Assembly: GCA_016206175.1 (NCBI GenBank)
Contig: JACQSB010000018.1
Coordinates: 1,334-65,333 of the forward strand
Direction: 5' to 3'
Length of the DNA: 64,000 nt
Origin: Candidatus Uhrbacteria bacterium
GTDB lineage: Bacteria; Patescibacteriota; Patescibacteriia; JACQRZ01
In this document: positions 1-64,000 of the stretch, piece by piece
Layout: the number at the start of each line of letters is the position of its first letter
Position numbering within the stretch: position 1 is the first letter of the stretch
Program-made: the position numbers and the translations under genes
The notes under the pieces: model-generated
Seen by the model: the letters and a program-made list of their open reading frames with translations, nothing else
What the model was told of the DNA's origin: nothing
The model's database searches: none

Positions 1-363
1 CCAATCGAGAACTGGCTGGCGAGTCTTGCGGCCCGCAAGTGCTTCGAGCTTTTGCTCGAGCTTCTTGCGCTCGATCTCACCCTCGGCTTTGGCGATCCTT
101 TCGCGAAGTACGCGATGGATCAGCCGGATGCTCTTGAAAAGCACCCATGCCGACAGAAGTTTCCCCAGGGTGTAGTCCCAGACCCACCAAAAAAACGGCT
201 TGGTAACCTCGAAGCCGTCCTTTTCAAGATAGACGATCTCAACGCCGTCGGTTTCGACGCGCGTTGCGGCCTTGTGCTCGACCCCGAAAAGCGGGATCTG
301 CGGCCCTAGTTTATAACTTCCAATATCGACCATGCCAATTCCGGTCTGTACATTGACCGCCAT
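1..363 (-). CDS. hypothetical protein, partial (continues beyond left edge)
   Basis: Not in the ORF track because there is no stop in the window. The reverse strand has ATG at 363..361, then MAVNVQTGIGMVDIGSYKLGPQIPLFGVEHK..., open to position 1. An AGGGGGG SD-like run lies just upstream. GC-rich. Confidence 0.45.
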   Translation of the reverse strand, partial: MAVNVQTGIGMVDIGSYKLGPQIPLFGVEHKAATRVETDGVEIVYLEKDGFEVTKPFFWWVWDYTLGKLLSAWVLFKSIRLIHRVLRERIAKAEGEIERKKLEQKLEALAGRKTRQPVLDW

Positions 364-652
364 GGGTCCCCCCTTTCATGGGTTTCAAGTTTGTTTGCCA
401 ACGACCGCTGCCAGCAGAGATTTCTTGATCCTCCATTGTGCGCAGTGCACAAAAAACAAGAAAACCTCTTGGTATTGCGTTTAATTAAACCCTATCTAGT
501 ATGATTTGTCAAGCTCAAATGGACTATTTTCCTTATAATCAAAACAAATCTTAATTTGAGTCTGTAGAAAAACGTCCTTTTTCTGACCAATGATGAATAT
601 CTCTATATAGGCGATGTGGCGTCAGTATAGTGCGCAAGCAGTAAACGTCTTC

Positions 653-2440
653 TCATTGCGTCGGCAGTGCGGCTTTGCTTTCTTCTTTCGGACTTTCTTG
701 CGGAGCGGGATCCACTGTTTCTTCTTGAGTCGGCTGTTCCGTTGATACTGTCTCTTGCGCGCTCTGCGCGGCTAGCTCTGGTTTTACAGAGGCAGAGCTG
801 CATGCTTCTGCGATATTTTGTAATGCGCCATTAGATACCACAACGCAAAATGGCGCACCGGTCTCTGTGTCATACAGCTGGATACCGTGAGGACGGTCTG
901 CAGATCCTACGGTAAACGATTCTGTCTGTATCGATGATGCAAACAGTTTCTGTACGCGCATTACCCCGTCTTCGATCGCAACACCTACTGATGCAAGCGT
1001 GCTGCGCAGCCACGAAAGATCGATCGAGAGTATTTGCTGTGAAAGCGCTTGTATTGCCAAAAGCGCAATGCCAGAAGGATCAATCGTGGAAATGGAGCGC
1101 ATGCCCTCGATACCGCCAACGCCGAAAGCTGCATAAAATTCCTCTGCGACAGGGCCGATATGGGTGGTGTCAGAGCTGTCTGCTTTGTAGTTCCATCTTG
1201 TGATCTTAAGTTGATTCACTTTTTTAAGCATGTCGCCTGCATCAAGATCAGCAAAATTTTCTTTTAATGCTCTGCTCGATGCGTTGGTCCATGTGCCGCC
1301 TCCGGAAAGGTAAGCGCCTGACTCGGTATCAATGATGCGGTTTGCAGTAATGGCAGCGTTTTGGCCGACAGCGGGGGTTCCGAGATACAAAGTTGCCGCG
1401 CTGGATACTGTTTGCCCGGGCACTTCTCCGGTAACTGTGGGTGCGTCAATGGTCATTGCGCGAGCATATGGGTGCGTGCTGGTGCCAGTGCCTTGCAGCG
1501 TTATCGACGGCTCGGCGACATGCAATCCTTTGATTGGCGCATCCGCTCGGCCCGCCATGCTCAACGCAACAGTGACAGCACCACGTAAGCTCGTCTCGCC
1601 GTCAGTTGCCAGTGAAGAGAATTCGGCTTCTTCACTTTTCAATGACTCTGAATTCAATGCTGTGGCTGTAAAAGATGTCGCTCCTTCAGAATCAATGATT
1701 GCGGGTATATAGTGCTGCTGAATGCCATCAATGCCCGGCAATCCATTCAAGTTTTGCGATGTTCCTGGCGTACCTGCAGGTCCGGTATCCCCTTTTTTGC
1801 CTTGCGGACCCGTAAGGGCGCCGGAAGCGACAAGAGCGTCAATATACGAACGCACCGCTGAGTCCATTTCCTTGCGGAGCGTAGGGGCATCTATGGAAGC
1901 GGTACCAACTGCAACAATCTGCGTGGAGTCGCCCTCATCGCCGGCACTTTGCATCTCGCTATCTTTGCCTTGATGATCTGTTGCTAAAAGGCTTACTTTC
2001 TTTACTGATCCATCTGTTCCAGATTCGCCCTTCGGACCCCTTGGACCCCTCTCTCCCCTACCACCTTTTTCACCGCGAGGTCCTTGATCTCCCTTTGGCC
2101 CGGGAACACCTCGCAAAGCACCGGAAGAAGCTAATGAGTCAATGTATGTAGAAACCATAGTACTCATTTGTTCTTCATGGTCCTCGCTTATCTCTCCTTG
2201 ATTGTGTCCATGATCCCCATGGATATCCTCTTCTCCTGTTGTTGAAACATGAAACTCGCGGAATACCTTCCCAACCTCTTGTTCAACGAGTACCTGAATC
2301 GCTCCCGGCGACAACGTGGAATGTGCAACTTCCAAGTCAACCGCCTTTTGGGTATAGAATGCATGGATCGGGAATGAGGAAAGCACAAACACCAGGGCTG
2401 CAGGCGCTACAAAAAATGCGGAATAATGATTCCATTTCAT
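653..2440 (-). CDS. secreted collagen-like repeat protein with C-terminal peptidase S74 intramolecular-chaperone (tail-fibre type) domain
   Basis: ORF 653..2545. Likely start is ATG 2440 (MKWNHYSAFFVAPAALVFVLSS, AAGGA RBS upstream). Two G-X-Y tracts (GPKGDQGPRGEKGGRGERGPRGPKGESG; GPQGKKGDTGPAGTPG). His/acid tract EEDIHGDHGHNQGEISEDHEE. SSRALKENF...IGPVAEEF...LLAIQAL matches the S74 autoprocessing signature. Confidence 0.8.
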   Translation of the reverse strand: MKWNHYSAFFVAPAALVFVLSSFPIHAFYTQKAVDLEVAHSTLSPGAIQVLVEQEVGKVFREFHVSTTGEEDIHGDHGHNQGEISEDHEEQMSTMVSTYIDSLASSGALRGVPGPKGDQGPRGEKGGRGERGPRGPKGESGTDGSVKKVSLLATDHQGKDSEMQSAGDEGDSTQIVAVGTASIDAPTLRKEMDSAVRSYIDALVASGALTGPQGKKGDTGPAGTPGTSQNLNGLPGIDGIQQHYIPAIIDSEGATSFTATALNSESLKSEEAEFSSLATDGETSLRGAVTVALSMAGRADAPIKGLHVAEPSITLQGTGTSTHPYARAMTIDAPTVTGEVPGQTVSSAATLYLGTPAVGQNAAITANRIIDTESGAYLSGGGTWTNASSRALKENFADLDAGDMLKKVNQLKITRWNYKADSSDTTHIGPVAEEFYAAFGVGGIEGMRSISTIDPSGIALLAIQALSQQILSIDLSWLRSTLASVGVAIEDGVMRVQKLFASSIQTESFTVGSADRPHGIQLYDTETGAPFCVVVSNGALQNIAEACSSASVKPELAAQSAQETVSTEQPTQEETVDPAPQESPKEESKAALPTQ

Positions 2441-2463
2441 ATATTTCCTTGATAAATTATTAT

Positions 2464-2509
2464 TGCAACTTAGTTGCAGTAACTTACCCCAAAACTTATC
2501 AACCGTCAA
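2464..2509 (-). promoter_or_regulatory. candidate promoter (-35 TTGACG, 17 nt, -10 TAAGTT) with palindromic operator TGCAACTTAGTTGCA
   Basis: Perfect 7-1-7 palindrome at 2464..2478. It lies 2 nt downstream of the -10 (2481..2486) and about 25 nt before start codon 2440. It matches 14 of 15 nt of the znuA operator at 19583..19597. Confidence 0.45.
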
Positions 2510-2645
2510 GGCAATGCCCTGTGGATAGATGCAACTTTGGTGCAATAACGATAATTACGTTCACTGGCACAAGATAGAGAAACGATAGAAACGCTCATCT
2601 ATCCGACTGGTGGGCAAAAAATGAAAATGGAAGAAAACGACGTAA

Positions 2646-2981
2646 CTATCTTGTAGCGTTTCGCGCGGCGAGGCCGTATGCGAGAAAATCTTTCCGAAGC
2701 TGCTCGGCCGTGATACCGTACTCGTTGTTTCCAAACAAGTAGTCGCTGAACACTTCGCGAGTGCGCAGCAGCTCCTTGAGCCGCATACGCCACTTCGGAT
2801 CCTGTACCGTCAGGTCTATAAGCTCAAGCGCGCGCTCAAACGCCGCGGTGAATCGCGCCGTATCGCCACGCTCATGCGCACGCAGCGTCCGCTCGACTTC
2901 GCTTCCGATGTTTCCGAGTTGCTCCATCGAAGAAAGCTCAAACCACTTCCCGGCAGCCAATTGTTCGTGAATAAAATCCAT
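2646..2981 (-). CDS. hypothetical all-alpha protein (111 aa)
   Basis: Clean ORF whose start lies 1 nt after the stop of the upstream gene (TGAtATG coupling). No motif I can name with confidence. Confidence 0.6.
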   Translation of the reverse strand: MDFIHEQLAAGKWFELSSMEQLGNIGSEVERTLRAHERGDTARFTAAFERALELIDLTVQDPKWRMRLKELLRTREVFSDYLFGNNEYGITAEQLRKDFLAYGLAARNATR

Positions 2982-2982
2982 A

Positions 2983-3333
2983 TCATTTTTTCACCAGCAT
3001 CGCAACGACAGCCCTGATTTTCCCTCGTATCTCTTCGCTCTCAACATCCCTCGAACGGTTCCCTTGCCGCGGGCGAATATTAATCATGGAGTCATACTCA
3101 ATCCATTCGTCATCTAAGGCGTTGGGATAGAGGTTGATTCCCCAGAGGTCTTCCTGACGGGAACCGTTTTCCAAAAGCACGCGCTCCAAATCAGCATGTA
3201 ACTCCGCATGCACAGCCATGATCCTCCTTGACACATCAACAACGCCCTTCACGTAGTCGCCGAAAAGCTGCCGCGACATTATGTGAAGATCATCTTTTGC
3301 TATCGAATCGGTAACAATTTTCGTTTGATCCAT
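2983..3333 (-). CDS. DUF5674-like small protein (116 aa)
   Basis: The pattern GDYVKGVVDV...IMAVHAELHADLE..LLENGSRQEDLWGINLYP...IEYDSMINIRP.QGNRSR resembles, from memory, the uncharacterised family annotated DUF5674. Confidence 0.55.
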   Translation of the reverse strand: MDQTKIVTDSIAKDDLHIMSRQLFGDYVKGVVDVSRRIMAVHAELHADLERVLLENGSRQEDLWGINLYPNALDDEWIEYDSMINIRPRQGNRSRDVESEEIRGKIRAVVAMLVKK

Positions 3334-3456
3334 AAACGAGGATTACTGCATTCATCCTTCCATCAAAATCCCTTACAGTCAATTTTTCATATAGAAAATG
3401 GATGTGGGAAGCTGTAACGAACAAGTTGTGTCTAGAATGGTTTTTGCGCTTTTTCA

Positions 3457-4722
3457 CTAAAACCGATGGCGGCGGAAAGGTTTTTTGCGTGAACGCTTTT
3501 TATGGGGGTTTCCCCTTCCATACGGTGTTCGCGGCTGGCGGGAATCTTGGTTACGGTCAGAAATGAATCCTGCAGAAAGCGATGGGGTCTGCGAGGCACG
3601 AATCACTTTCTTGATCAACCGCTCAATTTGCTTGACATCCCGTTTTTGGTCAAAGGTCGCAAACGAAATGGCGTGTCCAGGGTGGCCCGCGCGTCCAGTC
3701 CGACCGATACGGTGCACATAATCTTCAGGCTGTTCGGGCAGATCATAATTGACGACAAGCTGAATTCCCTTCACGTCAATTCCGCGCGCGGCAATGTCAG
3801 TTGCCAGAAGGATACGGTACTTGCCAATTTTGAATCCTTCCAACGCTTCAAGCCGTTGATTGAGTGTTCGGTTTGAATGGATCTCCGCGGCACGTTCTCC
3901 AGAACTTCTTATAACGCGCGTGATTTTTTTTACGCTGTGTTTTGTTCGGCAAAATACCAATACGCTTCCTTTATATTCAGAAAGTAAGGTTGAGAGCAGT
4001 AAGAGCTTTTCCGTATTCTTTACAAAGAATACCTCCTGATCAATACCCTCAATGGTAGAGCCGGCAGGAGCGACTTCAATGCGCAGCGGAAGCGACATAT
4101 ACGACTGCGCTATTTTGACAACCTCGTGAGGCATTGTTGCCGAGAAAAGGAGTGTCTGACGTTTCTGTGGGACGTTTTTGAGAATACGCTGAATTTGAGG
4201 CGCAAAACCCATATCAAGCATCCGGTCGGCCTCATCGAGAACGACGATCGATGCACGATCAAGCGAGAGTCGCTTGCCATCGAGATGGTCATTGAGCCTG
4301 CCGGGTGTCCCGATTATAACGTGAGGGCGCTGTTCTATTGCCCTTACTTGCCGGCGCATATCCTCTCCACCAATAAGCACTGCCGCGCGCAAACCCAACG
4401 GGCCGCCGATTTTTTTTATTGTTTCGTGAACCTGTACCGCGAGCTCGCGCGTAGGCAAAATGACGAGTCCGATTGCCGCACCATTACCCAACGCAATTCT
4501 TTGAATCATGGGGATGCCGAACGCGAGCGTTTTGCCAGTACCGGTTTGCGCAATGCCCATGATGTCCTTGCCTTCGAGAGCGGGAGGAATAGATTTGAGT
4601 TGAATTGGTGTCGGTGCGGTGAACTTATATCGAAAGAGAATCTCAAGTATTTTTGGCGCAATACCAAGATCCTCAAACCCTGCCGTTCTGCCATGTGGAT
4701 TCATAGTCGTATTATCGTACAA
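3457..4722 (-). CDS. DEAD-box ATP-dependent RNA helicase
   Basis: Q-motif region, AQTGTGKT (motif I), VLDEADRM (DEAD), SAT, HRIGRTGRAG (motif VI) and a basic C-terminal tail. Confidence 0.92.
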   Translation of the reverse strand: MYDNTTMNPHGRTAGFEDLGIAPKILEILFRYKFTAPTPIQLKSIPPALEGKDIMGIAQTGTGKTLAFGIPMIQRIALGNGAAIGLVILPTRELAVQVHETIKKIGGPLGLRAAVLIGGEDMRRQVRAIEQRPHVIIGTPGRLNDHLDGKRLSLDRASIVVLDEADRMLDMGFAPQIQRILKNVPQKRQTLLFSATMPHEVVKIAQSYMSLPLRIEVAPAGSTIEGIDQEVFFVKNTEKLLLLSTLLSEYKGSVLVFCRTKHSVKKITRVIRSSGERAAEIHSNRTLNQRLEALEGFKIGKYRILLATDIAARGIDVKGIQLVVNYDLPEQPEDYVHRIGRTGRAGHPGHAISFATFDQKRDVKQIERLIKKVIRASQTPSLSAGFISDRNQDSRQPRTPYGRGNPHKKRSRKKPFRRHRF

Positions 4723-4833
4723 AAAACGAGCGCATCATTCGACTCTCCCAGAGAGATCGAAACAATGAAAGAGTAGCATATACAAAGAAAAGCACAACGA
4801 CTTAGCAATCAAATTGCTCACCATCGATGTAAG

Positions 4834-4864
4834 TAAAAAGAAACCTCGCAGACAGACTGCGAGG
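4834..4864 (-). terminator. intrinsic terminator after the proS/FAD-oxidoreductase pair
   Basis: Minus strand reads CCTCGCAG-tctgt-CTGCGAGG (8-bp stem) followed by TTTCTTTTT, 10 nt after the stop at 4874. Confidence 0.65.
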
Positions 4865-4873
4865 CGAAAGAAA

Positions 4874-6151
4874 CTAAAGAACGAGACCTTCTCCGTGCTT
4901 GAATTCACGGTCAACGGCAAACGCGCTCGCGTCGACTTCCCCGAGCCCAAAGGGGAGATCGAAGACCGAGACGTTCTCGCGCGCAGCCACAAGGTGCGCG
5001 ACGATTGTAGCCGTAAACGGAGCATGCATGACCCCGTGGCCGCTGAACCCAGAAGCGTGGATGAGGTTCGGCACGAACGGATCGTACCCGATGAGCGGAT
5101 TGTGGTCGGGGGTGACATCGTAGTACCCGCACGACACCCCACTCATCCGTGCCATCTCCGTGATGGCGGGAATGTAACCCTCGAGCTCCTTACGGATCGC
5201 TCCGCCGAGCCCGTCCGGATTCGAATAATGGAAACCGGATTGAATTTCATCCTGTCCTTCGAAGGTCGGCACCTCCTCTGGCGTATGATGCCCCCAGCCG
5301 GCCATCAGTTGTGTCCGCGCCTCCGGGCGGCAATACGCGCCCCGCGGGGTTATGACCATAGGCATCTGGTGGATGTTTGCGGCGTTTAGGCCGCATTCAT
5401 CCTTCTCGCCCATGCCGGGAAGAAAGTACAGATACCGCCGCCTCGTCGAGATCGGTAGCTCGTACCCACCGCACATGCGCGAGATCGCCGGCGCCCAGTT
5501 GCTTGCCGCATTGACGAAGAGAGTACCGGGATACTTCCGGCCGTTCTTGGCGCTGACGCTCACGATCCGTCCGTCCTCGACAGTTGCGTCGACGACTTCG
5601 GCGTTGGTGATGATGTCGGCCCCAAGCTCCGCTGCAGCAGCAGCTGCACCCTGGTAAATGAGATCAGGGTGCAAAAAACCGTCCGTCGGGCACCATGTGG
5701 CGCCGATGAGACCGGTCGTGTCGATGTATGGAAATTGATCGAAGATCTCTCCCTTCGTCAGGAAAGTAACTTCCGCCAACCCCGCTTCCTGCTGCATCTT
5801 GATCTGGCTGCGCAACGAATCGGGATCCGTGCGAAGGTCATACATGAAGAGATATCCGTTCTGCTCGATCGGGGACTGAACGCCACCGATGAGCTCTTCC
5901 CACTTCTTGTAAAAATCCACGGCATACCGCAAACCGCGAACCGTGGTCGGAGTCGTGAACTGCTGCCTGATGCAAGCAGCAGAACGCGAACTCGCACCGT
6001 TACCGAGCTGACGCGCTTCAAGCAGCATCACTTGGTGGCCGGCACGCTGGAGCTCCCAGGCACACAACGTGCCCGAGACGCCCCCGCCGATGACTACCAC
6101 ATGCTGCTTCGCGCCCCGCGGCGGCGGGTGCACCACAGAGTGAATACTCAT
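4874..6151 (-). CDS. FAD-dependent oxidoreductase (DAO / sarcosine-oxidase-beta-like family)
   Basis: N-terminal dinucleotide fold VVVIGGGVSGTLCAWELQRAGHQVMLLEA. Length and layout are typical of the glycine/D-amino-acid oxidase family. GC-rich. Confidence 0.8.
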   Translation of the reverse strand: MSIHSVVHPPPRGAKQHVVVIGGGVSGTLCAWELQRAGHQVMLLEARQLGNGASSRSAACIRQQFTTPTTVRGLRYAVDFYKKWEELIGGVQSPIEQNGYLFMYDLRTDPDSLRSQIKMQQEAGLAEVTFLTKGEIFDQFPYIDTTGLIGATWCPTDGFLHPDLIYQGAAAAAAELGADIITNAEVVDATVEDGRIVSVSAKNGRKYPGTLFVNAASNWAPAISRMCGGYELPISTRRRYLYFLPGMGEKDECGLNAANIHQMPMVITPRGAYCRPEARTQLMAGWGHHTPEEVPTFEGQDEIQSGFHYSNPDGLGGAIRKELEGYIPAITEMARMSGVSCGYYDVTPDHNPLIGYDPFVPNLIHASGFSGHGVMHAPFTATIVAHLVAARENVSVFDLPFGLGEVDASAFAVDREFKHGEGLVL

Positions 6152-6186
6152 TTACCTTTCCTTGTCCTTTCGTATCGAGGGTTGGG

Positions 6187-7953
6187 TCAGTTATCACGCT
6201 CGTTGAGCTCGCGGCAGAACGCCTCGAGTTCTTCGATGGTCATGGTTGCCGTCGGCAAAGACCCGGGCTTGGAAACACTGAATCGGGCATCAGCGCTAGC
6301 AGCTTGCCGGAAGCGCACCTCGAGCTTGTGTTCTTGTTCCCATGTCCTGCCAACGAGTACCTGAAGCGGGATTCCGAGGAGTTCGGCATCCGTCAGCTTT
6401 TCGCCGATCCGCAGATCGCGATCGTCGATCAGCATGCGCAGATCCGAGTCGGACTGCAGCTGCTGGTAGATACTTTCTGCTTCAGCGCCGTTCTTCTCCG
6501 CGTTGACGGGGATAACGACGATGTGGAATGGCGTGAGGCTCCACGGCCAGATGATGCCACGCTCGTCATTGTGTTGCTCCACGATCGCTTGCACGATGCG
6601 CGAAACGCCAATGCCGTAGCAGCCCATCCAGTAGGGAGTTTTCTTGCCGAGCTCTGACGCGTAGCATGCGTCCATTGGTTCGGAGTACACCTGTTGAAGT
6701 TGGAAGATGTGGCCGAGTTCGATCCCCCGCTTCTCGACGAGCTGGCTCGTCTTGCAGTTCGGACAGTGCTGTCCCGCGACTGCTTTGGAGAGATCATGGT
6801 ATTCCGTGATTCGCGGAAAATCTCTGCCGGGGTTCACGTTGATGAAGTGAATGTCCTCTTCGTTTGCCCCGCACAAGAAATTCCGCAGGCCTTGCACTGA
6901 CCGATCGAAGAAGTACCGCACATTTGTCTTGCCGTACAGGTTGATCGGTCCGGCGAAGCCGACAGGAGCGCCAGTGACAGTCTGCACTGTTTCGGCATCC
7001 GCTGTTACCACTTCTTTTGCTCCGAGAAGATTCGCGAGCTTGATCTCGCTGATCTCGAGGTCACCGCGCATGGTGACGATCACCGGTTTCCCATCAGCAG
7101 CCATTACGATAGTCTTCGCCATCTTGGATGCAGGAATACCGGTGAACTCCTCGAGCTCTTGCACCGTACGAATGTTGGGAGTGGGCAGCTTCACGAGATC
7201 GGCAAACGCTTCTTCGGGATACCCCGGATAGTGCGCCGATGCCTTTTCCTGATTGCCGCCGTAATGGCACGCGGGACAGTACAGGAGGATATCCTCGCCG
7301 AACTCCGTGACCGCCATGAACTCCGCGCTGCCCGAGCCGCCGATGGCGCCCGAGTCAGCCTCGACCTCGATATAGTTGAAGCCGCACCGCGTGAACACAC
7401 GGTTGTAAGCGGCTTCCATCGTGTCATAGGCCTGCTTCATTGCCGCCGGATCTGCGCCGAAGGACTAGGCATCCTTCATGATGAATTCCCTACCCCGAAT
7501 CAATCCTTGGCGGGGCCGCAGTTCGTCGCGGAACTTCGGTCCCATTTGCCACAAGGTGATCGGCAGATCGCGGAAGCTCTGAAGCGTCGTACGGGCGAAG
7601 TGAGTGATCACTTCTTCCGCTGTCGGAGACATGAGAAACTCCGCGCCCTTGCGGTCCATGACCTGAAACGCGGTGTTGCTCTGGATGTACTTGTCCCACC
7701 TGCGGGTTTCTTCCCACAGGCTCCGTGGCTGCAGGATCGGCAACTCGAGCTCAACAGCGCCTGCGCGCTGCATTTCTTGCCGCACGATTGCTTCCACGTT
7801 CCGTCTGACCGCAAGGCCAAGCGGAGCCATGGTCCATACGCCGCTCGCCACCTGGGTCATAAACCCGGCCCGGATGAGCAAGCGCGTCCCCGGCGACGGA
7901 ACGTCTGCCGGGTCATCTCTCCTTGTTTTTGGGTAAAGCTTGCTGTAGTGCAT
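6187..7953 (-). pseudogene. proS: prolyl-tRNA synthetase interrupted by one in-frame TAG (7465..7467)
   Basis: Track ORFs 7465..7986 and 6187..7440 are in the same frame. The read-through is ...REFIMKDA*SFGADPAAMKQAYD.... Bacterial-type ProRS with an editing insertion. Likely start is ATG 7953 (MHYSKLY) with a GGAG RBS. Confidence 0.85.
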
Positions 7954-8082
7954 TTCTCCTTTTCCCTTCCGATGAAAACCTAGCATGCCAGGCTTTCATA
8001 TAATTTCCTTACAATGACACTATTTCAAAGGGCTCATGGTTGAGCCTAGGGTGCAATAATGTCGTTGTCAAGGAGTGCTGAA

Positions 8083-9147
8083 TCACTTCAATAGAATAAG
8101 ATTATCAGTATGAATAAGCTCTAAACCGTGAATTTTTTCCGTGCCAAGAAGTGGAATAAGTTCATCGGAAGATATTTTTACTAAACCGACGGCAATGCTA
8201 TGTTTTTGCGCGTTAATGATTTCGATGATCTCGCTAAGTCCAAATTGTCCAAATACCCGTTTCACGCCTACCGCAAGCAAGCTCTTGCCACGCAGCAATG
8301 CTTTTTCCGCCCCTTCGTCAATTTCAATACTTCCGCTGGAGTTTTTTGCCGCAAGCATCCATCGTTCTCGTTCCTTCAGTTTACTGCGAAAATGCCGAGC
8401 ATGGAATACCGTACCGACTTTCTCCCCTTTCAACGCGCGCGCGAGGTTGCCGGTCACACACCCGTTGACGAGCTGCACTTCGATGCCCACCGCGTTGCAG
8501 AGCCGGGCTGTTTTCACTTTTGAAAGCATGCCGCCTCGTCCGCCGGCAGAGATTTTTCCCGATATCACTTTGAGCAATATCGTATTTGCATCATCAACAT
8601 CGCTGATGAGCTGTGCGCCAACACCCAACGAAGGATTCTTGTCATAGAGACCATCGACATTCGTGAGGACGATTACTTTTTTTACATTGAGAAAAATTGC
8701 AAGCGCTCCGGCGAGGCTATCGTTGTCTCCAAAGCTTGTCCCCGTACCCGCTGTCACCGCGTCGTTTTCATTGATGATCGGTATCACTCCGCGTAAGACA
8801 AGTTCTTTTATGATTTTTTGGATATTCTTGCCATTGTCCCGCTCAATGAGATCAACACGTGTCAACAAAATCTCAGCAAGGCGACATTCCTGCTCGCGGG
8901 CAACTTTTGCGTACTCACCAAAAAGCGCGGGCTGCCCCACGCTCGCGGCAGTCGCGATAGATGCGCGAGCATCATCAAGTATATGGCGTCCGTATTTCGT
9001 CGCTCCAGAACTTACCAGCACGATCGTAATGCCTCGTTTAGCAGCATATGCGATCGTCGACAATAAATCTTGAATGACTTCACGCCGCACGCGACCGTCG
9101 GATGCAATCAAGGTATCCGAGCCAACTTTTACAATAATCATTTCCAC
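8083..9147 (-). CDS. proB: glutamate 5-kinase with PUA domain
   Basis: IVKVGS...VSSGA amino-acid-kinase fold and a C-terminal PUA-like segment (GSIEIDEGAEKALLRGKSLLAVGV). Adjacent to proA. Confidence 0.9.
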   Translation of the reverse strand: MEMIIVKVGSDTLIASDGRVRREVIQDLLSTIAYAAKRGITIVLVSSGATKYGRHILDDARASIATAASVGQPALFGEYAKVAREQECRLAEILLTRVDLIERDNGKNIQKIIKELVLRGVIPIINENDAVTAGTGTSFGDNDSLAGALAIFLNVKKVIVLTNVDGLYDKNPSLGVGAQLISDVDDANTILLKVISGKISAGGRGGMLSKVKTARLCNAVGIEVQLVNGCVTGNLARALKGEKVGTVFHARHFRSKLKERERWMLAAKNSSGSIEIDEGAEKALLRGKSLLAVGVKRVFGQFGLSEIIEIINAQKHSIAVGLVKISSDELIPLLGTEKIHGLELIHTDNLILLK

Positions 9148-9161
9148 TGTATTGAGGTTAA

Positions 9162-10400
9162 TTACCTGATATGTCCGTCGCCGATCACGCGATAGGCAGG
9201 TACGGTAAGATCTTCAAGCCCCATAGGGCCACGCATATGAATACGCGCGGTGCTGATGCCGACTTCCGCGCCAAGCCCGAATTGCCCCCCATCTGTCAAG
9301 CGGTTGGAAGCATTTACAAGCACGGTCGCGCTGTCAACTCGTTTGAGGAATTCTGCAGCTGCCGTTTGATTTTCCGTAATGATAGAGTCAGTGAGACCCG
9401 AACTATATTTTGCAATATGCTCAATTGCCTCATCAAGAGATGAAACCACTTTCATGGATACAATTAAATCCAGATACTCGGTATCCCAATCTTGTTCTGT
9501 TGCTGGTATGCATTCGCGATCATAGGAACACGTTTTCGCGCATCCGCGAATTTCAACTCCTTTTGCATGCAGTTGGCTGATCAGCGGTGGCATTACAGCG
9601 TCGGCAATTCCTTGGTGTATCAAAATCGTTTCAACGGAATTGCACGTGGCGGGATTTGATGTTTTTGCATTGACGGCGATCTGAATAGCCTTTTGGATGT
9701 CAGCAGCAGCGTCGATATAGGCATGGCACAACCCGCGCATGTGCTTGATCACCGGGACGCGCGCATGATCACAAACAGCTTTGATTAACGATTCGCGGCC
9801 GCGCGGGATAACCAAATCAATGTACTGTTCAAGTTGCACCAATTCATTCACGGCTTCGTGGCGGCGATCTTCGACGAGCTGGACCGCCATGGCAGGCAGT
9901 CCTGCTTGAGAAAGAGCGTCGCGGACGCAACGCATCAATGCCTCACAAGAATGCAAGGCCTCTTTACCGGGACGCAGAAGCAAGGCATTCCCGCTTTTTA
10001 TACAAAGCGCCGCAACATCGACAACAACATTAGGGCGCGATTCAAAAATAAAAACGATGACGCCGATCGGCGTACGGACACGTTCAATGCGTAGTCCGTC
10101 AGGCCGCGTCCACGATCGCACGAGCGTGCCGACCGGATCGGGAAGTTCGCGGATATCGCGTACGCCGTCTGCGATTGCGGCAATACTTGCATCCGTAAGT
10201 TCGAGGCGGCGCCGCATCGCAGGAGTGATATCGAAATGTTCGGCGATATCTTTTTTGTTAGCTTCGATGATCTGCTGCGCGGAACCGCGAAGGCACGATT
10301 CCAAATGCCGCAAAAAATCATTTTTCACTTCCGTGCTTGCAGATCGCAGTTGTATCCACGCCTCTTTTGCTTCACGCGCTTGTGTTGTGACGTCTTTCAT
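9162..10400 (-). CDS. proA: gamma-glutamyl phosphate reductase
   Basis: Aldehyde-dehydrogenase-type ProA sequence (ESRPNV, NASNRLTDGGQFGLGAE). The ORF extends to 10436, but MKDVTTQAREAK (ATG 10400) fits ProA N-termini and a TTGCAA-17-TATGCT promoter. Confidence 0.88.
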   Translation of the reverse strand: MKDVTTQAREAKEAWIQLRSASTEVKNDFLRHLESCLRGSAQQIIEANKKDIAEHFDITPAMRRRLELTDASIAAIADGVRDIRELPDPVGTLVRSWTRPDGLRIERVRTPIGVIVFIFESRPNVVVDVAALCIKSGNALLLRPGKEALHSCEALMRCVRDALSQAGLPAMAVQLVEDRRHEAVNELVQLEQYIDLVIPRGRESLIKAVCDHARVPVIKHMRGLCHAYIDAAADIQKAIQIAVNAKTSNPATCNSVETILIHQGIADAVMPPLISQLHAKGVEIRGCAKTCSYDRECIPATEQDWDTEYLDLIVSMKVVSSLDEAIEHIAKYSSGLTDSIITENQTAAAEFLKRVDSATVLVNASNRLTDGGQFGLGAEVGISTARIHMRGPMGLEDLTVPAYRVIGDGHIR

Positions 10401-10446
10401 GGAATGTAGCATACTGTCAAAAAGTATTTTTTGCAATCAAAATGTC

Positions 10447-10485
10447 AGAAAAAAGAAGCCCCACGGAAAGGATTGCACGCGGGGC
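10447..10485 (-). terminator. intrinsic terminator after the GC-rich orphan gene
   Basis: Minus strand reads GCCCCGCG...CGTGGGGC (stem with one G-U) followed by TTCTTTTTTCT. Confidence 0.6.
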
Positions 10486-10530
10486 AGAACGAAGAAAGGA
10501 TGGATGGTCCAAGAAATCGATGAGAAAGGC

Positions 10531-11040
10531 TCACACCTCTTCGACGATCCAGAGAATCCCCGGGTCAAGCATGCTGTACGTGCCGATGACTCCCTCCTCC
10601 CAGGAGTCGCCCCGTCCCTCGAGGCAGGGGAAGTACGTATCGTCCTCCGGACTGATCCATGAAGCGTCCGCCACGCAGATCATGAGCTTCCCAACACGTT
10701 CGAGTCTGTGCTCCGGATCGAGACCCGGATACAGATCCCCCCTGTGCTCAGGTGGCACCGGATACTTGTGCTTGAAAGCTCGCAGCCATTGCCCCTCGGG
10801 GCTGAAGCACTGCGATGCCAGGATGAAATCTGTCGCCTTCTGAAACGTACACGCCTCCGATGGCGTGACGATGAACCGAAACACCCTGATCTGTGCCTCG
10901 TCGATCACTACACCTGCGTGCCGCCACTCCTCTGGGGCATGTTCCTCTTCGACAAGCTCCAGCGGATCGAAGTTGTACGAGCTAAGCTCGAAAGGCTCCC
11001 CGACCTTGGGGAATTGCAGACTCCGAGAGTTGCCTCTCAT
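10531..11040 (-). CDS. hypothetical protein (169 aa), GC-rich orphan between proA and proC
   Basis: Long clean ORF with its own terminator and no recognisable motif. Composition is clearly more GC-rich than the flanking pro genes. Confidence 0.55.
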   Translation of the reverse strand: MRGNSRSLQFPKVGEPFELSSYNFDPLELVEEEHAPEEWRHAGVVIDEAQIRVFRFIVTPSEACTFQKATDFILASQCFSPEGQWLRAFKHKYPVPPEHRGDLYPGLDPEHRLERVGKLMICVADASWISPEDDTYFPCLEGRGDSWEEGVIGTYSMLDPGILWIVEEV

Positions 11041-11173
11041 TGGATTTTCCTCACTTTCCTACGAAAAGATCGTGAGCCTAGTATACAGAAAAATGTGCCC
11101 TCGTCAATTATGACGCATCAAAAACTCAAAGATTGATTCAATGCTATATCTATGCTATTTTATACTAACTACA

Positions 11174-11968
11174 ATGAAAAAAATCAAAACAATCGGAATA
11201 CTCGGCGGAGGCGTCATGGGCGAGCTGATGGCAAGCAACATCGTAAAGATATTTCCCACAGCCTCTTTAATCGTATGCGAACGCAATGGTGCGCATGCTA
11301 CCATGCTGCAAAAAAAATATCGCATTGCTGTCACGACACGGTGCGAGGATCTGATGGTGACTGACGTTATCATTCTTGCTGTGAAACCGCAGGATTTTCC
11401 ATTAGCGCGGATAATCGCAAAAAAAGATGCGCTCGTTATTTCCATTATGGCGGGGGTATCAACTGCAACAATTCGTAAACAGACACATGCAAAAAAAATC
11501 GTGCGCGCGATGCCCAACACTCCGGCGCGATTCGGTAAGGGGTTTACCGCATTTTTTGCTACGCGGACTGTTGATCGGGAAGGTATCCGATTTTGCTCGC
11601 AGCTATTTGATGGATTAGGCGTGAGCTTTCGCGTGCCGGCGGAAGAAACAATCAACAAAGTGACAGCGATAACCGGGAGCGGACCTGCTTACCTGATCGA
11701 TACTCTTGCACACTTTATGAGCGCGGCACAGAGCCTAGGGTTTTCAAAAAAAATTGCGTATCAAATGATACTGCAAACGCTCATCGGCACTGAAGCTCTT
11801 TTGGCAGATAATCCTGATCCGGAGCATCTCATCAACCAGATCGCTTCCAAAGGCGGTACAACCGAAGCTGCGCTTCGCGAATTTGAAAAAGCAGACATTC
11901 ACAAGATATGGCACAAAGCCGTTGATGCCGCCTACGCCAGGGCGCAAGAACTTGGCAAACGTATATAA
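11174..11968 (+). CDS. proC: pyrroline-5-carboxylate reductase
   Basis: MKKIKTIGILGGGVMG NADP fold and a C-terminal ASKGGTTEAAL motif. The track ORF starts at 11141, but ATG 11174 fits the Rossmann N-terminus. Confidence 0.88.
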   Translation: MKKIKTIGILGGGVMGELMASNIVKIFPTASLIVCERNGAHATMLQKKYRIAVTTRCEDLMVTDVIILAVKPQDFPLARIIAKKDALVISIMAGVSTATIRKQTHAKKIVRAMPNTPARFGKGFTAFFATRTVDREGIRFCSQLFDGLGVSFRVPAEETINKVTAITGSGPAYLIDTLAHFMSAAQSLGFSKKIAYQMILQTLIGTEALLADNPDPEHLINQIASKGGTTEAALREFEKADIHKIWHKAVDAAYARAQELGKRI

Positions 11969-11981
11969 AAGGAGAGGGACC

Positions 11982-12218
11982 CTAGACGGACCCCTCGGAA
12001 ACGATGTTCTGGTCAAAGTATTCGGCGAGATCGCCGACCCTTATCGGGTCCTTGACCAGTACTGGCTTCTTCAGCCAATTTGCGAAGTTTGTGATGAGAT
12101 TGTTGGCCACGTCGGCCGGGACTTCCTCCTCGGCGTCCAAAACGCCGGCTGTTTTCCCCATGGCACGCGCGGCAGCGCGCCCGATGTAGTTCGTAATCCC
12201 TTCTGCATAATCACTCAT
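11982..12218 (-). CDS. small hypothetical protein (78 aa), GC-rich
   Basis: ORF 11982..12248. ATG 12218 (MSDYAEG) is preceded by a strong AGGAGG. Lies 19 nt downstream of the argH stop on the same strand. Confidence 0.5.
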   Translation of the reverse strand: MSDYAEGITNYIGRAAARAMGKTAGVLDAEEEVPADVANNLITNFANWLKKPVLVKDPIRVGDLAEYFDQNIVSEGSV

Positions 12219-12267
12219 CGCCTTGCCTCCTTCGTGGGACTTATTCAAACGGAGTTAGCGGTCATTG

Positions 12268-13557
12268 TCAAGACCTCAGCCGTTTTTCATAACGATCGAA
12301 TCCAAGATTGCCGGGGGCGCCAAGGCTGATTTTCGATTTGATGTTTTCGTACGGATCGATATCTTCGTGCGAAAGCCGTTCGCATGCACGTGCATACGCG
12401 TCGCGGAACGGTATCCCTTCTTGTGTTGCCATTGCTGTTGCGATATCAGCAGAAAAAATATCTTTTTTGATCGCGGCTTTGATTGCTGCCTCATTGGGCG
12501 TAAGCGCATTGATGAGTATACCGACCACTGTGATGCTGTCTGCTGCCACCCTGGTGCTTTCGATAAGCAGTTTTTTTATCAACTGCAAATCGCGGTGGTA
12601 CCCAGACATCAAGTGAGACGCAAGGTCAACCGCGGCGGCATGATGGCTGCGCACCACCGCGCCATTGCCGCGGACAAGTTCCAAGCAGTCGAGATTGCGT
12701 TTCTGCGGCATGATGCTTGAGCCTGTTACACAGCTGTCATCTACCGAAAAAAAATCAAACTCGCGCGAGGTAAACAGGATCAAATCATTTGCGATCTTGC
12801 CTAATGTCTGCATGCATGTCGAAAGCGCTTGGAGATAAAGCGCTTCATATTTGCCGCGGCTTGACTGGCAATAGAGCGAATTCACTTGTACTCCAGAAAA
12901 GCCGAGCTCCTGCGCTGTGTATTCCCGATCGAGCGGCAATGCCACACCAAAACCGGCTGCGCTGCCAAGCGGATTTTTATCAATATGCTTGCTGACAGCT
13001 CCAAAAAAATCCCGGTCAGCAAGCAGTGACTCTGTGTAGCTGCAAAAATAATGCCCGACAGATGAAAGCATTGCTTGCTGGGTATGGGAATATCCCGGCA
13101 GAGGAATGTTTTCATATTTCTTGGCATACGCAAGCAAGGCTCGCGCAAGATCAGATGATGCATCTGAAAGCTTGCCCAGCATATCTTTCATATAGAGCCT
13201 CACCGCGACAAGAATCTGATCATTGCGGCTCCGGCCGGTATGGATCTTCTTGCCGACCGCGCCGAGCGTTTCCGTCAGATACCGCTCGATGACAGTGTGG
13301 CAGTCTTCATCCGTAGGCATGATGGTGATTGCGCGTACACTCCACTGCTCTTGCAGTGCTGCAAGCCCTGCAAGGAGTTGATCCAACTCCTTACCTGTGA
13401 GCACCCCGATACGCGCTAAGCCTTTGGCGTGCGCGCGGCTCGCAATAATGTCATATGGCATGAATACCGCATCGTTGCGGTAGTCATCCCCGATCGTGTA
13501 GCGTTCGATTATCGGATCGAGTTTTGCCGAAGATTTTTGCCAAAGTGTACCACTCAT
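12268..13557 (-). CDS. argH: argininosuccinate lyase
   Basis: Fumarate-lyase signature GSSIMPQKRN and ArgH-length alignment pattern (TGRSRNDQ). Confidence 0.92.
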   Translation of the reverse strand: MSGTLWQKSSAKLDPIIERYTIGDDYRNDAVFMPYDIIASRAHAKGLARIGVLTGKELDQLLAGLAALQEQWSVRAITIMPTDEDCHTVIERYLTETLGAVGKKIHTGRSRNDQILVAVRLYMKDMLGKLSDASSDLARALLAYAKKYENIPLPGYSHTQQAMLSSVGHYFCSYTESLLADRDFFGAVSKHIDKNPLGSAAGFGVALPLDREYTAQELGFSGVQVNSLYCQSSRGKYEALYLQALSTCMQTLGKIANDLILFTSREFDFFSVDDSCVTGSSIMPQKRNLDCLELVRGNGAVVRSHHAAAVDLASHLMSGYHRDLQLIKKLLIESTRVAADSITVVGILINALTPNEAAIKAAIKKDIFSADIATAMATQEGIPFRDAYARACERLSHEDIDPYENIKSKISLGAPGNLGFDRYEKRLRS

Positions 13558-13633
13558 AGTCTACAAAAACATAGCACGGAGCTTCTCGGAGAGCAATCTG
13601 GAATATGTGCCACGCGCAACGATCGTCTGTGTT

Positions 13634-14908
13634 CTAGTTTTTATGCAATTCGCTCTCAAAATCATACATCTGAAATGCCGTTCGCTGCGCAAGCGTGTAT
13701 ATCTCAATGAATCCTGCTGACGCGTTTTGATTGAACGTTGCATTCCGCTCAAACGTTGCAAGCGAATGGTCAAATAGAGAATACGGTGATTGCACTGCGA
13801 CTACATCAATGTTGCCTTTATATAATCTCACCGTGCATGAGCCTGTCACCTTTTTATTTTGGCTGTTCATGAATGCATGGATGTGGTACATGACAGGGTC
13901 ATACCATTTTGCCGCATAGGTCAGATATGCCCATTTTGTATCCATGAAGGTCTTTAATTCATTCTCTTCTCGAGTGGATACGAGCCGCTCGAGATTCTTA
14001 TGCGCGGCAATCAAAATGCTCGCTCCCGGATTTTCATACACGCCCCGCACCTTGAGCCCCACAAGCCGATCTTCAATCAGATGAAACACGCCCACGCCGT
14101 GCTCTGCGCCGAGTGCGTTGCAGTATTTAACGAGCTCGCTTAATTTCATCGCTTTGCCGTCCGCCTTTACGGGAATCCCTTTATCGAATTGTATAGTGAT
14201 CGTTTGCGGCGTGTCCGAAGCGCTCTCGACCGTCTTGCACCACTGCAAGATATTTTCCAGCGGAGGAATCAGCTCGGGATTTTCAATCTCTCCGCCTTCG
14301 CCGGTATTGCCCCACATGTTTTCATCATAGGAATAGGGGCTGTTCGCTTGCTGTTTGATCGGGATATGATTTTTTTCTGCGTATGCGATCTCTTCTTGGC
14401 GGCCCATCCCCCACTCCCGTACAGGAGCGATGATTTTGATCTTTGGATCAAGTGTTGTCATATATCCTTCAAATCGCACTTGATCATTCCCCTTTCCGGT
14501 GCAGCCATGCGCAATGACGGTACAGTCGTTTTCTCGCGCTGCTTTCACTGCGATTTTTGATATCGCTACTCTTCCTAACGGCGTGCTTAATGCATATCCA
14601 CCTTGATAATCAGCATTTGCCTTAATCGCCTCGGTTAAGAGGACATCGGCAAATTCATCTTTCGCGTCATACACGATCGTTTTTTTTGCTCCGAGCCGTA
14701 GCGCTTTCTCTTTGATTTCTTCCAGATTGTCAGCAGTCTGCCCCAGATCGATCGTGAGCGTGATGACATCGCACTGATACTCCTCTTGGATCCATTTGAG
14801 CATCACGGATGTATCAAGCCCTCCGGAATACAAAAGAAGGCAGGAGCTAAACTCCCCTTTCTGCGCCTCATGGGAGGCTACCTTTTTATAGGATGTAGCA
14901 CTATTCAT
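13634..14908 (-). CDS. argG: argininosuccinate synthase
   Basis: LLLYSGGLDTS ATP-PPase motif and AHGCTGKGNDQVRFE. The track ORF reaches 15001, but that part overlaps the T-box terminator. ATG 14908 (MNSATSYKK) is the likely start. Confidence 0.9.
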   Translation of the reverse strand: MNSATSYKKVASHEAQKGEFSSCLLLYSGGLDTSVMLKWIQEEYQCDVITLTIDLGQTADNLEEIKEKALRLGAKKTIVYDAKDEFADVLLTEAIKANADYQGGYALSTPLGRVAISKIAVKAARENDCTVIAHGCTGKGNDQVRFEGYMTTLDPKIKIIAPVREWGMGRQEEIAYAEKNHIPIKQQANSPYSYDENMWGNTGEGGEIENPELIPPLENILQWCKTVESASDTPQTITIQFDKGIPVKADGKAMKLSELVKYCNALGAEHGVGVFHLIEDRLVGLKVRGVYENPGASILIAAHKNLERLVSTREENELKTFMDTKWAYLTYAAKWYDPVMYHIHAFMNSQNKKVTGSCTVRLYKGNIDVVAVQSPYSLFDHSLATFERNATFNQNASAGFIEIYTLAQRTAFQMYDFESELHKN

Positions 14909-14930
14909 ACTTATTACGATTACATAAATT

Positions 14931-15300
14931 AAAAAACTCTCGTTCCAACTCATCAACAAAAAACATGTTGATGAAGGAGCGAGAGTTTTTCGCGGTACCA
15001 TCCTTCATTCCCCCTTATCCTCGCGGATGAAGGGCTCTGCCAGTGCGTCCTTTTCAATGAAAGGCTACACTGTCGCGTATGATGACGGACGCGTGCCGGC
15101 GGCACCTACTTGTTCCGTTTTGCAGCGCTTGCATCCGCGCTGCGGAACTTTCTTCGGCTGCTACCAAAGGATAGGAATCTTCCTATCCTTAAGAGGCGCG
15201 TTCGAAATACTCTGTGTCATCGGGCTTTCACCATTCCCCGACTCGCTTGCCGTACGCAGCTACGCACAGCTTTGACACCGTAGCATTCCTACTATTCCTC
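14931..15300 (-). promoter_or_regulatory. T-box leader (tRNA-sensing riboswitch), Arg CGC specifier, with intrinsic terminator
   Basis: Minus strand shows the Stem I distal motif GAGUCGGGGAAUGGUGAAAGCCCGAUGA, the specifier loop AGAGUAUUUCGAA-CGC-G, the Stem II hairpin AAGGAUAGGAAGAUUCCUAUCCUU and the T-box AAGGAUGGUACCGCG. The terminator is CUCUCGCUCC...GGAACGAGAG plus UUUUUU ending near 14931. Confidence 0.8.
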
Positions 15301-15374
15301 GTGGTATTTCAATCTTCTTTTTTAAATGTACAAAAATAGAATGACACAAACAAAAAATCTGTCAAGAATTTTTG

Positions 15375-15995
15375 CTATTCAACCGATATAGATGTAATCA
15401 CAACATCCTCTAACGGCTTGTCAGAGGCATTGGTCTGCACTGCGCCGATTGCATCTACCACTTCCTGTCCCGCTGTGACCGCGCCAAAGATCGTATAGTT
15501 ATTCGGCAATGGATAATCCTCCAACATGATGAAAAATTGGCTGCCGTTCGTGTTTGGTCCTGCGTTTGCCATCGCTACCACTCCTTTTCTATATCCGCGC
15601 TGATAGCTCTCTGTTGCCGGGTTTAGCTCATCTTCAAATGTGTAGCCGGGGCCACCAGTGCCGTCGCCGTTCGGATCTCCGCCCTGGATCATAAATCCGC
15701 TTATGACGCGGTGAAACTTCAGACCATCGTAAAATCCCTTTGAAGCAAGGGTGACAAAATTCTCAACAGTCTTTGGCGCATCAACATCGTACGTCTGAAA
15801 CGTGATATCGCCCTTTGAAGTGTGAAGCGTGATAGAATGCATGCCGTTTTTTGTAATGATTGAGGATTGCTCTGGAGATGATGCTGTCGGACGTCCTGCC
15901 TTCTGGTTGTCAGAGCCAGAGAATGCAGCCCATGATACCGCTCCGCCGACGACAAGAAAAATCCCAGCCGCAACAATGACTTTTATATTATTCAT
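15375..15995 (-). CDS. membrane-anchored cyclophilin-type peptidyl-prolyl cis-trans isomerase
   Basis: N-terminal TM helix followed by FHRVISGFMIQGGDP...GSQFFI cyclophilin motifs. Confidence 0.9.
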   Translation of the reverse strand: MNNIKVIVAAGIFLVVGGAVSWAAFSGSDNQKAGRPTASSPEQSSIITKNGMHSITLHTSKGDITFQTYDVDAPKTVENFVTLASKGFYDGLKFHRVISGFMIQGGDPNGDGTGGPGYTFEDELNPATESYQRGYRKGVVAMANAGPNTNGSQFFIMLEDYPLPNNYTIFGAVTAGQEVVDAIGAVQTNASDKPLEDVVITSISVE

Positions 15996-16006
15996 AGCAG
16001 GATAGC

Positions 16007-16609
16007 TTAGTGTGACAAAAGGTAGAAATCGAGCTTTTTTCCAAACTCTGCAGCTTGTTCGCTCGTTGCGGCATTGTACCTTTCCTTATGAAGTTCCGAT
16101 TCCGCGCCATGCTGATAAAAAACGGTTTTTACTTCTTCGGCAGTAGCGCCTTCAGCAACAAAGTCGCATTTCTCGCCTGTCAAATCCTTACACACGATCT
16201 TGTGGGTTGCGCGAGCCGTGCTGGTCGTCCACCATTCTTTGAAATTTCGGGGCATTCCTCCGAGAAGGAAAAATAATGCGAGGGGAGCGCCCCAATTTGC
16301 CCATCGTTCCACAAAATCCCACATCGGATCCGGACCGACCGGCCAGCGAATCATGGCAGTCCAAAGCCCCCATACTGACATCCATGCGAGCGGGGCTCGC
16401 ATCGGACGCACCAAAACGAGAAGCGCGAGCGTAAGATCCATTGCCCCGATAAGAGGCATCAGGGTGAGAGCCGTATCAGGTGCGATGCCGACTGCTTCAA
16501 AGTATTTCAACCAGCCGTTTTTTTGCTCCAGGGCAAAAACACCATGACCGACGAACTCTCCCGCGATGGCGATCCGTAATACCCATTGTGCGAGGCGTGC
16601 CTGATTCAT
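16007..16609 (-). CDS. DoxX-like membrane domain fused to DUF1059-type small metal-binding domain
   Basis: Four predicted TM helices. The C-terminal KIVCKDLTGEKCDFVAEGATAEEV...HGAESELHKE resembles the DUF1059 family. Confidence 0.55.
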   Translation of the reverse strand: MNQARLAQWVLRIAIAGEFVGHGVFALEQKNGWLKYFEAVGIAPDTALTLMPLIGAMDLTLALLVLVRPMRAPLAWMSVWGLWTAMIRWPVGPDPMWDFVERWANWGAPLALFFLLGGMPRNFKEWWTTSTARATHKIVCKDLTGEKCDFVAEGATAEEVKTVFYQHGAESELHKERYNAATSEQAAEFGKKLDFYLLSH

Positions 16610-16649
16610 AGAATAATGTTATGATTTTCCACACTCTACCGCGCTATCC

Positions 16650-17054
16650 TCACTTTTGCAAATAGCGTCGACGAAATTCCTTTTCATCGCCATAGCGGAG
16701 AAACGCACCGTGATGCTGCGGCTCGACATAATTTCGCAATTTCTTATTACGGATACTGCACCAGTATGCTTCTGTCTCTCCTGCGATTACGGATGCGTAA
16801 AGAAGCAATCCATTTGCATAGCTGCAATACTGGCAGTTGATCTTTTCCCACCAAGTAAGATAAGTAAGACGCGCTCGATCAAATCGGAAATACTGTTTCC
16901 GTGGCACGTACGGAATCCCATAGAGCGGAAAACAGATACGTTGATAGATCTCGGTAGAAATATCCAAGATCACCAGCGGAACAATAAGCCCGTAGATAAA
17001 TGGACCGGCGAGAAAATGATTCACCAAGCGCTCTGGATGACGCTTATATTCCAT
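16650..17054 (-). CDS. hypothetical membrane protein (134 aa) with CxxC
   Basis: One or two TM helices and a CQYCSYANG motif. Lies directly downstream of znuB on the same strand. Confidence 0.5.
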   Translation of the reverse strand: MEYKRHPERLVNHFLAGPFIYGLIVPLVILDISTEIYQRICFPLYGIPYVPRKQYFRFDRARLTYLTWWEKINCQYCSYANGLLLYASVIAGETEAYWCSIRNKKLRNYVEPQHHGAFLRYGDEKEFRRRYLQK

Positions 17055-17069
17055 AAGAGAGATGAGGGC

Positions 17070-17882
17070 TCAAAAGGTCTTACATGCGCGAACGAGAATA
17101 GCGCAAAAGAAAAAAGCTGCGGCTGACAGCACGATAACTGCCCCCGTTGGAAAATCCAGTAGATATGATACTGCTAATCCGGTGATCACTGCAAGTTCGC
17201 CCCCCACGATGCTCCCGAGGATCATGCCACGTAAAGAGCGAGCAAGTAATTTCGCCGTAGACGGAGGAATGACAAGCAAAGCGCTGACTAAAATAATGCC
17301 CAACAACTTAATGCCCAACACGATGGTGACAGAAAGAATGATATAAAAGAAAAAATCGAATAATCCAGTGCGGATGCCGGAAAGCCAGGCGGACTCTTTA
17401 TCAAGCGCGAGCATGGTAAGCTGACGGCGCGTGAAAGCGAGAATCACAAAGATGAGCCCCGAAAATATCGTTATCACAAGCAAATCGTAGGAATTGATCG
17501 TAAGGATATTTCCAAACAAAAAACTCATAAGCTCCGGCTGATATCCGCGCTGGAGGCTTAAAAGTACAAGTCCGACAGAGAACGCCGTAGTAAACAAAAC
17601 GCCAATCAGGGCATCAGGCGCAAGTATGGTCTTGTGTTCCAAGAGGTAGATAACGATACCAACGAGTATGCCGACACCGACCGCGGAGAGAAAGGGATCC
17701 GCGCCGCTCAATACGCCTAGAGCAACTCCGGCAAGCGAGGCATGCGCAACGCCGTCACCGAAAAAAGACATATTGCGCAACGTAACGAATACTCCAAGAA
17801 AGGGCAAGATCAATCCAAGCGCGAGTCCTGCGAAAAGCGCCTTTTGCAGAAAGGGAAGTTGAAAGGCGGTAAAAATGTCCAT
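17070..17882 (-). CDS. znuB: metal (Zn/Mn) ABC transporter permease
   Basis: ABC-3 family permease pattern (FFGDGVAHASLAGVALG). Start is 2 nt from the znuC stop. Confidence 0.85.
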   Translation of the reverse strand: MDIFTAFQLPFLQKALFAGLALGLILPFLGVFVTLRNMSFFGDGVAHASLAGVALGVLSGADPFLSAVGVGILVGIVIYLLEHKTILAPDALIGVLFTTAFSVGLVLLSLQRGYQPELMSFLFGNILTINSYDLLVITIFSGLIFVILAFTRRQLTMLALDKESAWLSGIRTGLFDFFFYIILSVTIVLGIKLLGIILVSALLVIPPSTAKLLARSLRGMILGSIVGGELAVITGLAVSYLLDFPTGAVIVLSAAAFFFCAILVRACKTF

Positions 17883-17883
17883 A

Positions 17884-18657
17884 TTACGATTTTTCCTGGT
17901 GCTGATAGAGACTTACATCTTTACCGTACAACTGCTGCAAGGTCTGCGGCGTAAGGACATCGATCGGCGCGCCATGGCATACTAATGTTTTATTCAAACA
18001 CAGTACGGTATCGGCAAAACGCGCCACAATATCGATCTCGTGGGATACCATCACAATTGTATTGGCATGTTCTTTATGCAGATGAAGGATCAAATCATAA
18101 AACGTCTGCTCGCCTCCAATATCAATGCCGGAAGCAGGTTCGTCGAGAAATAAAATCTCCGGCGAGTGCAGTACGCTACGTATCACAAGCGTGCGTTGAA
18201 GCTGGCCGCCCGAAAGCGAACCAAGCCGTGCTGTCCGCATCGCGCTCATGCCTAAATGTTCCAGATATTCATCGATCCGTTCCTCTGGCACCGCCGGATG
18301 AGAAAACCGTAAAAATTCAAATACCGTGATCGGAAAGGTATGGTCAATAGCAAACCGCTGGGGCACATAGCCAACGCGCGGACGGGCTTCACTCGGAGCA
18401 AGACCGAGCACTTCAATGCTTCCGCTGGTCGGTGGAATGAGCCCCAGGAGAGCTTTAAGGAATGTCGTTTTCCCGGAACCATTCGGGCCCACGATAATAG
18501 CTACAGAACCGGAAGGAATAGAGCAAGAGATGTTCTGTAATATCGGCGTGCCATCGCCGTATGAGAAGGCCAGGTTATTGACTGTGATTGCAGCGCGGGA
18601 ATGCAGATGAAAGTCTCTATGATTACTGTTGAATGGGAATGTCGCTGAATGCTCCAA
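17884..18657 (-). CDS. znuC: metal ABC transporter ATP-binding protein
   Basis: Walker A GPNGSGKTT, signature LSGGQLQR and Walker B LFLDEP. Confidence 0.88.
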   Translation of the reverse strand: MEHSATFPFNSNHRDFHLHSRAAITVNNLAFSYGDGTPILQNISCSIPSGSVAIIVGPNGSGKTTFLKALLGLIPPTSGSIEVLGLAPSEARPRVGYVPQRFAIDHTFPITVFEFLRFSHPAVPEERIDEYLEHLGMSAMRTARLGSLSGGQLQRTLVIRSVLHSPEILFLDEPASGIDIGGEQTFYDLILHLHKEHANTIVMVSHEIDIVARFADTVLCLNKTLVCHGAPIDVLTPQTLQQLYGKDVSLYQHQEKS

Positions 18658-19561
18658 TGATGGAACGCACGTTATACTCCATAAGCTCCAGATATGTCAT
18701 TCGGCCCTGGGAACCTCCGAGTGGATCAATAATGCCGAGGCGTAATCCTTCATCGTTTGCAAATGACGAAAGCGAAGGGGTGGCAAGCTGTGGTTCGGAG
18801 AATAATACGGGTATGCCATAACTCTTGATCTCTGCGCGAAGATTCGCAAGATACTGCGGCGTTGGCTCGCCGCCAGCTGCCGGCTCAAATGTGCCGGCAA
18901 CGATCAGTCCGAAATTATCACTAAAATAATACCACGCGTCATGCAAACTGACAATCCTTGTTCCGCGCAATGGAGCAAGAAGAGATGGCAATTCTTGTTC
19001 CTTTTCTGCAAGTTTCTTCTGATACCTGACAGCATTCTCTTGGTACACAGAAGCATGGACAGGATCGGCAGCGACAAGTCCTTCCGCGATTGTGGCAACC
19101 ATCATGCGCGCGTTGCCAAAATGGAGCCAATAATGCGGATCAATGCCGTCAGCATTTTCCCCGTGTTCGTCTTCTTCGTGGTCGTTCGCTGCTTCCTTAC
19201 GCAACACGATGCCTTTGTCTACCGTAACACGCTGCATTTCAGGCGCGACGCTTTCCAGACGCGTAGCCCAAGCATCAATTCCATGACCGATATCAAAAAG
19301 CACGCGAATGCCCTGCAGATCCTGCAACTGACGTGGCGTAAATTCATATAGATGCGGAGAAGCGCCTGAAGGTACGATCAGATGCACGTCAACATAGTCC
19401 CCTGCCACTTCGCGTACAAAATCATATAAAGGATAGATGGTTGCCGCCACTTGAATACGGTCGTCCTTGCTTGATGGGACGTCAGTACGCTTCTGTAATC
19501 CTGCTAAACCAAATACAATGATGAGCGCTGCCGCGCCAAGCGTAATCCAAAAAAATTTCAT
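18623..19561 (-). CDS. znuA: metal ABC transporter substrate-binding protein with His-rich loop
   Basis: Cluster-9 (ZnuA/TroA) SBP layout with a signal/TM N-terminus and an acidic His-rich insert NDHEEDEHGENADGIDPHYW typical of zinc-specific ZnuA. Confidence 0.82.
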   Translation of the reverse strand: MKFFWITLGAAALIIVFGLAGLQKRTDVPSSKDDRIQVAATIYPLYDFVREVAGDYVDVHLIVPSGASPHLYEFTPRQLQDLQGIRVLFDIGHGIDAWATRLESVAPEMQRVTVDKGIVLRKEAANDHEEDEHGENADGIDPHYWLHFGNARMMVATIAEGLVAADPVHASVYQENAVRYQKKLAEKEQELPSLLAPLRGTRIVSLHDAWYYFSDNFGLIVAGTFEPAAGGEPTPQYLANLRAEIKSYGIPVLFSEPQLATPSLSSFANDEGLRLGIIDPLGGSQGRMTYLELMEYNVRSIIGAFSDIPIQQ

Positions 19562-19575
19562 ATCTTGTTCATTAT

Positions 19576-19629
19576 TTCTAAATGCAAATTAGTTGCATTT
19601 AGAATATCTGACAAAATACCCCGTGTCAA
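19576..19629 (-). promoter_or_regulatory. znuA promoter (-35 TTGACA, 17 nt, -10 TATTCT) overlapped by a perfect 12-5-12 palindrome (Zur-box-like)
   Basis: TTCTAAATGCAA-ATTAG-TTGCATTTAGAA at 19576..19604. The -10 complement is at 19601..19606 and the -35 complement at 19624..19629. Confidence 0.6.
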
Positions 19630-19648
19630 GTGTGTTTCGCGTCATGTG

Positions 19649-20686
19649 TTATTTCACGCGAGGTATATCGGCAAAATCAACATCAGTTATTCCCATGCCT
19701 GTCTTTTTCATGATGGCAAACGCGTCCGACGGCTTCCCGAGATAATACCGTCGCAATTCGGTGGGATGCACATACCATGCTTCACCGTTTCTCTGCACGG
19801 CAAGAAATATCACACCTGCGTGCCTCGACGCAAATTGCTTGTTTGTTGCTATACGAGCGGCTCCGGTCGGCGAATACCCGTTCATTACCTCAAGACCATC
19901 GGCATATCCATCCCCATCGGTGTCGGCAGCAGCGGGGTCGGTTCCGATAGCCGCTTCTCCACGATCGGAAAGCCCATCGCCATCCGTATCTGTGCCATCA
20001 CGCAATGTCTCGTAGGCAAGAGGGATTGAGTCCATGTCACTATTTTTGATCCCGATCCCGCTGGACCGCATGACAGCAAACGCATCGGCGGGTCGGCCGA
20101 GAAATACTGCTTTGGAGTCTTTGGGCCGCACATACCATGCTTCACCATTTCTTTCAGTAGCGATGAGGATGCGGCCGCGCAGTCGTTTCATTTTTGTGTT
20201 CTGCACTTCTTCTTTCGATGGGAGTTTTGCGAGATTCGAATAAAACATTTCTTCTGCGGATGGTTGTTTCTGCATCTCTGTTTGCACTCTTCCATAGGCG
20301 GGAACAAGTTCCCCGCTACAGCGCGCAAGCTCACCAGGCGCGAGTATATTGCGGGAAAAGTATTTGAGATCTTGCGGCAAGACGCATATCATCGAATGGC
20401 CCTTAAAATCCTTCCAGGTAGACTGCAAGAACGTGGTTTGCACTTCGCAGGCATCCCCTTTCATGCCAAGAATTGTCCGCTCGGCAACCTCACCATTTCC
20501 GGAAACAACCACCTTAGCCGGCAGGCATGCGGAAAAATATGTCTCGAAGCATGTCTCTGCCTCATCGCCGGCTCCGGTAACGTCGATTGAACCGCACTCA
20601 TACGGAGATTGGCCCAACGCAGGGTTTGGTGTGAGTGCGATACCGGCTATTGCGAGAACAAAGATGATGCGTTGCATCATGGACAT
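19649..20686 (-). CDS. secreted protein: Cys-rich N-domain, 2x GEAWYV module, thrombospondin-type-3-like Ca-binding repeats
   Basis: Signal peptide MSMMQRIIFVLAIAGIALT. Two copies of the ..GRIL....NGEAWYV.P....R..LG.P.DAF..M...G.GI module. DTDGDGLSD...GTDP...DTDGDGYADGLE repeats. Confidence 0.7.
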   Translation of the reverse strand: MSMMQRIIFVLAIAGIALTPNPALGQSPYECGSIDVTGAGDEAETCFETYFSACLPAKVVVSGNGEVAERTILGMKGDACEVQTTFLQSTWKDFKGHSMICVLPQDLKYFSRNILAPGELARCSGELVPAYGRVQTEMQKQPSAEEMFYSNLAKLPSKEEVQNTKMKRLRGRILIATERNGEAWYVRPKDSKAVFLGRPADAFAVMRSSGIGIKNSDMDSIPLAYETLRDGTDTDGDGLSDRGEAAIGTDPAAADTDGDGYADGLEVMNGYSPTGAARIATNKQFASRHAGVIFLAVQRNGEAWYVHPTELRRYYLGKPSDAFAIMKKTGMGITDVDFADIPRVK

Positions 20687-20691
20687 AATAA

Positions 20692-21546
20692 TTATTGAAC
20701 AACGATTATACCGCCGTGAGACGGGGCAAGATGATTGTGAAAGCGATAGGTGCCCGCTTTCTGAAACGGAAATGAATACTCCTCACCGATTGTCTGCTGA
20801 TCAAATCCCGACAGATCCGTATGCACGGGATGAGGATCTGATGCTACCCACATTGATGCTGAACCGGTACTTCGGAATACCACCGTCTGTCCAACCTTGA
20901 TCGTCACCGAAGAAGGAGCAAAAGTGTTTCCGTTATAGAGAATGGTTGTCGGAGATACTGGTGATTCTTTTGCTGGCTCTGTTGATGTTGCTGTGTCGGC
21001 AACGACGGGTGCCTTTTCTTTTTTCTTCGCTTCATTTTTATCCTGCATCGCAGGCGCTTGCGCTTGTGGCGGCAGGAGAATGGCATCAAACTTGGCGGAA
21101 GGTACGAGCAATAGATTCTCGTGAGTAATGCCAAGACCTAACTCGCGCATAACCCGAAATGCATCTGCCGGCCGCGCAAGAAAATAGCGTTTGAATGTAG
21201 TAGGATGCACGTACCATGCTTCACCATTGGACTCTACTTGTAAAAGGATTCTTCCGGCAAGGCGGGTAGCGAGCGGTGAGGCGCCCTCCTCATCTCCTTG
21301 CGGGATTTTTTCCAAATCTGCATTGGTGATGCCGAGCCCAAGCTGCCGCATTACCTGAAATGCGTCTGCGGGACGGCCAAGGAAATACCGTTGCTCATTT
21401 TTCGGATTCACATACCACGCTTCGCCTTTCTGTCTGACATCGAGCAGAATACGGCCTTTCAGCTTTGTGGATAATGACAACGCGTCGACACGAGCCGAAA
21501 ACGTTAACGCGAGCACGAATGCGAGAATGCTTAAAACGCATCTCAT
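20692..21546 (-). CDS. secreted protein: 2x GEAWYV module plus C-terminal cupredoxin-like domain
   Basis: Signal peptide and two GEAWYV modules. The C-terminal FAPSSVTIKVGQTVVFRSTG...AGTYRFHNHLAPSHGGIIVV has a cupredoxin-fold pattern, but no canonical Cys ligand is evident. Confidence 0.7.
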   Translation of the reverse strand: MRCVLSILAFVLALTFSARVDALSLSTKLKGRILLDVRQKGEAWYVNPKNEQRYFLGRPADAFQVMRQLGLGITNADLEKIPQGDEEGASPLATRLAGRILLQVESNGEAWYVHPTTFKRYFLARPADAFRVMRELGLGITHENLLLVPSAKFDAILLPPQAQAPAMQDKNEAKKKEKAPVVADTATSTEPAKESPVSPTTILYNGNTFAPSSVTIKVGQTVVFRSTGSASMWVASDPHPVHTDLSGFDQQTIGEEYSFPFQKAGTYRFHNHLAPSHGGIIVVQ

Positions 21547-21555
21547 AGGATATCT

Positions 21556-21975
21556 CTAGGAATTAGTAGTATCTTTTGTCTCCTTCTGAATAGTGCGCCA
21601 GTGGTAGAGATAAAGCGGCAAGCCAACGATGATGAGCGCGATATTCATGGATGCGTCACGGTGACGCTCTACCAGACGGTAATCGATTTTATCGCGTTGT
21701 TCTTTCCATTTCTTGTATTCTTCAAGATAGGTTTTGACCTGCGCGCGCTCTTCTTCGCTTAATTCTTTATCCTCCTTTGCTTTCTCAAGAGGGCTTACGG
21801 CATAGGGCATGGGCAGCTCGGGGTACCGCATGTATTGATCCTGCTCGGCTTGAGTAAAAACAAAAATCTTCAAGCCCATATTCACAAATCGCACCGCGCC
21901 GATCGTGATAAGCGCCAAACCGATAAGGGCAAAAAGATACAAATAGATAGTTCGGATGAGAGGATATCGAGACAT
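21556..21975 (-). CDS. hypothetical membrane protein (139 aa)
   Basis: TM helices at both ends flank a charged coiled segment. Confidence 0.5.
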   Translation of the reverse strand: MSRYPLIRTIYLYLFALIGLALITIGAVRFVNMGLKIFVFTQAEQDQYMRYPELPMPYAVSPLEKAKEDKELSEEERAQVKTYLEEYKKWKEQRDKIDYRLVERHRDASMNIALIIVGLPLYLYHWRTIQKETKDTTNS

Positions 21976-22038
21976 ACGGTCTTTGGGTGTTACTCTAAGA
22001 GAATCATGAATCAGAATAGCATGGAATGGGAATTCGAT

Positions 22039-22698
22039 CTATGCGCGTTGCAATAGAGCTTCGTCTTCAAGCACCTTCTTTTGCTCGGAAAGAAGGTGAA
22101 TTTGATACTGTGGATATAATTCCTGCAATGGACCTTTCATGTCCGCATAGACATCATTGACAAAAACGTGTCTGATTCCATCACTGTCAAGCTTCTTCGC
22201 ATAACCGCTTGTCACGACCGCGATGCCGTCCTTATATGCTTCACCGCTGGCAGTACCGAGAGCCGCGCCGAGAGCCGCGCGTTTTTCATCGGGTACTGCA
22301 AACGGCGCTGTATGAATATCTTTTTTCGGATCAATGCCCTCATCGAGGAGACGCAATAAACTTTGAAGTTGATCTAGCTTGGCAATACCGTGCGCATCGT
22401 AGCGTTCTCCCACTTCGCCAGCAACCTGCTCAAACGGCTCTTGGGTTTCGGGATGCATTCCGTGCGCTACAAGAAACAAATCGTCGTCAAGATTGCCGCC
22501 ACTTTTTTTGCGAGAAAAGTACGCATCGTTAAAGACTTGCTGAAGCTGCAGGCGAAGACGGTCGTGTTTTTCGCTTTCGGTTTTTTTCGCACGGAGAGCA
22601 GAACGGCGCGATTCCAACGCTTGCGGATGTTGCGGAGTAATCTGTTGTACTACAAAATCAGGATTTCGAACGTAATCAGGAATGCGGCGTTGTTCCAT
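22039..22698 (-). CDS. hypothetical protein (219 aa)
   Basis: Clean ORF with no recognisable motif. Confidence 0.5.
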   Translation of the reverse strand: MEQRRIPDYVRNPDFVVQQITPQHPQALESRRSALRAKKTESEKHDRLRLQLQQVFNDAYFSRKKSGGNLDDDLFLVAHGMHPETQEPFEQVAGEVGERYDAHGIAKLDQLQSLLRLLDEGIDPKKDIHTAPFAVPDEKRAALGAALGTASGEAYKDGIAVVTSGYAKKLDSDGIRHVFVNDVYADMKGPLQELYPQYQIHLLSEQKKVLEDEALLQRA

Positions 22699-22782
22699 GG
22701 GAGAATACTATTGCATTGTTACCTGTGATAGTATACAACTTCCTCATGGTCTTTACAACGTGTTGGAAATAGAGTCGCAGTA

Positions 22783-23739
22783 ATGCGCGACGTAAGGAGG
22801 ATATGTCGAATGCAAGTAACGTTGAAAAACGACCCGGAGGAGGTCGTAGAGTCTGCACAATGCGGGCCGTTCACTGTGGTCTGGAAGTCCATGGACGAGG
22901 TGCATTACCCTGGCAAGGAACGGCGGACGTTTCATTACAGCCGGCATCCGGTAAAAGGTTCGGTGATCATTGATATTATGATCCGCGCGGAGCTCGCAGC
23001 GCATTTCGCGAAGAAGTACGAATCCTGGACTCCACGGCAGCTCATGCACGCACTCAATGAGTGCATCACTGCTTTCCAGATGAGCGAAAGGCTGCCGTTA
23101 GGCCAGGCCGACGAGTTGTGCGGCGCACGCATGGTCATCGCCAAAGACTGCGGCAATCGCTTCTCGATCGCCTATGTCGGCGACTGTTTCGCGGTATGGG
23201 AGACCAGTACTGCCCTCCAGATGACGAACAATCAGGCGTATCGATACGACGCGCTGATGCACTCACTAATCGAAGATCACTGGAACGACGCTGCTCGACA
23301 CCTCCGTTTCAATCCGGCCAAGATACAGCAAGGATCTGCAGAATGGAACACCCTGCGCCTGGAAATGTGGCGCCGCTTCGGGCCACAACTCTCGAACGCA
23401 AGGCGTGTTCATATCAACAACACCCAGTCGGCTGTCGGACACGGGGTCCTGAACGGCCAGGAGGGGGTCGAGAGGTTCATCGCGGAATTCGATGTGCCAG
23501 AAAAGGGGTTGAGGTACATCCTTCTCGGCAACAACGGATGCACGCCGTGGGATATGGAGAGCGGTGCTTCGAGGCCATACATCGCGACTCTGCTCGCGGC
23601 CGCGATTGACAACGCCGACGACCCCGAAAGAGGTCTCGATAACGTCATCGCGCAGGCGCGCCAGTACGAGAGAAAAACGAAAATCTCTCATGCCAAAGGC
23701 GGACGTGCGGACGCAGCATGCGCGCTCATCGTGCCGTAA
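22783..23739 (+). CDS. hypothetical protein, GC-rich; faint PP2C-like pattern
   Basis: FSIAYVGDCFAVWE, YILLGNNGCTPWD and C-terminal GGRADAACALIV loosely echo PP2C blocks, but key Asp residues are not evident. Followed by its own terminator. Confidence 0.5.
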   Translation: MRDVRRICRMQVTLKNDPEEVVESAQCGPFTVVWKSMDEVHYPGKERRTFHYSRHPVKGSVIIDIMIRAELAAHFAKKYESWTPRQLMHALNECITAFQMSERLPLGQADELCGARMVIAKDCGNRFSIAYVGDCFAVWETSTALQMTNNQAYRYDALMHSLIEDHWNDAARHLRFNPAKIQQGSAEWNTLRLEMWRRFGPQLSNARRVHINNTQSAVGHGVLNGQEGVERFIAEFDVPEKGLRYILLGNNGCTPWDMESGASRPYIATLLAAAIDNADDPERGLDNVIAQARQYERKTKISHAKGGRADAACALIVP

Positions 23740-23766
23740 GGCGCAATCCAACACGCAATCGTTCTA

Positions 23767-23798
23767 AGCCGCCCGGCATTCGGGTGGCTTTCTTTATT
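23767..23798 (+). terminator. intrinsic terminator
   Basis: AGCCGCCCG-GCAT-TCGGGTGGCT followed by TTCTTTATTATT. Confidence 0.6.
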
Positions 23799-24096
23799 AT
23801 TGTAGATTTTTCTTCCACTCTTCCATTCCGCCTTCTAAGTATTCAATATCATATCCTTTGGCTTGCAGCTCTCGGGCGACAATTTCGCAACGACCACCGG
23901 ACTTACAAACGGTGATTATCTTTTTATCTTTTGGCAGATTTCCCTTCGCGGCTTCGGTAAATACTTTTCCCATCGGCACGTTATGAGCGCCTTTAATCTT
24001 GTCTTCGCTTGATTCATATTCATCATGTTCTCGAACATCAAGGAGCAGGACATCTTCCTGTTGCTCAAGTTTTTTTCTAAGCTCTGGTGCTTTCAT
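23797..24096 (-). CDS. rhodanese-domain protein (single domain, active-site Cys)
   Basis: LLLDVREHDEY...ITVCKSGGRCEIVA is a rhodanese CX5R-type loop. ATG 24096 (MKAPELRKK) avoids overlap with the DoxX gene. Confidence 0.8.
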   Translation of the reverse strand: MKAPELRKKLEQQEDVLLLDVREHDEYESSEDKIKGAHNVPMGKVFTEAAKGNLPKDKKIITVCKSGGRCEIVARELQAKGYDIEYLEGGMEEWKKNLQ

Positions 24097-24109
24097 AAAA
24101 TAAATGATT

Positions 24110-24595
24110 TCAACCAAACAAAGATCGGATGCGAGGGCAGCGAGAACAGAGCGGCAGGCGAGCGCACCACGAATCAAGCCCCCATACCCGTCCTGCTTGC
24201 ATGGAAGCAAGCACTACTAAAACAAGTGCGTTAATGATATGATCATCCACAATGTATGAATGTGGCGGAATTATGGGAAATTGCAAAACAGGAAAGTAAT
24301 ACAAAAGCATAAGCACTGCGCCAAGTACCGAACTCAAGCGAACAAAAATGCCCAAGAGCAAAGAAACGCCGAGAAGCGTCAATCCCCACTCATTGATAAA
24401 ATTGATGATCGGCAAGATGTCAGGCTGCGCAAACCATTGATACAATCCGGCAAACGTCTTTGCGCCTTTGAGATACCCTGCCGCTGACCACTCCGGATTC
24501 AATACTTTGGTAATGCCGGCATACAACATGAACCACCCCACTCCCAAGCGGAGAAGAAACAGCGAAATTTTTGCAAAGGATGTCATAGAATACAA
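24110..24595 (-). CDS. DoxX family membrane protein
   Basis: LLRLGVGWFMLYAGITKV is a DoxX-type N-terminus, with four TM helices. Confidence 0.72.
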   Translation of the reverse strand: MYSMTSFAKISLFLLRLGVGWFMLYAGITKVLNPEWSAAGYLKGAKTFAGLYQWFAQPDILPIINFINEWGLTLLGVSLLLGIFVRLSSVLGAVLMLLYYFPVLQFPIIPPHSYIVDDHIINALVLVVLASMQAGRVWGLDSWCARLPLCSRCPRIRSLFG

Positions 24596-24635
24596 ATGTT
24601 AGGATAAAAATACAACGATCAGAAACAATCGTCTT

Positions 24636-25874
24636 CTAGGGCGGAGGCTGCGGAGAGCACACATCGCAGACTTCGCAGATCGATCTTCCTTCCCGAAACA
24701 CCCTGAACGCTTTCGTAACGGGAAGAACGTTCAAAAAATACCGCAGATCGGCAATGCGCCGAAGGATCCAGCCTCCATAGCCATACACATGGACGGGACC
24801 AACAATTGCCGCCGCCCACCGCGGCCCGACCGGCAGAGCATAATACGGCTGCTTGGGATGATACACAGCTAAAGCGGCACCGTTGATCGATCGGATGATA
24901 TTTTCCGCTGCGACCATTCCGTCATGAATGGCGGTTTGTGCCATGCCAGAATATTTTGTGGCCGCCCCATCTCCGACAATAAACAAATGATCCGCGCCCT
25001 TTGCCCGTAAGTACTCATCTACAACCACTCTCCCCTTTTTATCCGTCTCGATACCAGGGATCAAAGCATACAAATCATGGGCTTTGACCCCCGCAGTCCA
25101 TACTACCGTCTCTGTCTTGATCGTCATTCCTTTCAAAATCACTTCCTGCAGCTCTTCGCGGACCATTGTTCGATTGGCATAGATATTTACTCCCAACTCC
25201 TTGAGCCGTTGCTCTACGCGTCGCGCAACGGTTGCCGGAAACGGCGGCAAGATGCGCGGTGAAGCCTCAATCAAATCAACGTCGACGAAATCTTTGCTCA
25301 CATGATGTTTTTCTGAAAGGATCCGGAGATATGATGCAAGCTCTCCTGCAAGCTCAACCCCGCTTGCGCCGGCGCCGACAATCACCATGCGCATACGCCG
25401 CGCATCGTCATCACGATCGTCGTTGCGCGCAGCAGTCTGCTCAAACATCTCGTGGAGATGCCGCTGCAGTCGGATGGCGGCGCTGATTGATTTCAGGTTA
25501 AAGGAATACTCTTGCATCCCCGGAATACCAAAATATGCGATCTTGGATCCAAGTCCGAGAACCGCGTAATCATAGGAATAGGCACTGCCGGATGTACATT
25601 GTATCGTGCGCTTCGCCGGATCAATCGATGCAGCCGTATCGCGCACACATTCAATAGGAAGGTCTCCGATAATATCCCGCAGGGGGATGCAGACTTCAAG
25701 CGGCGAACGTCCAGCTACCACACGGTAGAGCGCTGCCGTATATTCCAGATGGGGCTTATCAGAAATAAGCGTTATCGCGAGGTTGGGAGAACAGCGGCTT
25801 GCAAGCGCGAGAGCACACGAGACTCCGCCAAACCCTCCGCCTACAATGACAATCCGTGACGGATTTTTCGCCAT
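24636..25874 (-). CDS. type II NADH dehydrogenase-like FAD/NAD(P) pyridine-nucleotide-disulfide oxidoreductase
   Basis: Two dinucleotide folds, IVIVGGGFGG and MVIVGAGASGVELAGE, and an NDH-2-like length. Confidence 0.8.
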   Translation of the reverse strand: MAKNPSRIVIVGGGFGGVSCALALASRCSPNLAITLISDKPHLEYTAALYRVVAGRSPLEVCIPLRDIIGDLPIECVRDTAASIDPAKRTIQCTSGSAYSYDYAVLGLGSKIAYFGIPGMQEYSFNLKSISAAIRLQRHLHEMFEQTAARNDDRDDDARRMRMVIVGAGASGVELAGELASYLRILSEKHHVSKDFVDVDLIEASPRILPPFPATVARRVEQRLKELGVNIYANRTMVREELQEVILKGMTIKTETVVWTAGVKAHDLYALIPGIETDKKGRVVVDEYLRAKGADHLFIVGDGAATKYSGMAQTAIHDGMVAAENIIRSINGAALAVYHPKQPYYALPVGPRWAAAIVGPVHVYGYGGWILRRIADLRYFLNVLPVTKAFRVFREGRSICEVCDVCSPQPPP

Positions 25875-25957
25875 ACCCTTAAACGGATATTGTTACGAGT
25901 CTCGCGGACCTCTACCTCATATCAATATAGTATACCATACCCACGTATAATCCGCTA

Positions 25958-26464
25958 TCAAAATTGCTGTATCGAACTGCCGACAAGAACTCCGATGAGT
26001 ACAGCAGCGCCTCCGATCAGAAACATCCGCAGCCCGCTCCTCCACACCGGCACTCCTGAAATCTTTGCACCGACCATCCCGAGTCCAAGCAAAGCAATCA
26101 AAGATGCGGTGATCGAAACGGGCAAGGCGGCTCTCCCGCCTAAAACGACATACGGCATCAGTGGGATGAATCCGGAAACGAAATAGGAAAAAAACATGAT
26201 CAGGCTATTCACCAAGGGCTGCAATGAGGAGACGGCACGCTTTTCGAGATATTCCTCTACCGAGTGTTCCGAAAGATAACTGCCGACTGCCATAGAGAAT
26301 GCCTCAACAAAAATCAAGACAATGCCCGTTAGGAGAATTGTTTTTGAAGGAATATCTGCTATCGCAATACCCGAGAGGAGCCCGACAGTGGATACGAGGC
26401 TATCTTCAACGCCGAAAATAAAATTGCGGAAATTTGCTGCAGTCGTGCTGTTGGGATGATTCAT
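25958..26464 (-). CDS. VIT1/CCC1-family iron/manganese transporter-like membrane protein
   Basis: FGVEDSLVSTVGLLSGIA plus TM helices typical of the VIT family. Lacks the long cytosolic N-domain. Confidence 0.7.
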   Translation of the reverse strand: MNHPNSTTAANFRNFIFGVEDSLVSTVGLLSGIAIADIPSKTILLTGIVLIFVEAFSMAVGSYLSEHSVEEYLEKRAVSSLQPLVNSLIMFFSYFVSGFIPLMPYVVLGGRAALPVSITASLIALLGLGMVGAKISGVPVWRSGLRMFLIGGAAVLIGVLVGSSIQQF

Positions 26465-26489
26465 GAATACCAGTGTATCATTCCTTATT

Positions 26490-27704
26490 TCAAAATACGA
26501 GCAGCGCGGGATTGAACAGCATAATGATCCCCAACAGAAGCATCAAGAGGCCACCGACAAGCGTCGACCATTTGCTATATGCATATGTCGATCCGAGCTT
26601 TTCAATGCCGTACAGCGCGATCAGAAATACCACGACATCATCGATCATATACATGATGATGTATAACAACAGATACCACTGCGTCTGGAGCCATCCCAAA
26701 TTATTGAGCTCAAGGATCTTAGTGAATGTCTGCGGAATGCCGATCGAACAGGCAAACTCAAAAATGTTCACGGAAAATGCGATGCCGATGATCACAAAAA
26801 ATACCCCGACTGAAAGCGGTTTTTGCGCAATCCTTTTTATCTTATCCGTCAGCGTCTGCTGCTGCTGGGGCGATGCTACTGAACAGACTGGCTTGAATGT
26901 AATAAACTTATAGAGAAAATAGATGCCGCTTCCCAACGCCAGAAGACCGATGAGCGGGGTGACGATGCGGTTTAATCCGATAAAATCCCAGGCGGTCAGC
27001 CATACCGTAAGGATGAAGTAGTACATAACTGCTTCCGCAAGAATGAAAATTCCAGCGTATTCAAACATGCGCCGCCGCGAACCTAACTGCGAAAGGATAA
27101 AAAGAAACATGACGAGCACCCACATCGCGCACGGATTAAATCCATCGATAAATCCAAGCGTCAATGAAAGCGCGGAGAGAGAGAAAGCGCCAACATCGAC
27201 AGTCCATCCTACAAGAGGGATCTTTACGATATACGAACGCTCATTCACGATCGGGCATGTCCCTTCACAGCTGCTCTCCGTACTAAATTCATTCGCGAGC
27301 TTTGCACCGCCGGCACGGATATCTTCAAAAGTCAGGAATGGGCCGTCATGTTCATCGAGAATACGGCGTATCAAAGCCCCTGTGGTTGCTTCATCTGCAA
27401 ATCCCTGGATGAGTTGATTGCCGACAAGCGTGATCGGCGTACCAAGTGTCATACCATAGCGTTTTGCGATATCCTCGAAAAGAGCCTTCTCTGCAGGTTC
27501 GGCGATATTATGATACTGAAATTGTATCGGCCGGTCTTGGGCAAGTTTTTCAAAAAATTTCTTTTGGTCAAGGCAGTGCTTGCAGTCATCTCGGACAAAA
27601 GAGGAAATGGTGGGTTCCGTTGCGGCTTGAGCGTATGTGACACTGCCAAAAGCAAGTTCAAGAAGGGTGAAACCAATAATTGCGATGCGGAAATAGAGAT
27701 TCAT
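26490..27704 (-). CDS. thioredoxin-fold (CxxC) domain fused to DsbD/CcdA-like membrane thiol-disulfide transporter
   Basis: Signal peptide, DDCKHCLDQKKFFEKL (glutaredoxin/thioredoxin-like), then TM helices with the FNPCAMWVL CcdA-type motif. Confidence 0.7.
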   Translation of the reverse strand: MNLYFRIAIIGFTLLELAFGSVTYAQAATEPTISSFVRDDCKHCLDQKKFFEKLAQDRPIQFQYHNIAEPAEKALFEDIAKRYGMTLGTPITLVGNQLIQGFADEATTGALIRRILDEHDGPFLTFEDIRAGGAKLANEFSTESSCEGTCPIVNERSYIVKIPLVGWTVDVGAFSLSALSLTLGFIDGFNPCAMWVLVMFLFILSQLGSRRRMFEYAGIFILAEAVMYYFILTVWLTAWDFIGLNRIVTPLIGLLALGSGIYFLYKFITFKPVCSVASPQQQQTLTDKIKRIAQKPLSVGVFFVIIGIAFSVNIFEFACSIGIPQTFTKILELNNLGWLQTQWYLLLYIIMYMIDDVVVFLIALYGIEKLGSTYAYSKWSTLVGGLLMLLLGIIMLFNPALLVF

Positions 27705-27810
27705 AAAGGAAAACTCGCTTGCGCGAGTCTCGAAGACTTCTTATTCTGTATATCCTTGCACTATTTTCGAATAGCTGTCAAAAAAGTTAGCGCCCCATTA
27801 CCTTAATTTG

Positions 27811-28155
27811 CTATCTATAAAACATGGATGAATTAAGGTAATGGGGCGCTAGAAACGAAGCCATATTCATAAGGGCGGAAGGCAGTAGCAAAACACGCAA
27901 CGTTTTTCCCAACAGCTTCGAAAGTAGCAGCGCTTCAAGCGGAATCAATGCGATCTCCGCTGCTATCAATGGATAAAAAATAGGTATCCGCATTTGGATC
28001 AGTGCGTACAATCCTATATGTAATACCGGATGAGTGAACGCATTCACGATTGCAGATGCGTATGATGTTCGCCTGCTGCGGTAGCCGAACAGAACAAGTA
28101 CAACCCATTCAATGGCAACCGTTACTCCGAATGACAGGAGATATGACAAAAGCAT
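27811..28155 (-). CDS. hypothetical polytopic membrane protein (114 aa)
   Basis: Three or four TM helices. Start is 2 nt after the upstream stop. Confidence 0.5.
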   Translation of the reverse strand: MLLSYLLSFGVTVAIEWVVLVLFGYRSRRTSYASAIVNAFTHPVLHIGLYALIQMRIPIFYPLIAAEIALIPLEALLLSKLLGKTLRVLLLPSALMNMASFLAPHYLNSSMFYR

Positions 28156-28157
28156 CT

Positions 28158-28523
28158 CTACTGCTTTTTCTCGCTAGCGCGAAGTTTCATTACAATAAAT
28201 CCTACGAGACCACCGACAAAAATCAAAACTCCGGCAATAAGAAATGCTGTTTCGGAAAACTTCGGCGCACTCACTACTTTTTCTGTCGGACAAAACTCAT
28301 AGTTTTGCATGCTGGCGCCAACTTCGCCGCCGGCGAGCGTGTATGCCGGATTATTCAAGTATTGATCACAGAGCCCTTTATCCTGATAGCTGCTGCACTC
28401 GATTTTTTCCACTTGGCAAGGAATATCAGGCAATGTTGTTGAACCCTCATCGGCAAACACATCGAGAGGAAGAAGAAGGACAGTAAATAAGAAAATAAAT
28501 CGCATCATAAAAGACCTATACAT
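28158..28523 (-). CDS. small secreted Cys-containing protein with C-terminal TM anchor (121 aa)
   Basis: Signal peptide MRFIFLFTVLLLPLDVFA, four Cys and a C-terminal hydrophobic helix plus a basic tail. The TAATG overlap links it to the upstream gene. Confidence 0.5.
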   Translation of the reverse strand: MYRSFMMRFIFLFTVLLLPLDVFADEGSTTLPDIPCQVEKIECSSYQDKGLCDQYLNNPAYTLAGGEVGASMQNYEFCPTEKVVSAPKFSETAFLIAGVLIFVGGLVGFIVMKLRASEKKQ

Positions 28524-29152
28524 TAAGCCGCTTTAAGAGTATTGAGTTCAGCAACAATGCCTTCTGCCTGATGGAGAGCATTAATAAGATCGTTATACTC
28601 CTTCGCGCCGCTTGCTGCTTGTATCCGCTTTTCTTGCCTCGCTTCCAGATCTTTCTTTTTTTCTTCAATGCCAGCTCGCATCTGTGCTAGTTCGCGGCCG
28701 GCACTATCAAGTGCGGGAAATATGGTGCGAATGAATTTTGCCGCCCCAGAGCTCTCGTCGTATTTCTTTTGCATAGCGTCGAGTGCGTTGCCTGACTTCT
28801 TGATGTCGGCACGCAAAGGCTTGATCTTGCTGTCATATTTCACGACGCTTTTTTGCATTTCATTTATGAGATCCTTATAATGCTTATCGATTTGTTTCAC
28901 TGCGTCGGGATCAGATAAGGTATCCTTTACGATATCGAGCCGTTTCAATAAAAACCGAAGTTTTTGCGTGAGGGATTCCACCTGCCGCTGGGTTTCCTTA
29001 TCAACTTCAGCGGCAGAGCTTTTTTTACGGCTTGTGCTCTGTAGTTCTCGTTTCGTTCTCCTCTGTTCTTGTTGCGCCGCAAGGTCAATAACTTCAGCTT
29101 TGGAGCCAGCGGAAAGAATTTCCTGTGGCACGCTCCTTGTTTCTCGTGACAT
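28523..29152 (-). CDS. coiled-coil protein (209 aa)
   Basis: Highly charged, heptad-like sequence with no signal peptide. First gene of a tightly coupled trio. Confidence 0.5.
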   Translation of the reverse strand: MSRETRSVPQEILSAGSKAEVIDLAAQQEQRRTKRELQSTSRKKSSAAEVDKETQRQVESLTQKLRFLLKRLDIVKDTLSDPDAVKQIDKHYKDLINEMQKSVVKYDSKIKPLRADIKKSGNALDAMQKKYDESSGAAKFIRTIFPALDSAGRELAQMRAGIEEKKKDLEARQEKRIQAASGAKEYNDLINALHQAEGIVAELNTLKAA

Positions 29153-29235
29153 AACTATAATAATACCAGAATGTACTCTGGCTTAAATATTATTATAGCA
29201 TATCCTCTGTTGTCTGAACAGAGCAGTAAATCGTG

Positions 29236-31038
29236 CTATTTCCGCACTCGTTTGCGTTCAAACGCTGACATGATTCGCTTTCGCAAGCGAATGCTTTTGG
29301 GCGTCACCTCAACAAGTTCATCATCACCGATGTATTCCAAAGAGTTTTCCAGTCCCATGATGCGCGGCGCGTTGAGTCCTTCACTGACTCCTTCCCCTTT
29401 TGACCGCATGTTTGTCAGCCGTTTCTCCTTGCACACATTCACTTCGAGGTCTTCGGGCTTTGCATTTTGACCCACGATCTGACCCTCATAAACTTCCTCG
29501 CCCGGCTGGATGAAAAGCATACCGCGCTCCTGCGCGTTGACCATGCCATACGTATTTGTCACGCCCGACTCAAATGCAATCAAGGAGCCGTGCGGATTAG
29601 AATCAATCTCACCGGCAAAGGGCACGTAGCCGGAAAATAACGTGTTCAAAATACCCAACCCTTTCGTGGCAGTGAGGAATTCATTGCGAAAACCGATAAA
29701 GCCGCGGGTTGGCACAACAAAATGGAATGACGCTAATCCATTATCAACGTGCATATTTTTTAATTCTCCTTTTCGCTTTCCCAGCCGCTCCAAAATAGCG
29801 CCCATGTATTCTTCTGGGACATCAATCCATACATCTTCAAGCGGTTCTTTCCGTACGCCATCCTCTTCGTGGAAAATCACCTCCGGACGAGAGACTTGCA
29901 ACTCATACCCCTCGCGGCGCATACGCTCAATCAAGATAGCAAGATGTAGTTCACCTCGGCCACTCACAATGAATTCATCCGCGCCCCTGCCTTCTTCGAC
30001 CCGCAAAGCAACATCGGTCTCAAGTTCTTTGAAGAGGCGTTCCCGAAGATTGCGCGACGTGCAATACTCCCCTTCCCTGCCTGCAAACGGAGAAGTGTTT
30101 ACCGCAAATGTCATTTTTACTGTCGGCTGTTCAATCGTGATCGGCGGGAGCTGGATTGGATTATTCGCATCGGCAAGCGTATCGCCGATCGTCACATCAT
30201 CGACTCCGGCGATCGCAACGATATCACCGGCTGACACGGTATCGGTTTCCACTCTGCCAAGGCCCTCAAATGTCATTAAGGCGCTGATTTTTGTCTTACG
30301 TACTGATCCATCGCGCGTGATATGCGCTAACGGCATGCCTGCACTTATCGATCCGTTCGAGACGCGACCGATCGCAATGCGGCCCTTGTAGGAATCAGCG
30401 GCAAGGGTCGTCACCAACATCTGAAACGACTCGTTTGTTGAACCGGAAGGAGTTGGGATATACGAAAGGATTGCGTCAAATACTGGCGTGATGTCAGTCA
30501 TTTTTTCCAAGTCGGCCGTTACACCCGCCTTGCCTTCGCGGGCGGAAGCATACAGCACCGGAAAATCAACCTGTTTGTCGTCTGCCCCGAGTTCAATAAA
30601 AAGTTCAAAAGTTTTTTCATGGGCATAGGTGACTCGCGCATTCGGCTTATCGATCTTGTTGATTACCACAATAATCGTATGACCCAATTCAAGGGCTTTT
30701 TTGAGCACAAAACGCGTTTGCGGCATGGGACCTTCTTGCGCGTCAATAAGCAACAGTACGCCGTCAGCCATCTTCAACACGCGCTCAACCTCGCCGCCGA
30801 AATCCGCGTGGCCGGGCGTGTCGATGATATTGATCTTCGTATCACCATATCGCACCGATGCATTTTTCGAAAAAATCGTGATGCCGCGCTCGCGTTCAAG
30901 TTCGTTGGAATCCATGATCAATTCATCCGCCGTGTCTTTGCCAAGCTGTATGCGTGATGCGCGCAGCAAAGCATCCACGAGCGTTGTTTTGCCGTGGTCA
31001 ACGTGTGCAATGATAGCTATGTTTCTGATATTGGACAT
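29236..31038 (-). CDS. typA: translational GTPase TypA/BipA
   Basis: AHVDHGKTT, DTPGHADF and NKID G-domain motifs with BipA-specific C-terminal domain length (600 aa). Confidence 0.95.
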   Translation of the reverse strand: MSNIRNIAIIAHVDHGKTTLVDALLRASRIQLGKDTADELIMDSNELERERGITIFSKNASVRYGDTKINIIDTPGHADFGGEVERVLKMADGVLLLIDAQEGPMPQTRFVLKKALELGHTIIVVINKIDKPNARVTYAHEKTFELFIELGADDKQVDFPVLYASAREGKAGVTADLEKMTDITPVFDAILSYIPTPSGSTNESFQMLVTTLAADSYKGRIAIGRVSNGSISAGMPLAHITRDGSVRKTKISALMTFEGLGRVETDTVSAGDIVAIAGVDDVTIGDTLADANNPIQLPPITIEQPTVKMTFAVNTSPFAGREGEYCTSRNLRERLFKELETDVALRVEEGRGADEFIVSGRGELHLAILIERMRREGYELQVSRPEVIFHEEDGVRKEPLEDVWIDVPEEYMGAILERLGKRKGELKNMHVDNGLASFHFVVPTRGFIGFRNEFLTATKGLGILNTLFSGYVPFAGEIDSNPHGSLIAFESGVTNTYGMVNAQERGMLFIQPGEEVYEGQIVGQNAKPEDLEVNVCKEKRLTNMRSKGEGVSEGLNAPRIMGLENSLEYIGDDELVEVTPKSIRLRKRIMSAFERKRVRK

Positions 31039-31151
31039 ATCGATAGAGAAAAATCAAAACGAACTCCTACAATACGGCAGGAAGTGGGCTTCTGTCAAGT
31101 AAAGGGGCTACCTCTACTCAATCATCAACGGAAGAACGCCTCTTTGTTGCT

Positions 31152-31856
31152 CTATGATTTTTTGAACGTAAGAGCAAACGTAGCGCCAAATGTGTCGTCA
31201 ATCACATTGTCTGCCAAGTTGTCGAAAAATTTCCCGGAACCGTATCGGATATCCCACAACGTCCGATCAAGATGCATATCCGCACGTAGCGCTATGGCAT
31301 CGCCTTGAATAGAAAGTGCTGCCGGAATTTCTACGGGATTCGTGATTCCCTTGATCGTAAGCTCCCCGCGCAAAAGATATGTGTTGGCACCTTGGTCAAC
31401 CGCTTGCTGTAATACAAACATTGCCGTCGGATATTTTCCCGCATCAAAAAATGCTTCGGATTTCAGATGCCCGGTGAGCGCTTCTTCTCCTATACCTTTT
31501 CCTGTCTTTCCAGCTTGGATCGTTGTCATGTCAAACACCAATGTCCCTGATGCTACTTTGCCGTCTTTTACCTCTGCCGATCCGTTTTTCAGCTTGAGCG
31601 ATCCTGTATCTTTGTAATTTGCTAGAAGCGGCTTCCTCCCTTCCCATCCAATCGAGCTTTCTTCAGCAACGACGGTGTATGTTCCGTCTTGCAATGCAAA
31701 TGGTGCTGATGGAGGCTCGCCGTCCTGTGATTGAGCTTCAAAACTTCCGCGCTGCGCCTCCGAAGAAAGTCTTTGTGGCTGTTGCTTGTTCTGCACATAC
31801 CAATATATGCCGCCGGCAACGATTATCGCCACGATGAATACATACAATACACGCAT
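31152..31856 (-). CDS. YceI-like domain protein, membrane anchored
   Basis: TM anchor followed by SSIGWEG...GTLVFDMTTI...HLKSEAFFDAGKYP...LRGELTIKGITNPV YceI blocks. ATG 31856 (MRVLYV) is preferred over the track start at 31928. Confidence 0.78.
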   Translation of the reverse strand: MRVLYVFIVAIIVAGGIYWYVQNKQQPQRLSSEAQRGSFEAQSQDGEPPSAPFALQDGTYTVVAEESSIGWEGRKPLLANYKDTGSLKLKNGSAEVKDGKVASGTLVFDMTTIQAGKTGKGIGEEALTGHLKSEAFFDAGKYPTAMFVLQQAVDQGANTYLLRGELTIKGITNPVEIPAALSIQGDAIALRADMHLDRTLWDIRYGSGKFFDNLADNVIDDTFGATFALTFKKS

Positions 31857-31878
31857 ACAATAGAGAGATAAAGATTTA

Positions 31879-32364
31879 TCACTTTTGAGCTTTAAGAGCT
31901 TCTTGGAGAAGAACAATCGTTTTTTCAAGGTCTTGCAATTTTCCTTCGTATTCCTGTTTGAGACGATGCTGATTGACCGTATACCCTTTCATGATATGGT
32001 CGCGCAACACCTTTGTCGCCCAGATGCGAAAGCGCGTCGCATGCCGCGAGTTCACACGATACCCGACCGCGATAATCATATCAAGGTGGTAATACTCGAT
32101 TTTTCGCTTGATAAAACGACCCCCCTCCCGCTGAACAGTTTCCATTTTGGAAACAGTTCCATTGCGGAGCAGCTCGGTGTCAGCATAGATATGTTTGATG
32201 TGCTTCGAGACTGCAGCCTTTTTTACGACAAAAAGATTTGCGATCTGCTGTTGTGACATCCAAATCGTCTCGTCGGCTACCATCACTTCAAAATGGATGC
32301 CATCCTTCCGTTCATACAGCAATATGGATCCGGAAGTATTTTGCTGTTCCATAGATATCTTCAT
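31879..32364 (-). CDS. RhuM-family protein, apparently truncated (161 aa)
   Basis: IWMSQQQIANLF...HIKHIY...EGGRFIKRKIEYYHLDMIIAVGYRVNSRHATRFRIWATKVL matches the RhuM N-terminal region. As I recall, full-length members are about twice as long. Confidence 0.7.
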   Translation of the reverse strand: MKISMEQQNTSGSILLYERKDGIHFEVMVADETIWMSQQQIANLFVVKKAAVSKHIKHIYADTELLRNGTVSKMETVQREGGRFIKRKIEYYHLDMIIAVGYRVNSRHATRFRIWATKVLRDHIMKGYTVNQHRLKQEYEGKLQDLEKTIVLLQEALKAQK

Positions 32365-32390
32365 CTTTATATGAAATGCTTCGCTCGTCC

Positions 32391-32921
32391 TTACTTCGGC
32401 AAAAGCGCCGGCTCGGCTGAATCAGAGATCGGTACGCGCCATTCGCGCCATTCTTGCGGGATAGCAAGAGCCCCTTCCACATCGGCAGTGATATTCGCAA
32501 ACCGTGGCTGATCGCCCTTTTCCGCATTGACCGCCACCACATAGATAAGATGTTTGGCAAACAATTCAGGACTGGCAAAATCCTCCACATTCATTGACGT
32601 TATTTCATTGATCCCTCCCCAACCGGCGTATGCTGTCTTGCCGGACTCTAACGTGATGCGGTATACCGTCGCGTGGCCGTAGATAGCATCTGATCCCTTA
32701 ACAGTCTGCAAGATCGGATAATAATAGTCATCCACTCTTTGCAGTGACACGTAATCTTCACCCAAATAATACGGCACTTCACGCGAAAGATACTCTTTTA
32801 ATTCTCTTTCCTGCAAAAAATCTGTTTTTATTAAAAATAGAAAAGTGCCAAAGATACCGGCAACAATAACAGCAGCAAACGCGATTACGGGAAAGATAAA
32901 TTTTTTATCGTCAGGCATCAT
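32391..32921 (-). CDS. membrane-anchored hypothetical protein (176 aa)
   Basis: Single N-terminal TM helix. 4-nt overlap with the upstream IMPase gene. Confidence 0.5.
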   Translation of the reverse strand: MMPDDKKFIFPVIAFAAVIVAGIFGTFLFLIKTDFLQERELKEYLSREVPYYLGEDYVSLQRVDDYYYPILQTVKGSDAIYGHATVYRITLESGKTAYAGWGGINEITSMNVEDFASPELFAKHLIYVVAVNAEKGDQPRFANITADVEGALAIPQEWREWRVPISDSAEPALLPK

Positions 32922-33757
32922 AGAAGTGATGCAGCATCCATGGATCGGACAAGCTGCTCGTGGATCGCGCCATTAGTTCCAAAAACGCCTCGTACGCGCG
33001 AAACGTTCTCCTGGCAATAACGGAACGGCGCGCCATCGATGTCAGTAATCGTCCCGCCGGCTTCTTGCAAGATCACTTCGGGAGCGCACGTGTCCCATTC
33101 CGAGGTGAGCGGACCGGTGTTGACATACAGATCGCACTCCCCGCGCGCAACAAGACAGACTCGTTTCGCCGTACTGCCAGAAGTGATGCGCCCTTGAATC
33201 CCCATACGTTCAAGCGCGGACGCATCGCTCGGCCGGACATGGATGTTGCTCACGACAGCTTTCATTTCATTCGGATTATTCGTACGGCTTACGTGCAGGC
33301 GGATAGGAGTCTGCGTTCCCTTCTGGAGAAATGCGCCCGTACCCCGTTGAGCAAAAATCATTTCATCAGTAAGCGGAATATACACCACGCCGAGTATCGG
33401 CGTACGCTGATAAACAAGTCCGATGACGACGGAAAAATCGCCTGTTTTTCGCACAAATCCGCGCGTGCCGTCGAGCGGATCCACAAACCAGGTATAGTCA
33501 GAACCTTCACATGTGTGTCTTCCTGATTCTTCGGCAACGATCGAGTAGGAAAATTCCTCTTTGATCCGCGACAAAATCGCACGCTCGCTTGCATGATCCG
33601 CGTCTGTCACCGGCGATTGATCTTGTTTGTGCTGTACCGTAAAACCACGCTCGTAATAATCGCGCAATACCGCTCCGGCAGCATGTGCGCATTCCTGCGC
33701 GATCATCATTTCTTTTTTTAATTCTGATGTCATGACAATAAGAGACAGGTAAATCAA
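32918..33757 (-). CDS. inositol monophosphatase family protein
   Basis: VAEESG and WFVDPLDGTRGF metal-binding motifs plus WDTCAPEVIL. The true start may be ATG 33733 (MTSELKK). Confidence 0.85.
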   Translation of the reverse strand: MIYLSLIVMTSELKKEMMIAQECAHAAGAVLRDYYERGFTVQHKQDQSPVTDADHASERAILSRIKEEFSYSIVAEESGRHTCEGSDYTWFVDPLDGTRGFVRKTGDFSVVIGLVYQRTPILGVVYIPLTDEMIFAQRGTGAFLQKGTQTPIRLHVSRTNNPNEMKAVVSNIHVRPSDASALERMGIQGRITSGSTAKRVCLVARGECDLYVNTGPLTSEWDTCAPEVILQEAGGTITDIDGAPFRYCQENVSRVRGVFGTNGAIHEQLVRSMDAASLL

Positions 33758-33776
33758 TTGATTCCATCCTTCCGCA

Positions 33777-33968
33777 TTATAACCCTTTATACATTTCTTT
33801 TCTATGCTTCACAATCAAAAATATGAGTACGGTTCGCTCATAGCGGAATAGAGCCCGATAATCACCAATTCTGAAACGATAGATATCTTTTGTTGTCTTG
33901 AGCTTTCGTGCGAATAAAAGAGGATTTTCACACGATGCCAAGTAGGCAAGTTTCTCCTTTTTTTTCTG
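33777..33968 (-). pseudogene. RelE/ParE-family toxin remnant (N-terminally truncated, no ATG, no antitoxin)
   Basis: Not in the ORF track. The minus frame reads ...ENPLLFARKLKTTKDIYRFRIGDYRALFRYERTVLIFLIVKHRKEMYKGL*, the C-terminal RelE/ParE core (RIGDYR...HRKE.Y). An upstream in-frame TGA lies at 33971..33969. Confidence 0.65.
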
Positions 33969-33981
33969 TCAAGCACGGTAA

Positions 33982-34704
33982 TCATACGCCATTCTCAAGT
34001 TTGCAATGATACAACAATTGTATTTCACTTTTGGTAAGCTCGCGCCACTCCCCTCTTTGAAGCCCCTTTGCTGTTAGCCCGGCATATGAAATACGGTCGA
34101 GCCTTTGGACAGAATACCCGAGAGATTGAAACATTCGATGAATCTGGCGATTGCGCCCCTCATGCAACGTGACGATGATGTCGCGCTTGCTGCCGCGAAA
34201 AAATTGAGCAGAGCACGAAGCTGTTTTTCTATCATCAAGCATGATTCCCGATTCAAAATGCTGCCGATCCTTTTTTGTGAATGATTTGTCCAGATAGGCG
34301 CGATATGCTTTTCCAACTCCATGTCGCGGATGCATCAGCTTATTGGCAAGTTCGCCATCATTGGTCAGCAAGAGAACGCCGGTAGTGTTCCGATCCAACC
34401 TTCCGATGGGAAATATCCGTTCTTTGATGTCGATATAATCCAAAACAGTATTTCTCCCGTGCGTATCAGAGCGCGTCGTGATGCAGTCGAGAGGTTTGTT
34501 GAATAAAAGATATCGATGACGGGGGTGGGTCGAAGAAATCTTTTTGCCGTCAATTGCAATAACATCTGCTGGCTGCACTTGATAGCCGGCTTGATCCAAC
34601 ACATGCCCATTCACGCTGATACGGCGTGCCGCGATAAGGCTATCAACAGCGCGGCGCGAAGCGATGCCAAGGCTCGCAAGATATTTGTTGATGCGAACAG
34701 CCAT
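33982..34704 (-). CDS. S4-domain pseudouridine synthase (RsuA/RluB family)
   Basis: N-terminal S4 (RINKYLASLGIASRR), catalytic GRLDRNTTGVLLLTNDG and a HPRH block. Confidence 0.9.
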   Translation of the reverse strand: MAVRINKYLASLGIASRRAVDSLIAARRISVNGHVLDQAGYQVQPADVIAIDGKKISSTHPRHRYLLFNKPLDCITTRSDTHGRNTVLDYIDIKERIFPIGRLDRNTTGVLLLTNDGELANKLMHPRHGVGKAYRAYLDKSFTKKDRQHFESGIMLDDRKTASCSAQFFRGSKRDIIVTLHEGRNRQIHRMFQSLGYSVQRLDRISYAGLTAKGLQRGEWRELTKSEIQLLYHCKLENGV

Positions 34705-34785
34705 TCAATTCCTATGATGTATATGCATAATCTATCGCAAAACAAAGGAGCGGACAAGACTTTTTTCACGACCAATAGTTCGCAA

Positions 34786-34935
34786 GCGGCCGCGGGGATA
34801 GTCCCTTGAGCGGCTTGTGGAGCGAGCGGGCACACGGTGCCCGAAGCGTAAGCGTATGGCGAGCGAGTGAACGTGCAGCCAAACCACGCTGGGGTTTTGG
34901 CGTAGCGAAAGGGAGTATCCCGAGTGCCGCTCAGA
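34786..34935 (+). other. GC-rich structured intergenic element (candidate ncRNA, unclassified; strand uncertain)
   Basis: A GC-rich block of about 150 nt in an AT-rich spacer. Closing helix TGAGCGGC (34808..34815) / GCCGCTCA (34926..34933). Hairpins GGGCAC-ACG-GTGCCC and GCGT..GGC..GCG-AGTGAA-CGT..GCC..ACGC. GCG(A/T)AGCG recurs four times. No plausible ORF. Confidence 0.3.
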
Positions 34936-35025
34936 TATATGCACCAGTGTAAAGACTGGCATTTCCATGCCGTTTCTTATACAATCGTTGAGAGACTAAG
35001 AAAGGCAGAATAACACCTCGAGTGT

Positions 35026-38000
35026 ATGACAATCCGCGAAAAATCCATCGGAGAACTCACAGGGCAAATGAAAGAAGTATCTCGCACGATCGGCGAGAGT
35101 ATTGCTGCTCCGACAGTCTCGCCAGAAACGTTCGCTTCTCTATCTGCAGACCAACTCCAACGGCTTTTTTCTCGACGATTTGAAATCTACCGTAAGATTC
35201 TTCTGGAGAGAAGCACCGTTGGCGATACAAGTGTCGGATTAAGCGACCGGGAACTTGCCTCCATGCGGGAATATCTGCGGATGCTTAACGCGATTGATCA
35301 ATATATCGCTGACAATCCTACCGGCGTGGAAGGAGAGCCGAGGCTGGAACCATTTCAAGTTGATGTAATACGTGCCATCCAACGATTCATTGAAGAAGGC
35401 AATACGCGCGGATATCTTACTATGGCTGGCGGCACGGGCAAAACGGTCGTCTATACAAAACTACTCGATGTGATGCGCCCCCGCAAAACGCTCATCCTGT
35501 CCCCCTCGCAGCCATCCATCGGGCAGATCAAAGACAAAATGCAGGTATTTGCAGAAGGCCTGGATGTAGGCCAGATCTACCAACACGCAAAAGAGTATGG
35601 TCACGATATTACTGTAACGACGCCGAATAGCTACTTACTAGACATAGCAGCCGATCCGGAGTACGCCCGTCAATTTGACTGCGTGATTTTTGATGAAGCC
35701 CATCGATACCTCGCGCCGAGGATGCGCGCGGGTATTGCCGCATTACGCGAAGATGCTCTCATGCTTGGTTTCACGCAAACAGAAAAATACTCTGACGAAA
35801 AGAAAGTGGCAAACTACCTCCCTATCCGCATTGGCAATATCGACATTAGTGAAGCAGTTGCTCTGCGCGCTATCTCCGCGTTTCAAACGATATTTATTAA
35901 GACCAAAGTGGATGTGTCAGATGTCACGATCACTCCTGACGGCGGACTGAATGATAGAGAAATGCAGGAGTTGGCCGAACAAGTTGGGCTGGATATCACG
36001 ATGGTCGATACATACAAAGAGTTCACTCCCGACAAACGCGCTATGGCTTTTTTCAACCGCAAAACAGAATGCATCGAAGCTGCGGCGCTCTATAACAACG
36101 AGGGTGTACGCGCAGCAGCGATATACAGCGGTATGAGCCAGACAGAGACTAATGCCATTCTCAAGGCACATCGGGCTGGCGAGATTAAGGTCGTCGTTTG
36201 CATGAAGAAACTTGCAGAAAGCTATGATGACCCTGGCATTGAAGTTGTGCTCTGCCACCGTCCTACCTTATCCCCCGTACTTGAGTCACAGCGATGCACG
36301 CGCGCCACGCGCATTCCGTCATGGGAGCGGGATATCTTGAAACACCATTTTTCAGACGAACAGAAACTCCCGCCAAAAGTAGCGCTGATCATCGAGGCAA
36401 TCTTTCAGTCGCGCGATCCGCGAAAAGTGCAAGTAACATTTCCCAGCATCGCCGGAGGAAGTTTCCTGTATCCAAAAAACAGTCCTGAAAGCACCAAACC
36501 GCGCATCTACCTTCCCCCCGTGCCGGAACAAGTCTATACGATCCATGGCTTGCAAGTCATCGCTGACCATCGCATGGTCTACGAGATGACAGAAAAAATG
36601 GAAAAAGAAAAATATGGCGATCCTGAAAGCGGGTGGCTGCCTCTTGAGGCAATCCTTCAGAATCCGTATTTCGAAGGCATTACTTCCTTTTTAATAACGT
36701 CGAATGTATATCGCCTTGAATTGAAGCATCCGGAATGGGTAAAGCTCTTTGTCAACCGCGAAAAAAATAAACTTCTCAAACACTTCTCGCCAGATCTGAT
36801 CGCTGCTCTCAAAAATGAATTTCCTCTATTTCCCGAGGGCTGGAAGTCGGAAGACGACGAAGTGCTCAAAACATATCGCCTTGGAAGAGAGCGGCTCAAA
36901 AGAACAGCATCGGCAGTCAGTCGAACTTTGCGGATCCCCTACCAAGATTTGATTTGTTCGCGAGGAAAGCGAGTAGCGATATCGCCCCAATTTGAAAGCT
37001 TGCTGCCGGACCTCTATACACCGATACCGGCTGGCGCGAATACAATCAGTCAGCTTACGCAAGAGTCTGGGGGTCGAGTGTCAGAGGCTGCGATCAGGGA
37101 TGTTGTGGAGCCTTATCGCGCATCACATCAGGACTGGTTTATCAAACAGATGACCAAACTTGAAAAAGAAAGTCCGTATACGCTCCGTTATCGCCCTGAC
37201 AAATCCTTTAAGGGGCATGAATATCTGACACGAGAGCTCTGTGATATCGTGAGAGAACATTTCGACTTTGGTGAAGAGCGCGTCAGAAAAGGCAGGCCGC
37301 GTCCGGGATGGCGGATGCGTACGTCTCTCGAGTCGCAGTACGGACCGCTACCACCGCGGGTCGAGCAAGTCGTACAAAATAATCCTGATACAGCAGAGCT
37401 GCGGAACTTCAATAAGACTGTTGATCGTAGCTATCACCCCAAGATCATTGCGGAATGGGCAAAAGAGGCAGAACGCCTTGCAAAGAAGCACGCTGAAGAG
37501 TTACGCAAAAGATATCGCCCTGCTCCGCATGGATGGATATCGCTGTACGACTTTTGGAAAGAGACAAAATTTGAAACGCCCGAGATCTTGCAAGTAAAAC
37601 TCAATCGGATGGAGGATCATCTTACGCATACCGCCTATCCTCTCGTGTATTTTCTCGATGCAAGCGGCATACCAAATCTCCATATGAGCCCAACACAAGT
37701 ACAGTTGGCTCGCATTGAATTCGGACTCATCAATAGATTTTCACGGCAAACCGTACAACCCTCGAATTGGCGGGAAGAATCTCGTTTTGAAGATGAATAC
37801 GGGTATGATTCTGAAAACATTGATTTCCTTGCGAAAGGCACTCTTGCATTAGCTAACAAAGACACTCCAGAAGAAAAAAGGACGGCGATGGAACGCTCGC
37901 GAAATATGGCGCCCGACACAGACAGAATCTTGTGGCACCGTGCCCTTGCGCGTATTACAAAAGAAAGTCTGTCTCCGGCAAAAAAGACCTTGCTTGAACG

Positions 38001-39393
38001 TTGTGTCAATCCTCGGCCCGAGGGATCGCGAAGCATATTTGAGCTTGCCCGTGAACTCGGACTGTACGCGCTTGTGTATCCCGACGACTACACCAAAGAA
38101 GAGGAAAAAGCGCTCTTTCTTGCTCGAGATGCCAACGGGATACCAAATCAACATTTCCCCGCGTCTATTGTCGCTGACATCAAAAAACGCTTTACGACAC
38201 GCGATGTCACGCCATGGGGGCTTGAAGGTATTTCCAGCACTCATACAGAACGGCGAGTAACACATGATGAGCGCGAACGGAGATACCCCCTTCCTCCGCA
38301 TGGCGCGATGACGGCAGATCAACTCGCTCGCATGTTGCGAGTCAATAAGAATAATGCAGAATACATCGCCTATACAATACTAAACAGCGGCATCGGGAGC
38401 CGCGACACATATCAAGAAGAAGGTGCTGATAAGCCAGAGCAGTACTATTCAAAAGACATCTGCGACATCGCGCGAAGTGAAAATCCCCTCATACCGCGAG
38501 AGTGGATCAAAGACAATGCAGTAATCAACAAATATGGGTATGGAGCCGACCTGTACGATGTAATGGATCATCTTGCGCGCGTGCGAAAAGACCTCTGCAT
38601 TAAGCATGGCACTAAATATGGACTTAGCCCGGAAGGAGAAATGCTGCTGCAACGGCTCATTGACCGCATACCGCCCGGCGCAGAAAAAATAAAGCATGTC
38701 GCGATGCATCTGAATAGAACTCTGGAAGACGTTGCAGCTCTCGCGGCAAAATATCGAGCTGGCGATCCGGATCTTTTCTTTTATCAGCGACGACCGGCAG
38801 GTATCCAAGAATATGCGATTGCAAGATTGATAGCACTCATGAAAAAATGGTTTGACTCTGGCGCGGATAAAAGTGGAAAACCTTTTTCGAAACATACACT
38901 ATCAGATAAAGAGAAGGCGGAACTCAAAGAAATCATGTTTGGTCCTCCCTATGATGCGCCGCGCGAGCATCGGTTTCCCTATGGATGGAGAGATCGCGAC
39001 TCGTTAATGCGCGAGTATGGAAAGATGGGTGAACACACGCAACGCTATGTCGCCCAACACTCAATGAGTGTCAAGATACTTCCACATCCAAAATCAAAAA
39101 AAGCAGTATACTGCTACGGTCCGGATGTAATTTATGAGTGGGAACAGGAAGCAGTTGAGAAAAGCAAATCTGTGACGGCGTTTAAGGATGCCCCAAGTAA
39201 TCACCTGTCGCTTTTTGAGCTTGCACGAAATCTTGGGAGAGACGAGATAACGATTGATGAACTTACCGACAGCGAACGTGATTTGCTCTTTACCTACAAA
39301 GACAAACGCGGGCTCCCAGTAGATCACCTACCGACATGGACAGCAGACAAAATCCGCGAACGCTTAGGGGTACGTATCGTGGATACGATATAA
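35026..39393 (+). CDS. SF2 (DEAH/ResIII-type) helicase with ~900-aa C-terminal array of ~12 degenerate HTH-like repeats
   Basis: Motif I MAGGTGKT, motif II VIFDEAHRY, motif III GFTQT, motif VI QRCTRATR. From about nt 36620 onward, units of 60-80 aa begin P..GW and end (H/Y)(F/Y).P.......(K/R)..F. Confidence 0.85.
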   Translation: MTIREKSIGELTGQMKEVSRTIGESIAAPTVSPETFASLSADQLQRLFSRRFEIYRKILLERSTVGDTSVGLSDRELASMREYLRMLNAIDQYIADNPTGVEGEPRLEPFQVDVIRAIQRFIEEGNTRGYLTMAGGTGKTVVYTKLLDVMRPRKTLILSPSQPSIGQIKDKMQVFAEGLDVGQIYQHAKEYGHDITVTTPNSYLLDIAADPEYARQFDCVIFDEAHRYLAPRMRAGIAALREDALMLGFTQTEKYSDEKKVANYLPIRIGNIDISEAVALRAISAFQTIFIKTKVDVSDVTITPDGGLNDREMQELAEQVGLDITMVDTYKEFTPDKRAMAFFNRKTECIEAAALYNNEGVRAAAIYSGMSQTETNAILKAHRAGEIKVVVCMKKLAESYDDPGIEVVLCHRPTLSPVLESQRCTRATRIPSWERDILKHHFSDEQKLPPKVALIIEAIFQSRDPRKVQVTFPSIAGGSFLYPKNSPESTKPRIYLPPVPEQVYTIHGLQVIADHRMVYEMTEKMEKEKYGDPESGWLPLEAILQNPYFEGITSFLITSNVYRLELKHPEWVKLFVNREKNKLLKHFSPDLIAALKNEFPLFPEGWKSEDDEVLKTYRLGRERLKRTASAVSRTLRIPYQDLICSRGKRVAISPQFESLLPDLYTPIPAGANTISQLTQESGGRVSEAAIRDVVEPYRASHQDWFIKQMTKLEKESPYTLRYRPDKSFKGHEYLTRELCDIVREHFDFGEERVRKGRPRPGWRMRTSLESQYGPLPPRVEQVVQNNPDTAELRNFNKTVDRSYHPKIIAEWAKEAERLAKKHAEELRKRYRPAPHGWISLYDFWKETKFETPEILQVKLNRMEDHLTHTAYPLVYFLDASGIPNLHMSPTQVQLARIEFGLINRFSRQTVQPSNWREESRFEDEYGYDSENIDFLAKGTLALANKDTPEEKRTAMERSRNMAPDTDRILWHRALARITKESLSPAKKTLLERCVNPRPEGSRSIFELARELGLYALVYPDDYTKEEEKALFLARDANGIPNQHFPASIVADIKKRFTTRDVTPWGLEGISSTHTERRVTHDERERRYPLPPHGAMTADQLARMLRVNKNNAEYIAYTILNSGIGSRDTYQEEGADKPEQYYSKDICDIARSENPLIPREWIKDNAVINKYGYGADLYDVMDHLARVRKDLCIKHGTKYGLSPEGEMLLQRLIDRIPPGAEKIKHVAMHLNRTLEDVAALAAKYRAGDPDLFFYQRRPAGIQEYAIARLIALMKKWFDSGADKSGKPFSKHTLSDKEKAELKEIMFGPPYDAPREHRFPYGWRDRDSLMREYGKMGEHTQRYVAQHSMSVKILPHPKSKKAVYCYGPDVIYEWEQEAVEKSKSVTAFKDAPSNHLSLFELARNLGRDEITIDELTDSERDLLFTYKDKRGLPVDHLPTWTADKIRERLGVRIVDTI

Positions 39394-39468
39394 AGCCTAT
39401 CGAGTGAGGATGCTCACGGCAAGACCGACCGCAAACGTAATGACGAGCGACAAATCCATACCTCTCGC

Positions 39469-39981
39469 TTATTCCACTAAAGTAAACTTCAAGGGAACCA
39501 CGAGCTTGTAAAGCTCTTCCCCTTTCTCACCAACCGCAAAGATTTCAAGCATCTTTTCTTCACCGTTGGTGAACGTGTAGGAGAGATTTTTTATCTCAAA
39601 TGTTCCAAATGTTTTCTCATCGCCGCCGCGCACCGCTGCGGTCAACGAAACTGCTGCAGAGCCATCCTTGTTGACGATCCGTACAGAAAGCATGTTGCCG
39701 GGGATGCCACGCGCTTGCCCGCGGACGGCAAACGGTGAAGGGACGAGTGTCTTTGGCGCTGGCTCGAGTAGGACGATATGTTCATTGGACGCAACAGCTT
39801 CTTCTGACTCCTCCTCTTTAAGAGATTCTTCATCCGAGCTGTCATCTTCAAGTTTTGATTCTTCTGTTGCAGCACCTTTCTGGTCAGTAGGCGCTGCGCC
39901 TTGTTGCGGTAATTGGCGGTTTGCAAAAACAGCAAGAAGGATAATAAAAAAAGCGACTGCCACGAGCCAATATCTTTGCAT
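39469..39981 (-). CDS. secreted Gmad2-type Ig-like domain protein
   Basis: TM/signal N-terminus and an acidic linker. VPSPFAVRGQARG..GNMLSVRIVNKDG...FGTFE resembles the Gmad2 Ig-like domain. Confidence 0.55.
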   Translation of the reverse strand: MQRYWLVAVAFFIILLAVFANRQLPQQGAAPTDQKGAATEESKLEDDSSDEESLKEEESEEAVASNEHIVLLEPAPKTLVPSPFAVRGQARGIPGNMLSVRIVNKDGSAAVSLTAAVRGGDEKTFGTFEIKNLSYTFTNGEEKMLEIFAVGEKGEELYKLVVPLKFTLVE

Positions 39982-40137
39982 AGAATACTTGTTAATAATT
40001 TGCTGTGCAGTATAGCAAACAAACCTCTATGCGCAAGGGCGTAAACACTAAGCTTACATACCGACATTCCTCGGTATCCGTGTACGATATATACGATATA
40101 TGTTATACTTAACCTTCAATTACTTATCTCATTTTTT

Positions 40138-40497
40138 ATGGCGTCTATCCAAGAATTGTTTCACCGTTTACAGAATAACAAAAAGCACCGCAATGATATC
40201 CATGCGATGTATCGAGATGCGTTAACAACTGAGAAAGGCTATCGAGAAATCGTCGATGAAATCAAAACGCTCCGTGAAAAGAAAAAAAGAATCGAGGTGC
40301 TTGTACGAACGAGATTTCAACGAGAGCTGCAACGGCTGGATGACATTAAAAATGAGATGCAAGGCGACACAACCCAGCTTACCGATGCGGTACTCACACA
40401 GATCGCCCAAGGCAAGATCGTGAAAGTCCGTGATGCGGACAACAACTCATACGATCCGATACTCAAGGTGAATTTCAAAAAATCTGATGAAAAATAA
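40138..40497 (+). CDS. hypothetical coiled-coil protein (119 aa)
   Basis: Clean ORF with a charged helical sequence. Confidence 0.5.
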   Translation: MASIQELFHRLQNNKKHRNDIHAMYRDALTTEKGYREIVDEIKTLREKKKRIEVLVRTRFQRELQRLDDIKNEMQGDTTQLTDAVLTQIAQGKIVKVRDADNNSYDPILKVNFKKSDEK

Positions 40498-40507
40498 TCC
40501 GATGAGA

Positions 40508-41146
40508 TCAGACAACAGGAAAATGCTCTTTTAATGGCTTTATCATCAACCGTGCCCAATCATCAAGTGCTTGCGGTTGCTGTGTGATCATTGACTCGAT
40601 TTCATCAATAGAACGAAATGATCCATGAGCAAGCGTCGTATCTCGAAGCCGACAGACAGGTGTGGCAAGTTCAACAAGATACATCACTCCAAAATGCACT
40701 TTGCTCACTTCGGTGGAATCGTCGTTAAGATAACCAAACAGATGCGGTGGCGGCGGGTCAACGATCTCAAGCTCCTCATCACGCTCGCGTACAAAACCCT
40801 GTTCTAAAATGTCGCGCGGCCCTTGCGCGTCTTCTTCTTCCACGTGCCCGCCAATACAACACGACCATGTGCCATGTAGACGGGATTCCGAAGCGCCTTT
40901 CAACTTCTGACAGAAAAAAACCGTCTTGCTGGGACGATACAACACGACCGCGCAACAGATTGGTTGCTTAAAGCGGGGGTCTTGTTCCGCATCCCCTCTT
41001 CGCGTGAAAGATGAAGATGCAAGGATTCGAGATCGGTAGTCAATGGTGCCTGCCGCTCGGAACCCACTGAAACTCCCTTCTTGAAAAAGCGTTTCACGCG
41101 GTATAACCAAGACTTTCCGATCAAATTTGTTTTCAGGATTTTGCAT
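40508..41146 (-). CDS. hypothetical protein with divergent Nudix-like box
   Basis: GGHVEEEDAQGPRDILEQGFVRERDEELEI approximates GX5EX7REUXEEXGU, but with altered spacing. Confidence 0.4.
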   Translation of the reverse strand: MQNPENKFDRKVLVIPRETLFQEGSFSGFRAAGTIDYRSRILASSSFTRRGDAEQDPRFKQPICCAVVLYRPSKTVFFCQKLKGASESRLHGTWSCCIGGHVEEEDAQGPRDILEQGFVRERDEELEIVDPPPPHLFGYLNDDSTEVSKVHFGVMYLVELATPVCRLRDTTLAHGSFRSIDEIESMITQQPQALDDWARLMIKPLKEHFPVV

Positions 41147-41525
41147 GCATCACTTTTTTTGTTTTATACCATCCGACGAGCAGAGGAAGGGTAAATGTAA
41201 GCGCGTAATAAATGTAGACATCCAACTTGTAGTATCCATCTGGCGGATTGAATGCTTTTACAAGAAAAAAATAATCGCATACCACTGCGATGCCAGTCCA
41301 GACAATACTCACCGAAAAAAAATAACGGGAAGAAGTGCTATGAATTTTTTTCATAAGGACCCAAAGTGTGACCGCCGTGGCAATCGGTGTGATGATCCAA
41401 CCGATCGCCCACAGCGGCACAAGTGAAAAAAGAGCCATGCCAAGCCCATAGCCAATGAGCCAGAGTAAAAATCCCCATCCCAGTCCGTCTTTGATACATT
41501 GTTTATTCATATTGATGAACCTCAA
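41133..41525 (-). CDS. hypothetical membrane protein (130 aa)
   Basis: Four TM helices. Overlaps the downstream gene by 14 nt. Confidence 0.5.
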   Translation of the reverse strand: MRFINMNKQCIKDGLGWGFLLWLIGYGLGMALFSLVPLWAIGWIITPIATAVTLWVLMKKIHSTSSRYFFSVSIVWTGIAVVCDYFFLVKAFNPPDGYYKLDVYIYYALTFTLPLLVGWYKTKKVMHAKS

Positions 41526-41542
41526 CTGTCAACCACACAGTT

Positions 41543-42619
41543 TCACAAACATGGCTTATGGAGCGTACGATTGTATGCGCTTAAAAGCTCATCCGCACTG
41601 GAAAATGTCTTGAGGTTTTCTTTTTTTAATCCCTGCCAGGTCGGATCAGTGTCGCAGTAATAGAACTTCGCAGTCTTGTATGATGAAGTATACCACATAT
41701 GCCCATCGCCGCGGAATTGCTGAACTTGCTCTTTTGAATTGTCCATCTCACTCGCTTCTTCCGATAGTGAACTCGGTGCCCACAATCCCCTTTCCTGTTT
41801 CCGTGCAACTTTTGCCGCTTCTACAAACTCTGCTTGGAACTGATAGGGAATGATGTAGGTATACTCATGCGCGTAGCCGTTCTCTATCATCCACTTGTTA
41901 AAGAAAAGGCCGTCATCGCGGTATACATAGCGAAGCAAGCGTCCGTATGTATCCCGATCGTTCTGCGTCGGGTCTGGCACAAGCCTTACCGTCCGATTGA
42001 GCAAAAGCTTCGAGGCTGTTTCCGATGATTCTTTGCCGAAGTATTGCACGCTCTTGCGCAGATCAACGACTTCGGGCGTATCGATCCCAATTGCGCGCAC
42101 ACGCTCTGTCGCGCCATTCATGGAAACATCGAGCGTATCGCCATCTACCGCTCGTGTAACGAGATACAAAAATTCTTTACCGTTTTCTCCGATCGGTATC
42201 TTTGCAAGATCGCTGTCAGTAATCCCCAATCCCAAAGCACGCATCAGCCGAAAAGCGTCTCTCGGCCGGCCGAGATAGTGCAGTGTGCGGTCAGGAGGAT
42301 AGACGTAGTATGCCTTCCCGACATCTTGTGTTTTAAGCACTATTCTTCCGGAAAGACGCCGTGGCGCACTCAACTTCAAAGAATCAAAATCCTTATTCGA
42401 TATCCCAAGCCCAAGCTCGCGCATGATGACAGACGCGGAAGACGGACGGCCAAGAAAATATCGCTTGCCGTCTGTGGGATTTACGTACCATGCCTCGCCG
42501 TGCTGCTGGACCTGCAATACAATACGACCTTTTAGCTGCAGAGGTATTTCTCCTGCTCTTGCAAAACTTGGCAAAAACAATGCAACAGCTATACCAATCA
42601 ATACTACGGCTCTTTTCAT
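41543..42619 (-). CDS. secreted thermonuclease (SNase) fused to 2x GEAWYV module and a C-terminal Cys-containing tail
   Basis: Signal peptide and two GEAWYV modules. DGDTLDV...VRAIGIDTPE...YFGKESS...DTYGRLLRYVY...NGYAHEY are staphylococcal-nuclease motifs. Confidence 0.8.
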   Translation of the reverse strand: MKRAVVLIGIAVALFLPSFARAGEIPLQLKGRIVLQVQQHGEAWYVNPTDGKRYFLGRPSSASVIMRELGLGISNKDFDSLKLSAPRRLSGRIVLKTQDVGKAYYVYPPDRTLHYLGRPRDAFRLMRALGLGITDSDLAKIPIGENGKEFLYLVTRAVDGDTLDVSMNGATERVRAIGIDTPEVVDLRKSVQYFGKESSETASKLLLNRTVRLVPDPTQNDRDTYGRLLRYVYRDDGLFFNKWMIENGYAHEYTYIIPYQFQAEFVEAAKVARKQERGLWAPSSLSEEASEMDNSKEQVQQFRGDGHMWYTSSYKTAKFYYCDTDPTWQGLKKENLKTFSSADELLSAYNRTLHKPCL

Positions 42620-42623
42620 CCCG

Positions 42624-43541
42624 CTACGGTTGGAGCTCTACTGGCACAGCAAGGTCTTCGACGGGAGTTCCCGCCCACAGCCGCGCATCGGGGCCGCGGT
42701 GGAGTACAATCCGTCTCGTGCCGTAAGCTTTTGACCGTTCGCTATCATCGTCGATGCGGCTGAAAAAAGATTCGCATTCTTTCAGGCCGCCTGGGCGTAT
42801 CTCATAATTATGCGTCTTTGAATCACCGAACGAAAGAAAAACCTTATCGGTAGGCATTTTTTTTAAAACTCCTGAATCCTGTAATGCGAGCGTGCCTTTC
42901 AAGATTGATGATGAATCGCGTGACGTAAACAACTGAACACCCTCGCGCTCCACATCAGTTGCATCCACGAGATAATCCATTTGTTTTACGACCGGCTTAC
43001 TGCCGGTTGCCTCTTTGCGCGCACTCTCAAGAGATGCCAGATAAAGTGAAAGATATCCTTGTGCTGAATCGTCTTGTGTCCCGAAAGAATCGAGAAGTCC
43101 GACGTATTGGGTGTCCCCTTTTTCTTCTTCGTACGTATTTGCCTCAACATGGATAAGTACGCGATCGACTCCGTCAACATTGATATTCTTCGCAAAAACT
43201 TTTGCCTTGCTTTTCAGCCCATCTTTCACCTCGTAGAGAGGATCGCCAGCAGCGAGCTCTTTCACTTCCTTGCCATATTGGGTTCCTACCTGCTCAATGC
43301 CTGGCCGCTCCTTACTCAACGTTTGCTTCATATCTCCTTTTGGGGCCATACCGGGCATCTCGGTGCTGCATCCAGCTAAAACCGAACCAGTTAACGCGAG
43401 CATAAAAACCTGTACCGATTTTGGGATCGCCTCAACAGATTTTGCAGCAACTCCGCAAATCTCTCCCACCTTCACAAAGCCTTTCTTCATCTGTTCCGCC
43501 GCAGCCTCACGGATAAATCGCATTGGATTTTCAAATCTCAT
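42624..43541 (-). CDS. hypothetical lipoprotein
   Basis: Lipobox-like LTGSVLAGCS after a hydrophobic stretch. An internal start is possible. Confidence 0.5.
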   Translation of the reverse strand: MRFENPMRFIREAAAEQMKKGFVKVGEICGVAAKSVEAIPKSVQVFMLALTGSVLAGCSTEMPGMAPKGDMKQTLSKERPGIEQVGTQYGKEVKELAAGDPLYEVKDGLKSKAKVFAKNINVDGVDRVLIHVEANTYEEEKGDTQYVGLLDSFGTQDDSAQGYLSLYLASLESARKEATGSKPVVKQMDYLVDATDVEREGVQLFTSRDSSSILKGTLALQDSGVLKKMPTDKVFLSFGDSKTHNYEIRPGGLKECESFFSRIDDDSERSKAYGTRRIVLHRGPDARLWAGTPVEDLAVPVELQP

Positions 43542-43561
43542 AGAATTAAGTAAGTATCAGA

Positions 43562-45124
43562 TCAATCTTTCACGCACATTTTCAGGGTAACACTATATGA
43601 AGAGCCGGCGGAACAATTCTGTTTTGTTTCATCCTGCTTGGCGCTCGTATCTTCATAACATTTTTGCAACGTAGGACTATAGAGGTAGCCTGCGGGGCAT
43701 GATGTCGGAGCGACTTTCTCTTCAGTTTTTTGCTCCTCTTTCTTCGGCTCCTCAGGAGGAAGGACGCCTTTCTGCTCAGGCGGGTTACTCACTGGTTCTG
43801 GTGGAGGAGGTGCAATTTTTCTTTCTGACGATTTTTCGTCAGTCGTAACACTTTGATCCTTATCGAATAATCCCTGGCTGGAATAGTCTTTGCCAGTATA
43901 TGGATCAATGACGACGCGCCGAATAAAGGAAGGCTCCGGATCTGGCATGTAGCCATCAAGAACAAAATACATCGGTGTTTTTGCCCCACTGGCAAGGCTA
44001 AAGAAAATTGCTACCGGAGAGATGGAGAAAAAATCTCTGTATTCTTCCCGTGATAATGCAAGGTAATCAGCAACGGCGTCGTTAGCAAGCGCATGCGCCT
44101 CATCGGGCGATATTTCAGGCAACTCTCCATTTTCATTGATCAAATATGAGATGTTTTCCGTATCAATCAACTGTTTTGTACTCGGATCAACATTTTCCGG
44201 GATTTGGCTTGATAAAGCGTCAAGTTCCTTGAGGTGTGTTTTGTCTTTATCCAGCTCGTAAGTATAGGGGTTGATGAGAATCCGTTTGCCAAAATAATAG
44301 CCACCCCCCGACGACCTTACGAAATCGATAAAGTACGTTTCGCTGCCATCGGCAAGTGTGTAGTCATCAGGATAGAGCGGAAGATAATCAGAACTTAGGC
44401 CAACATCACGCGCAGTATATTTCATCGTCTTTTTCTCTACGACATAAGTTGCCCTATCCCCTTCCTCGCCATTTTCATTCCAGCAGACAAGCGCATATTC
44501 CTTCCCCGGTTCTGCCGAATAATAATCGCTTCCCTGCGGAGCTTTCAACCCCTCCCAATCTTGGGGGCCGCTTGCCCAGCAAGCAACCGTCCCTTTTGAT
44601 GAACTCCATGCAAGCGTAATCTCTTCACCGGACCGTGCATGGGAATGACCCGTAATCTCAGGGACCGGACTTTTAAGCTTTTTACGCTTCAACTTTTTCT
44701 TACTGGCGACAACAGTCACTTTCTGTGATACTTTTTTTGTTGCAACTCCCTCATCGTCAAAACATTCAAGCTCATAGACACCTGTCTTCTTAGCAACAAC
44801 CCGTACCGACCCAGTCGGTTCTTTTTTCCCGGACCACGCACCTGATGCCGTGCAGTAATCGGCACCGTCACTCTCCCAGTCAAGGCGTATTTTTTCACCT
44901 TTTACTACTTTGAACGGTGCAGCATAAAATTGAATGTCAAGTTCAGAGGATGCATCATCTTCCGCCGCAAACCCAAACGATGTGATGCCTATAATGAGAA
45001 ACAAAGCGCTCACAATAGCAGTAATGGCAACCATCGATCGCGCAGCTCCAAATCGAGTAAAGTATTTCATAGAATTGGCGCTATTCATAAGATAAAAGTG
45101 TACTCTATCATTAGTATGCCGCAT
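43562..45124 (-). CDS. secreted protein with two Ig-like repeats and duplicated C-terminal Cys motifs
   Basis: TM/signal sequence (probable start ATG 45070, MKYFTRF). Repeats are L.WES.GADYCTASGAWSGKK and LAWSSSKGTVACWASGPQDWEG. C-terminal CPAGYLYSPTLQKC and CSAGSSYSVTLKMC. Confidence 0.55.
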   Translation of the reverse strand: MRHTNDRVHFYLMNSANSMKYFTRFGAARSMVAITAIVSALFLIIGITSFGFAAEDDASSELDIQFYAAPFKVVKGEKIRLDWESDGADYCTASGAWSGKKEPTGSVRVVAKKTGVYELECFDDEGVATKKVSQKVTVVASKKKLKRKKLKSPVPEITGHSHARSGEEITLAWSSSKGTVACWASGPQDWEGLKAPQGSDYYSAEPGKEYALVCWNENGEEGDRATYVVEKKTMKYTARDVGLSSDYLPLYPDDYTLADGSETYFIDFVRSSGGGYYFGKRILINPYTYELDKDKTHLKELDALSSQIPENVDPSTKQLIDTENISYLINENGELPEISPDEAHALANDAVADYLALSREEYRDFFSISPVAIFFSLASGAKTPMYFVLDGYMPDPEPSFIRRVVIDPYTGKDYSSQGLFDKDQSVTTDEKSSERKIAPPPPEPVSNPPEQKGVLPPEEPKKEEQKTEEKVAPTSCPAGYLYSPTLQKCYEDTSAKQDETKQNCSAGSSYSVTLKMCVKD

Positions 45125-45151
45125 GGAAAGCAGCTAAGCAAGGAGGTATCT

Positions 45152-46351
45152 TTACCCCGTTTTCAGATACGCGACCAAGCCCTTTGCAAAGATCTTCATT
45201 GCGCGTTTCAGGGCGGCTGCATTGAGAACATACGCGATACGAATCTCATTGCGGCCGAGACCGGGGGTGATATAGAAATCCTGCAACGGAGAAACCATAA
45301 TTGTCTCATTGTGATACGAAAAATCCCGAATGAGAAATTTCACAAATTCTTCGGCGGAGCCAATCGGCAGTTTCACGATAATATAAAACGCTCCTTCCGG
45401 CTTGCCACACACCACGCCCGGCATACGAGAGAGCGCGGCATATACCACGTCACGCCTTTTCTGGTATTCCCGCCGAACGGGCGTTGTCAATGCTTTTGAA
45501 TGCCGCAGCACCGGGATCAATGCATACTGTTCAAGGGTACCAACAGAGAGACGCGCTTGCGCAAACTTCAGCACCGATTGCATCAGCGCTTGATTGTACG
45601 AGATCAGGCAGCCAACGCGTGCGCCCGGCATGGAGTATCGCTTGGAGACGCTGTCAACGAGAATGACGTGCTCCCGTGTTTGGGGGTAGGAAAGCATACA
45701 GGATGGCTTGCCGGTAAAACAGATCTCTCGATACGTCTCGTCGGCGATCAAAAAGATATTGTGCAGCCGCGCAAACCTTATTATGCGCTTGAGTTCTTTG
45801 GCGGTCCACAGTTTTCCCGTCGGATTATCGGGATTAATGACGACAATCGCTTTGGTCTTCGGTGATAGGCGTTCTGCAATTTTAGCAAGCGGCGGAAGGC
45901 GCAGCCCTTTCTCTACTTCAAGGGTAATCGGCACAAGGGTAATGCCGATCATGACCGCGAAAGATTTGTAGCTTACATAGAGCGGCTCAAAGACAATAAT
46001 CTCATCTCCGACATCGGCAACAGCCATCATCGCAAATAATATCGCTTCGGCGCAGCCGACTGTTGGGATAATATTGCTCGGCTCAAGGTTGACACCCCAC
46101 TGACGATAATACTCGATCCATGCAGCGACATGATCCGGCTCTCCCGGGCTCGGTGCGTAGGAAAGATTTTTCTTGTGATAGTGGCGCAACGTCTTAAAAA
46201 AAAGCTGAGGGACTGCAACGTCAGGATCGCCGGTGTTTAATTTGTATACATGAATCCCCTTTTTCTGGGTATCCTGCATGAGGGGTAAAAACTTGCGGAT
46301 TGGCGATGCGATCACTGCCTGTCCGCGGTTCGAAATCGATGGCAAGGCCAT
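45152..46351 (-). CDS. class I/II pyridoxal-phosphate aminotransferase (aspartate aminotransferase-like)
   Basis: NPDNPTG and a SVSKRYSMPGARVG Lys-PLP motif. Confidence 0.85.
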   Translation of the reverse strand: MALPSISNRGQAVIASPIRKFLPLMQDTQKKGIHVYKLNTGDPDVAVPQLFFKTLRHYHKKNLSYAPSPGEPDHVAAWIEYYRQWGVNLEPSNIIPTVGCAEAILFAMMAVADVGDEIIVFEPLYVSYKSFAVMIGITLVPITLEVEKGLRLPPLAKIAERLSPKTKAIVVINPDNPTGKLWTAKELKRIIRFARLHNIFLIADETYREICFTGKPSCMLSYPQTREHVILVDSVSKRYSMPGARVGCLISYNQALMQSVLKFAQARLSVGTLEQYALIPVLRHSKALTTPVRREYQKRRDVVYAALSRMPGVVCGKPEGAFYIIVKLPIGSAEEFVKFLIRDFSYHNETIMVSPLQDFYITPGLGRNEIRIAYVLNAAALKRAMKIFAKGLVAYLKTG

Positions 46352-46476
46352 ATTGGTTTGAATCTAAGTACATCTATCCTATCACATCGCCCCAAAATAC
46401 CGTGTGCATAACTCCATTGAATACTATGCTGATGCATGGTACCATAAGGTCAATTTATCCACGCACCTCACTATCT

Positions 46477-48972
46477 ATGGAACAGGGTTCTCCGCGATTT
46501 ACTCTTTGGTTTTCAGAGATAACCAAAGATGATATCGGAATAGTCGGCGGAAAAGCCGCTAACCTGGGAGAGATGTATGCGCGTCTATCGACTGCCTCTC
46601 ATCCCCTCTTTCCTGATGAACGTGTGGCAGTCCCTTATGGTTTTACGGTGACTGTTGATGCCTACCGAGAATTCATTGCACATAACAATCTGGAACAAAA
46701 AATCGAAGCGCTTCTTTGTAATCTCGATACGCATAATATTGCTCATCTTGAGCAGCGCGGACAGGAGCTACGCCAACTGATCTTGGACGGATCATTTTCT
46801 CACCCCCTCCAGCAAACTATTGAAACTGCCTATGAGGAACTAGCTGAACACTATCAAACAGACGTCCATCGACTTGATGTTGCTGTTAGATCATCCGCAA
46901 CAGCGGAAGATCTCCCTGATGCATCATTTGCGGGACAGCAGGAAACATACCTAAACGTACGCGGCAAGAGTGAACTGCTCGAGCATATTAAAATGGCGTT
47001 TGCCTCACTTTTTACGAATCGCGCGATCTCGTACCGTTGCGATCGCGGATATCCGCAAACCGGCGCGGATCTCTGTGTTGTGGTGCAAAAGATGGTGCGA
47101 AGCGACATGGGAAGCTCGGGAGTTGTTTTCACTCTCGACACGGAAAGTGGGTTTCGCGATCTCATTCTCATCAACGCCAGCTGGGGGCTCGGCGAACTCG
47201 TGGTAAAAGGCGTTGTTACACCCGACGAATATAAAGTTTTCAAACCGACTCTCAAGAAAGGATTTGCGGCAATCATCAGCAAGCGTCCGGGACCAAAAAA
47301 CAAAAAACTTATCTACTCTGCCGGCGCAGGAAATCTTACCGAAGAAGTACCGGTGCCGGAGGAATTGCGCCGTTCCTATGCGCTGCCCGACGATATCATC
47401 CTGTGCCTTGCACGGTGGGCCGTAATCATCGAGGACCACTATAAACGCCCCATGGATATTGAATGGGCGTTTGATGGCATACTTAATCAACTATTCATCG
47501 TACAAGCGCGGCCGGAAACAGTCCAATCCCAGCGGAATCAGAACGCGGCATTGGAAGAATATACGCTCAAATCCCGAGGTGCGATTCTCGCGCAAGGCTC
47601 TGCCGTGGGGTCAAAGATCGGTCAAGGTAAAGCGCGGCTTGTCACCGACATATCACAGATGCAAGAGTTCGTCGCGGGAGATGTGCTTGTCACAGAAATT
47701 ACTGATCCTGATTGGGAACCGATCATGAAAATAGCTTCCGCGATCGTCACAAACGCCGGCGGCCGAACGAGCCACGCCGCGATCATATCGCGAGAACTTG
47801 GCATCCCCGCAGTGGTTGGCTGCGGCAATGCAACTGCAGTGATCAAGCCGGACATGGCTATTACCGTTAGTTGCGCCGAGGGAGAGATCGGTACCGTATA
47901 CGAAGGATTGCTACCCTATACCGTTGAGAGATACGACCTCACTGATTTTGTCCCGCCGCAGATCGATATAAAACTCATTGCCGCGGATCCAAAATTAGCA
48001 TTCCATCATGCCAAGCTGCCCCATCGAGGCGTTGGGTTGGCGCGACAAGAATTCATCATATCGAATTTTGTAAAAATCCATCCAAAAACGCTTCTACACT
48101 TTGACGAAATTTTTGACAATAAAGTCCGTGCCGCTGTTGAATTGCTTACCCAAGGATACGCACGGAAAGCCGACTATTACGTTGATATGTTGACATACGG
48201 CATTGCGCAACTTGCTGCCGCATTTTACCCTTACAATGTTTTACTGCGGTTTAGCGATTTCAAAAGCAATGAATATGCAAATCTCATCGGAGGATCTTTA
48301 TATGAACCGAAAGAAGAAAATCCGATGCTTGGATGGCGCGGCGCGAGCCGTTACTACGATCCGCTTTTTGAAGAGGCGTTTTCCCTGGAATGCGAGGCGA
48401 TAAAACGGGTGCGCGAGGAGCTTGGATTGTGGAATGTCAGCGTGATGGTTCCTTTCTGCCGTACGCCGGAAGAAGGAAAAAAAGTAATCGAGCTCACACG
48501 CAAATACGGCCTGGCGCAGCGCATCAGCCCGGAAGAGAGGAAAAAGAAAAAAAATGGAGATTTGGTTGTAGGTCTTGAAATATGGGTCATGGCAGAATTG
48601 CCATCCAACATCCTACAGGTTGATGAGTTTGCAGAACTCTTTGATGGATTTTCCATCGGATCAAATGATCTTACGCAACTGACGCTGGGGTTGGATCGGG
48701 ATTCAAAAATGATTTCTCATGTGGCGAATGAGCGGAACCGTTCCGTGATGAAACTCATGGAAATGCTCATCGAAGAAGCTCACAAACGCGGCTTGAAAGT
48801 CGGTATTTGCGGACAGGCGCCGTCTGACTTTCCCGATATCGCCGAGTTTCTCGTCAGGAAAGGGATTGATTCAATCTCGATCAGCGCTGATACAATCGTA
48901 AAGGTTGCGATGCAAATCAAGGAGATTGAAAGACAAGCGCCACAATCGTTGCAGCACCAACAAGCGCCATGA
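46477..48972 (+). CDS. ppsA: phosphoenolpyruvate synthase
   Basis: ATP-grasp N-domain (GGKAANLGEM), phospho-His swivel GGRTSHAAIISRELGIPAVVG and PEP-utilising C-domain GICGQAPSD. ATG 46477 (MEQGSPRF) is preferred over the track start at 46300. Confidence 0.9.
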   Translation: MEQGSPRFTLWFSEITKDDIGIVGGKAANLGEMYARLSTASHPLFPDERVAVPYGFTVTVDAYREFIAHNNLEQKIEALLCNLDTHNIAHLEQRGQELRQLILDGSFSHPLQQTIETAYEELAEHYQTDVHRLDVAVRSSATAEDLPDASFAGQQETYLNVRGKSELLEHIKMAFASLFTNRAISYRCDRGYPQTGADLCVVVQKMVRSDMGSSGVVFTLDTESGFRDLILINASWGLGELVVKGVVTPDEYKVFKPTLKKGFAAIISKRPGPKNKKLIYSAGAGNLTEEVPVPEELRRSYALPDDIILCLARWAVIIEDHYKRPMDIEWAFDGILNQLFIVQARPETVQSQRNQNAALEEYTLKSRGAILAQGSAVGSKIGQGKARLVTDISQMQEFVAGDVLVTEITDPDWEPIMKIASAIVTNAGGRTSHAAIISRELGIPAVVGCGNATAVIKPDMAITVSCAEGEIGTVYEGLLPYTVERYDLTDFVPPQIDIKLIAADPKLAFHHAKLPHRGVGLARQEFIISNFVKIHPKTLLHFDEIFDNKVRAAVELLTQGYARKADYYVDMLTYGIAQLAAAFYPYNVLLRFSDFKSNEYANLIGGSLYEPKEENPMLGWRGASRYYDPLFEEAFSLECEAIKRVREELGLWNVSVMVPFCRTPEEGKKVIELTRKYGLAQRISPEERKKKKNGDLVVGLEIWVMAELPSNILQVDEFAELFDGFSIGSNDLTQLTLGLDRDSKMISHVANERNRSVMKLMEMLIEEAHKRGLKVGICGQAPSDFPDIAEFLVRKGIDSISISADTIVKVAMQIKEIERQAPQSLQHQQAP

Positions 48973-50302
48973 TGCCGGTGATCATCCAGCCGAGCAGCGC
49001 TGTTGGAAGATTACTCTTCCATGCTCCCATGATTTTTTTATTGCAGCTCATCTGAACGATGAGAAATAAAATGAGCGGGGCAACAAGCCCGTTTGCCACC
49101 GCAGAATAAATCAGCGCTTTGATCGGATCAATGCCAATGAAGTTCAAGAGAAACCCAATCACCATGGCGATGATTAAAACGCCATAAAAAGCATATGCCT
49201 GTTTGAGTTTGTAAAACAGGCCCGTCTTCCACTGGAAGCTTTCGGCGACTGCATAAGTAGCGGATCCAGCCAAGACCGGTACCGCCAAAAGCCCGGTGCC
49301 GATGATGCCAAGCGCGAAAAAAAGATAGCTCGCCTCACCTGCAAAAGGACGGAGCGCTTCGGCGGCTTCAGCAGCGGTTGTGATATTTTTGATCCCATTC
49401 GGAAAGAGGGTCCCGGCAGCGGCGACAATGATAAAAAACATAATAAGGTTTGAAAAAAACATGCCTGTCCATACGTCGATGCGCATGTGCCGGATTTCTT
49501 CGGATGTCGCTCCTTTGCGCTGCGCGATCGTTTTTTTCCCGCTCAAAATTTCTTCCTCAACTTCCTGCGATGTCTGCCAAAAAAAGAGATACGGCGAAAT
49601 GGTCGTACCTAAAATCGCGCTGACAAGAATGATCTGATCTTTTGAAAAAGTGATTGATGGTAAAACGGCGGAAGTAAATATCGCCTGCCAATCGAGCCCC
49701 TCGATGAGCAAGGTAGAAAAGATGTACGAAAAAAGAAAAAATGTAAGGTACTTCAGGTACTTCGCGTAGCGAGCGTATGTGGAAAAAATCTGAAGGAGAA
49801 GACAGGTGATTGTAAACCCAAGGAGAAGAAGCGGAAAGCTCGCATGGGGCCAGAGAAGTTGCGTTGCTTTTGCCATCGCACCGAGGTCAGCGCCGAGATT
49901 AAATGTGTTTGCCGCAAAGAGCAAAGCAGTGCAAATAAAAAGAAGTCGACGCGAGTAATGCTGCCGGATGTTTGATGCAAGTCCCTTGCCAGTCACCAAA
50001 CCAATACGGGCGCACATCTCTTGCACGACTGCCATGAGCGGAAAGGTAAACCCCGCAAGCCACAGTAGTTGATTGCCGTACTGCGATCCGGTCTGTGAGT
50101 ACGTTGCAATGCCGGCAGGATCATCGTCGGAAGCCCCTGTCGTCAATCCCGGTCCAAGCATATGCCAAAAGTCTTCGGCTTTTTTGATCGGCCGCTTTGT
50201 ACTGATATCTTTTACAATATGCTTTGCGCCCTCCACCACCTTCTCAAGGGCGACCGCCGGTGCTTCGACAATCACTTCCGCGCTACTCTTTTTTTTGGGC
50301 AT
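48917..50302 (-). CDS. mntH: NRAMP-family divalent metal transporter
   Basis: LGPGLTTGASDDDPAGIATYS is an NRAMP signature, with about 11 TM helices. Confidence 0.85.
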   Translation of the reverse strand: MPKKKSSAEVIVEAPAVALEKVVEGAKHIVKDISTKRPIKKAEDFWHMLGPGLTTGASDDDPAGIATYSQTGSQYGNQLLWLAGFTFPLMAVVQEMCARIGLVTGKGLASNIRQHYSRRLLFICTALLFAANTFNLGADLGAMAKATQLLWPHASFPLLLLGFTITCLLLQIFSTYARYAKYLKYLTFFLFSYIFSTLLIEGLDWQAIFTSAVLPSITFSKDQIILVSAILGTTISPYLFFWQTSQEVEEEILSGKKTIAQRKGATSEEIRHMRIDVWTGMFFSNLIMFFIIVAAAGTLFPNGIKNITTAAEAAEALRPFAGEASYLFFALGIIGTGLLAVPVLAGSATYAVAESFQWKTGLFYKLKQAYAFYGVLIIAMVIGFLLNFIGIDPIKALIYSAVANGLVAPLILFLIVQMSCNKKIMGAWKSNLPTALLGWMITGIMALVGAATIVALVFQSP

Positions 50303-50335
50303 AGGAATAATATTTTAGATCTTGTGCATAGACAC

Positions 50336-50368
50336 GGGATAAAACTATCCAACAGTGCGGGATAGTTT
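50336..50368 (-). promoter_or_regulatory. inverted repeat AAACTATCC-N9-GGATAGTTT plus extra GGGATA half-site upstream of mntH
   Basis: Arms at 50342..50350 and 50360..50368 and a third GGGATA at 50336..50341. They overlap a TTGAAA -35-like hexamer on the minus strand, 35-65 nt from the start codon. Confidence 0.4.
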
Positions 50369-50378
50369 CAATTTTACT

Positions 50379-50410
50379 AAAAAATCCTTGCCTTCACAAG
50401 GATTTTTTTT
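50379..50410. terminator. bidirectional intrinsic terminator
   Basis: AAAAAA-TCCTTG-CCTTCA-CAAGGA-TTTTTTTT. Lies downstream of the minus-strand gene ending at 50505. Confidence 0.7.
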
Positions 50411-50504
50411 CTCACGCACCTCCTCGCTCAACAACCTTCAAAGTCGCGTGATGCCTAGAACTTCTTTCTGTTTATTATGCCATACTTCTGCATATCGCTC
50501 AACT

Positions 50505-51356
50505 TTACAGAGGCTTGCCATCCTTAAGAAAAGAAACGGGCAAGGATTTACAAAATTCCTCTCCCCATTCGATCGGAAGGACAAGAAGATCGCTTAAACC
50601 GACAGAAGCTACCATGCTGCGCGCTTCTGCAACATTCTGAAGAGGGACTTCTATATGGGTAAGAGCGTGCATGAGAATGGGTGATCCTGAACGTGATTCA
50701 TGCTTTTGAAGTACCTTTGCTATTCTTATCTCTTGGAATGTTCCTGCCTTGATCCCTATGAGCATAGGATAATTTCCGGAAATATCAGAAACACCACCTT
50801 GCAGTAAATCTTTTCCGGATGCTTGGGCTTTTGTATATTTTTTGTGAAAATGCGCCCCGCCTTTTTTATCAAGATTAATTTGCTCGCGAAATTTTCGACT
50901 AAACAATCGACGATCGTGCTTTGCAGCTTCCAGAGCGGCAGATGCAAGGTAGTAAAACCATGCTGCTTTTGTCTGGAACGGTTTACGGATGCTCTTCCCC
51001 TTTTCAAAGTGACATTGAGCGTAAAGACTCGCATATGTACGGGATGGCGAGGTAGACACAGAATGTACTGCTCCTTCCCGCGTGTAATCATAAATATCTT
51101 CATGAGGCGTAAGCCCACCTGCTTCAATTATTTCTTTCAGCACATCGATTACGGCATCGCCATGATGGTGATAACGTCCTGTTCCATGCCATCGCCATGC
51201 TGCTGTGTATAATTCTCGAAGTCGGGGAATTGCCTCCTGATACTCTGGATCTCGTAGTACAGCTTCGTTTTGCTCCCCATATAACAAACGTGATGCAAGA
51301 GAGGTTTTTGCATGCATGGTATCTCGCGGCGTAATGCCATCTCTATTTGTTCTCAT
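50505..51356 (-). CDS. hypothetical protein (283 aa)
   Basis: Clean ORF with a WHGTGRYHHHGD segment and no family I can name. Confidence 0.5.
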   Translation of the reverse strand: MRTNRDGITPRDTMHAKTSLASRLLYGEQNEAVLRDPEYQEAIPRLRELYTAAWRWHGTGRYHHHGDAVIDVLKEIIEAGGLTPHEDIYDYTREGAVHSVSTSPSRTYASLYAQCHFEKGKSIRKPFQTKAAWFYYLASAALEAAKHDRRLFSRKFREQINLDKKGGAHFHKKYTKAQASGKDLLQGGVSDISGNYPMLIGIKAGTFQEIRIAKVLQKHESRSGSPILMHALTHIEVPLQNVAEARSMVASVGLSDLLVLPIEWGEEFCKSLPVSFLKDGKPL

Positions 51357-51510
51357 ATTTCTTGTCTGATTTCATGGAGTAATACTACCACATATTTTGA
51401 CAAATGTTTTTTCTGTAGCAATATTACTACTCCTGCTTTACACGAAGCATCTTATTGTGTAAATTTTGCAGATCGGCACTGTATCTTGCAAATAGGAAGG
51501 AGAGAAACTG

Positions 51511-52383
51511 ATGCCGCCATGTACGATAGATGTCGGAAAGCGACTTGGGAAGTCGCTCGATGTTCTCAAGCCGTGGCTTGAGGGTTGCGAACCGAAAATC
51601 GGACTCATCCTTGGGTCGGGACTCGGTACGTTCGCCGAGACGAGCCTCAATGATCCCAAGACCATGGACTATGGTGATATCCCGCACTTCCCGGAGTGCA
51701 AGGCTCAAGGACATGCAGGAAAGCTCTGGTTTGGCAGAATTGACTCGCACGAAGTGCTCGTCATGTCGGGTCGAGCGCACTGGCATGAAGGTTGGGAAAT
51801 GCACGAGATAGTGCATCCGACTCGCGTCATGATCCGGCTCGGAATCGAGATCCTCATTGTGACGAATGCCGCCGGCAGCGCCAACCTGAACTATGAACCC
51901 GGATCTCTCGCGCTCATCCGTGATCACATCAATGAAATCCCGGATGACCCGATCAGGGGACAACACCTGATCAACGAGCTGGGAGAACCGCTCGGCCCTC
52001 ACCATACGGACCTGAGCGAGGTGTACTCGTCACGCCTTCGTCGGTATGCTCAAAACCGCGCGTGCGCGCTTCAGCGGCAGCTTCCTATGGGCGTCTATGC
52101 CGCCATGCCCGGTCCCAGCTACGAGACGCCGTCCGAAACAAGGAGGCTCCAAAACATGGGGGCTGATCTTGCCGGGATGTCATCAGCGCCTGAAGCGATA
52201 GCCGCTCGGCACATGGGTGCCGAAGTCCTTGGAATCTCGTGTGTGACGAACTGGACTGGCGGCATCGCGAAGACGCCACTTACTCATGAGGAAGTCCAAC
52301 AAGCAGCCAGAATCGTCAGTATGGAGTTCGTGGGTCTCGTCCACAGCATCATCAGGTACATGCCGTTCAAGGAGGAAGAGTAA
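51511..52383 (+). CDS. purine nucleoside phosphorylase (PNP/MTAP trimeric family)
   Basis: GLILGSGLG, GHAGKLWFG, GRAHWHEG and VTNAAG blocks plus the C-terminal THEEV. GC-rich. The long antisense ORF 51427..52005 is a shadow. Confidence 0.85.
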   Translation: MPPCTIDVGKRLGKSLDVLKPWLEGCEPKIGLILGSGLGTFAETSLNDPKTMDYGDIPHFPECKAQGHAGKLWFGRIDSHEVLVMSGRAHWHEGWEMHEIVHPTRVMIRLGIEILIVTNAAGSANLNYEPGSLALIRDHINEIPDDPIRGQHLINELGEPLGPHHTDLSEVYSSRLRRYAQNRACALQRQLPMGVYAAMPGPSYETPSETRRLQNMGADLAGMSSAPEAIAARHMGAEVLGISCVTNWTGGIAKTPLTHEEVQQAARIVSMEFVGLVHSIIRYMPFKEEE

Positions 52384-52433
52384 CTATCTGACATATCGCC
52401 ATCAGTAAGGCGCTAGGTCGATCACATTTGTTG

Positions 52434-52469
52434 GAGGAGACCCCCTGTCCGGTCTCCTCATTATTTTTT
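52434..52469 (+). terminator. intrinsic terminator after PNP gene
   Basis: GAGGAGACC-CCCTGTCC-GGTCTCCTC followed by ATTATTTTTT. Confidence 0.7.
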
Positions 52470-53014
52470 CAAAACTCAAGTTCAATAATAGCGCCGTCAG
52501 CGAGTTTATCCGGAGCATCCTTGCCAAGTGCTCGCAAAACACATTTTATCGGCCCGCCATGCGTGACGATGCCAACAGTATTGTATTCTTTTTCGGTGAT
52601 TGATCGTATTGCGTGCATAACCCGATTGCAGAAATCATCGTAACCCTCACCTTCCGGATCAGTATTGAGTGGGTTTTGATGTCGAGCTACCGCCTCGGGA
52701 TATTTTTGCTTCGCTTCTTCTTCCGTGAGACCCGTCAATACCCCGAAGTAACGCTCCTTAAGGGAATCCATGTACTCCACTGGAATGTTGATAGCGCTTT
52801 CAATGATAGCAGCGGCTTCGCGTGTACGTATGAGAGGGCTGCAATACAATACCTCAATCCCCTTTCCGGCAAGACGCTGCGCGGTTGCCATCATTTGTTC
52901 GCGCCCGTGTTCCGTCAGGTGATCATCATACCACCCGCCATACCGATCTTCTCTGTCTCCAGTTGTTTCCCCGTGTCTGATAAGAAATAATTTCATAACG
53001 TGATCTCTCATCAC
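52469..53014 (-). CDS. histidine phosphatase (phosphoglycerate mutase-like) family protein
   Basis: LIRHGETTGD is an RHG catalytic motif, with a downstream VTHGG. Confidence 0.82.
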   Translation of the reverse strand: MMRDHVMKLFLIRHGETTGDREDRYGGWYDDHLTEHGREQMMATAQRLAGKGIEVLYCSPLIRTREAAAIIESAINIPVEYMDSLKERYFGVLTGLTEEEAKQKYPEAVARHQNPLNTDPEGEGYDDFCNRVMHAIRSITEKEYNTVGIVTHGGPIKCVLRALGKDAPDKLADGAIIELEF

Positions 53015-53463
53015 CTTACTAATGGCATTGGTATCAATTTCGAACCAACGACAACGGCGGAAGCGGCGATAAGAATATTTTTAATGATATACTGCCCTTC
53101 CAATGTCGGGATTAAAAATGCCTGCCAAGTGATGTGCGGCAAAAATAGTAACGGCAAAGCAGTGGCAATGAGATGAAGGCTTAACAAAAAAATTGCCGCG
53201 CGTTCAAAACCACGAATGAGGAAGAGCACGCCGATAATCATTTCAAAAACAGAGAAGAAAGTGTAAAAAACCGCAAACGGAATAATAGGTATTGTCTTTT
53301 CAAAAAGTGCCTGAACCAATGGAATTGCGGGGCTTACGCCGATCAGTTTAAGAAACCCGAACCAAAAATAGACAACAAAAATTGCCGTTCTGGCAAGTGG
53401 GGTTTCCACGCGTTGAAGACGGTTGATAATTCTTTTATCAATCCTTTGAATTAACTTGGGCAT
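53011..53463 (-). CDS. hypothetical membrane protein (150 aa)
   Basis: Four TM helices. ATGA overlap with the downstream gene. Confidence 0.5.
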   Translation of the reverse strand: MPKLIQRIDKRIINRLQRVETPLARTAIFVVYFWFGFLKLIGVSPAIPLVQALFEKTIPIIPFAVFYTFFSVFEMIIGVLFLIRGFERAAIFLLSLHLIATALPLLFLPHITWQAFLIPTLEGQYIIKNILIAASAVVVGSKLIPMPLVR

Positions 53464-53519
53464 ACGAGCAGGCTATTCATAGGAATAGGATAAAACAATC
53501 CGATCATTGGATAATGCTT

Positions 53520-55178
53520 TTATTGTGCCCGTTCGGTATCGAACTGCCCCAATTCTTCTTCGAGTTCGATCCCCGCTTCTTCAAGCGCAGGCCTTGTCGA
53601 CTTGCGGATATGTACCCGCGGCATAAAACACACAACAACCAACGCAACAAACATCAGAGCAGCGCTTACCAGATAGACCTGACCAACCGAATGTGTAAAA
53701 GCTATCTTAATCAAATCAACGAAATGCGCAAATCCCTCCGCCAGACGCTCCCGAACTCCCAGCGGCGCTACCGCAAATGAAGAAGTGATCATTTCTCGCG
53801 TCTGTGGGTTGAAGACTGCTAACACGGAATAGCTATCGATCTTTCCCAGCAGAGCGGAAAGGTTAATGCTTTTCAAAAGCTCAACAAAGGGATCGCGTTC
53901 AAGCTCTGCCAGGTTGCGGGCAAGCTGGCTGTTCATGACACCGCCAAAGATCGCCGTGCCTACTGTTCCGCCGATCAAACGAAATAGCTGTAAGCCTGCA
54001 GTCACTTCGCCCAATTTACTTCGGTCAAAGGCGCTCTGCACGGCAACCATAAAAATCGGCATGGTGACGCCTAAACCTACACCAAGCATGATCATGCGCA
54101 CTGAAAGCATGAGATTGCCGGTCGCTTCGGTGATGGTCGACAACCAATACATGGCAAGAACGGTGATTGTCATGCCAGCGACGGCTAGCGGTTTGTACGT
54201 TCCGATCTTGGATATGATCTGGCCCGAAACTGTCGAGGCGACGACGAGCGCAAGCATCATGGGAGTAAGAATCAAGCCCGAATGCGTTGCGGAAATCCCG
54301 ACCACCGCTTGCCCAAACAACGGAATATAAATAATAACCCCGAACATCCCCATTGCGGTCAGGAATGTCGTGAACACCGATACTGCGAACACGCGATTAG
54401 AAAAAAGCTGTAAAGAAAGAATCGGCTCCTTGACGCGCGACTCAACGGCAAGAAACGCAACCAGCCCGACAAGCGCGATACCGAAGAGCCCGAGAATGGC
54501 CTTTGAATCCCATGCGTATTCGTTCCCGCCCCAGACCAGCGCCAAAAGAAACGGCGCAAGGGTAATGGCAAGCAGCGCTGCTCCTGCGTAATCTACCGAC
54601 CGATGGCGCGTATCCTTGCCGATCTTGGGAAGCACGCTTGCAAGCACAACCATTGCAAGAAATCCCAGTGGCAGGTTGATGTAAAAAATCCAGCGCCATG
54701 AGAAATTGTCGGTAATCCACCCGCCGAGCAAAGGACCGGCAATGGAGGCAAGTCCAAAAACAGCACCGATCAGACCCTGCCATTTGCCGCGCTCGCGAGG
54801 AGGAAAGACATCGCCGATGATCGCAAGCGAATTGACCATGATTGCCCCGCCTCCGATCCCCTGTAAGCCACGAAAAAGAATAAGCTGCATCATACTATTC
54901 GCAAGACCTGAAAGCACAGAACCGACAAGGAAGATAAGGATTGCCACAAGATAAAGTCTCCGCCGCCCAAAAATATCGGAAAGCTTGCCATAGATCGGCA
55001 CCGTAATCGTTGAGGTCAATAAGTATGCGGTGAACACCCACGTGAGGTGTGCAAGACCATCCAACTCGCCGACGATTTTAGGCATCGCGGTCGAAACGAT
55101 CGTTTGATCGAGTGCCGAAAGCAGCATGCCTAAAACGACTCCGCCCAATATTGCAAATTTTTTTGTACTCATACTCAT
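53520..55178 (-). CDS. MFS transporter, DHA2 (EmrB/QacA-like, 14 TM) family
   Basis: [11 protein letters not shown] motif A and about 14 TM helices over 552 aa. Confidence 0.85.
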
Positions 55179-55277
55179 ATCAATATATCAGATTCTTTCC
55201 AATGAATTGGAAAAGCTTATGCGACATATGACCGTAATTTTTTATTATCAGTGAAATGCATGAAACGGGGTTAGCCA

Positions 55278-55829
55278 TCATTTATGGTATTGCAATGGGT
55301 AAAATGTTTTATTGGCCGGATCGTTCGATTCCTTTGCCGACATGTCGTTTACAACTGCCAATACGATACCGGTTATCCTGGCATTACAAACACACCCTCC
55401 ATCTAAATAGCCTATGCACGTACCGTATTCCTCTTTCGCAATTTCATCGCCAATAGTAATGTGCGGCATGAAATTCTTTTCATACTCTTCACGCGCCTTT
55501 TCGACGTAATTCCGATATTCGGAGAGAGTGTTGCATAAGTCCTTTTGCAATTGAACCAACTCTCTGGCATCATTTGCGCAAACCATGATAGCTCCAACCT
55601 GGTCCTTATTATATAGAAGAGTATCAAAGACGACATGAATCGTACCCCTATGGGATTGAAAGAATTCAAAAATCTCTCGCTTCAGCTCGTCGACTTTTTC
55701 ATCTTCAATATAACAAGGTTGCTTCAGAGTCACATGCAGACCTCGCGGTTGATACTTCTCTAAAAAATCATCCAGCCAACTTGGCTTTTTTACCAACTCA
55801 ACATTCGTGTACAATGCAAATATTTTCAT
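55278..55829 (-). CDS. 2H phosphoesterase superfamily protein (LigT-like)
   Basis: Two HxT/S motifs, LHVTLKQP and PHITIGD. ATG 55829 (MKIFALY) is preferred over the track start at 55955. Confidence 0.62.
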   Translation of the reverse strand: MKIFALYTNVELVKKPSWLDDFLEKYQPRGLHVTLKQPCYIEDEKVDELKREIFEFFQSHRGTIHVVFDTLLYNKDQVGAIMVCANDARELVQLQKDLCNTLSEYRNYVEKAREEYEKNFMPHITIGDEIAKEEYGTCIGYLDGGCVCNARITGIVLAVVNDMSAKESNDPANKTFYPLQYHK

Positions 55830-56063
55830 AAACTCCTCTCCCGCTGTTGGGCCACCCTCACGTTTCGTAGCCACAAGTTTTTGCAATATTGAAACGCCAA
55901 AATCCACTAGATCATACATCAAACCCAATAAGTTGACAAAATTCCTAGGCAACATACTATGATTGTATGCAGATCATACGACTCACATCGTCAAGCTCAT
56001 CATCTTCATCCGCAATGCTGCGGAGGGAGTGATTTTGAGTTTGCGTACATGTACGAAATTCTA

Positions 56064-56094
56064 ATCTGCCCCTTCGCGGGGCAGATTTTTATTT
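56064..56094 (+). terminator. terminator-like hairpin 20 nt upstream of the next RBS
   Basis: ATCTGCCCC-TTCGC-GGGGCAGAT followed by TTTTATTT, then GAAAGGAGGG and ATG at 56116. Confidence 0.6.
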
Positions 56095-56115
56095 CGCACA
56101 GAAAGGAGGGTTTCG

Positions 56116-56712
56116 ATGGGTTTTGACGCTGCATGGAACGGGGTGATAGTGCCTCGCGGAGGACTCAGCGATTCGGAGGTGGTCGCGCTTGAAAAATATG
56201 GCATCAGGAGAGTTCAGCCCGTCTGGTCTGATATCTTCCAAAAAGTCAGAGGTGCTGTGGATGCTTGCTTGCGAGAGCCGTACGAACCACACTTCTCTTT
56301 CACAATCTCATGCCCGTGCTTCAAATGCATGGAGGAATTATTCGGAGCTATGGGGCTCGAGATAAAGGTGATCTTGCCTACGTTCGGCCTGGTAGTCACC
56401 AGAGATGATCTTAAAGAAGGAGATCTACTCTTCTTCCGCGATGCGCGTCTCCCGAGCTATAGTCGCCTATCGCCAATAGATCATGTGGCCATTGTCACTG
56501 ATCTAGGCACGGTCTTTCATCCTGCTGCATATCAAAAAGCATGGGAAGGAAGAGTGGATGACCTCCTTGAAAATGGGGTGTTCGTAATCGGCCGACGCCT
56601 GATTGGCGAGGGAGAGCTCACAACCTTCAGAGTTCCTGCCGTTGGCAGAGATGAATTCTCCCTGGAGAACACTGATTACCTCCGTTCCTTCCTTCAAAGC
56701 CCCGCCACATAA
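56116..56712 (+). CDS. NlpC/P60-like (C40 peptidase-like) protein, GC-rich
   Basis: GDLLFFRD....IDHVAIVTDLGTVFH resembles the NlpC/P60 His block. Assignment of the catalytic Cys is uncertain. Strong RBS GGAGGG. Confidence 0.55.
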   Translation: MGFDAAWNGVIVPRGGLSDSEVVALEKYGIRRVQPVWSDIFQKVRGAVDACLREPYEPHFSFTISCPCFKCMEELFGAMGLEIKVILPTFGLVVTRDDLKEGDLLFFRDARLPSYSRLSPIDHVAIVTDLGTVFHPAAYQKAWEGRVDDLLENGVFVIGRRLIGEGELTTFRVPAVGRDEFSLENTDYLRSFLQSPAT

Positions 56713-56725
56713 GCGAGGACCTATC

Positions 56726-56760
56726 AGACCGCCTGCAAAGCAAGGCGGTCTATTTATTTT
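56726..56760 (+). terminator. intrinsic terminator
   Basis: AGACCGCC-TGCAAAGCAA-GGCGGTCT followed by ATTTATTTT. Confidence 0.75.
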
Positions 56761-56975
56761 CTCGAAAAGAAAAGCACCTCCATTTCTGAAAAATGTACTT
56801 GGCTCCGCAATGAAACCCGCATTCTTCGCATCGATAGAGCTCTCTTCCTTCTTGCTGTATAGCAACAACCATGAAAAGTTATATCTTACTTATGAGAGTG
56901 ATTCAGTTTCCTGTCGGGAAAATCTTCGTGATATGTTTGCAATAAGCGTATTGTCGTGCAGCCGCAACCGATCTG

Positions 56976-57452
56976 TCAGTTGAGGATCCAGATCGCATAG
57001 TTGAGGTATGCGGCAAAACTCACCCAAAGAATGTACGGTACAAGAAGATACGCCGCGGGTCTTGATATTCTATAGAATGCTACTATCGTCGCGGCAATCA
57101 GCAGCCAGAGAACGGTTATATCGGCAAAAGCGAATCCGGGATTGCGCAAACCGAAAAAAAGAATAGACCAAGCGGCGTTAAGGGTGAGTTGCGCGCCGAA
57201 TACGCCTAAGGCAACTTTGACGTTTTTCTGCGTCCATCCTTTTTTCCAGACGAGAAAAGCCGCGATCCCCATAAGCGCATACAAAACCGTCCATACGGGA
57301 CCGAAGACCCATGCCGGAGGATTAAAAGCCGGCTTGACAAGGTCGGCATACCAAACAGGAATTGCCGATACGGTAAATACGGACCCGACAATTCCGGCGA
57401 GCTCCGAGATGCCGATTGCGATGACAAGCTTTATGGCATTACCCGACTGCAT
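56976..57452 (-). CDS. tspO: TspO/MBR tryptophan-rich sensory protein
   Basis: Five TM helices with PPAWVFGPVWTVLY and WSILFF motifs. Confidence 0.88.
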   Translation of the reverse strand: MQSGNAIKLVIAIGISELAGIVGSVFTVSAIPVWYADLVKPAFNPPAWVFGPVWTVLYALMGIAAFLVWKKGWTQKNVKVALGVFGAQLTLNAAWSILFFGLRNPGFAFADITVLWLLIAATIVAFYRISRPAAYLLVPYILWVSFAAYLNYAIWILN

Positions 57453-57619
57453 AACGATTTCTTATACGAAAGGGCATATTGAGTTTGAAAAAAATGTGCG
57501 AAAGAAACGATAGCGGCGATTTTATTACCAACTAATATTATACCAAGTACGAGAATCATGGCAAAAAAATACTCTCCTCAGCTTGGGCGAAAGCTCGGTA
57601 TCTTTTTTCATCGGAAATC

Positions 57620-58096
57620 TCATTTTGAAATAATATGCGGGAAAATAGATACTATTTGCGCGCTTGCGACAAACAGAATACATAGTGCGGCTGTCCTCAC
57701 AAATCTGCGGGGATTCGTGATCTGGAATCGCAGCGCGCTGCCCTGCCCCCTGGCAAATGAAATTTCTTCTCTTGCGACAGCAATCGTATATCCGAGATAT
57801 AATATCGAAAAAAATGAAAGAAAAACAACAGCCGCAAACCATGCCCACAGATAGGATGGCGGCAAAGCGCAGAATCCTTGGATATCAGGCGTTTTGCAGC
57901 CCAATAATGCCGTAAAAACAGGATTCACAAGCACGGTGACGATAAATAACGGCGATACGACAATGATCGCAGCTGCGGCCCCGATACCGCCGTAGGAAAA
58001 TAACGCACCGATAATTTGGATCAATATGACAATTCCGATCACAATACCAAATGTCGTAAACGGATAGAGGATGAAACGGATGAAACGTTTTTTCAT
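57620..58096 (-). CDS. hypothetical membrane protein (158 aa)
   Basis: ATG 58096 (MKKRFIRFILYPF) begins the hydrophobic part. The upstream part of the track ORF looks non-coding. Confidence 0.5.
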   Translation of the reverse strand: MKKRFIRFILYPFTTFGIVIGIVILIQIIGALFSYGGIGAAAAIIVVSPLFIVTVLVNPVFTALLGCKTPDIQGFCALPPSYLWAWFAAVVFLSFFSILYLGYTIAVAREEISFARGQGSALRFQITNPRRFVRTAALCILFVASAQIVSIFPHIISK

Positions 58097-58468
58097 ACTA
58101 TTACCGCAGAGAATGGTAAAGATTTTACTCCCATAGAAATTTATAACAACGCTCTGCGCGCTATGGTATTCTTGCGATGACCCGCACGGACGCCGCTGCC
58201 GCGTCGTATGCGGCAGGAAGCGCAATCACTTCAAATGCCCAGTCCTGCAAAGCTGCTCCAAGCGCGCCATTGATTCAATAATGAGTATTTCATGGGTGAG
58301 CAGGATTTTAGGGATCACGTACGGCGCGGTATCGGGACTCGGCGTATCCATGCCGATAAATTTTATTTGTATGGAATAAAGGGGTCAGGGACCTTTTCTC
58401 ACTTTTTTCTTTTCACCTTTTCTTTTTCCTAACAGCTTGCCCAGAATGAGATTGACTGATACATATTC

Positions 58469-58565
58469 TTGACAATAATAATTGACGTAGTATTCTAGGG
58501 ATAGAATCCACATTGAGAAGCACCTCCTACGGTTCCGTCCTTAGGCGGTGTTTTTCTTTTTGTAC
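58469..58565 (+). ncRNA. candidate ~60-nt convergent antisense transcript at the 3' end of NYN gene 1
   Basis: TTGACA (58469..58474), 16-nt spacer, TATTCT (58491..58496). Hairpin CACCtCCTA...TAGGcGGTG (58521..58550) followed by TTTTTCTTTTT, overlapping the NYN stop codon at 58541..58543. Confidence 0.3.
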
Positions 58566-59050
58566 TCAAGTTTCTTCTGAAGATTATTGATAAAAACAAG
58601 CTTCTCTTTTGCCGTGCTCTTTAATAACGTTGAACATGTTTTGTAATAAGGACTGATGACCTTTTCGAGTTTATTCTTCTCATACAAAAAATTCACGGCT
58701 GAATAAAAGTCTCCGTCGCTGGTTACCAATACCGCCCTAGCACAATTGTTCTCGAAGTGGTCGATGACGATTTGAAGCACCATATCGGCATCGACATTCC
58801 CTTTATGTGCGCCGTCTCGATCTGGCAATACAGGCTTGAACTTCAGAATATATCCACTTTTTTGTAAGGAGCTATACAGGTCTTGGTTTTGAGGAATAAA
58901 GCCGATAAAAAGATAGGCAATCTTTACGGAATATTTTTCCGTTAAATAGACTCGAAATTTTTTGTAATCAAGCTTCCATCCTAGGCTCTGTACTCCGAGA
59001 TTAAGATTTTGACTGTCGATATAGGCATAATTATTTTCTTTGGCGATCAT
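58541..59050 (-). CDS. NYN (LabA-like) domain nuclease-family protein
   Basis: YAYIDSQNL...GNVDADMVL...VLVTSDGDF are NYN/PIN-like acidic motifs. ATG 59050 (MIAKENNYAY) follows the terminator of the kinase gene. Confidence 0.75.
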   Translation of the reverse strand: MIAKENNYAYIDSQNLNLGVQSLGWKLDYKKFRVYLTEKYSVKIAYLFIGFIPQNQDLYSSLQKSGYILKFKPVLPDRDGAHKGNVDADMVLQIVIDHFENNCARAVLVTSDGDFYSAVNFLYEKNKLEKVISPYYKTCSTLLKSTAKEKLVFINNLQKKLEYKKKNTA

Positions 59051-59079
59051 ATCACTGCAGTATACACTATAAATATCAG

Positions 59080-59104
59080 ATACAAAAGGCCCCCAAGGGG
59101 GGCC
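59080..59104 (-). terminator. intrinsic terminator after the histidine kinase gene
   Basis: Minus strand reads GGCCCCC-CTT-GGGGGCC followed by TTTTGTATCT. Confidence 0.72.
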
Positions 59105-59239
59105 GATTGTGCTCAATATACTACTTGGCTCTCGATCGTGGACGATGTGAGAACCCATCTCATGAAATGATATAATTGATATTGTGGACTGCTTTATCAA
59201 TAATCATACAGAATACCTTTTGAAGATTTACCTGAGGAT

Positions 59240-60880
59240 TTACCGATTTTTCATAACCAAGGGAATGGAAACAAAAAATGTTGCGCCTTTCTGTTCTTGT
59301 GACTCAAACCAGACAGACCCGCCAAAACGATCCACAATCTGTTTGACAACATAGAGCCCAAGGCCGGTACCGACCGCATTGAGTGCGCGGGCGTTATCTG
59401 CGCGAAAAAGTTTTGAAAAAATTTTATCGTGCTGATGAGCGGGTATACCACAGCCCGTATCAGCAATCTTCATGACAAGGCTGTCCACGTTCATCTTCCT
59501 GCCATCTACGCACTCGCCTTTTGTTACCCTCCAAACAGCGCAATCAATCGTACCCTTTGAGGGTGTATATTTAATCGCATTAGAGAGAATATTGATAACG
59601 ACCATGCGTAACAATTTTTGATCAATCAGCATGGTTGGGAGGTCATCAGCAAAGTGTGTCGCAAGCGAAATATTTTTTCGTTCAATCTCCGATTTCTGTT
59701 CACTGATGACGTGACTGATCACGGATACAGTATCGGTTGGCTCGAGCTTCAGAGTCAGTGTACCGAGCTCCAAACGCGCGACATTAAGCAGTGCGTCTAC
59801 CAGGCCAGCCATCTGTTGATTACTTTCATAAATTTTTTCAAAAAATCTTCTCTGCTGCTCATTGAGGGGGCCTGCGTCACCAGACAACAGCATCTCAGCG
59901 TGCCACTTAATTGTTGTGATTGGACCGAGTAGCTGATGGGAGGCAAGCGATACAAACTCTGTCTTTACCTTGTCAATTCCCTGTTCCTTTGTTATATCCC
60001 GAAATATCTCAACCGCGCCGACGACAGTATTCTCCAGCATGACCGGCGTAACGGTGATGGCGACCGGAAATTTTGTCTTGTCGCTGCGTATATAATAAAA
60101 ACCCCCGTGAATCGTTTTCATCCTTGGAAGATCCCTGCGCCATGCTTCGTCAGTAGTAGTAGTAGTAGTAGTAGTTGAGGTGGTTGTAGACGTCCCCGCC
60201 GACAGGGCGACTGACATGGGGCGATCGATCGTCGCAACAAGCTCTCCTTTTTCGTTCTCAATTGGAAAAATATCAAAGAGCAGCTTTCCGATAACATCCT
60301 TGCCCTCCAAACCAAGAAGTGCTTGCGCCGCTTGATTCATGCGCGTTATTCTGCCGGAAAAATCAAGGGTAATAACGCCGTCCCCGATACTGGCGAGGAT
60401 TGCCTCAACATGGGCCCTGACATGCGCGAGCTCTTGCTTTTCCGCTTGTAAATCCTCAAAAACGTTTCGCGCGGCAATCTTCGCATCTTCAGCTTTTTTC
60501 TCTATGAGTTTGTGTTCGGTGATATTCTGAAATACGGCGACAAAAAAATTTTTGTTAGGGCTGTATGCCCTGACGAAAAACCACCGTTCAAGCGACTCGA
60601 TGTGCATTTCAAAATCTTCCGATACTCCAGTCGAGGAAACTCTGCCGCAAGCCTCGAACAGTGTCGGATTTGATGCGATAATTCCGGGAATGAGCTGTGT
60701 GACATTCTTGCCTACGACATCTTTCAACCCGGTCAATCGTTCAAAATTTTTATTTACCGCAAGATAGGTAAAATCAACCGGACGGGCACGGGCATCAAAA
60801 ATCATGCGGCAATACATGATGCCGTCCGGCGAATTATCAAACAGTGACTTGTGGAGCTCTTCTGCATCCCAAGCGTTCAT
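59240..60880 (-). CDS. cytoplasmic PAS-PAS sensor histidine kinase (orphan, no cognate response regulator in window)
   Basis: Two PAS-like regions, H-box FVSLASHQLLGPIT, and N/G boxes NAIKYT, DTGCGIP and GTGLGLYV. Confidence 0.85.
   Translation of the reverse strand: MNAWDAEELHKSLFDNSPDGIMYCRMIFDARARPVDFTYLAVNKNFERLTGLKDVVGKNVTQLIPGIIASNPTLFEACGRVSSTGVSEDFEMHIESLERWFFVRAYSPNKNFFVAVFQNITEHKLIEKKAEDAKIAARNVFEDLQAEKQELAHVRAHVEAILASIGDGVITLDFSGRITRMNQAAQALLGLEGKDVIGKLLFDIFPIENEKGELVATIDRPMSVALSAGTSTTTSTTTTTTTTDEAWRRDLPRMKTIHGGFYYIRSDKTKFPVAITVTPVMLENTVVGAVEIFRDITKEQGIDKVKTEFVSLASHQLLGPITTIKWHAEMLLSGDAGPLNEQQRRFFEKIYESNQQMAGLVDALLNVARLELGTLTLKLEPTDTVSVISHVISEQKSEIERKNISLATHFADDLPTMLIDQKLLRMVVINILSNAIKYTPSKGTIDCAVWRVTKGECVDGRKMNVDSLVMKIADTGCGIPAHQHDKIFSKLFRADNARALNAVGTGLGLYVVKQIVDRFGGSVWFESQEQKGATFFVSIPLVMKNR
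60152..60175 (-). repeat. (ACT)8 trinucleotide microsatellite encoding poly-Thr inside the kinase
   Basis: The + strand has (AGT)x8 at 60152..60175. The protein reads GTSTTTSTTTTTTTTDE. Confidence 0.9.
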
Positions 60881-60889
60881 TGGCGTGAG

Positions 60890-61519
60890 TTAAAAGTTGT
60901 CGTCGTGGCCGGATAACGCGCTTCTGTCTTCATTATTTGTAATCCGCGCCTTGAGGTCCTCGATTTCTTTTTTGAGCTCAACCATTTTTACTTCCCGCCC
61001 GATCATGGTTTCGTTCAGTGTTTCCAATTCTTTTACGCGTGCCTCCAATTCTGTTGTCCTCTTTGCCACTTCTCGCGTGAGTTCTTCGGTGTATTTCTTC
61101 ATTTTATCCTCAAGTTCTACCTGTTTGGTAATGTCCTCCATAGCCAGTAGTACAATCGGAGTTTTGTTATCCACCGTGAACACCTGCCGTGCGTTGAGCA
61201 TCATAATGCGGAATCCAATGCCCGGAAAATTGTGCTCCACTCTAAAATCTTCAAAAAAGGTATTATTTGGCAGAATATCCTCAAGTAAGATTTTTAATTT
61301 AGGAATATTCCATTGGCCGTTCCCCAAATCATATACTTTTTTCCCTTCTGTTTCCTGGGCGGTTGTCTGAAAAAACGCATAGAATGTTCTATTGGCCGAG
61401 AGTATATTCAGTTCATCCCCGAGAACTAAAAACGGCTCCCGCACAGTATCAACAACCGTCCTAATATACGTCCATGCGACTTTCCATAGCTCATCCGCCG
61501 CGATGTCACTTTGTTTCAT
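60890..61519 (-). CDS. PAS-domain protein with C-terminal coiled coil
   Basis: PAS-like fold (FLVLGDELNILSANRTFYAFF...GNGQW) followed by a heptad-rich tail. Lies 9 nt upstream of the kinase gene. Confidence 0.7.
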   Translation of the reverse strand: MKQSDIAADELWKVAWTYIRTVVDTVREPFLVLGDELNILSANRTFYAFFQTTAQETEGKKVYDLGNGQWNIPKLKILLEDILPNNTFFEDFRVEHNFPGIGFRIMMLNARQVFTVDNKTPIVLLAMEDITKQVELEDKMKKYTEELTREVAKRTTELEARVKELETLNETMIGREVKMVELKKEIEDLKARITNNEDRSALSGHDDNF

Positions 61520-61713
61520 AAGGTATGCTTCTTAAAGTGCTGATTTATAACAATAAGTATAGCATGCTTTTTCGCATACTAGAATGCCATGAAACTCATA
61601 TCCCTCAACAATTAGGCGGTTCCAGGAATAGTTTTTTTGTGCACGAGGTTTTGTTTTTTATGGTAATTTCTTCTCCATATCCTCGTCTTATATACTGCCA
61701 TGGTTATCCACTA

Positions 61714-61805
61714 TGGACACAGGTTCGTTTCTGTGGTATAGTGGAATCGTAGGTGAAAGCCTACTAATCACGCGGTCCCGCCACAAGCGGGATTTTCGCT
61801 TTTTA
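61714..61805 (+). ncRNA. candidate ~55-nt convergent transcript abutting the 3' end of NYN gene 2
   Basis: TGGACA (61714..61719), 17-nt spacer, extended -10 TGgTATAGT (61734..61742). Hairpins GTAGG-TGAAAG-CCTAC and CCCGC-CACAA-GCGGG, then ATTTTCGCTTTTT ending on the NYN stop codon (61803..61805). Confidence 0.35.
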
Positions 61806-62453
61806 TAGATAATTCCTTTTACCGTCATAAAACCTTCCAAAATCAATATAGCGATCTTTTACCTTATGGAGCTCGCCCGCTGTCATATTGCGGACACCCA
61901 CGATATACACCTTTTTGCCCTTGAGTTTGAGCCGCTCAAGCGGCGCAGCCATATCGGAATCGCCGGAGTAGAGTATTACGCCCGAAACTTTTTCAGCATC
62001 ATCCATGATGTCCATTGCCATCTCAACGTCAAAATTGCACTTCGGCTCTTCAATGACCAGTCCTGTTTTCCGTATCTCTTCAACAAGCTCGTGCACTTTT
62101 GACGTAATGCCGTCATTGAATAAAGTCATCGTTGATCGCTTAAAAAGAAACGCCTGATCAATATTCTTGCGGATAAACTTCATGGGCTTTGAACGAAGCG
62201 TCGCGCCAGCCAGACGAATCCGCTTGTGAAACGCCAGTGAGGATGCGAGATCGCGCTCATTGACACCGTAATATGCTTTGACTTCTTTTACCGACGGGAA
62301 CGACAAAAGTTGTTTGATGACGCTCTCAATCCGAAACCGCCAACCCAGGACATTTTGCCAATGAAACATATTCGTGATATCGAGATACGCGATGAGTGCT
62401 GTCTCATGGCGAAGAATATCGTAGTATGCGTTTTGCTTTTCATCTACGGTCAT
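61803..62453 (-). CDS. NYN (LabA-like) domain nuclease-family protein, second distinct paralogue
   Basis: IAYLDITN...NFDVEMAMD...ILYSGDSDM are NYN acidic motifs. Confidence 0.75.
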   Translation of the reverse strand: MTVDEKQNAYYDILRHETALIAYLDITNMFHWQNVLGWRFRIESVIKQLLSFPSVKEVKAYYGVNERDLASSLAFHKRIRLAGATLRSKPMKFIRKNIDQAFLFKRSTMTLFNDGITSKVHELVEEIRKTGLVIEEPKCNFDVEMAMDIMDDAEKVSGVILYSGDSDMAAPLERLKLKGKKVYIVGVRNMTAGELHKVKDRYIDFGRFYDGKRNYL

Positions 62454-62649
62454 AGAAATTGCGTGTTGCTCCTTACGGCCTCCTCTTGGGAGACATGGGG
62501 TCAGCCATAATTTTTATCAACCCCACAAATTAAATCATAGCAAGTTTCCTATTGATTTCAATTCTTTTTTGCATTCCGACGGAGAAAAATTCAGATACGA
62601 AAAAGCCCCTGAAGGGGGAGATCCCGCTTTGTATCCTGTCTGGTAAGCA

Positions 62650-62837
62650 CTGACGACATTGAGTTCTACAATCGCGTAGGCGTTCATAAAGCATTTGAAG
62701 AACAGCTCGAGGCAATAAAAACACAAGGATGGACATACAATTACAAACGGCCCCATCAGGCATTAGGGTACCTGACATCCATGGAGTTCTATGAGCTCTG
62801 GAAAAAAATCCCGAGGAAGGGTAAACGCTCAATTTAA
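62650..62837 (+). mobile_element. C-terminal remnant of an rve (DDE) integrase/transposase
   Basis: Not in the ORF track. The + frame reads ...IEFYNRVGVHKAFEEQLEAIKTQGWTYNYKRPHQALGYLTSMEFYELWKK...*. YN..RPH.ALGY.T..EF is the conserved rve tail. There is no upstream catalytic domain and an in-frame TGA lies at 62610. Confidence 0.65.
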
Positions 62838-64000
62838 ATACCAAGAGCAGCGAGTGCGCCTTCAGATACTGCTTCTGTGACACGACCACCTTTACGCGCA
62901 TCACCCACAACGCTCACATTTTTTATTACCATTTTCAATTCGTTGGTCATCCCATCATTCGGCATTGCGCCAAGACACATCACGACCGTATCTGCTGGCA
63001 TAGTCTTCCCTCCCTGGGATCCTTCAATCGATACGGTCGAGGGTCCGATTCCCATTACTTTGTATTCAGTCATAATCTTTACTTTTTTCTTTTTCAATCG
63101 TCCGAGAAGCAACGCGCGATCATCAGAAGGCGCTTCTGCTGCTATCGAACCGCTTGCTTCGACAATGGTTACCGGGTGTCCATGATCCGCAAGCACTTCT
63201 GCCACCTGAGCACCCATACACCCACCTCCAGCAATCACTACCTTCCCTCTCGCTTCTGCCCATCCTTCGAGAAGATCTCGAGCAATCACGACGTTTGTTC
63301 TCCCGACTCCTGGGATATTCGGCCGCGAAGGAGAAGATCCAAGCGCGACAATGCAAGCATCATACTCGCCCCTCTTGATCATCGCGGGTGAAAATTCTGT
63401 ATTGAGGCGAATGTCAACGTTGAGAGATTGGACACTTCTCACAAGGCCTGTAATAAAATCACCCCAATCCTGACGATATGGCAATGCAGCTGCAGCATTT
63501 ACTTGACCGCCAAGTTTAGCCTGCTTCTCATATAAAACTACCTTGTGTCCCCTTTCCGCTGCCACCTTTGCCGCGGAAAGGCCAGCAGGACCCCCGCCGA
63601 TAACAAGCACTTTCTTCTTTGTTTTTACGGGTCGCTTAAATTCAAGCTCACGTCCACAATAAGGATTCACCGTGCAGAGCACATCCTGCCCAGCAAACAA
63701 ACGACTAATGCATCCTTGATTACATGCGATACATCTATTGATCTGATCAAGTCGATTCTCGCGCACCTTGGTAGGATAATCAGGATCAGCGAGGAGCGTA
63801 CGGCCAATTCCAATGAAATCAGCTTTCTTTTCTGTAAGAATTTTTTCAGCGCCTTCAGGGGTACGGATTTTCGCGACTGCAATAACAGGAATCTTCACGG
63901 CTTTCTTTACCCCCGCTGCAAGATACACGAGCGGCTCATCCGGCATTGCCATTGGGGGAATAAGATACCCTCTGGCATACGATGCATAATTTCCTACACT
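62834..64000 (-). CDS. NADH:flavin oxidoreductase (OYE TIM-barrel + FAD/NAD(P) domain, 2,4-dienoyl-CoA-reductase-like), N-terminus outside window
   Basis: End of the TIM barrel (ADFIGIGRTLLADPDYP), Fe-S motif CIACNQGC and VLVIGGGPAGLSAA. The reading frame stays open beyond 63952 to the window edge. Confidence 0.8.
   Translation of the reverse strand, partial: SVGNYASYARGYLIPPMAMPDEPLVYLAAGVKKAVKIPVIAVAKIRTPEGAEKILTEKKADFIGIGRTLLADPDYPTKVRENRLDQINRCIACNQGCISRLFAGQDVLCTVNPYCGRELEFKRPVKTKKKVLVIGGGPAGLSAAKVAAERGHKVVLYEKQAKLGGQVNAAAALPYRQDWGDFITGLVRSVQSLNVDIRLNTEFSPAMIKRGEYDACIVALGSSPSRPNIPGVGRTNVVIARDLLEGWAEARGKVVIAGGGCMGAQVAEVLADHGHPVTIVEASGSIAAEAPSDDRALLLGRLKKKKVKIMTEYKVMGIGPSTVSIEGSQGGKTMPADTVVMCLGAMPNDGMTNELKMVIKNVSVVGDARKGGRVTEAVSEGALAALGI

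Follow-up and report, generated by a model that had tools for sequence, protein, structure and literature searches.

The window, that is, the whole stretch of 64,000 nucleotides that was analysed, encodes on its minus strand a fibre protein of 595 aa (positions 653..2440) with a Peptidase_S74 domain (PF13884). The protein consists of an N-terminal hydrophobic signal or anchor, a tract rich in His, Asp and Glu (EEDIHGDHGHNQGEISEDHEE, aa 70-90, positions 2171..2233), two helix-plus-collagen-like modules and the C-terminal Peptidase_S74, an intramolecular-chaperone domain. The first collagen-like run comprises 12 GXY triplets (aa 111-146, positions 2003..2110) and the second comprises 6 (aa 211-228, positions 1757..1810); the S74 core, which starts at SSRALKENF, covers aa 388-439 (positions 1124..1279, like the other parts on the minus strand). 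The PF13884 match scores 43.8 bits against a cut-off of 22, and the Pfam Collagen score of 22.1 bits remains under the cut-off of 27.2. In the S74 domain, Ser388 and Lys393 show the Ser-x4-Lys spacing, and their equivalents are invariant in 16 members of the subfamily described below; we take this Ser-Lys pair at the domain start to be the autoproteolytic dyad of the endosialidase chaperone domain. The PHROG matches of the fibre are tail-fibre families, its helix-collagen part is similar to FibU of phage 80alpha (6v8i), and its NCBIfam matches to the Scl1/Scl2 adhesins are weak (33 and 29 bits, far under the cut-offs). A 100% identical NCBI record bears the name 'tail fiber domain-containing protein [Candidatus Uhrbacteria bacterium]'.

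The predicted core promoter of the fibre gene (2481..2509, minus strand) is composed of TTGACG (2509-2504), a spacer of 17 nt and TAAGTT (2486-2481), followed on the minus strand by 'ac', the box TGCAACTAAGTTGCA (2478-2464), 23 nt and the ATG (2440). This proximal box of the Zur type (2464..2478) is a perfect 7-1-7 palindrome, TGCAACT-T-AGTTGCA, and, being located 2 nt past the predicted -10, overlaps the predicted transcription start, for which no TSS data are available. A second, degenerate box, TGCAACTTTGGTGCA (2530..2544), lies upstream of the -35, at a centre-to-centre distance of 66 bp from the proximal one. The -10 agrees with TATAAT at only 3 of 6 positions, and because of this weak element, a consensus scanner does not call the fibre promoter. 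The proximal box has a perfect 15-bp core but non-consensus flanks: the AAA/TTT of the znuA boxes are absent, so that the affinity may be lower, and compared with the 21-bp consensus, the box shows 4 mismatches, no better than several background matches.

The same type of palindrome is found in the window at a zinc-uptake operon, again on the minus strand, which consists of znuA (18623..19561), znuC (ABC ATPase, 17884..18657) and znuB (ABC-3 permease, 17070..17882). A conserved ORF of 134 aa located 3' of znuB (16650..17054, minus strand), whose product is hydrophobic towards the N-terminus and contains a Cys motif, probably belongs to this operon as its fourth gene; it shows 79-90% identity in the related loci L001-L003 and has no Pfam or NCBIfam match. 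The znuA product is a zinc-type cluster A-I substrate-binding protein (PF01297 ZnuA, 218 bits), 100% identical to an NCBI protein from Candidatus Uhrbacteria. Its closest solved relative is YcdH of B. subtilis, itself Zur-regulated, with whose loop the His-rich loop of the window protein (NDHEEDEHGENADGIDPH, at aa 126) aligns. In the SLHDAW motif, a His occupies the position that we read as that of the third metal ligand, where, if this ligand assignment is right, a Glu would be expected in Mn-type proteins. Thus, the protein meets the criteria for a zinc-specific binding protein in its fold family, in the His-rich loop before DPHxW and in the third-ligand His. The znuA promoter (19601..19629, minus strand) has TTGACA (19629-19624), a 17-nt spacer and TATTCT (19606-19601), and is called by the consensus scanner at 10 of 12 positions. 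It is followed on the minus strand by 'aaa', TGCAACTAATTTGCA (19597-19583), 21 nt and the ATG (19561). The box here is the core (19583-19597) of a 27-bp palindrome, TCTAAATGCAA-CTAAT-TTGCATTTAGA (19577..19603), that overlaps the 3' end of the -10.

The sequence-only reading of this DNA had claimed two nearly identical palindromes at equivalent promoter positions, and both were found where it had placed them. TGCAACTTAGTTGCA (2464-2478) and TGCAAATTAGTTGCA (19583-19597) are the sole exact TGCAA-N5-TTGCA sites in the 64-kb window; both fall within the 6.3 kb of intergenic DNA, and each is directly 3' of a promoter with a -35, a 17-nt spacer and a -10, one serving the fibre gene and the other znuACB. 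The claimed geometry, with the palindrome 2-3 nt past the -10, was recovered when the promoters were read again from the minus strand; the distance to the start codon, given as 22-25 nt, is 23 nt for the fibre gene and 21 nt for znuA. Within the window, there is no exact site away from the two promoters. When up to two mismatches were allowed, the pattern matched 5 times over both strands, at 3 distinct sites, where 0.58 matches were expected; 0 of 100 shuffles reached this number, and the remaining TGCAAC and GTTGCA hexamers are all isolated and all intragenic. A Fur-family operator is expected to be a 7-1-7 inverted repeat with AT-rich arms, whose 15-bp core can be extended to 19-21 bp. The inverted repeat is present at both promoters, in the fibre box as already given and in the znuA box as AAATGCAACT-A-ATTTGCATTT. 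Beyond these three elements (-35, -10 and box), the promoter sequences do not resemble each other, so that the likeness reflects shared constraint and not a recent duplication.

The box is conserved at the znuA promoter. In four znuA orthologues (L001, L002, L003 and L004; 64-68% protein identity), it is kept while the surrounding DNA has diverged, in the layout TTGACA/G, 17 nt, -10, 2-3 A and TGCAAnTTAnTTGCAttt, and its position 2-3 nt past the predicted -10 is the same in the window, in L001-L003 and in two of the fibre loci considered below, L131 and L213. A search for the extended box AAATGCAANTNANTTGCATTT, as an exact pattern, in one genome per bacterial or archaeal species returned at least 120 loci. 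Among the loci listed (at least 120), the first downstream gene codes for a ZnuA homologue in 31 cases, a Fur-family protein in 11 and a ZnuC homologue in 8, and a znuA, fur-family or znuC gene is found within 300 bp of the box in 50 of the 120 listed. Other first downstream genes at the listed loci are cobW/COG0523 (10), ArsP_2 (8), MerC (7), ZIP (3) and TonB-plug (2). The listed matches span Clostridia, Bacteroidota, Campylobacterota, spirochaetes and CPR, and the core of the fibre box, TGCAA-CTAAG/CTTAG-TTGCA, recurs exactly in 18 of the 120 listed boxes, which puts it among the commonest cores. The presence of znuA, cobW/COG0523, ZIP and fur-family genes behind the box is the classical signature of a Zur regulon, and the occurrence of the box at fur-family genes themselves, a case of autoregulation, identifies the class of the regulator. 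Fur-family boxes, such as the Zur box of B. subtilis, also have this 10-1-10 arrangement and the outer arms AAAT...ATTT.

The predicted Fur/Zur-type operator is thus backed by its conservation at znuA promoters and by the zinc and fur-family genes that lie behind it across phyla. The search for the regulator gene itself gave a divided answer: among 40 scanned ORFs of the 64-kb window, Pfam detected no Fur, ArsR, MarR, DtxR or MerR regulator gene, and elsewhere in CPR, Fur-family genes (PF01475, E 1e-18 to 1e-25) are found next to the boxes in L130, L134 (at 5259-5696), L212 and L213 (at 7455-7889), as well as in L079 (Saccharibacteria) and L081, where the gene directly adjoins the box. Overall, we consider it likely that a Fur-family zinc repressor (Zur) acts through the 15-bp palindrome, as an operator that znuACB and the fibre gene share.

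Conservation of the box on the fibre side could be assessed only indirectly. No full-length orthologue of the 595-aa fibre was found in a collection of 5.8 billion proteins, so that the comparison of orthologous promoters, which holds for znuA, was possible for the fibre only with subfamily members that are 33-37% identical. The best matches, P0123, P0127 and P0128 (890-956 aa), show 46% identity over the C-terminal 45% only; they were rejected as orthologues because the match is confined to the C-terminal part, the genomic contexts resemble conjugative elements and no box is present. The relevant relatives are small fibres of 340-436 aa that contain a signal peptide, a helix, a short GXY run and the S74 domain. 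A profile search, which recovered about 25 members, sets these fibres apart as a subfamily of their own; the annotation of one member is Candidatus Doudnabacteria. In the subfamily members other than the window protein, the GXY triplets number 3-5 or are missing. An AF2 monomer model of one small fibre (P0131), built from a 16-sequence alignment, was unusable (pLDDT 41, pTM 0.23).

The contexts of the small fibres are uniform in one respect: zinc genes and Zur-type boxes are tied to the fibre in all six contexts to which the survey extended (the window, L130, L131, L134, L212 and L213). In L130, a fur-family gene is followed by two boxes and by a fibre-znuA-znuC-znuB array with only 5 nt between the fibre gene and znuA. 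In L131, a divergent YibE_F gene is followed by a box, TTGACA, TAAACT, another box and fibre-znuA, with a gap of 15 nt. L134 has, in this order, two boxes 66 bp apart, the fibre gene, one more box and then a fur-family gene with ZIP and YibE_F behind it. In L212, the Doudnabacteria locus, a fur-family gene comes first, and between it and a methyltransferase-fibre-ZIP-YibE_F array lie a box, an ORF of 209 aa and another box. Finally, in L213, ZIP and a fur-family gene are divergent from the fibre gene, with boxes on both sides of TTGACA/TATATT. Two boxes flank the core promoter in 5 of the 6 fibre promoters, with a spacing of 66 bp in the window, 72 bp in L131, 67 bp in L130, 66 bp in L134 and 54 bp in L213, and the equivalent of the proximal box occupies the same position in L131, L130, L134 and L213. 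The fibre promoters of the window, L131, L130 and L134 align box-to-box, and those of the window and L131 have ATCCACAG after the distal box in common.

Neither zinc genes nor boxes were found near about 85 other S74 loci, namely 79 of 80 metagenomic loci and L005-L009. The 80 metagenomic loci were recovered with conserved S74 motifs, and many of their contigs are short. The unlinked S74 loci encode mostly multidomain proteins of several hundred to more than 2,000 aa. The score gap seen in this comparison is partly circular given that the profile was built from the six linked fibres. Within these bounds, the small-fibre subfamily in CPR shows conserved genomic coupling with zur, znuACB, ZIP and YibE_F. 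In CPR genomes other than that of the window, the small fibres head znuACB or zur-ZIP-YibE_F operons or diverge from zur, with identical or closely related boxes at equivalent promoter positions, and the zinc-starvation regulon that includes the fibre, inferred in the sequence-only reading, accordingly gains comparative support, with no expression or binding data available.

Under the control scheme that we infer, zinc-loaded Zur dimers would, when zinc is sufficient, sit on the box over the transcription start and block RNA polymerase at both the znuACB and the fibre promoters; the weaker second box beyond the fibre -35 would probably serve cooperative binding. When zinc is short, Zur would leave the DNA, and the ZnuABC importer and the fibre would be made together. 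The fibre is predicted to be exported through its N-terminal signal and to trimerise with the aid of the C-terminal S74 chaperone domain, which, judging by the Ser-Lys dyad, may then cleave itself at Ser388; what is left would be a short fibre with a collagen stalk, located at the cell surface or beyond it. What such a fibre does can likewise only be inferred. In four lineages, the fibre gene is transcriptionally fused to znuACB or to ZIP/YibE_F, an argument for its direct involvement in the acquisition of zinc, and our best guess is that the fibre is an extracellular accessory of this process that either captures the metal and hands it off or makes contact with a zinc source, such as a host cell. 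In its broadest form, the hypothesis is that the small S74/collagen-like fibres are an unrecognised extracellular part of high-affinity zinc acquisition in CPR, in which a Zur-controlled trimer captures zinc for ZnuABC or ZIP/YibE_F or else taps the host; we put this forward tentatively and would not yet bet on it.

The main alternative is that this episymbiotic CPR bacterium has a host-contact fibre induced by zinc limitation, that is, an adhesin that is regulated by zinc and does not handle it, with starvation as the cue to attach or to change the host. This possibility, although doubtful, has to be taken seriously: the fibre has the architecture of phage receptor-binding fibres and collagen-like adhesins, larger homologues reside in contexts that resemble conjugative elements, and the mature fibres have no metal-binding site in common. 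Indeed, when 16 members are compared, not a single His, Cys or Asp of the mature part proves invariant. The His/Asp/Glu tract, which had been taken as a clue to zinc by its resemblance to the ZnuA loop, is present in the window fibre and missing from all 15 other subfamily members. Being lineage-specific, it cannot explain the family-wide link to zinc, and zinc capture by this tract was discarded as a family-wide mechanism; in the absence of a conserved metal site, direct zinc binding has no family-wide support in the sequences. A mere adhesin is, however, difficult to reconcile with the fusion of transporter genes to the fibre gene in L130 and L131, across the short gaps noted above, and of ZIP and YibE_F in L134 and L212, since such tight coupling is the mark of a functional partner rather than of an adhesin under loose co-regulation. 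The acquisition of a ZnuA-like His/acid tract by the window protein also speaks against it.

A different possibility is that the fibre box is without function today, a leftover of an ancestor with the order boxes-fibre-znuACB, as in L131, in which a rearrangement carried znuACB, together with its own box, to a place 17 kb distant. The homology of the window fibre promoter to that of L131 (two boxes and the shared element after the distal box), the degeneracy of the distal box and the non-consensus flanks of the proximal one are all compatible with such a history. Yet the proximal palindrome is a perfect 7-1-7 and its spacing to the -10 is kept, although the window and L131 proteins share only about 37% identity; intergenic DNA free of constraint would not outlast this amount of divergence, and we regard a mere relic as unlikely.

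Even if the box binds a Fur-family regulator, the sensed signal could in principle be Fe, Mn or peroxide, in which case the regulon would not be a zinc regulon at all. The profile models do not help here: NCBIfam cannot separate Zur from Fur and PerR, assigning the fibre-adjoining Fur-family proteins to none of the three (all under the cut-offs), and the MntC, AztC and ZnuA models match the window ZnuA about equally, again all under the cut-offs. The genes behind the box are nevertheless those typical of zinc (binding proteins with a His loop, cobW/COG0523 and ZIP), and the window ZnuA has the His-rich loop, the third-ligand His and its best alignment with B. subtilis YcdH, so that a sensor of something other than zinc appears quite improbable. 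Least plausible of all, and dropped on the pattern of conservation, is an RNA hairpin in the 5'-UTR that would act on stability or translation in place of a DNA operator: both leaders can fold (-7.5 kcal/mol, z = -2.0, and -12.9 kcal/mol, z = -5.7), but base identity is conserved (TGCAA/TTGCA) around a free centre without compensatory changes, some boxes lie upstream of the -35 and hence would not be transcribed, the boxes are tightly tied to fur-family genes, and no Rfam match was obtained anywhere in the window.

With Zur as the preferred regulator, the system can be compared to known ones. The Zur box of B. subtilis is AAATCGTAATnATTACGATTT. As in the Zur regulons of that bacterium, an AT-rich inverted repeat of the 7-1-7/10-1-10 type covers the -10 and transcription start of an operon of the znuABC type, the outer arms, AAAT...ATTT, are those of the B. 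subtilis box, and in many genomes, the box precedes cobW/COG0523, ZIP and the regulator's own gene. The inner core differs, with GCAAC/GTTGC here against CGTAA/TTACG in B. subtilis. The operator and the control of znuACB are thus those of an ordinary Zur system, except for the variant core, an earlier description of which was not found and is not excluded. The new element is the fibre as a predicted new class of Zur-regulon member. To our knowledge, such regulons comprise transporters, chaperones for zinc and paralogues of zinc proteins that do without the metal; for a secreted S74/collagen-like fibre, no precedent was found. Our literature searches brought up no link of Zur or zinc with S74, tail-fibre or collagen-like proteins, nor any description of Zur regulons in Patescibacteria.

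The nearest parallels among zinc systems are functional ones, all of them unrelated to the fibre in sequence and in build. The Pht proteins are streptococcal surface proteins that are controlled by AdcR, are encoded beside AdcAII/Lmb and are thought to help in zinc acquisition. The likeness consists in a surface protein encoded beside, and co-regulated with, a zinc-binding protein and, for the window fibre, in the His-rich tract. There is no sequence relationship, however, the Pht proteins have conserved His triads as opposed to the lack of a conserved metal site in the fibres, and AdcR is a regulator of the MarR type, not of the Fur family. ZinT and AztD are similarly extracytoplasmic accessories encoded in, or co-regulated with, operons for zinc ABC importers, but these are globular periplasmic metal binders and not fibre-type proteins with a predicted self-cleaving domain. 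A conserved metal-binding motif, by which accessories of the Pht, ZinT and AztD type would be recognised, was not found in the 16 members of the fibre family.

The protein itself has its parallels elsewhere. It shares the S74 domain, the putative Ser/Lys dyad and the PHROG matches with phage tail fibres and endosialidase tailspikes, and the helix plus collagen-like stalk with phage 80alpha FibU (gp68 in 6v8i). Unlike the genes of phage fibres, the window gene is part of the chromosome, has no phage genes as neighbours and encodes a protein with a Sec-type N-terminus, and the small fibres as a group are under a predicted metal-repressor operator and in metal-transporter operons. The collagen-like GXY segments in a predicted surface protein recall the triple-helix segments of Scl1/Scl2, from which the window fibre differs in lacking an LPXTG anchor and in having the S74 C-terminus; we know of no link between these adhesins and metal regulation.

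The integration of a secreted protein resembling phage tail fibres into what appears to be the zinc-starvation wiring, conserved over several CPR lineages, was unexpected. It provides an initial lead to the function of one subfamily among the very abundant CPR proteins that are annotated as 'tail fiber domain-containing', and a testable hypothesis on how tiny, host-dependent CPR cells are supplied with a trace metal. The Zur-box variant AAATGCAAnTnAnTTGCATTT can also serve for the prediction of zinc regulons in lineages that have not been cultivated.

The zinc-uptake operon of the window (znuA-znuC-znuB) probably includes a fourth, uncharacterised gene, a minus-strand ORF of 134 aa located directly 3' of znuB (16650-17054). 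The N-terminal part of the encoded protein is hydrophobic, the sequence contains a CxxC...C motif, and there is no match for it in Pfam or NCBIfam. This ORF is conserved better than ZnuA, as indicated by the identity levels with the related contigs that carry orthologous znuA (L001-L003), 79-90% for the 134-aa ORF vs 64-68% for ZnuA. Upstream of znuA, two minus-strand genes (19649-20686 and 20692-21546) encode secreted proteins, one bearing a TSP3 repeat of the bacterial type, the other cupredoxin-like, both of which contain repeated 'NGEAWYV...RPADAF' modules. Neither gene has a box of its own, and the synteny of the pair is kept in two of these relatives (L001, L002).

The collagen-like fibre gene is probably monocistronic in the window because its stop codon is followed by a gap of approximately 310 nt before the next minus-strand gene; this neighbour starts close to position 340 (MAVNVQTGIGMVD...) and is cut off by the window edge at position 1 (1-~340). 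The C-terminal half of the fibre is common to large proteins of 890-956 aa, encoded at five loci (L005-L009) among conjugative or mobile-element genes, namely, TraG/TrwB, ParA, DUF932, DUF2958, resolvase, and restriction-modification genes. No Zur box was found at these large-protein loci.

Further elements were observed in the fibre promoters. An identical 8-mer, ATCCACAG, is present in the window (2514-2521, minus strand) and at L131, a CPR locus encoding a small-fibre subfamily member (4215-4222); in both promoters, it lies 3 nt past the distal box, ahead of the -35 element, despite the two fibre proteins sharing only about 37% identity. This 8-mer may be an extra regulatory element or a chance match. 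At L130 (452-472), L134 (3970-3990), and L213 (7960-7980), which represent one fibre lineage, the proximal box (the one nearer the start codon) does not have the symmetric TGCAA form but a conserved, asymmetric one, AAACGCAAAT(A/T)ATT(C/T)GCATTT, a possible sign that the specificity of the nearby Fur-family regulator has shifted.

YibE_F-family membrane proteins, whose function is unknown, recur in the Zur-box operons of the CPR loci L131 (3012-4133), L134 (6446-7543), and L212 (10038-11192), where their genes either adjoin ZIP or are divergent from fibre-znuA. This recurrence suggests a role of the family in the transport of zinc or another metal.

Elsewhere in the window, the prolyl-tRNA synthetase gene is split by an in-frame TAG (7465-7467, minus strand) into two minus-strand ORFs (7465-7986 and 6187-7440). 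The TAG occupies the exact position of the conserved Tyr in the FxMKDxYSF motif (translation REFIMKDA*SFGAD). Possible explanations for a stop codon in this essential gene are a nonsense variant, recoding, or an error in sequencing or assembly.

What the first reader, a model, noticed from the sequence alone, without database searches (positions are those of the whole stretch)
7465..7467. Essential proS split by one in-frame TAG at the invariant Tyr of class II motif 2
The reverse strand reads ...GLIRGREFIMKDA-TAG-SFGADPAAMKQAYD.... ORFs 7465..7986 and 6187..7440 share one frame. ProRS motif 2 is EF.MKDAYSF, so TAG replaces a TAY Tyr codon (one base change). TAG ends many other ORFs here (stops at 2646, 3457, 4874, 11982, 13634, 15375, 21556 and 22039), so genome-wide TAG reassignment is unlikely. 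The remaining options are a consensus or sequencing error, a strain-level SNP, a true nonsense allele (needing a second proS or a suppressor), or local readthrough.
Basis: partly seen in the sequence, partly recalled or inferred. Interest (0 to 1): 0.6.

Follow-up and report, generated by a model that had tools for sequence, protein, structure and literature searches.

The report
Lone stop codon in proS: artefact
One base in this groundwater Uhrbacteria genome bin turns an invariant tyrosine codon of the prolyl-tRNA synthetase gene into a stop, but an independent assembly of the same population reads TAT (tyrosine) there, so this is an assembly error or a rare variant and not unusual biology.

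Summary
On the minus strand, TAG at 7467..7465 is codon 163 of an otherwise complete 588-codon bacterial-type proS (7953..6187). This position is Tyr in 120 of 120 homologs.

The stop is not the organism's normal state. The window comes from a GenBank 'Candidatus Uhrbacteria bacterium' MAG, on a 66,445-nt contig. There the gene is annotated as two CDSs, MBI4250360.1 and MBI4250359.1. A Logan assembly of the public run SRR12113385 yields a 7,064-nt contig (L078). It matches window 4933..11996 at 7,063 of 7,064 bases. The only difference is window base 7465, which gives TAT (Tyr) and an intact ProRS. A second contig from that run matches 2,933 of 2,933 bases.

Nothing else suggests decay or recoding:
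- dN/dS against the closest ortholog is 0.08 on both sides of the stop.
- The window lineage shows no excess of changes.
- TAG ends 15 of 68 ORFs, including an ortholog-matched terminus.
- No other gene carries an in-frame TAG.
- The window holds no tRNA, no Rfam hit and no significant local RNA structure.

Best reading: a single-base consensus error or an unrepresentative minor allele in the deposited MAG. Only read mapping can separate those two. Interest is low.

The parts
7465..7467 (-). In-frame TAG, codon 163 of proS. The variable base is window 7465: C on the + strand, which is the G of TAG.
   Evidence: Searches show the stop in frame. Searches show that Logan contig L078 has A on the + strand here (TAT, Tyr) and no other difference in 7,064 nt. 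L001 has TAC and L002 has TAT.
6187..7953 (-). Complete bacterial-type prolyl-tRNA synthetase gene (proS): 588 codons plus a TGA stop at 6189..6187. It has the class II core, the INS editing domain and the anticodon-binding domain, and is interrupted only at codon 163.
   Evidence: Searches give the family matches. Searches give the alignments. One search shows 459 bits to PDB 5znj ProRS over residues 2-550. One search shows 588 codons with no indels relative to L001.
7468..7953 (-). N-terminal fragment, codons 1-162 (motif 1 and the first half of motif 2). GenBank annotates part of it as the 131-aa 'hypothetical protein' MBI4250360.1.
6187..7464 (-). C-terminal fragment, codons 164-588. GenBank annotates it from Met172 (7440) as the 417-aa 'proline--tRNA ligase' MBI4250359.1.
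7954..7970 (-). Purine-rich Shine-Dalgarno-like stretch (GGAAGGGAAAAGGAGAA) immediately upstream of the proS ATG. The expression signals look intact.
   Evidence: Read directly from the sequence. Function is inferred.

Best explanation
The TAG is a single-base discrepancy in the deposited MAG consensus: T->G on the coding strand, TAT->TAG, at window base 7465. It is either a base-call or assembly error, or an unrepresentative minor allele that was captured in the consensus. The organism's working proS carries TAT (Tyr163) and encodes an ordinary full-length bacterial-type ProRS in a conserved proA-proB-proS(-DAO) arrangement. No recoding, suppression or gene decay needs to be invoked. Shown: the same population yields an intact allele in an independent assembly, and the gene is otherwise under strong purifying selection. 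Inferred: that the TAG arose as an artefact or rare variant rather than being dominant in the source sample.
For: (1) The window proteins exactly match GenBank 'Candidatus Uhrbacteria bacterium' entries on a 66,445-nt contig, including MBI4250359.1 (417 aa) and MBI4250360.1 (131 aa), which are the two proS fragments. (2) The same 90%-identity cluster holds P0125 (599 aa, Logan assembly of SRR12113385). It equals the read-through translation of the window with Tyr at the stop. (3) Its contig L078 matches window 4933..11996 at 7,063 of 7,064 bases, and the only mismatch is base 7465, giving TAT. (4) A second contig from the same run, L080, matches window 11967..14899 at 2,933 of 2,933 bases. That makes one difference in about 10 kb, and it falls on the nonsense base. 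(5) Tyr is present in 120 of 120 homologs. The orthologs L001 (TAC), L002 (TAT) and L079 are all intact and syntenic. (6) dN/dS between the window and L001 is 0.086 upstream and 0.077 downstream of the stop. Lineage-specific amino-acid changes number 11 in the window and 13 in L001. (7) TAG is a normal terminator here, and no other gene in 64 kb has an in-frame stop flanked by open stretches of at least 100 codons that belong to one gene.
Against: No reads were available, so allele frequencies in the sample that produced the MAG are unknown. It could not be shown whether the MAG was assembled from SRR12113385 itself or from a sibling sample. If it came from a sibling sample, the TAG could be a real allele that dominates there. 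Consensus substitution errors are rare in Illumina assemblies, and the other ~66 genes in the window look intact, so the assembly is not generally error-prone.
Confidence: 0.85

Rival explanations
1. The TAG is a real nonsense allele that dominates the sub-population from which the MAG was assembled. It would be very recent and tolerated because another ProRS gene exists elsewhere in the genome, or it belongs to a dying lineage.
For: The TAG is present in a deposited consensus. The window covers only 64 kb of the genome, so a second proS cannot be excluded (one search covers the window only). A homolog in another Logan assembly (L077) also carries a point nonsense, TGA at the Arg155 codon, so such lesions do appear in assembly data.
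Against: An independent assembly of an otherwise identical sequence has TAT. This proS is the syntenic ortholog of the single intact proS of relatives. There is no relaxation of selection and there are no further lesions. Patescibacteria have small genomes and generally carry single aaRS copies (background knowledge).
Confidence: 0.1
2. The UAG is decoded as Tyr by site-specific readthrough or suppression, so the gene is expressed despite the stop. The agent would be a suppressor tRNA(CUA) or near-cognate reading by tRNA-Tyr.
For: The stop sits exactly on a Tyr codon, so insertion of Tyr would restore the wild-type enzyme. The rest of the gene is perfectly conserved.
Against: TAG terminates 15 of 68 ORFs and matches an ortholog's terminus. 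There is no other in-frame TAG. The window has no tRNA and no Rfam hit. The local fold has z = -0.75, so it is not significant. The base after the stop is U, which is a strong termination context in E. coli (background knowledge). 21% of random nonsense changes in this gene would hit a Tyr codon anyway. The same population has a plain TAT allele.
Confidence: 0.03
3. The enzyme works as a two-piece ProRS. Translation terminates at codon 163 and restarts at Met172 (ATG at 7440), and the two fragments assemble.
For: An ATG lies 8 codons after the stop, and GenBank annotates a 417-aa CDS from it.
Against: Residues 163-171 (YSFGADPAA) would be lost, including Tyr163 and Phe165, each present in 120 of 120 homologs, and Ser164, present in 119 of 120, all in motif 2. 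No ATG, GTG or TTG lies between the stop and Met172, and no Shine-Dalgarno sequence precedes it. No relative is split in this way, and the same population has an uninterrupted gene.
Confidence: 0.01

Closest known systems
Internal-stop 'disrupted' CDSs in draft genomes and MAGs caused by consensus errors or captured minor variants
   Same: A single substitution in an otherwise intact, strongly conserved, single-copy essential gene. An independent assembly of the same population lacks the stop. The annotation pipeline splits the gene into two CDSs.
   Different: Nothing of note. The only unusual aspect is that it is a substitution rather than the more common indel or frameshift.
Bacterial-type ProRS with INS editing domain (NCBIfam PRK09194 / TIGR00409; e.g. 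PDB 5znj, 2j3l)
   Same: Full-length match and the same three-domain architecture. The motif-2 sequence RGREFIMKDA[Y]SF is present.
   Different: In the window's version, codon 163 is TAG. In L078 it is TAT, and the protein is a regular family member.
Amber nonsense alleles rescued by tRNA-Tyr(CUA) suppressors (E. coli supF type)
   Same: A UAG at a Tyr codon would be restored to wild type by a Tyr-inserting suppressor.
   Different: There is no evidence of any suppressor tRNA: the window holds no tRNA at all. TAG is used as an ordinary terminator, and an intact allele exists in the same population.
Genome-wide TAG recoding (recoded phages, pyrrolysine users)
   Same: An in-frame TAG in a conserved gene.
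   Different: There is only one such TAG in 64 kb. TAG ends about 22% of ORFs at ortholog-matched termini, and no recoding machinery was seen.

Membership tests
Bacterial-type prolyl-tRNA synthetase (NF006625 / TIGR00409) | Full-length match above the curated cutoff | tested here: met
   635.5 bits against a cutoff of 558, over profile positions 1-545 of 559. TIGR00409 gives 545 bits against 306.7.
Bacterial-type prolyl-tRNA synthetase (NF006625 / TIGR00409) | Class II core, INS (YbaK-like) editing domain and anticodon-binding domain | tested here: met
   PF00587, PF04073 and PF03129 are all above their gathering scores.
Bacterial-type prolyl-tRNA synthetase (NF006625 / TIGR00409) | Uninterrupted reading frame with the motif-2 Tyr | tested here: not met
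   The window has TAG at codon 163. The feature is met in the otherwise identical L078 contig, which has TAT.
Genome-wide TAG (amber) reassignment | TAG is not used as a terminator, and conserved genes carry multiple in-frame TAGs | tested here: not met
   TAG ends 15 of 68 ORFs. The DAO gene ends at TAG at the same aligned position in the window and in L001. The TAGs at 21556 and 22039 separate distinct genes. Only one in-frame TAG splits a gene.
Genome-wide TAG (amber) reassignment | tRNA with a CUA anticodon | tested here: inconclusive
   There are no tRNA genes in the 64-kb window.
Decaying pseudogene / redundant copy | Relaxed selection or additional lesions | tested here: not met
   dN/dS is 0.086 upstream and 0.077 downstream of the stop. 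There are no indels, and the window shows 11 lineage-specific amino-acid changes against 13 in L001. All columns that are invariant among the homologs are retained.
Decaying pseudogene / redundant copy | A second intact proS in the same genome | not testable with these tools
   There is none in the window. The remainder of the MAG could not be retrieved. This copy occupies the conserved proA-proB-proS position.
Programmed stop-codon readthrough | A conserved stimulatory RNA element, and conservation of the stop in relatives | tested here: not met
   The local fold has z = -0.75. There is no Rfam hit. All relatives, and the same population, have a Tyr codon.

The most novel reading that the evidence does not exclude
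The TAG allele is real and dominant in the sample that gave the MAG. In that case cells survive because UAG at this site is read as Tyr, by a suppressor tRNA or by near-cognate tRNA-Tyr, which regenerates wild-type ProRS at a reduced level. That would be a natural, tolerated amber allele of an essential synthetase in a Patescibacterium.
Probability: 0.03. Interest if true: 0.55.

Novelty: not a real feature. Interest (0 to 1): 0.05.

Why it matters
The value is mainly in data hygiene. GenBank entries MBI4250359.1 and MBI4250360.1 are two pieces of one proS and should be merged or flagged. Screens for stop-codon recoding, or for 'missing essential genes' in Patescibacteria, should not count this case. 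It also shows a cheap test that works without raw reads. An exact-sequence look-up of cluster members, followed by comparison with independent Logan assemblies of public runs, can resolve a single-base anomaly in a MAG.

Tried and rejected
- **Exact look-ups of window proteins.** Look-ups of the two proS fragments, DAO, typA and proC in the encoding-contig index found nothing.
- **Genome-contig scan.** A scan with the ProRS protein did not find the source genome. It did give the Uhrbacteria relative L002.
- **Metagenome-contig scan.** A scan with a degenerate 49-mer across the stop found only L001.
- **Genome-wide TAG reassignment.** Rejected.
- **Other candidate in-frame TAGs.** The TAGs at 22039 and 21556 lie in one frame with three open stretches. 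They separate three distinct genes, one starting as a membrane protein and one with a signal peptide.
- **Readthrough structure, T-box or other RNA.** The fold z-score is -0.75 and Rfam gives no hits.
- **Second class II or ProRS-like gene in the window.** None found.
- **Motif-linked systematic miscall.** There is no sign of one. CTAG is under-represented (observed/expected 0.62), and CCTAGT/ACTAGG are not in excess over CCTACT/AGTAGG.
- **Literature.** A search for in-frame stops in Patescibacteria aaRS genes found nothing relevant. SRR12113385 is not mentioned in the searchable papers or in the held supplements of He et al. 2021, PMC7906910. The link between the run and the MAG's project therefore remains an inference.
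- **P0062 / L077.** It first looked like a second split at the same place, but it is a different lesion: TGA at the Arg155 codon in a 60%-identical homolog.

Full report
**Observation.**
On the minus strand the window reads ...CGG GGT AGG GAA TTC ATC ATG AAG GAT GCC TAG TCC TTC GGC GCA GAT..., with the TAG at 7467..7465. ORFs 7465..7986 and 6187..7440 lie in one frame and are separated only by this stop. Read through from the ATG at 7953 to the TGA at 6189..6187, the gene has 588 codons.

The joined protein matches NCBIfam PRK09194 'proline--tRNA ligase' at 635.5 bits (cutoff 558), over profile positions 1-545 of 559. It contains the class II core, the INS editing domain and the anticodon-binding domain. 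It aligns to the solved ProRS 5znj over residues 2-550. A profile built from 120 homologs ends at position 162 in the upstream fragment and resumes at position 164 in the downstream one. The aligned column is Tyr in 120 of 120 homologs, within REF.MKDAYSF.

**Is TAG a sense codon here?**
No. A greedy ORF map gives 68 ORFs with stops TGA 29, TAA 24 and TAG 15. The TAG-terminated genes include the DEAD-box helicase, argG, a cyclophilin and typA. The FAD oxidoreductase downstream of proS ends at TAG at exactly the same aligned residue as its ortholog in L001. The only other places where TAG separates long same-frame open stretches are 22039 and 21556. These are boundaries between three distinct genes, the last of which starts with a signal peptide. 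The window has no tRNA genes and no Rfam matches. The RNA around the stop folds no better than shuffled controls, with z = -0.75.

**Whose gene is it?**
The best database hit is P0001, at 94% identity, 588 aa and intact. It lies on JGI contig Ga0172370_10022538 (L001). That contig is colinear with the window at 86% nucleotide identity over 5.6 kb, in the order proA-proB-proS-DAO. A GTDB representative, 'Candidatus Uhrbacteria bacterium NC_groundwater_423_Ag_B-0.1um_48_14' (L002), has proA-proB-proS with an 82%-identical intact ProRS. The codon is TAC in L001 and TAT in L002. This is therefore the lineage's syntenic housekeeping proS, not an extra copy. No other class II ProRS-like ORF exists in the 64 kb.

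**Is it decaying?**
No. There are no indels relative to L001. dN/dS between the window and L001 is 0.086 upstream and 0.077 downstream of the stop. With L002 as outgroup, the window lineage carries 11 private amino-acid changes against 13 for L001. The window retains every column that is invariant among the homologs. Hitting a Tyr codon is not special either. In this gene, 3.4% of all single-base changes are nonsense and 21% of those are at Tyr codons.

**The decisive result.**
The 90%-identity cluster of P0001 has six members. Two are GenBank proteins from one 66,445-nt contig of a 'Candidatus Uhrbacteria bacterium' MAG:
- MBI4250360.1, 'hypothetical protein HY622_02120', 131 aa.
- MBI4250359.1, 'proline--tRNA ligase', 417 aa.

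Their sequences are exactly the two window fragments. Eight of ten further window proteins are found as exact GenBank entries on the same contig, from MBI4250366.1 to MBI4250414.1. That identifies the source of the window.

Another cluster member, P0125 (599 aa), comes from a Logan assembly of the public run SRR12113385. It equals the window's read-through translation from the upstream ATG at 7986, with Tyr at the stop. Its contig, L078 (7,064 nt), carries part of proC, a hypothetical gene, proA, proB, proS and part of DAO. It matches window 4933..11996 at 7,063 of 7,064 bases. The single mismatch is window base 7465, which is C on the + strand in the window and A in L078. That makes the codon TAG in the window and TAT in L078.

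A second contig of the same run, L080, is identical to window 11967..14899 at 2,933 of 2,933 bases. Over about 10 kb, an independent assembly of the same population therefore differs from the MAG at one base only, and that base is the one creating the stop.

**Interpretation.**
The organism's functional proS has TAT at codon 163. The TAG in the window is a one-base discrepancy of the deposited consensus. I rate at 0.85 the combined explanation that it is an assembly or base-call error, or an unrepresentative minor allele picked up by the assembler. These two cannot be separated without reads.

The relative L002 comes from the groundwater study of He et al. 2021 (PMC7906910). That study used Illumina 150-bp reads, MEGAHIT per filter and IDBA-UD scaffolding. 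That the window's MAG and SRR12113385 belong to the same project is likely but is my inference. The run number does not appear in the searchable text or in the held supplements.

The rivals are:
- **A real, locally dominant nonsense allele**, tolerated through a second ProRS (0.10). It remains possible only because the rest of the genome and the reads are out of reach.
- **Site-specific UAG-to-Tyr decoding** (0.03). It has no positive evidence and several counter-indications.
- **A two-piece enzyme restarting at Met172** (0.01). It would lack Tyr163 and Phe165 (each 120 of 120 homologs) and Ser164 (119 of 120).

**Comparison with known things.**
The gene is an ordinary member of the bacterial-type ProRS family. 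The stop belongs to the familiar class of internal-stop artefacts or variants in draft genomes. It is not a member of any recoding system. The defining features of TAG reassignment and of programmed readthrough were tested and not met.

**Verdict.**
This is not a real biological feature, and interest is about 0.05. The practical consequences are that the two GenBank CDSs should be merged or flagged, and that this site should not be counted in recoding or gene-loss surveys.

Noticed in passing
window 4874..7986 (also L001 2668..5745, L079 7411..10492): proS and the adjacent DAO-family FAD-dependent oxidoreductase form a block of 58-60% G+C with sharp edges, in a window that is otherwise about 48% G+C. 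The same elevation and gene pair occur in L001, and the gene pair also occurs in L079. L002 has proA-proB-proS followed by a different gene. This could reflect an old joint acquisition or a composition bias of these genes. The oxidoreductase's substrate is unknown; its best matches, all below cutoff, are ThiO, N-methyltryptophan oxidase and sarcosine oxidase.
   Followed up: partly
L077 1166..1171 (Logan SRR22387830_1201136): A 60%-identical ProRS homolog on a 40% G+C contig carries an in-frame TGA in place of the conserved Arg155 codon (RG*EF). This lies 8 codons upstream of the Tyr discussed here. The gene also terminates with TGA. It is an independent point nonsense in motif 2 of proS in assembly data, most likely of the same trivial kind.
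   Followed up: partly
window 6187..7860: The GenBank annotation of the source MAG splits the gene into MBI4250360.1 ('hypothetical protein HY622_02120', 131 aa, starting at an internal Met) and MBI4250359.1 ('proline--tRNA ligase', 417 aa), rather than flagging one disrupted gene.
   Followed up: yes
window 8083..15001 and 46300..48972: proB, proA, proC, argH and argG are clustered, and a pyruvate phosphate dikinase lies elsewhere in the window. That is more amino-acid biosynthesis than is usually credited to Patescibacteria. A 169-aa ORF with no family match (10531..11040) sits between proA and proC and is conserved in L078 and L079.
   Followed up: no
window 653..2545: A 630-aa protein has collagen-like G-x-y repeats and a C-terminal Peptidase_S74 (endosialidase chaperone) domain. 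This architecture is typical of phage tail fibres and of some surface proteins.
   Followed up: no
window 19649..21546: Two adjacent secreted proteins each carry repeated copies of a 'GRILLxVExNGEAWYVxP...FLGRPADAFxVM' module. One also has bacterial TSP3 repeats, and the other ends in a region that looks like a cupredoxin (my reading of the sequence; not tested against any family). No family was assigned to the repeat module.
   Followed up: no
window, whole: The palindromic tetramers GGCC (observed/expected 0.60) and CTAG (0.62) are under-represented. The TAG discussed here creates one of only 32 CTAG sites in 64 kb.
   Followed up: no
L081 (Logan SRR12113390_1996828) vs window 44556..46388: A contig from a sibling run differs from the window by 1 mismatch and 4 gap openings in 1.8 kb. 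The contigs from SRR12113385, by contrast, are identical apart from base 7465. This suggests that SRR12113385 is the closer or source library, and that SRR12113390 holds a slightly different strain or a noisier assembly.
   Followed up: partly

Follow-up and report, generated by a model that had tools for sequence, protein, structure and literature searches.

What controls argG and argH in this member of Candidatus Uhrbacteria, a lineage of the Patescibacteria (CPR)? Both genes lie on the minus strand of the 64-kb stretch of DNA that we analyzed (hereafter the window): argG, for argininosuccinate synthase (424 aa), at 13634..14908 and argH, for argininosuccinate lyase (429 aa), at 12268..13557. 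We identified both by NCBIfam equivalog cut-offs, which both products passed; ArgG scored 484 bits against NF001770 (cut-off 334) and contains the Pfam Arginosuc_synth and C-terminal domains, and ArgH scored 301.8 bits against TIGR00838 (cut-off 279.5) and contains Pfam Lyase_1. Ahead of argG is a leader, and upstream of this leader a cyclophilin gene that ends at 15375. The TypA/BipA protein encoded in the window is 100% identical to a protein of Candidatus Uhrbacteria, and its next best matches all come from Uhrbacteria, Parcubacteria or Patescibacteria, which places the window in a CPR genome. A first-pass annotation, made from the sequence alone, had proposed that this region is a T-box riboswitch controlling argG-argH, with a specifier codon that matches the pathway. 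Our analysis bears this proposal out. The leader, which runs on the minus strand from the base of Stem I to the U-run of a terminator (14931..15307; all leader features below are on this strand), is very probably a class I, that is, transcription-attenuating, T-box specific for tRNA-Arg and placed before an argG-argH operon. Its extent is set by a match to the Rfam T-box family, by its folding energy and by homologous leaders. As judged from its sequence, the leader has the sequence and structure features of a class I T-box except for the curated bit score and a K-turn, and both exceptions are taken up below.

Searching with Rfam at an E-value threshold, we obtained a match to the full RF00230 (T-box) model, model positions 1–219, at 14972..15308 with a score of 48.7 bits (E = 1.3e-9 when the 651-nt region is searched, 1.3e-7 when all 64 kb of the window are). 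This was the sole credible RNA-family match within the window. At Rfam gathering thresholds, no RNA family was reported anywhere in the window, the gathering score of RF00230 being 93 bits. The window leader scores about half of that because 23, 71 and ~30 nt of it stand as insertions in its alignment to the model, in which the K-turn positions are deleted. The insertions, together with the mis-aligned Stem II that is described below, account for the loss of score, but the curated criterion is formally failed all the same. Relatives that lack the insertions score 66–81 bits (E of 2.5e-12 to 3.4e-16), and members of the clade as a whole range from 41.7 to 81.2 bits, none of them reaching 93; routine Rfam-based annotation therefore misses these elements. 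Thus the RF00230 search, which the first-pass annotation had named as a check on its proposal, returned a significant match, though one below the gathering score. The leader (396 nt as folded) also folds far better than dinucleotide shuffles of itself (z = -8.3). We found no second T-box in the window, whether before proBA, proS or other genes, when searching for the T-box core with up to three mismatches plus a U-run or with Rfam at the E-value threshold.

To place the leader among its relatives, we drew on 80 loci encoding related ArgG proteins, one genome per species, mostly from metagenome-assembled genomes (MAGs) of CPR bacteria with some from Calditrichia, Balneolaceae, Melioribacteraceae and Francisella. 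An nhmmer search of these 80 loci with the window leader recovered only two, L001 from an Uhrbacteria MAG and L002 from a Patescibacteria MAG, with E of ~1e-37 each. Among the other 78 loci, nhmmer and a fuzzy search for the T-box core identified a T-box in L079 only; there the fuzzy search found the 3' half of a T-box, the rest being cut off by the start of the contig, ahead of an OTCase-like gene, argG and an arginine-decarboxylase-like gene. A T-box at argG was thus present in 3 of the 80 species-representative genomes with related ArgG. Scanning metagenomes with a T-box/antiterminator pattern added four leaders, L081, L084, L085 and L083. The ArgG proteins of L081 and L084 are 96% identical to that of the window and the ArgG of L085 82%; L083 is a more divergent leader that lies ahead of a different, GNAT-like gene. 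A further metagenome match, L082, was discarded as a chance match inside a coding sequence. The seven leaders that we aligned represent five lineages: the window lineage (window, L081 and L084), L001, L002, L085 and L083. In the window, L002 and L084, argG-argH come next after the leader. In L085 it is argG and then directly an OTCase gene, and in L001 argG, with an OTCase gene ~180 nt further downstream. All downstream genes that could be identified belong to the arginine pathway (argG, argH, OTCase).

The alignment supports a shared RNA structure. We drew a T-box architecture by hand on the leader alignment, with the three insertions of the window lineage removed, and compared it with controls in which the 3' partners of each helix were slid by 1–3 columns. 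The architecture was 89% paired, as against 37–51% in the slid controls, and the number of pairs that had changed on both sides was 25 in the antiterminator form and 29 in the terminator form, as against 4–10. None of 500 shuffles matched the observed pairing or covariation, and RNAalifold, run independently, reported 27 compensatory pairs. Three helices, P1c, hairpin X and Stem III, were out of register in the MAFFT alignment; each forms in every lineage when folded or anchored separately. In the insertion-free relatives, moreover, Rfam places Stem II, the F-box and the specifier strand GAA-CGC-G exactly where the hand-drawn model has them. The first-pass annotation had also called for a covariation alignment of homologous leaders, and in this alignment the 25–29 doubly changed pairs go together with a CGC triplet that keeps the specifier position throughout.

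Stem I begins with a closing helix, P0, in which UACCA (15302..15306) pairs with UGGUA (15166..15162). This helix reads ACCGC/GCGGU in L002 and UACU/AGUA in L083, and in L001 and L085 the pairing register is ambiguous. The next helix, P1a (GAGG 15297..15300 with CCUC 15196..15193), lies directly beneath the specifier loop; it is 100% paired in the six sequences compared and has two doubly changed pairs, GAGG/CCUC being replaced by GGGG/CCCC in L002 and by GGGA/UUCC in L083. On the other side of the loop is P1b (GGAAUGCU 15289..15282 with AGUAUUUC 15211..15204), with five of its eight pairs doubly changed. Taken together, P1a and P1b are 96–100% paired, with two and five pairs, respectively, changed on both sides.

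Between these two covarying helices is a specifier loop of 7+7 nt. Its 5' side, AAUAGUA (15290..15296), contains the AGUA box and aligns to GGAaaAGUA in the RF00230 model; AGUA is invariant across all lineages in the leader alignment. The entire 3' strand, GAA-CGC-G (15197..15203), is invariant as well, in seven of seven leaders and five of five lineages, its codon CGC being at 15200..15198 and the purine after it, G, at 15197. The T-box database TBDB gives priority to the frame formed by nucleotides 2–4 from the 3' end of the specifier loop (PMC7778990). Applied to this strand, the rule makes CGC the specifier and leaves GCG and ACG as the alternative frames. The predicted specifier is therefore the one that the first-pass annotation had read, found in the specifier position of all five lineages by both the Rfam alignments and the family alignment, and as an Arg codon it agrees with the product of the genes that would be regulated, argG and argH.

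The same loop could in principle be read in another frame, with GCG (Ala, -1) or ACG (Thr, +1) as the codon and a different tRNA being sensed by a working T-box. A minority of T-boxes do use the -1 and +1 frames (PMC7778990, TBDB), and the L083 copy precedes a GNAT-like gene instead of an identified arginine gene. Against this, a canonical loop of GAA, three nucleotides and a purine, set between covarying helices, gives priority to CGC, and every identifiable target is an arginine-pathway gene. C-ending specifiers are strongly preferred in Arg T-boxes (PMC7778990), and CGC fits this 'C-rule'. We consider a specifier in either of the other frames improbable and read the codon as CGC in what follows.

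The rest of upper Stem I (15204..15289, comprising P1b, P1c, the AG bulge, P1d and the distal loop) also follows the T-box plan. P1c (GUGUCA 15278..15273 with UGACAC 15219..15214) forms in each lineage from different sequences, namely GUGUCA/UGACAC, GAUCA/UGAUC, GGUCA/UGAUU and UUGCU/AGUAA. The AG bulge, AGCGAG (15247..15242), is conserved and aligns to AGAGA in the RF00230 model. P1d pairs UCGGG with CCCGA, has two of five pairs doubly changed and appears elsewhere as CUGGG/CCCAG. It leads to the distal loop AAUGGUGAAAG (15235..15225), which is conserved and aligns to the model's UUGGUGaaA; within it lies the distal motif quoted by the first-pass annotation, GGUGAAAG (15232..15225), likewise conserved and aligned to the distal loop of the model. 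The AG bulge and the distal loop match the predicted platform on which the tRNA elbow would dock. All motifs quoted in the first-pass annotation were indeed found on the minus strand where it had placed them, but two had been given the wrong role. One of these is AGAGUA (15213..15208), taken for an S-turn, which instead is part of the Stem I 3' strand where P1c meets P1b and is not conserved in the relatives. The AGUA box that is conserved belongs to AAUAGUA (15296..15290), in the 5' strand of the specifier loop.

The second concerns Stem II, which had been assigned to the hairpin directly after the specifier. That hairpin (15190..15167) is one of the three insertions particular to the window lineage. 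Rfam, too, placed Stem II on it in the window, a placement that we rejected since four lineages have no such hairpin. The real Stem II is at 15102..15161, with a lower helix GCAGCC/GGUGC, an upper helix GUUCCG/CGGAAC in which five of six pairs are doubly changed, and a purine-rich internal loop made up of GAAGAAAG and CAAGUA. In the insertion-free relatives, Rfam aligns the GCAGCC...GGUGC region to the GAA...AGUA of Stem II in the model. RNAalifold also proposed that GGUAGCAGCC (15165..15156) pairs at long range with the T-box core. We rejected this helix, which has zero covariation, has two pairs broken in L002 and clashes both with P0, which covaries, and with the lower helix of Stem II, which is conserved.

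Downstream of Stem II is a Stem IIA hairpin, CGCGU...ACGCG (15074..15093), with two of five pairs doubly changed. Its loop holds an F-box-like CCGUCA (15088..15083), which reads CCGUUA in relatives and aligns to the F-box of the model. The strands of the candidate IIA/B pseudoknot are invariant, and covariation is uninformative for that pairing. Between IIA/B and Stem III, all lineages form an additional hairpin that is outside the Rfam consensus (hairpin X, 15041..15072); its inner sequence differs by lineage, and its outer helix of 5–6 bp is conserved with one double change. Stem III (15011..15034) lies just upstream of the antiterminator, pairs CCCUU.AUCC with GGAU.AAGGG around a GCGA loop and is followed by AA. 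It forms in all lineages from unlike sequences (CUUCUUUUUC/GAAAAGGAAG in L002 and CUUGGCUAA/UUAGUCGAG in L083), and three of its eight pairs are doubly changed despite the imperfect MAFFT register.

The window leader departs from the T-box model in its three extra hairpins and at the base of Stem I. The window, L081 and L084 have the extra hairpins; L001, L002, L085 and L083 do not. Insertion 1 (15248..15271) is beside the AG bulge. Insertion 2 (15167..15190, AAGGAUAGGAAGAUUCCUAUCCUU) is between P1a and P0, where it creates a three-way junction at the would-be K-turn site, and insertion 3 (15142..15123) is at the tip of Stem II. Each is single-copy in the window, which led us to reject the idea that they are copies of a dispersed palindromic repeat and to regard them as local expansions. 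As for the K-turn itself, in neither the window nor L002 did we see a G.A tandem between P0 and P1a, and none is conserved; by inspection, such a tandem is possible in L001 alone. K-turns are not universal among T-boxes, so the absence of one is a variant feature and does not exclude a leader from the class.

These departures raise the possibility that the leader is a decaying or non-switching relic, acting as a constitutive attenuator or a stabilizing structure and perhaps acquired horizontally along with argG. The low Rfam score, the three insertions, the missing K-turn and the rarity of the leader among genomes with related ArgG would all fit such a history, as would the scattering of the ArgG clade across phyla, which suggests horizontal transfer. 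Against this, all the parts that would touch the tRNA (specifier, AG bulge, distal loop, purine-rich loop of Stem II, F-box and, as described below, the antiterminator's UGGU bulge) are invariant in five lineages whose helices have diverged with compensatory changes. Such a combination marks a working switch under purifying selection. The insertions, for their part, are confined to helix tips and junctions and spare the contact elements. Decay thus seems distinctly unlikely to us, and we interpret the leader as an apparently selected T-box.

The 3' part of the leader contains the two competing structures that would make the switch. The T-box sequence, AAGGAUGGUACCGCG (15005..14991), which the first-pass annotation had already picked out together with its UGGU, aligns to the T-box of the RF00230 model. 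It forms the 5' side of an antiterminator (14973..15006) in which GAAGGA and GCGA, separated by the 7-nt bulge UGGUACC, pair with UCGC and UCCUUC (UCGCUCCUUC); the whole element aligns to aGGGUGGUACCGCG...CGUCCCuu in the model. The bulge starts with UGGU (15000..14997), and the antiterminator is 100% paired in all sequences. Its helices are invariant and hence give no covariation signal, and for the four metagenome loci this invariance was partly imposed by the search pattern. The predicted energy of the antiterminator is -10.4 kcal/mol in the window and -8.6 to -10.4 kcal/mol across lineages.

The competing structure is an intrinsic terminator, ACUCUCGCUCCUUCAUCAAC...GUUGAUGAGUUGGAACGAGAGU followed by U6 (14931..14986, with U6 at 14936..14931), whose arms include CUCUCGCUCC (14985..14976) and GGAACGAGAG (14946..14937). 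Its hairpin is predicted at -25.5 kcal/mol, and the minimum free energy (MFE) of the window segment from the T-box to U6 is -31.0 kcal/mol. Across every lineage, the MFE structure of this same segment contains the terminator and lies between -25 and -38 kcal/mol. In the upper helix of the terminator, four of eight pairs are doubly changed, and a run of U6–U7 directly follows the hairpin in every lineage. The 5' arm of the terminator (14986..14967) contains the 3' strand of the antiterminator (14982..14973), such that the two folds are mutually exclusive. The first-pass annotation was thus right about a competing terminator with U6 before argG and off by one about its position, the U-run ending 22 nt, not 23, ahead of the argG ATG (14908).

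That spacing bears on how the leader would act. Because the terminator stops 22 nt short of the ATG and leaves the start uncovered, it points to transcriptional, not translational, control. The alternative is a class II-like sequestrator that controls translation in place of termination. Translational T-boxes exist in Actinobacteria (PMC7778990), there is no obvious Shine-Dalgarno sequence in the 22 nt ahead of the ATG, and a generic promoter/terminator scan did not call the terminator on the minus strand. A sequestrator is nevertheless hard to reconcile with a -25.5 kcal/mol hairpin, a U-run immediately after it in every lineage and a ribosome-binding site and ATG left free, and the full-length, long Stem I, Stem II and IIA/B are those of class I. 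Class II T-boxes of the actinobacterial ileS type resemble our proposal in occurring outside the Bacillota and in sensing tRNA through a specifier and UGGN, but in them Stem I is truncated and a sequestrator covers the ribosome-binding site (PMC7778990, PMC11297988), whereas in the window leader Stem I is long and bears a distal platform, and the terminator stays clear of the start codon. We therefore rate translational control as very unlikely and take the leader to act, very probably, by attenuating transcription.

Could the leader have nothing to do with tRNA, being a leader-peptide attenuator, a protein-binding leader or simply an N-terminal extension of ArgG? The observation in favor is a 455-aa ORF (13634..15001, from an ATG at 15001) that spans the terminator and part of the T-box. 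We consider this ORF an artefact as an argG extension because the T-box lies at distances from the ATG that differ modulo 3 among lineages, owing to indels that are not multiples of three, and homologs of ArgG line up with the 424-aa form from its first residue. The significant full-length T-box match and the RNA covariation also speak against any explanation that does not involve tRNA, and we give such explanations next to no credence.

The architecture suggests the following mechanism for the proposed tRNA-Arg T-box. Stem I would present CGC in the specifier loop, with the AG bulge and distal loop docking the tRNA elbow. By default, transcription would stop at the strong terminator and its U6, 22 nt short of the argG start. 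When arginine is scarce, the anticodon of uncharged tRNA-Arg would pair with CGC, and the free 3' ACCA end of the same tRNA would pair with the UGGU bulge. This second pairing would stabilize the weak antiterminator and allow RNA polymerase to read through into argG-argH, which would presumably regenerate arginine from citrulline. With charged tRNA, the acceptor-end contact would be impossible and termination would prevail. The tRNA sensed is presumably the ACG/ICG isoacceptor with the discriminator A73: in bacteria, CGC is read by tRNA-Arg(ACG/ICG), and the U of UGGU would have A73 as its pairing partner. Searches for tRNA genes found none in the window and no tRNA-Arg in the 85 loci covered. 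The tRNA encoded beside the L083 leader is a tRNA-Gln.

In its parts, the leader matches the canonical class I T-box of the Bacillus tyrS/glyQS paradigm. Common to both are the loop of AGUA and GAA-codon-purine, the AG bulge, a distal loop of the GGUGAAAG type, the Stem II purine loop, the IIA F-box, Stem III, the UGGN bulge and an overlapping terminator with its U-run. They differ in that the window leader is without a K-turn, the whole clade has hairpin X and the window lineage has three more insertions.

In its target, the leader resembles T-boxes of Clostridioides difficile, which occur upstream of argininosuccinate synthase (CD1785), argininosuccinate lyase (CD2500) and argC (CD2034) (PMC11477304). 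These Arg T-boxes, like the window's, precede genes of arginine biosynthesis, including argG and argH, and not an aminoacyl-tRNA synthetase gene, and the regulatory logic is presumably shared; the likeness considered here is one of gene position. They belong to a Bacillota host and the window to a member of the Uhrbacteria/Patescibacteria, and in the window, unlike in C. difficile, argG and argH stand under one leader. The first-pass annotation had considered an Arg T-box on arginine biosynthesis genes in this kind of genome uncommon. This holds for the host phylum, which is unusual, but not for the genes, given the argG, argH and argC T-boxes documented in C. difficile (PMC11477304). With Arg-pathway T-boxes already known, the novelty is the host phylum, as far as the searchable literature goes.

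Arginine metabolism is central in cultivated CPR bacteria via the arginine deiminase pathway. A native and apparently selected T-box at this locus suggests that at least some Uhrbacteria would sense the charging of tRNA-Arg directly and couple it to the last two steps of arginine synthesis. Gene regulation in Patescibacteria/CPR has been called virtually unknown, riboswitches being mentioned as engineering tools only, in a 2024 perspective (PMC11665869), and we found no paper linking T-boxes to Patescibacteria or CPR in the searchable full-text literature. As the mechanism itself is textbook, the value of the element is phylogenetic and one of annotation, not conceptual. The distribution of T-boxes outside the Bacillota may be under-counted.

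Taken jointly, these observations could mean that a subclass of T-boxes resides in the Patescibacteria, without a K-turn, with the additional hairpin X and with expansion-prone helices, and invisible at the Rfam threshold. Such a subclass would control a small tRNA-Arg regulon (argG-argH, argG with OTCase and the GNAT-like gene of L083) and tune the salvage of arginine from citrulline to tRNA charging. We offer this broader reading tentatively, as one that may well prove wrong. If true, the CPR radiation, ultrasmall symbionts with almost no known regulators, would gain in these leaders some of its first described native regulators of the riboswitch type.

We also considered where transcription of the leader might start. 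The generic scan, which looks for consensus promoters, called none on the minus strand, there being no full -35/-10 pair. A -35-like box, TTGACA (15360..15365), which may serve as part of a promoter, lies in a conserved block, CTCTTGACAGATTTTTT, that is identical in the window, L001 and L002.

The window's T-box leader carries at its 5' end the sequence UACCA (15302-15306, minus strand), which resembles the A-CCA end of a tRNA. This motif is complementary to UGGUA at the junction of Stems I and II (15162-15166, minus strand), the two making up P0, the helix that closes Stem I, and also to an identical UGGUA in the T-box bulge (14996-15000, minus strand), the predicted site for the tRNA acceptor end. 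The counterpart in the leader of L002, a Patescibacteria MAG locus, is ACCGCC, for which pairing is possible with GCGGU or with GGUGGU. The dual complementarity of the leader 5' end is probably a by-product of P0. Less probably, the 5' end may compete in cis with the tRNA acceptor end for its binding site.

A divergent T-box leader of the same clade was found in a metagenome locus, L083 (4398-4700, minus strand; 81.2 bits against RF00230), and it too has the GAA-CGC-G specifier strand. Roughly 140 nt past its terminator lies an ORF (3586-4254) encoding a 222-aa protein with no match in Pfam or NCBIfam and only weak similarity to a GNAT fold (CurA loading domain 2REE, E 1.8e-4), followed by a gene for an MBL-fold hydrolase. 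This ORF may add a new member to a tRNA-Arg regulon. At L079, one of the 80 loci of close ArgG relatives (L001-L080), we identified the 3' half of a T-box other than the window's (positions 1-110), with a perfect GGUGGUACCGCG core, an antiterminator/terminator and a U-run; the contig start truncates it, and the specifier portion is missing. Behind it are an OTCase-like gene, argG and an arginine-decarboxylase-like gene, in a MAG of 43% GC labeled, as a putative assignment, uncultured Gammaproteobacteria.

Many CPR lineages have the same type of ArgG as the window (424 aa; 64-82% identity across L001-L080), and among these loci it occurs in Calditrichia, Balneolaceae, Melioribacteraceae and Francisella as well, a distribution that suggests that argG has spread horizontally. 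The T-box-bearing loci share no flank synteny with the window past argG and argH.

Adjoining argGH in the window is a proline biosynthesis cluster (8083-11968) comprising proB (8083-9147), proA (9162-10436) and a convergent proC (11141-11968), with no T-box or other Rfam element upstream. CPR genomes are usually credited with less amino-acid biosynthesis than this cluster and argGH together. The prolyl-tRNA synthetase gene proS (6187-7986, minus strand) is broken by a single in-frame TAG (7465-7467), one base away from TAY, that falls exactly where the class II motif 'MKDaYSF' has its conserved Tyr. The gene could be a pseudogene, the TAG could stem from an assembly error, or it could be read through by stop-codon suppression; the window showed no second copy of proS. 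The window also encodes a 630-aa protein (653-2545, minus strand) with a Peptidase_S74 (endosialidase chaperone) domain, known from phage tail fibres and certain surface proteins.

Follow-up and report, generated by a model that had tools for sequence, protein, structure and literature searches.

A predicted small RNA antisense to the 3' end of a LabA-like NYN nuclease gene, and its conservation in Patescibacteria

RESULTS

Two NYN nuclease genes with convergent predicted small RNAs

We analyzed a 64,000-nt stretch of a Candidatus Uhrbacteria contig (here called the window, at its full length) and identified a predicted small RNA, sRNA-1, encoded convergently with a nuclease gene, NYN-1. A second pair of the same kind, sRNA-2 and NYN-2, lies in the same window. 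The features are as follows.

58469-58496, + strand: predicted sRNA-1 promoter, sigma-70-type, TTGACA-16-TATTCT
58503-58563, + strand: sRNA-1, predicted, about 61 nt, with 5' tail, hairpin and U-run
58520-58551, + strand: sRNA-1 hairpin/terminator stem, conserved, loop UUCCGU, with a U/C mismatch that is also conserved
58551-58561, + strand: predicted sRNA-1 terminator U-run, TTTTTCTTTTT, also the complement of the NYN-1 KKKN codons
58541-59050, − strand: NYN-1 gene, 169 aa, LabA-like NYN (PIN-like) nuclease
59059-59064, − strand: possible NYN-1 −10, TATACT, 8 nt before the ATG, from sequence only
59078-59104, − strand: intrinsic terminator of the upstream histidine-kinase gene, GGCCCCCCTTGGGGGCC then TTTTGTATCT
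61704-61712, + strand: DnaA-box-like TTATCCACT, 5' of the sRNA-2 promoter
61714-61742, + strand: sRNA-2 promoter found by the scan, TGGACA-17-TATAGT with a TG extension
61749-61805, + strand: sRNA-2, predicted, about 57 nt, with hairpin 1, linker, terminator stem and U-run
61803-62453, − strand: NYN-2 gene, 216 aa, of a second, distantly related NYN family (Pfam PF01936, E 1e-17)

The NYN-1 protein matches Pfam PF01936 with 51.4 bits (cutoff 24.2; E 2e-13) and is 100% identical to a Candidatus Uhrbacteria protein. Its acidic residues D12, D87, D89, D112 and D114 are invariant among 41 sequences. The AF2 model (pLDDT 90.7) has a TM score of 0.72-0.75 to PDB 2qip, a protein of unknown function that was the sole match in a structure search. 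Profile, acidic residues and a PIN-like fold thus all identify an NYN domain, and by sequence, fold and conserved acidic residues the protein belongs in the LabA-like NYN group (COG1432/PF01936). A search of NCBIfam returned no match, and in PADLOC a generic NYN model matched weakly. A bacterial NYN enzyme is known to be a sequence-nonspecific, Mn-dependent single-stranded RNA endonuclease (PMC11346440). In the part of the review PMC5499597 available to us, tRNA- and rRNA-processing roles are suggested for bacterial NYN proteins and the function of the LabA-like group is given as unknown; neither that part nor the literature searched mentions an antisense RNA with LabA-like NYN proteins.

The terminator that the first-pass annotation had placed before NYN-1 is real: the stem at 59104-59088 (−) has seven G-C pairs, is followed by TTTTG and parts the histidine-kinase gene from NYN-1. 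A promoter of its own for NYN-1 (TATACT, 59064-59059) is plausible from the sequence; with this hexamer as the −10, 8 nt from the ATG, the mRNA would be leaderless or near-leaderless. The region 5' of NYN is not conserved among 80 homologous loci, and −10-like hexamers near the ATG recur.

The predicted sRNA-1 unit has a −35 TTGACA (58469-58474), a 16-nt spacer and a −10 TATTCT (58491-58496), with a score of 10/12 in the promoter scan; the TATTCT is the weakest element of the unit in the window. We infer the ends of the RNA, with the start placed 7 nt past the −10. A single-stranded 5' tail of 16 to 17 nt (AGAAUCCACAUUGAGAA) precedes the hairpin, which starts 23 nt past the −10. The hairpin had been described as an 8-bp stem and is in fact longer: its core, G58520-U58551, has 13 positions forming 11 pairs and 2 mismatches (U58525/C58546 and C58530/U58541), and 4 to 5 further A-U/G-U pairs lengthen the stem to 58515-58556. 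The predicted fold has a free energy of −22.3 kcal/mol (z −4.7), and none of 200 shuffled sequences was as stable. The G+C-rich stem followed by a U-run on the transcribed strand is the structure of a Rho-independent terminator. The NYN-1 coding sequence (58541-59050, −) ends in TAA at 58543-58541, so that sRNA-1 would overlap the stop codon and about seven further codons, and the complement of the stop codon (58541-58543) lies within the hairpin. Apart from the stem length, the promoter, hairpin, T-run and NYN-1 overlap of the first-pass annotation were all found at the coordinates that it gave.

Promoter-like sites numbered 25 in a 6.5-kb region (11 expected) and terminator-like sites 12 (6.5 expected). 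Such signals are weak from the window alone, and the significance of sRNA-1 derives from comparison with homologous loci. Six-frame translation and folding of the spacer at 58097-58468 revealed nothing recognizable.

Predicted sRNA-1 is conserved antisense to the NYN 3' end

We built a covariance model of sRNA-1 from 78 homologous units. In the window the model has one match, at 58500-58565 (+), with 74.9 bits (E 5.6e-12), while the reverse strand of the locus scores 20 bits. Each of the 80 NYN-1-homologue loci has exactly one strong match antisense to the NYN 3' end, with scores of 54-86 bits on the antisense strand and at most 42 bits on the sense strand. The first-pass annotation had called for a comparison of the promoter and hairpin beside NYN homologues, and they are conserved: the promoter, the promoter-hairpin distance, the hairpin and the U-run are kept in 79-80 of the 80 loci, which come from many Patescibacteria classes. 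That the T-run might reflect lysine codons only, beside an unconserved hairpin, does not hold, even though the T-run does encode conserved NYN-1 lysine codons (..EYKKKNTA and stop).

The −35 is exactly TTGACA in 59 of 79 loci and matches at 5/6 positions or better in 75/79; 71/79 have an acceptable −10, and in 67/79 its end and the hairpin are 22 to 23 nt apart. Promoter scores, which measure the match to consensus and not activity, are 10-12 of 12 in 67/79 loci. The sRNA-1-type promoters thus come close to consensus, in contrast to the unconserved regions upstream of NYN. A 16-nt 5' tail is also conserved among the units.

Compensatory changes were found in 11 of the 12 stem pairs, the observed covariation was reached by none of 500 shuffles, and 93.9% of the cells in the stem alignment are paired. 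RNAalifold independently predicts the same helix. The mean pairwise identity of sRNA-1 (0.73) is about that of codon positions 1 and 2 in the NYN core (0.72) and far above that of position 3 (0.44); these third positions are near saturation, which indicates that the NYN-1/sRNA-1 family is old. The sRNA-1 DNA is conserved whichever frame the NYN open reading frame (ORF) ends in (46, 26 and 7 loci for the three frames) or whether it stops earlier.

Counted over the 8 nt that follow the stem, U averages 6.7 on the antisense strand and 5.1 on the sense strand. The absence of a U-run in the NYN direction, claimed earlier, is correct for the copy in the window (4 U in 8 nt) and fails for the family, in which the stem lies between an A-run and a U-run, so that the hairpin looks bidirectional in most loci. 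The two strands differ in their non-Watson-Crick pairs: the antisense strand has 81 G-U pairs and 57 mismatches, and the NYN strand has 2 G-U pairs and 136 mismatches. Such pairs take the G-U form on the antisense strand and hardly ever on the NYN strand, which shows that selection acts on the structure of the + strand RNA.

Rfam 15 families had no match anywhere in the window at the gathering threshold, and at relaxed thresholds the best scores were 14-18 bits against cutoffs of 48-114; we therefore rejected a known RNA family as the identity of sRNA-1. No tRNA or tmRNA genes were found, and a literature search for an NYN-associated antisense RNA turned up no description of one. Comparative sequence evidence thus makes sRNA-1 a candidate small-RNA gene of a conserved and apparently undescribed family. 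Two of the 80 loci have an additional sRNA copy in tandem, which has its own promoter, keeps the loop and is altered in the stem; because of the altered stem, these copies are not complementary to the NYN mRNA.

A second NYN family has its own predicted sRNA

NYN-2 resembles NYN-1 only weakly, in an N-terminal match of 29% identity over 72 aa, and has 540 relatives in Patescibacteria. The NYN-2 family has its own convergent sRNA of the same architecture in the window and in 60 distinct metagenome loci. In the window, sRNA-2 would begin with hairpin 1 (61749-61764), which has a GNRA-type loop; the linker UAAUCACGC joins it to a terminator stem (61772-61799), and the U-run that follows reaches as far as the NYN-2 stop codon, giving an overlap of only 3 nt with the NYN-2 ORF. 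The predicted fold has a free energy of −22.9 kcal/mol (z −4.4). In 49 distinct homologues 100% of the cells are paired, with swaps between GNRA and UUCG loops. A relative of NYN-1 at 47% identity carries a third sRNA variant. Each NYN clade thus has its own sRNA type, and the motifs GGUUUCGUCC and AAUCAC(G/A) are common to the variants. These comparisons point to two conserved sRNA families absent from Rfam, and probably a third, each tied to a LabA-like NYN nuclease.

NYN and sRNA form a compact cassette in unrelated contexts

NYN-1 and sRNA-1 form a compact cassette of about 600-680 bp that occurs in unrelated genomic contexts, and its neighbors are non-syntenic even at 83% NYN protein identity. 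Target-derived direct repeats of 14-275 nt flank NYN and sRNA in 27 of 116 loci (about 23%), compared with 6 of 116 in an inverted-orientation control. Around the two cassettes of the window itself no flanking repeats are recognizable. The cassette has no recombinase gene of its own. Paralogous cassettes, two or three of them, stand side by side in the window and at one other locus (L097). The nearest relative of the histidine kinase (L165, 75% identity) is part of a PAS-HK pair without either NYN gene; as synteny at this locus is lost beyond the PAS-HK pair, it is only suggestive as a strict empty-site test. The distribution of NYN plus sRNA is probably that of a mobile cassette. A phage or plasmid origin was rejected, as the viral, phage and plasmid collections IMG/VR, INPHARED and PLSDB contained no relatives.

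A predicted DnaA box occupies a fixed place in 25 of 79 NYN-1 loci (17 perfect), and 53 of 61 distinct NYN-2 loci have one with at most one mismatch at the corresponding sRNA-2 promoter position (31 perfect). The DnaA-box-like site of sRNA-2 in the window matches at 8 of 9 positions. No TTATCCACA box lies near the sRNA-1 promoter of the window, which accordingly does not qualify as a DnaA-regulated promoter. Proximity to oriC was rejected, since there is one DnaA box per promoter, the window has 13 boxes versus 12.6 expected and the GC skew does not switch. The recurrent box suggests a possible link between replication status and RNase control.

DISCUSSION

Proposed antisense control of NYN-1

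The reading toward which we lean, with modest conviction, is that sRNA-1 regulates the NYN RNase as a cis-antisense RNA or as its RNA antitoxin, in a type I-like layout. Abundant sRNA-1, transcribed from its predicted promoter, would pair in vivo with the 3' end of the NYN-1 mRNA, to which it is fully complementary because the terminator region is common to both RNAs. Pairing would control the stability or 3'-end processing of the mRNA, and NYN-1, a potentially harmful RNase, would thereby be held at a restrained level. What the comparison establishes is the conservation, the covariation, the strand polarity, the linkage to NYN and the loss of synteny; the transcription, the pairing, the direction of the effect and the toxicity of NYN we infer.

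The convergent 3' overlap on which the first-pass annotation based a likeness to txpA/RatA is present, and the layout is also that of bsrG/SR4; both are convergent 3'-overlap type I pairs of Bacillus subtilis (PMC3531473, PMC3834814). In each case a small RNA with its own strong promoter (here predicted) is convergent to a protein gene, the two transcripts share a fully complementary overlap at their 3' ends and terminator regions, and the two genes form a compact unit in variable contexts. The protein here is a 169-aa NYN/PIN-like nuclease, whereas theirs is a hydrophobic peptide of <60 aa, and the predicted sRNA is about 60 nt long compared with about 180-220 nt. The sRNA sequence here, unlike theirs, is conserved phylum-wide, with a DnaA box 5' of the promoter in many loci. 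Set against the definition of a type I system, a predicted cis-encoded antisense RNA overlaps the mRNA in 80/80 loci, but NYN-1 is a soluble 169-aa NYN-fold enzyme, whereas type I toxins are small, hydrophobic peptides of the membrane, usually of <60 aa.

Antisense RNAs that control a nuclease-type toxin in place of a membrane peptide are found in Escherichia coli SymE/SymR and RalR/RalA. SymR overlaps the 5' end of symE, and RalA is trans-encoded and Hfq dependent. The likeness is thus that of a nuclease-type protein with an antisense RNA, the folds of the toxins (AbrB-like for SymE; RalR is a DNase) being unrelated to NYN. The type III systems ToxIN and AbiQ combine a strongly expressed RNA antitoxin with an endoribonuclease toxin; the ToxI RNA consists of tandem repeats encoded upstream of the toxin gene in the same orientation and is processed by the toxin. 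The NYN cassette resembles these in having an RNA partner, presumably labile, with an endoribonuclease, and by analogy a role in abortive infection is plausible. It differs in that the toxin fold is another one and the RNA is a single-copy, convergent unit with no repeat array upstream in the same transcript. In gadX/GadY of E. coli, a convergent small RNA pairs with the 3' untranslated region of the neighboring mRNA and stabilizes it. Pairing of a convergently encoded small RNA with the 3' end of a neighboring mRNA is what we propose here, but GadY lies outside any mobile cassette and the proteins are unrelated.

A possible wider class

Patescibacteria (CPR) account for a large part of bacterial diversity and are regarded as poor in toxin-antitoxin and defense systems; to our knowledge, almost nothing is known of their regulatory RNAs. 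LabA-like NYN nucleases are a very large protein group, and since each nuclease has a candidate cognate RNA partner, the pairing offers a concrete handle on NYN function. If NYN and sRNA are an antitoxin pair, RNA-antitoxin systems would extend to PIN-like enzymes. Tentatively, and as a possibility that we would not call probable, NYN plus convergent sRNA may form an unrecognized class of RNA-antitoxin or defense cassette with a wide distribution among Patescibacteria. The sRNA, strongly transcribed and often with a DnaA box, would restrain a PIN-like RNase by pairing and/or binding; the cassette of about 0.6-0.9 kb would spread independently of a recombinase and leave long target duplications; and cognate NYN/sRNA types would number at least three. 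The long duplications on either side suggest an unexplained route by which very small cassettes move.

Alternative explanations

RNA binding by the NYN protein is a serious rival to the antisense reading, although we consider it rather improbable. The sRNA would then be bound, cleaved or inhibitory, as a type III-like antitoxin, a cofactor or a substrate, and the convergent overlap would merely keep the NYN and sRNA genes linked. The primary sequence of the 5' tail, the loop GGUUYCGUCC and the U/C mismatch is as well conserved as the protein, matching its nonsynonymous sites. Such conservation points to protein recognition and, as pure antisense action does not need it, counts against the antisense reading. 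So do the two loci whose tandem copy keeps the loop with a stem no longer complementary to the NYN mRNA, and type I toxins are small membrane peptides and not 169-aa enzymes. The overlap of only 3 nt between sRNA-2 and NYN-2 in the window and the motifs common to the variants also favor protein binding, as does the occurrence of a distinct sRNA type in each NYN clade, although this last could reflect plain common descent. Against a protein-binding role, there is no tandem-repeat antitoxin array, the RNA is not cotranscribed with the toxin as in ToxIN, and antisense control would require just such an invariable 3' overlap.

NYN-1 proteins are 65-86% identical across classes, which is untypical of toxins and fits a housekeeping RNase. 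NYN might accordingly be an RNA-processing enzyme and the sRNA a regulator of an ordinary kind, autoregulatory or acting in trans, perhaps coupled by DnaA to the replication cycle, with no selfish or defense module involved. The age of the family judged from its third codon positions (0.44), the predicted DnaA boxes at sRNA promoters, the absence of copies from PLSDB, INPHARED and IMG/VR and the tRNA/rRNA-processing roles suggested in the available part of PMC5499597 agree with such an enzyme. We nevertheless judge this unlikely, given the loss of synteny even between 83%-identical copies, the target-derived direct repeats, the adjacent paralogous cassettes in the window and at L097 and the orthologous PAS-HK pair without NYN in the nearest relative. 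Pairing of the sRNA 5' tail with the NYN translation start, a signal that a regulator of this kind might have left, was rejected (mean z +0.2, no locus below −2).

Very improbable, finally, is that the hairpin is just a (bidirectional) NYN terminator next to a fortuitous promoter or that it serves the NYN mRNA, by sequestering AGGAGGUG before a 42-aa ORF or by frameshifting at the A-run. The A-run and U-run flanking the stem, the mean of 5.1 U in 8 nt on the sense strand, the UAGGAGGUG located 7 nt before an AUG in the window and the homologues that end in ..KKHRxRTEP, the +1-frame reading of the same DNA, would fit such a role. The promoter sequence and its fixed spacing are conserved in about 75/79 loci, however, and the G-U polarity indicates selection on the antisense strand; this polarity and the comparison of promoters and ORF ends over 79 loci largely refute it. 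Translational coupling to the 42-aa ORF (58385-58513, −) was rejected, since that ORF is unconserved: among the 79 loci the median ORF at this place has 13 aa and its start is often missing. That ORFs end in any of the three frames, or stop early, marks the tail as dispensable and not recoded, and programmed frameshifting to ..KKHRLRTEP was rejected on these ends and on a sense helix with 136 mismatches and 2 G-U pairs.

Predicted small RNA unit convergent with NYN-1

We placed the true start of NYN-1, a LabA-like NYN nuclease gene, at the ATG at 59050, where the ORF listing had given 58541-59200 (- strand). The 169-amino-acid product has a clear NYN domain (PF01936, 51 bits versus a cutoff of 24), matches a Candidatus Uhrbacteria protein at 100% identity, which places the window in a Patescibacteria (CPR) genome, and has thousands of relatives at 65 to 86% identity in the Patescibacteria. 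Its AF2 model was confident (pLDDT 90.7, pTM 0.87), with 2qip, a LabA-like NYN protein of unknown function, as the sole close solved structural neighbor, and the acidic residues expected of a PIN-like metal site are invariant across NYN-1 homologues. The entry for the LabA-like COG1432 group in a PIN-superfamily survey gives its function as unknown (PMC5499597). One bacterial NYN enzyme, which is CRISPR-associated, is an Mn-dependent endonuclease that cleaves single-stranded RNA without sequence specificity (PMC11346440); an NYN enzyme without restraint could therefore plausibly be harmful.

The intrinsic terminator that the first-pass annotation had claimed upstream of NYN-1 is present at 59104-59088 (-). 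The sequence 5' of the NYN-1 ATG is not conserved among loci. Just 2 to 20 nt before the NYN ATG, -10-like hexamers are frequent (window 59046-59073, - strand, and the upstream regions of the NYN-1 loci L001-L080), and no Shine-Dalgarno sequence is evident ahead of it in the window or in these loci. The NYN mRNAs may be leaderless or may rely on read-through from a co-directional upstream gene.

The elements of sRNA-1, a predicted small RNA convergent with NYN-1, are as follows.

58469-58474, + strand: -35 sequence TTGACA
58491-58496, + strand: -10 sequence TATTCT, after a 16-nt spacer
58520-58551, + strand: hairpin (G58520 to U58551) starting 23 nt past the -10, a stem of 11 pairs and two mismatches capped by the loop UUCCGU
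58515-58556, + strand: A-U/G-U extension of the hairpin
58551-58561, + strand: T-run TTTTTCTTTTT

The TTGACA-16-TATTCT promoter of the first-pass annotation was thus found at 58469-58496. The hairpin that it put about 25 nt further on is there with its T-run, but the stem has 11 pairs instead of 8 bp. The 3' arm of the stem contains the complement of the NYN-1 stop codon (58541-58543). For the predicted 61-nt RNA, spanning roughly 58503-58563, the folding energy is -22.3 kcal/mol (z -4.7), and a 79-nt segment folds less well on the NYN strand (-17.5 kcal/mol, z -1.3) than on the + strand (-25.1 kcal/mol, z -3.3). With the window taken alone, these promoter, hairpin and T-run signals are weak, because promoter-like sites (25 versus 11 expected) and terminator-like sites (12 versus 6.5 expected) are common in the region and the T-run doubles as the complement of conserved C-terminal Lys codons (..LEYKKKNTA and stop).

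A 370-nt spacer, G+C-rich in part, separates the sRNA-1 promoter from the next gene (58097-58468) and carries two + strand terminator-like hairpins (58339-58356 and 58379-58397) followed by a T-rich tract. We searched this spacer for an ORF, an Rfam match, and a repeat, and none accounts for it.

Conservation of sRNA-1

We compared 80 NYN-1 loci from different species. When anchored on the hairpin, the unit was complete in essentially every locus on the strand antisense to NYN, in the order TTGACA, 16 to 17 nt, a TATAAT-like -10 (often TGn-extended), 22 to 23 nt, hairpin, and U-run. An unaltered TTGACA stands at the -35 in 59/79 loci, and 75/79 match it at 5/6 positions or more; 71/79 have an acceptable -10, and the -10-to-hairpin distance is 22 to 23 nt in 67/79. 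Conservation extends to the tail that joins the inferred RNA start to the stem (AGAAUaCACAuGAAAAA), although in most loci the NYN ORF does not reach it.

When 78 distinct units were aligned, pairing held in 93.9% of stem cells, and 11/12 pairs had compensatory changes. None of 500 shuffles reached the observed covariation, slid controls fell to 39 to 55% paired cells, and RNAalifold independently gave the same helix. The non-Watson-Crick cells include 81 G-U on the antisense (window +) strand; read on the NYN strand, these become A-C mismatches, and the stem has 2 G-U and 136 mismatches. This strand polarity is decisive and assigns the helix to the antisense-strand RNA. A covariance model built from this alignment found one strong copy per locus (80/80, 54 to 86 bits), always antisense to the NYN 3' end, and at most 42 bits on the sense strand of these loci. 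Its one copy in the window is at 58500-58565 (+), with 74.9 bits. The conservation of promoter and hairpin beside NYN homologues, which the first-pass annotation had named as the check on its proposal, is therefore borne out.

Mean pairwise identity is 0.73 for sRNA-1, 0.72 for NYN core codon positions 1+2, and 0.44 for position 3. Because sRNA-1 equals positions 1+2 and is far above position 3, purifying selection on it is as strong as on the NYN protein. Rfam 15 held no match to sRNA-1 at gathering or relaxed thresholds.

In two loci, another sRNA-1-like unit follows in tandem about 100 nt past the first, under a promoter of its own (L039 3583-3647 and L005 3580-3645, both - strand). These units are not antisense to the NYN ORF; their stems are altered with compensation, and the loop GGUUCCGUCC and the architecture are retained.

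Variable ends of the NYN-1 ORF

A few NYN-1 homologues end in ..KKHRLRTEP, the peptide obtained by reading the window DNA past its stop codon in the +1 frame; conservation at and past the gene end is therefore at the nucleotide level. The ORFs end in three frames relative to the hairpin (46, 26, and 7 loci), and the shared conserved DNA (window 58541-58570 and homologues) is read as ..KKKNTA, ..KKHRxRTEP, or ..EKHR before the stop. Eleven loci stop earlier through an AGA>TGA change, and the bases beyond remain conserved. Because the ORFs stop in three frames or at this early stop, the last 5 to 10 residues of NYN-1 seem dispensable and shaped by the RNA gene on the opposite strand.

A second family and DnaA boxes

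NYN-2, the second NYN gene of the window (61803-62453, - strand), has weak similarity to NYN-1 (29% identity over 72 N-terminal residues) and the same layout, with a predicted convergent small RNA, sRNA-2, that has its own promoter.

61704-61712, + strand: DnaA-like box TTATCCACT, upstream of the sRNA-2 promoter
61714-61742, + strand: sRNA-2 promoter sequence TGGACA-17-TATAGT
61749-61805, + strand: predicted sRNA-2, about 57 nt, made up of a GNRA-type hairpin, then the linker UAAUCACGC and a terminator stem, and lastly a U-run ending at the NYN-2 stop codon

Comparison with 80 metagenome loci showed that sRNA-2 is conserved in NYN-2 relatives (60 distinct loci). Across 49 distinct sequences every stem cell (100%) is paired, hairpin 1 alternates between GNRA and UUCG tetraloops, and the G-U closing pairs are on the antisense strand. 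Most NYN-2 proteins end in ..KSENPAxGGxA, the translated complement of the sRNA-2 terminator. A third sRNA variant (UAAUCACG plus a GGGUUUCGUCCC hairpin) accompanies an NYN-1 relative of 47% identity in locus L097.

Just 5' of the -35, 53/61 NYN-2 loci have a DnaA box (TTATCCACA, either orientation) that is perfect or nearly so (31 perfect), and 25/79 NYN-1 loci have one there at a fixed place (17 perfect, versus about 0.02 perfect boxes expected by chance on our own estimate). The window sRNA-1 promoter has none. We read these boxes as pointing to promoter-associated regulation. An origin of replication was ruled out, as DnaA boxes are not enriched window-wide and GC skew has no switch in the window.

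Probable mobility of the cassette

Neighbors of NYN-1 are hardly ever homologous between loci (151 neighbors fall into 133 clusters), and copies 83% identical to that of the window lie between complex I genes and flavokinase or between ATPase and G3P dehydrogenase. Among 116 loci with full flanks, direct repeats flank the unit in 27, in both NYN families, versus 6 in an inverted-orientation control. The repeats are 14 to 275 nt long with locus-specific sequence. Between the end of the left copy and the NYN ATG lie 4 to 50 nt, or in a few loci as many as about 140 nt; the right copy begins just past the sRNA promoter or DnaA box, and the enclosed span is about 590 to 680 bp (family 1) or about 780 to 930 bp (family 2). 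Repeat-flanked loci include L006, L012, L036, L043, L058, L059, L083, L096, L106, L110, L117, L118, L120, L123, L152, L155, and others. This pattern looks like a long target duplication around a recombinase-less cassette.

At L097 (1480-2905), two cassettes stand in tandem behind an hsdM-like methylase gene, first one of the NYN-2 type and next the NYN-1-like one (47% identity). A segment of about 110 nt, with the hsdM 3' end copied in it, recurs after each of the two. Around the window's own cassettes we looked for flanking repeats and recognized none, and we found no cassette relatives in viral, phage, and plasmid collections. The closest relative (75% identity) of the histidine kinase between NYN-1 and NYN-2 belongs to a PAS-HK pair with neither NYN; wider synteny is lost, so this case is only suggestive. 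Overall, the NYN plus sRNA cassette has the appearance of an autonomous, mobile unit.

The PAS histidine kinase between the cassettes (59240-60880, - strand) has a Thr-rich low-complexity tract (TSTTTSTTTTTTTTDE, residues about 229 to 244) in its second PAS region. Between the Pyr_redox gene and NYN-2, a short frame (about 62640-62835, + strand; ..YNYKRPHQALGYLTSMEFYELW..) has a weak match to the C-terminus of a transposase/integrase core domain (rve_3, E 1.6e-4, below cutoff) and is probably an IS remnant.

Possible modes of action

What we say of function in this module we infer from sequence. We lean slightly toward sRNA-1 being a cis-antisense gene that forms a fixed module with NYN and targets the 3' end of the NYN mRNA, with which it shares full complementarity and where it would control mRNA stability or processing. 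The txpA/RatA-like 3'-overlap arrangement raised by the first-pass annotation agrees with the layout: like txpA/RatA and bsrG/SR4, the locus has a near-consensus sRNA promoter, shared terminators, and a compact, apparently mobile module (PMC3531473, PMC3834814). The NYN start in this layout is unconserved and possibly leaderless, and we found no pairing potential between the sRNA tail and the NYN translation start. The main rival, which we consider rather unlikely, is that the NYN protein recognizes the sRNA, much as in type III systems; in its favor, the tail, loop, and U/C mismatch (68/78) are kept in primary sequence, motifs are common to different sRNA types, the tandem copies in L039 and L005 keep the loop and change the stem, and the window sRNA-2 overlaps its NYN ORF by just 3 nt. 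Antisense action and protein recognition are not exclusive and can coexist. Strong NYN protein conservation and saturated synonymous sites would suit a housekeeping core RNase with a DnaA-linked regulator, but that role fits the mobility evidence poorly, and we consider it quite improbable.

As an antisense module, NYN/sRNA would work like a type I toxin-antitoxin system with 3' overlap, but it lacks a defining feature of that type, in that its protein is not a small hydrophobic peptide, and by architecture it is not a type III system. For these reasons we would class it as a cis-antisense RNA/nuclease module in neither family. Rfam and the searchable literature gave no description of these RNAs or of their association with NYN.

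Read on the NYN strand, the hairpin's 3' arm gives UAGGAGGUG, and 7 nt further on comes the AUG of a 42-amino-acid ORF (58385-58513). We rejected this ORF as the hairpin's purpose, as it is not conserved (the median length there is 13 amino acids, and starts are frequently missing). A frameshift signal is unlikely, since the sense-strand helix is degenerate and ORF ends vary freely, and a terminator-only reading leaves the conserved promoter unexplained. The first-pass annotation had seen no U-run in the NYN direction, which holds for the window (4/8 U on the sense strand) but not for the loci at large, where the family mean beside the stem is 5.1/8 on the sense strand and 6.7/8 on the antisense strand. 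Because an A-run and a U-run flank the stem, it could also terminate the NYN mRNA in most loci.
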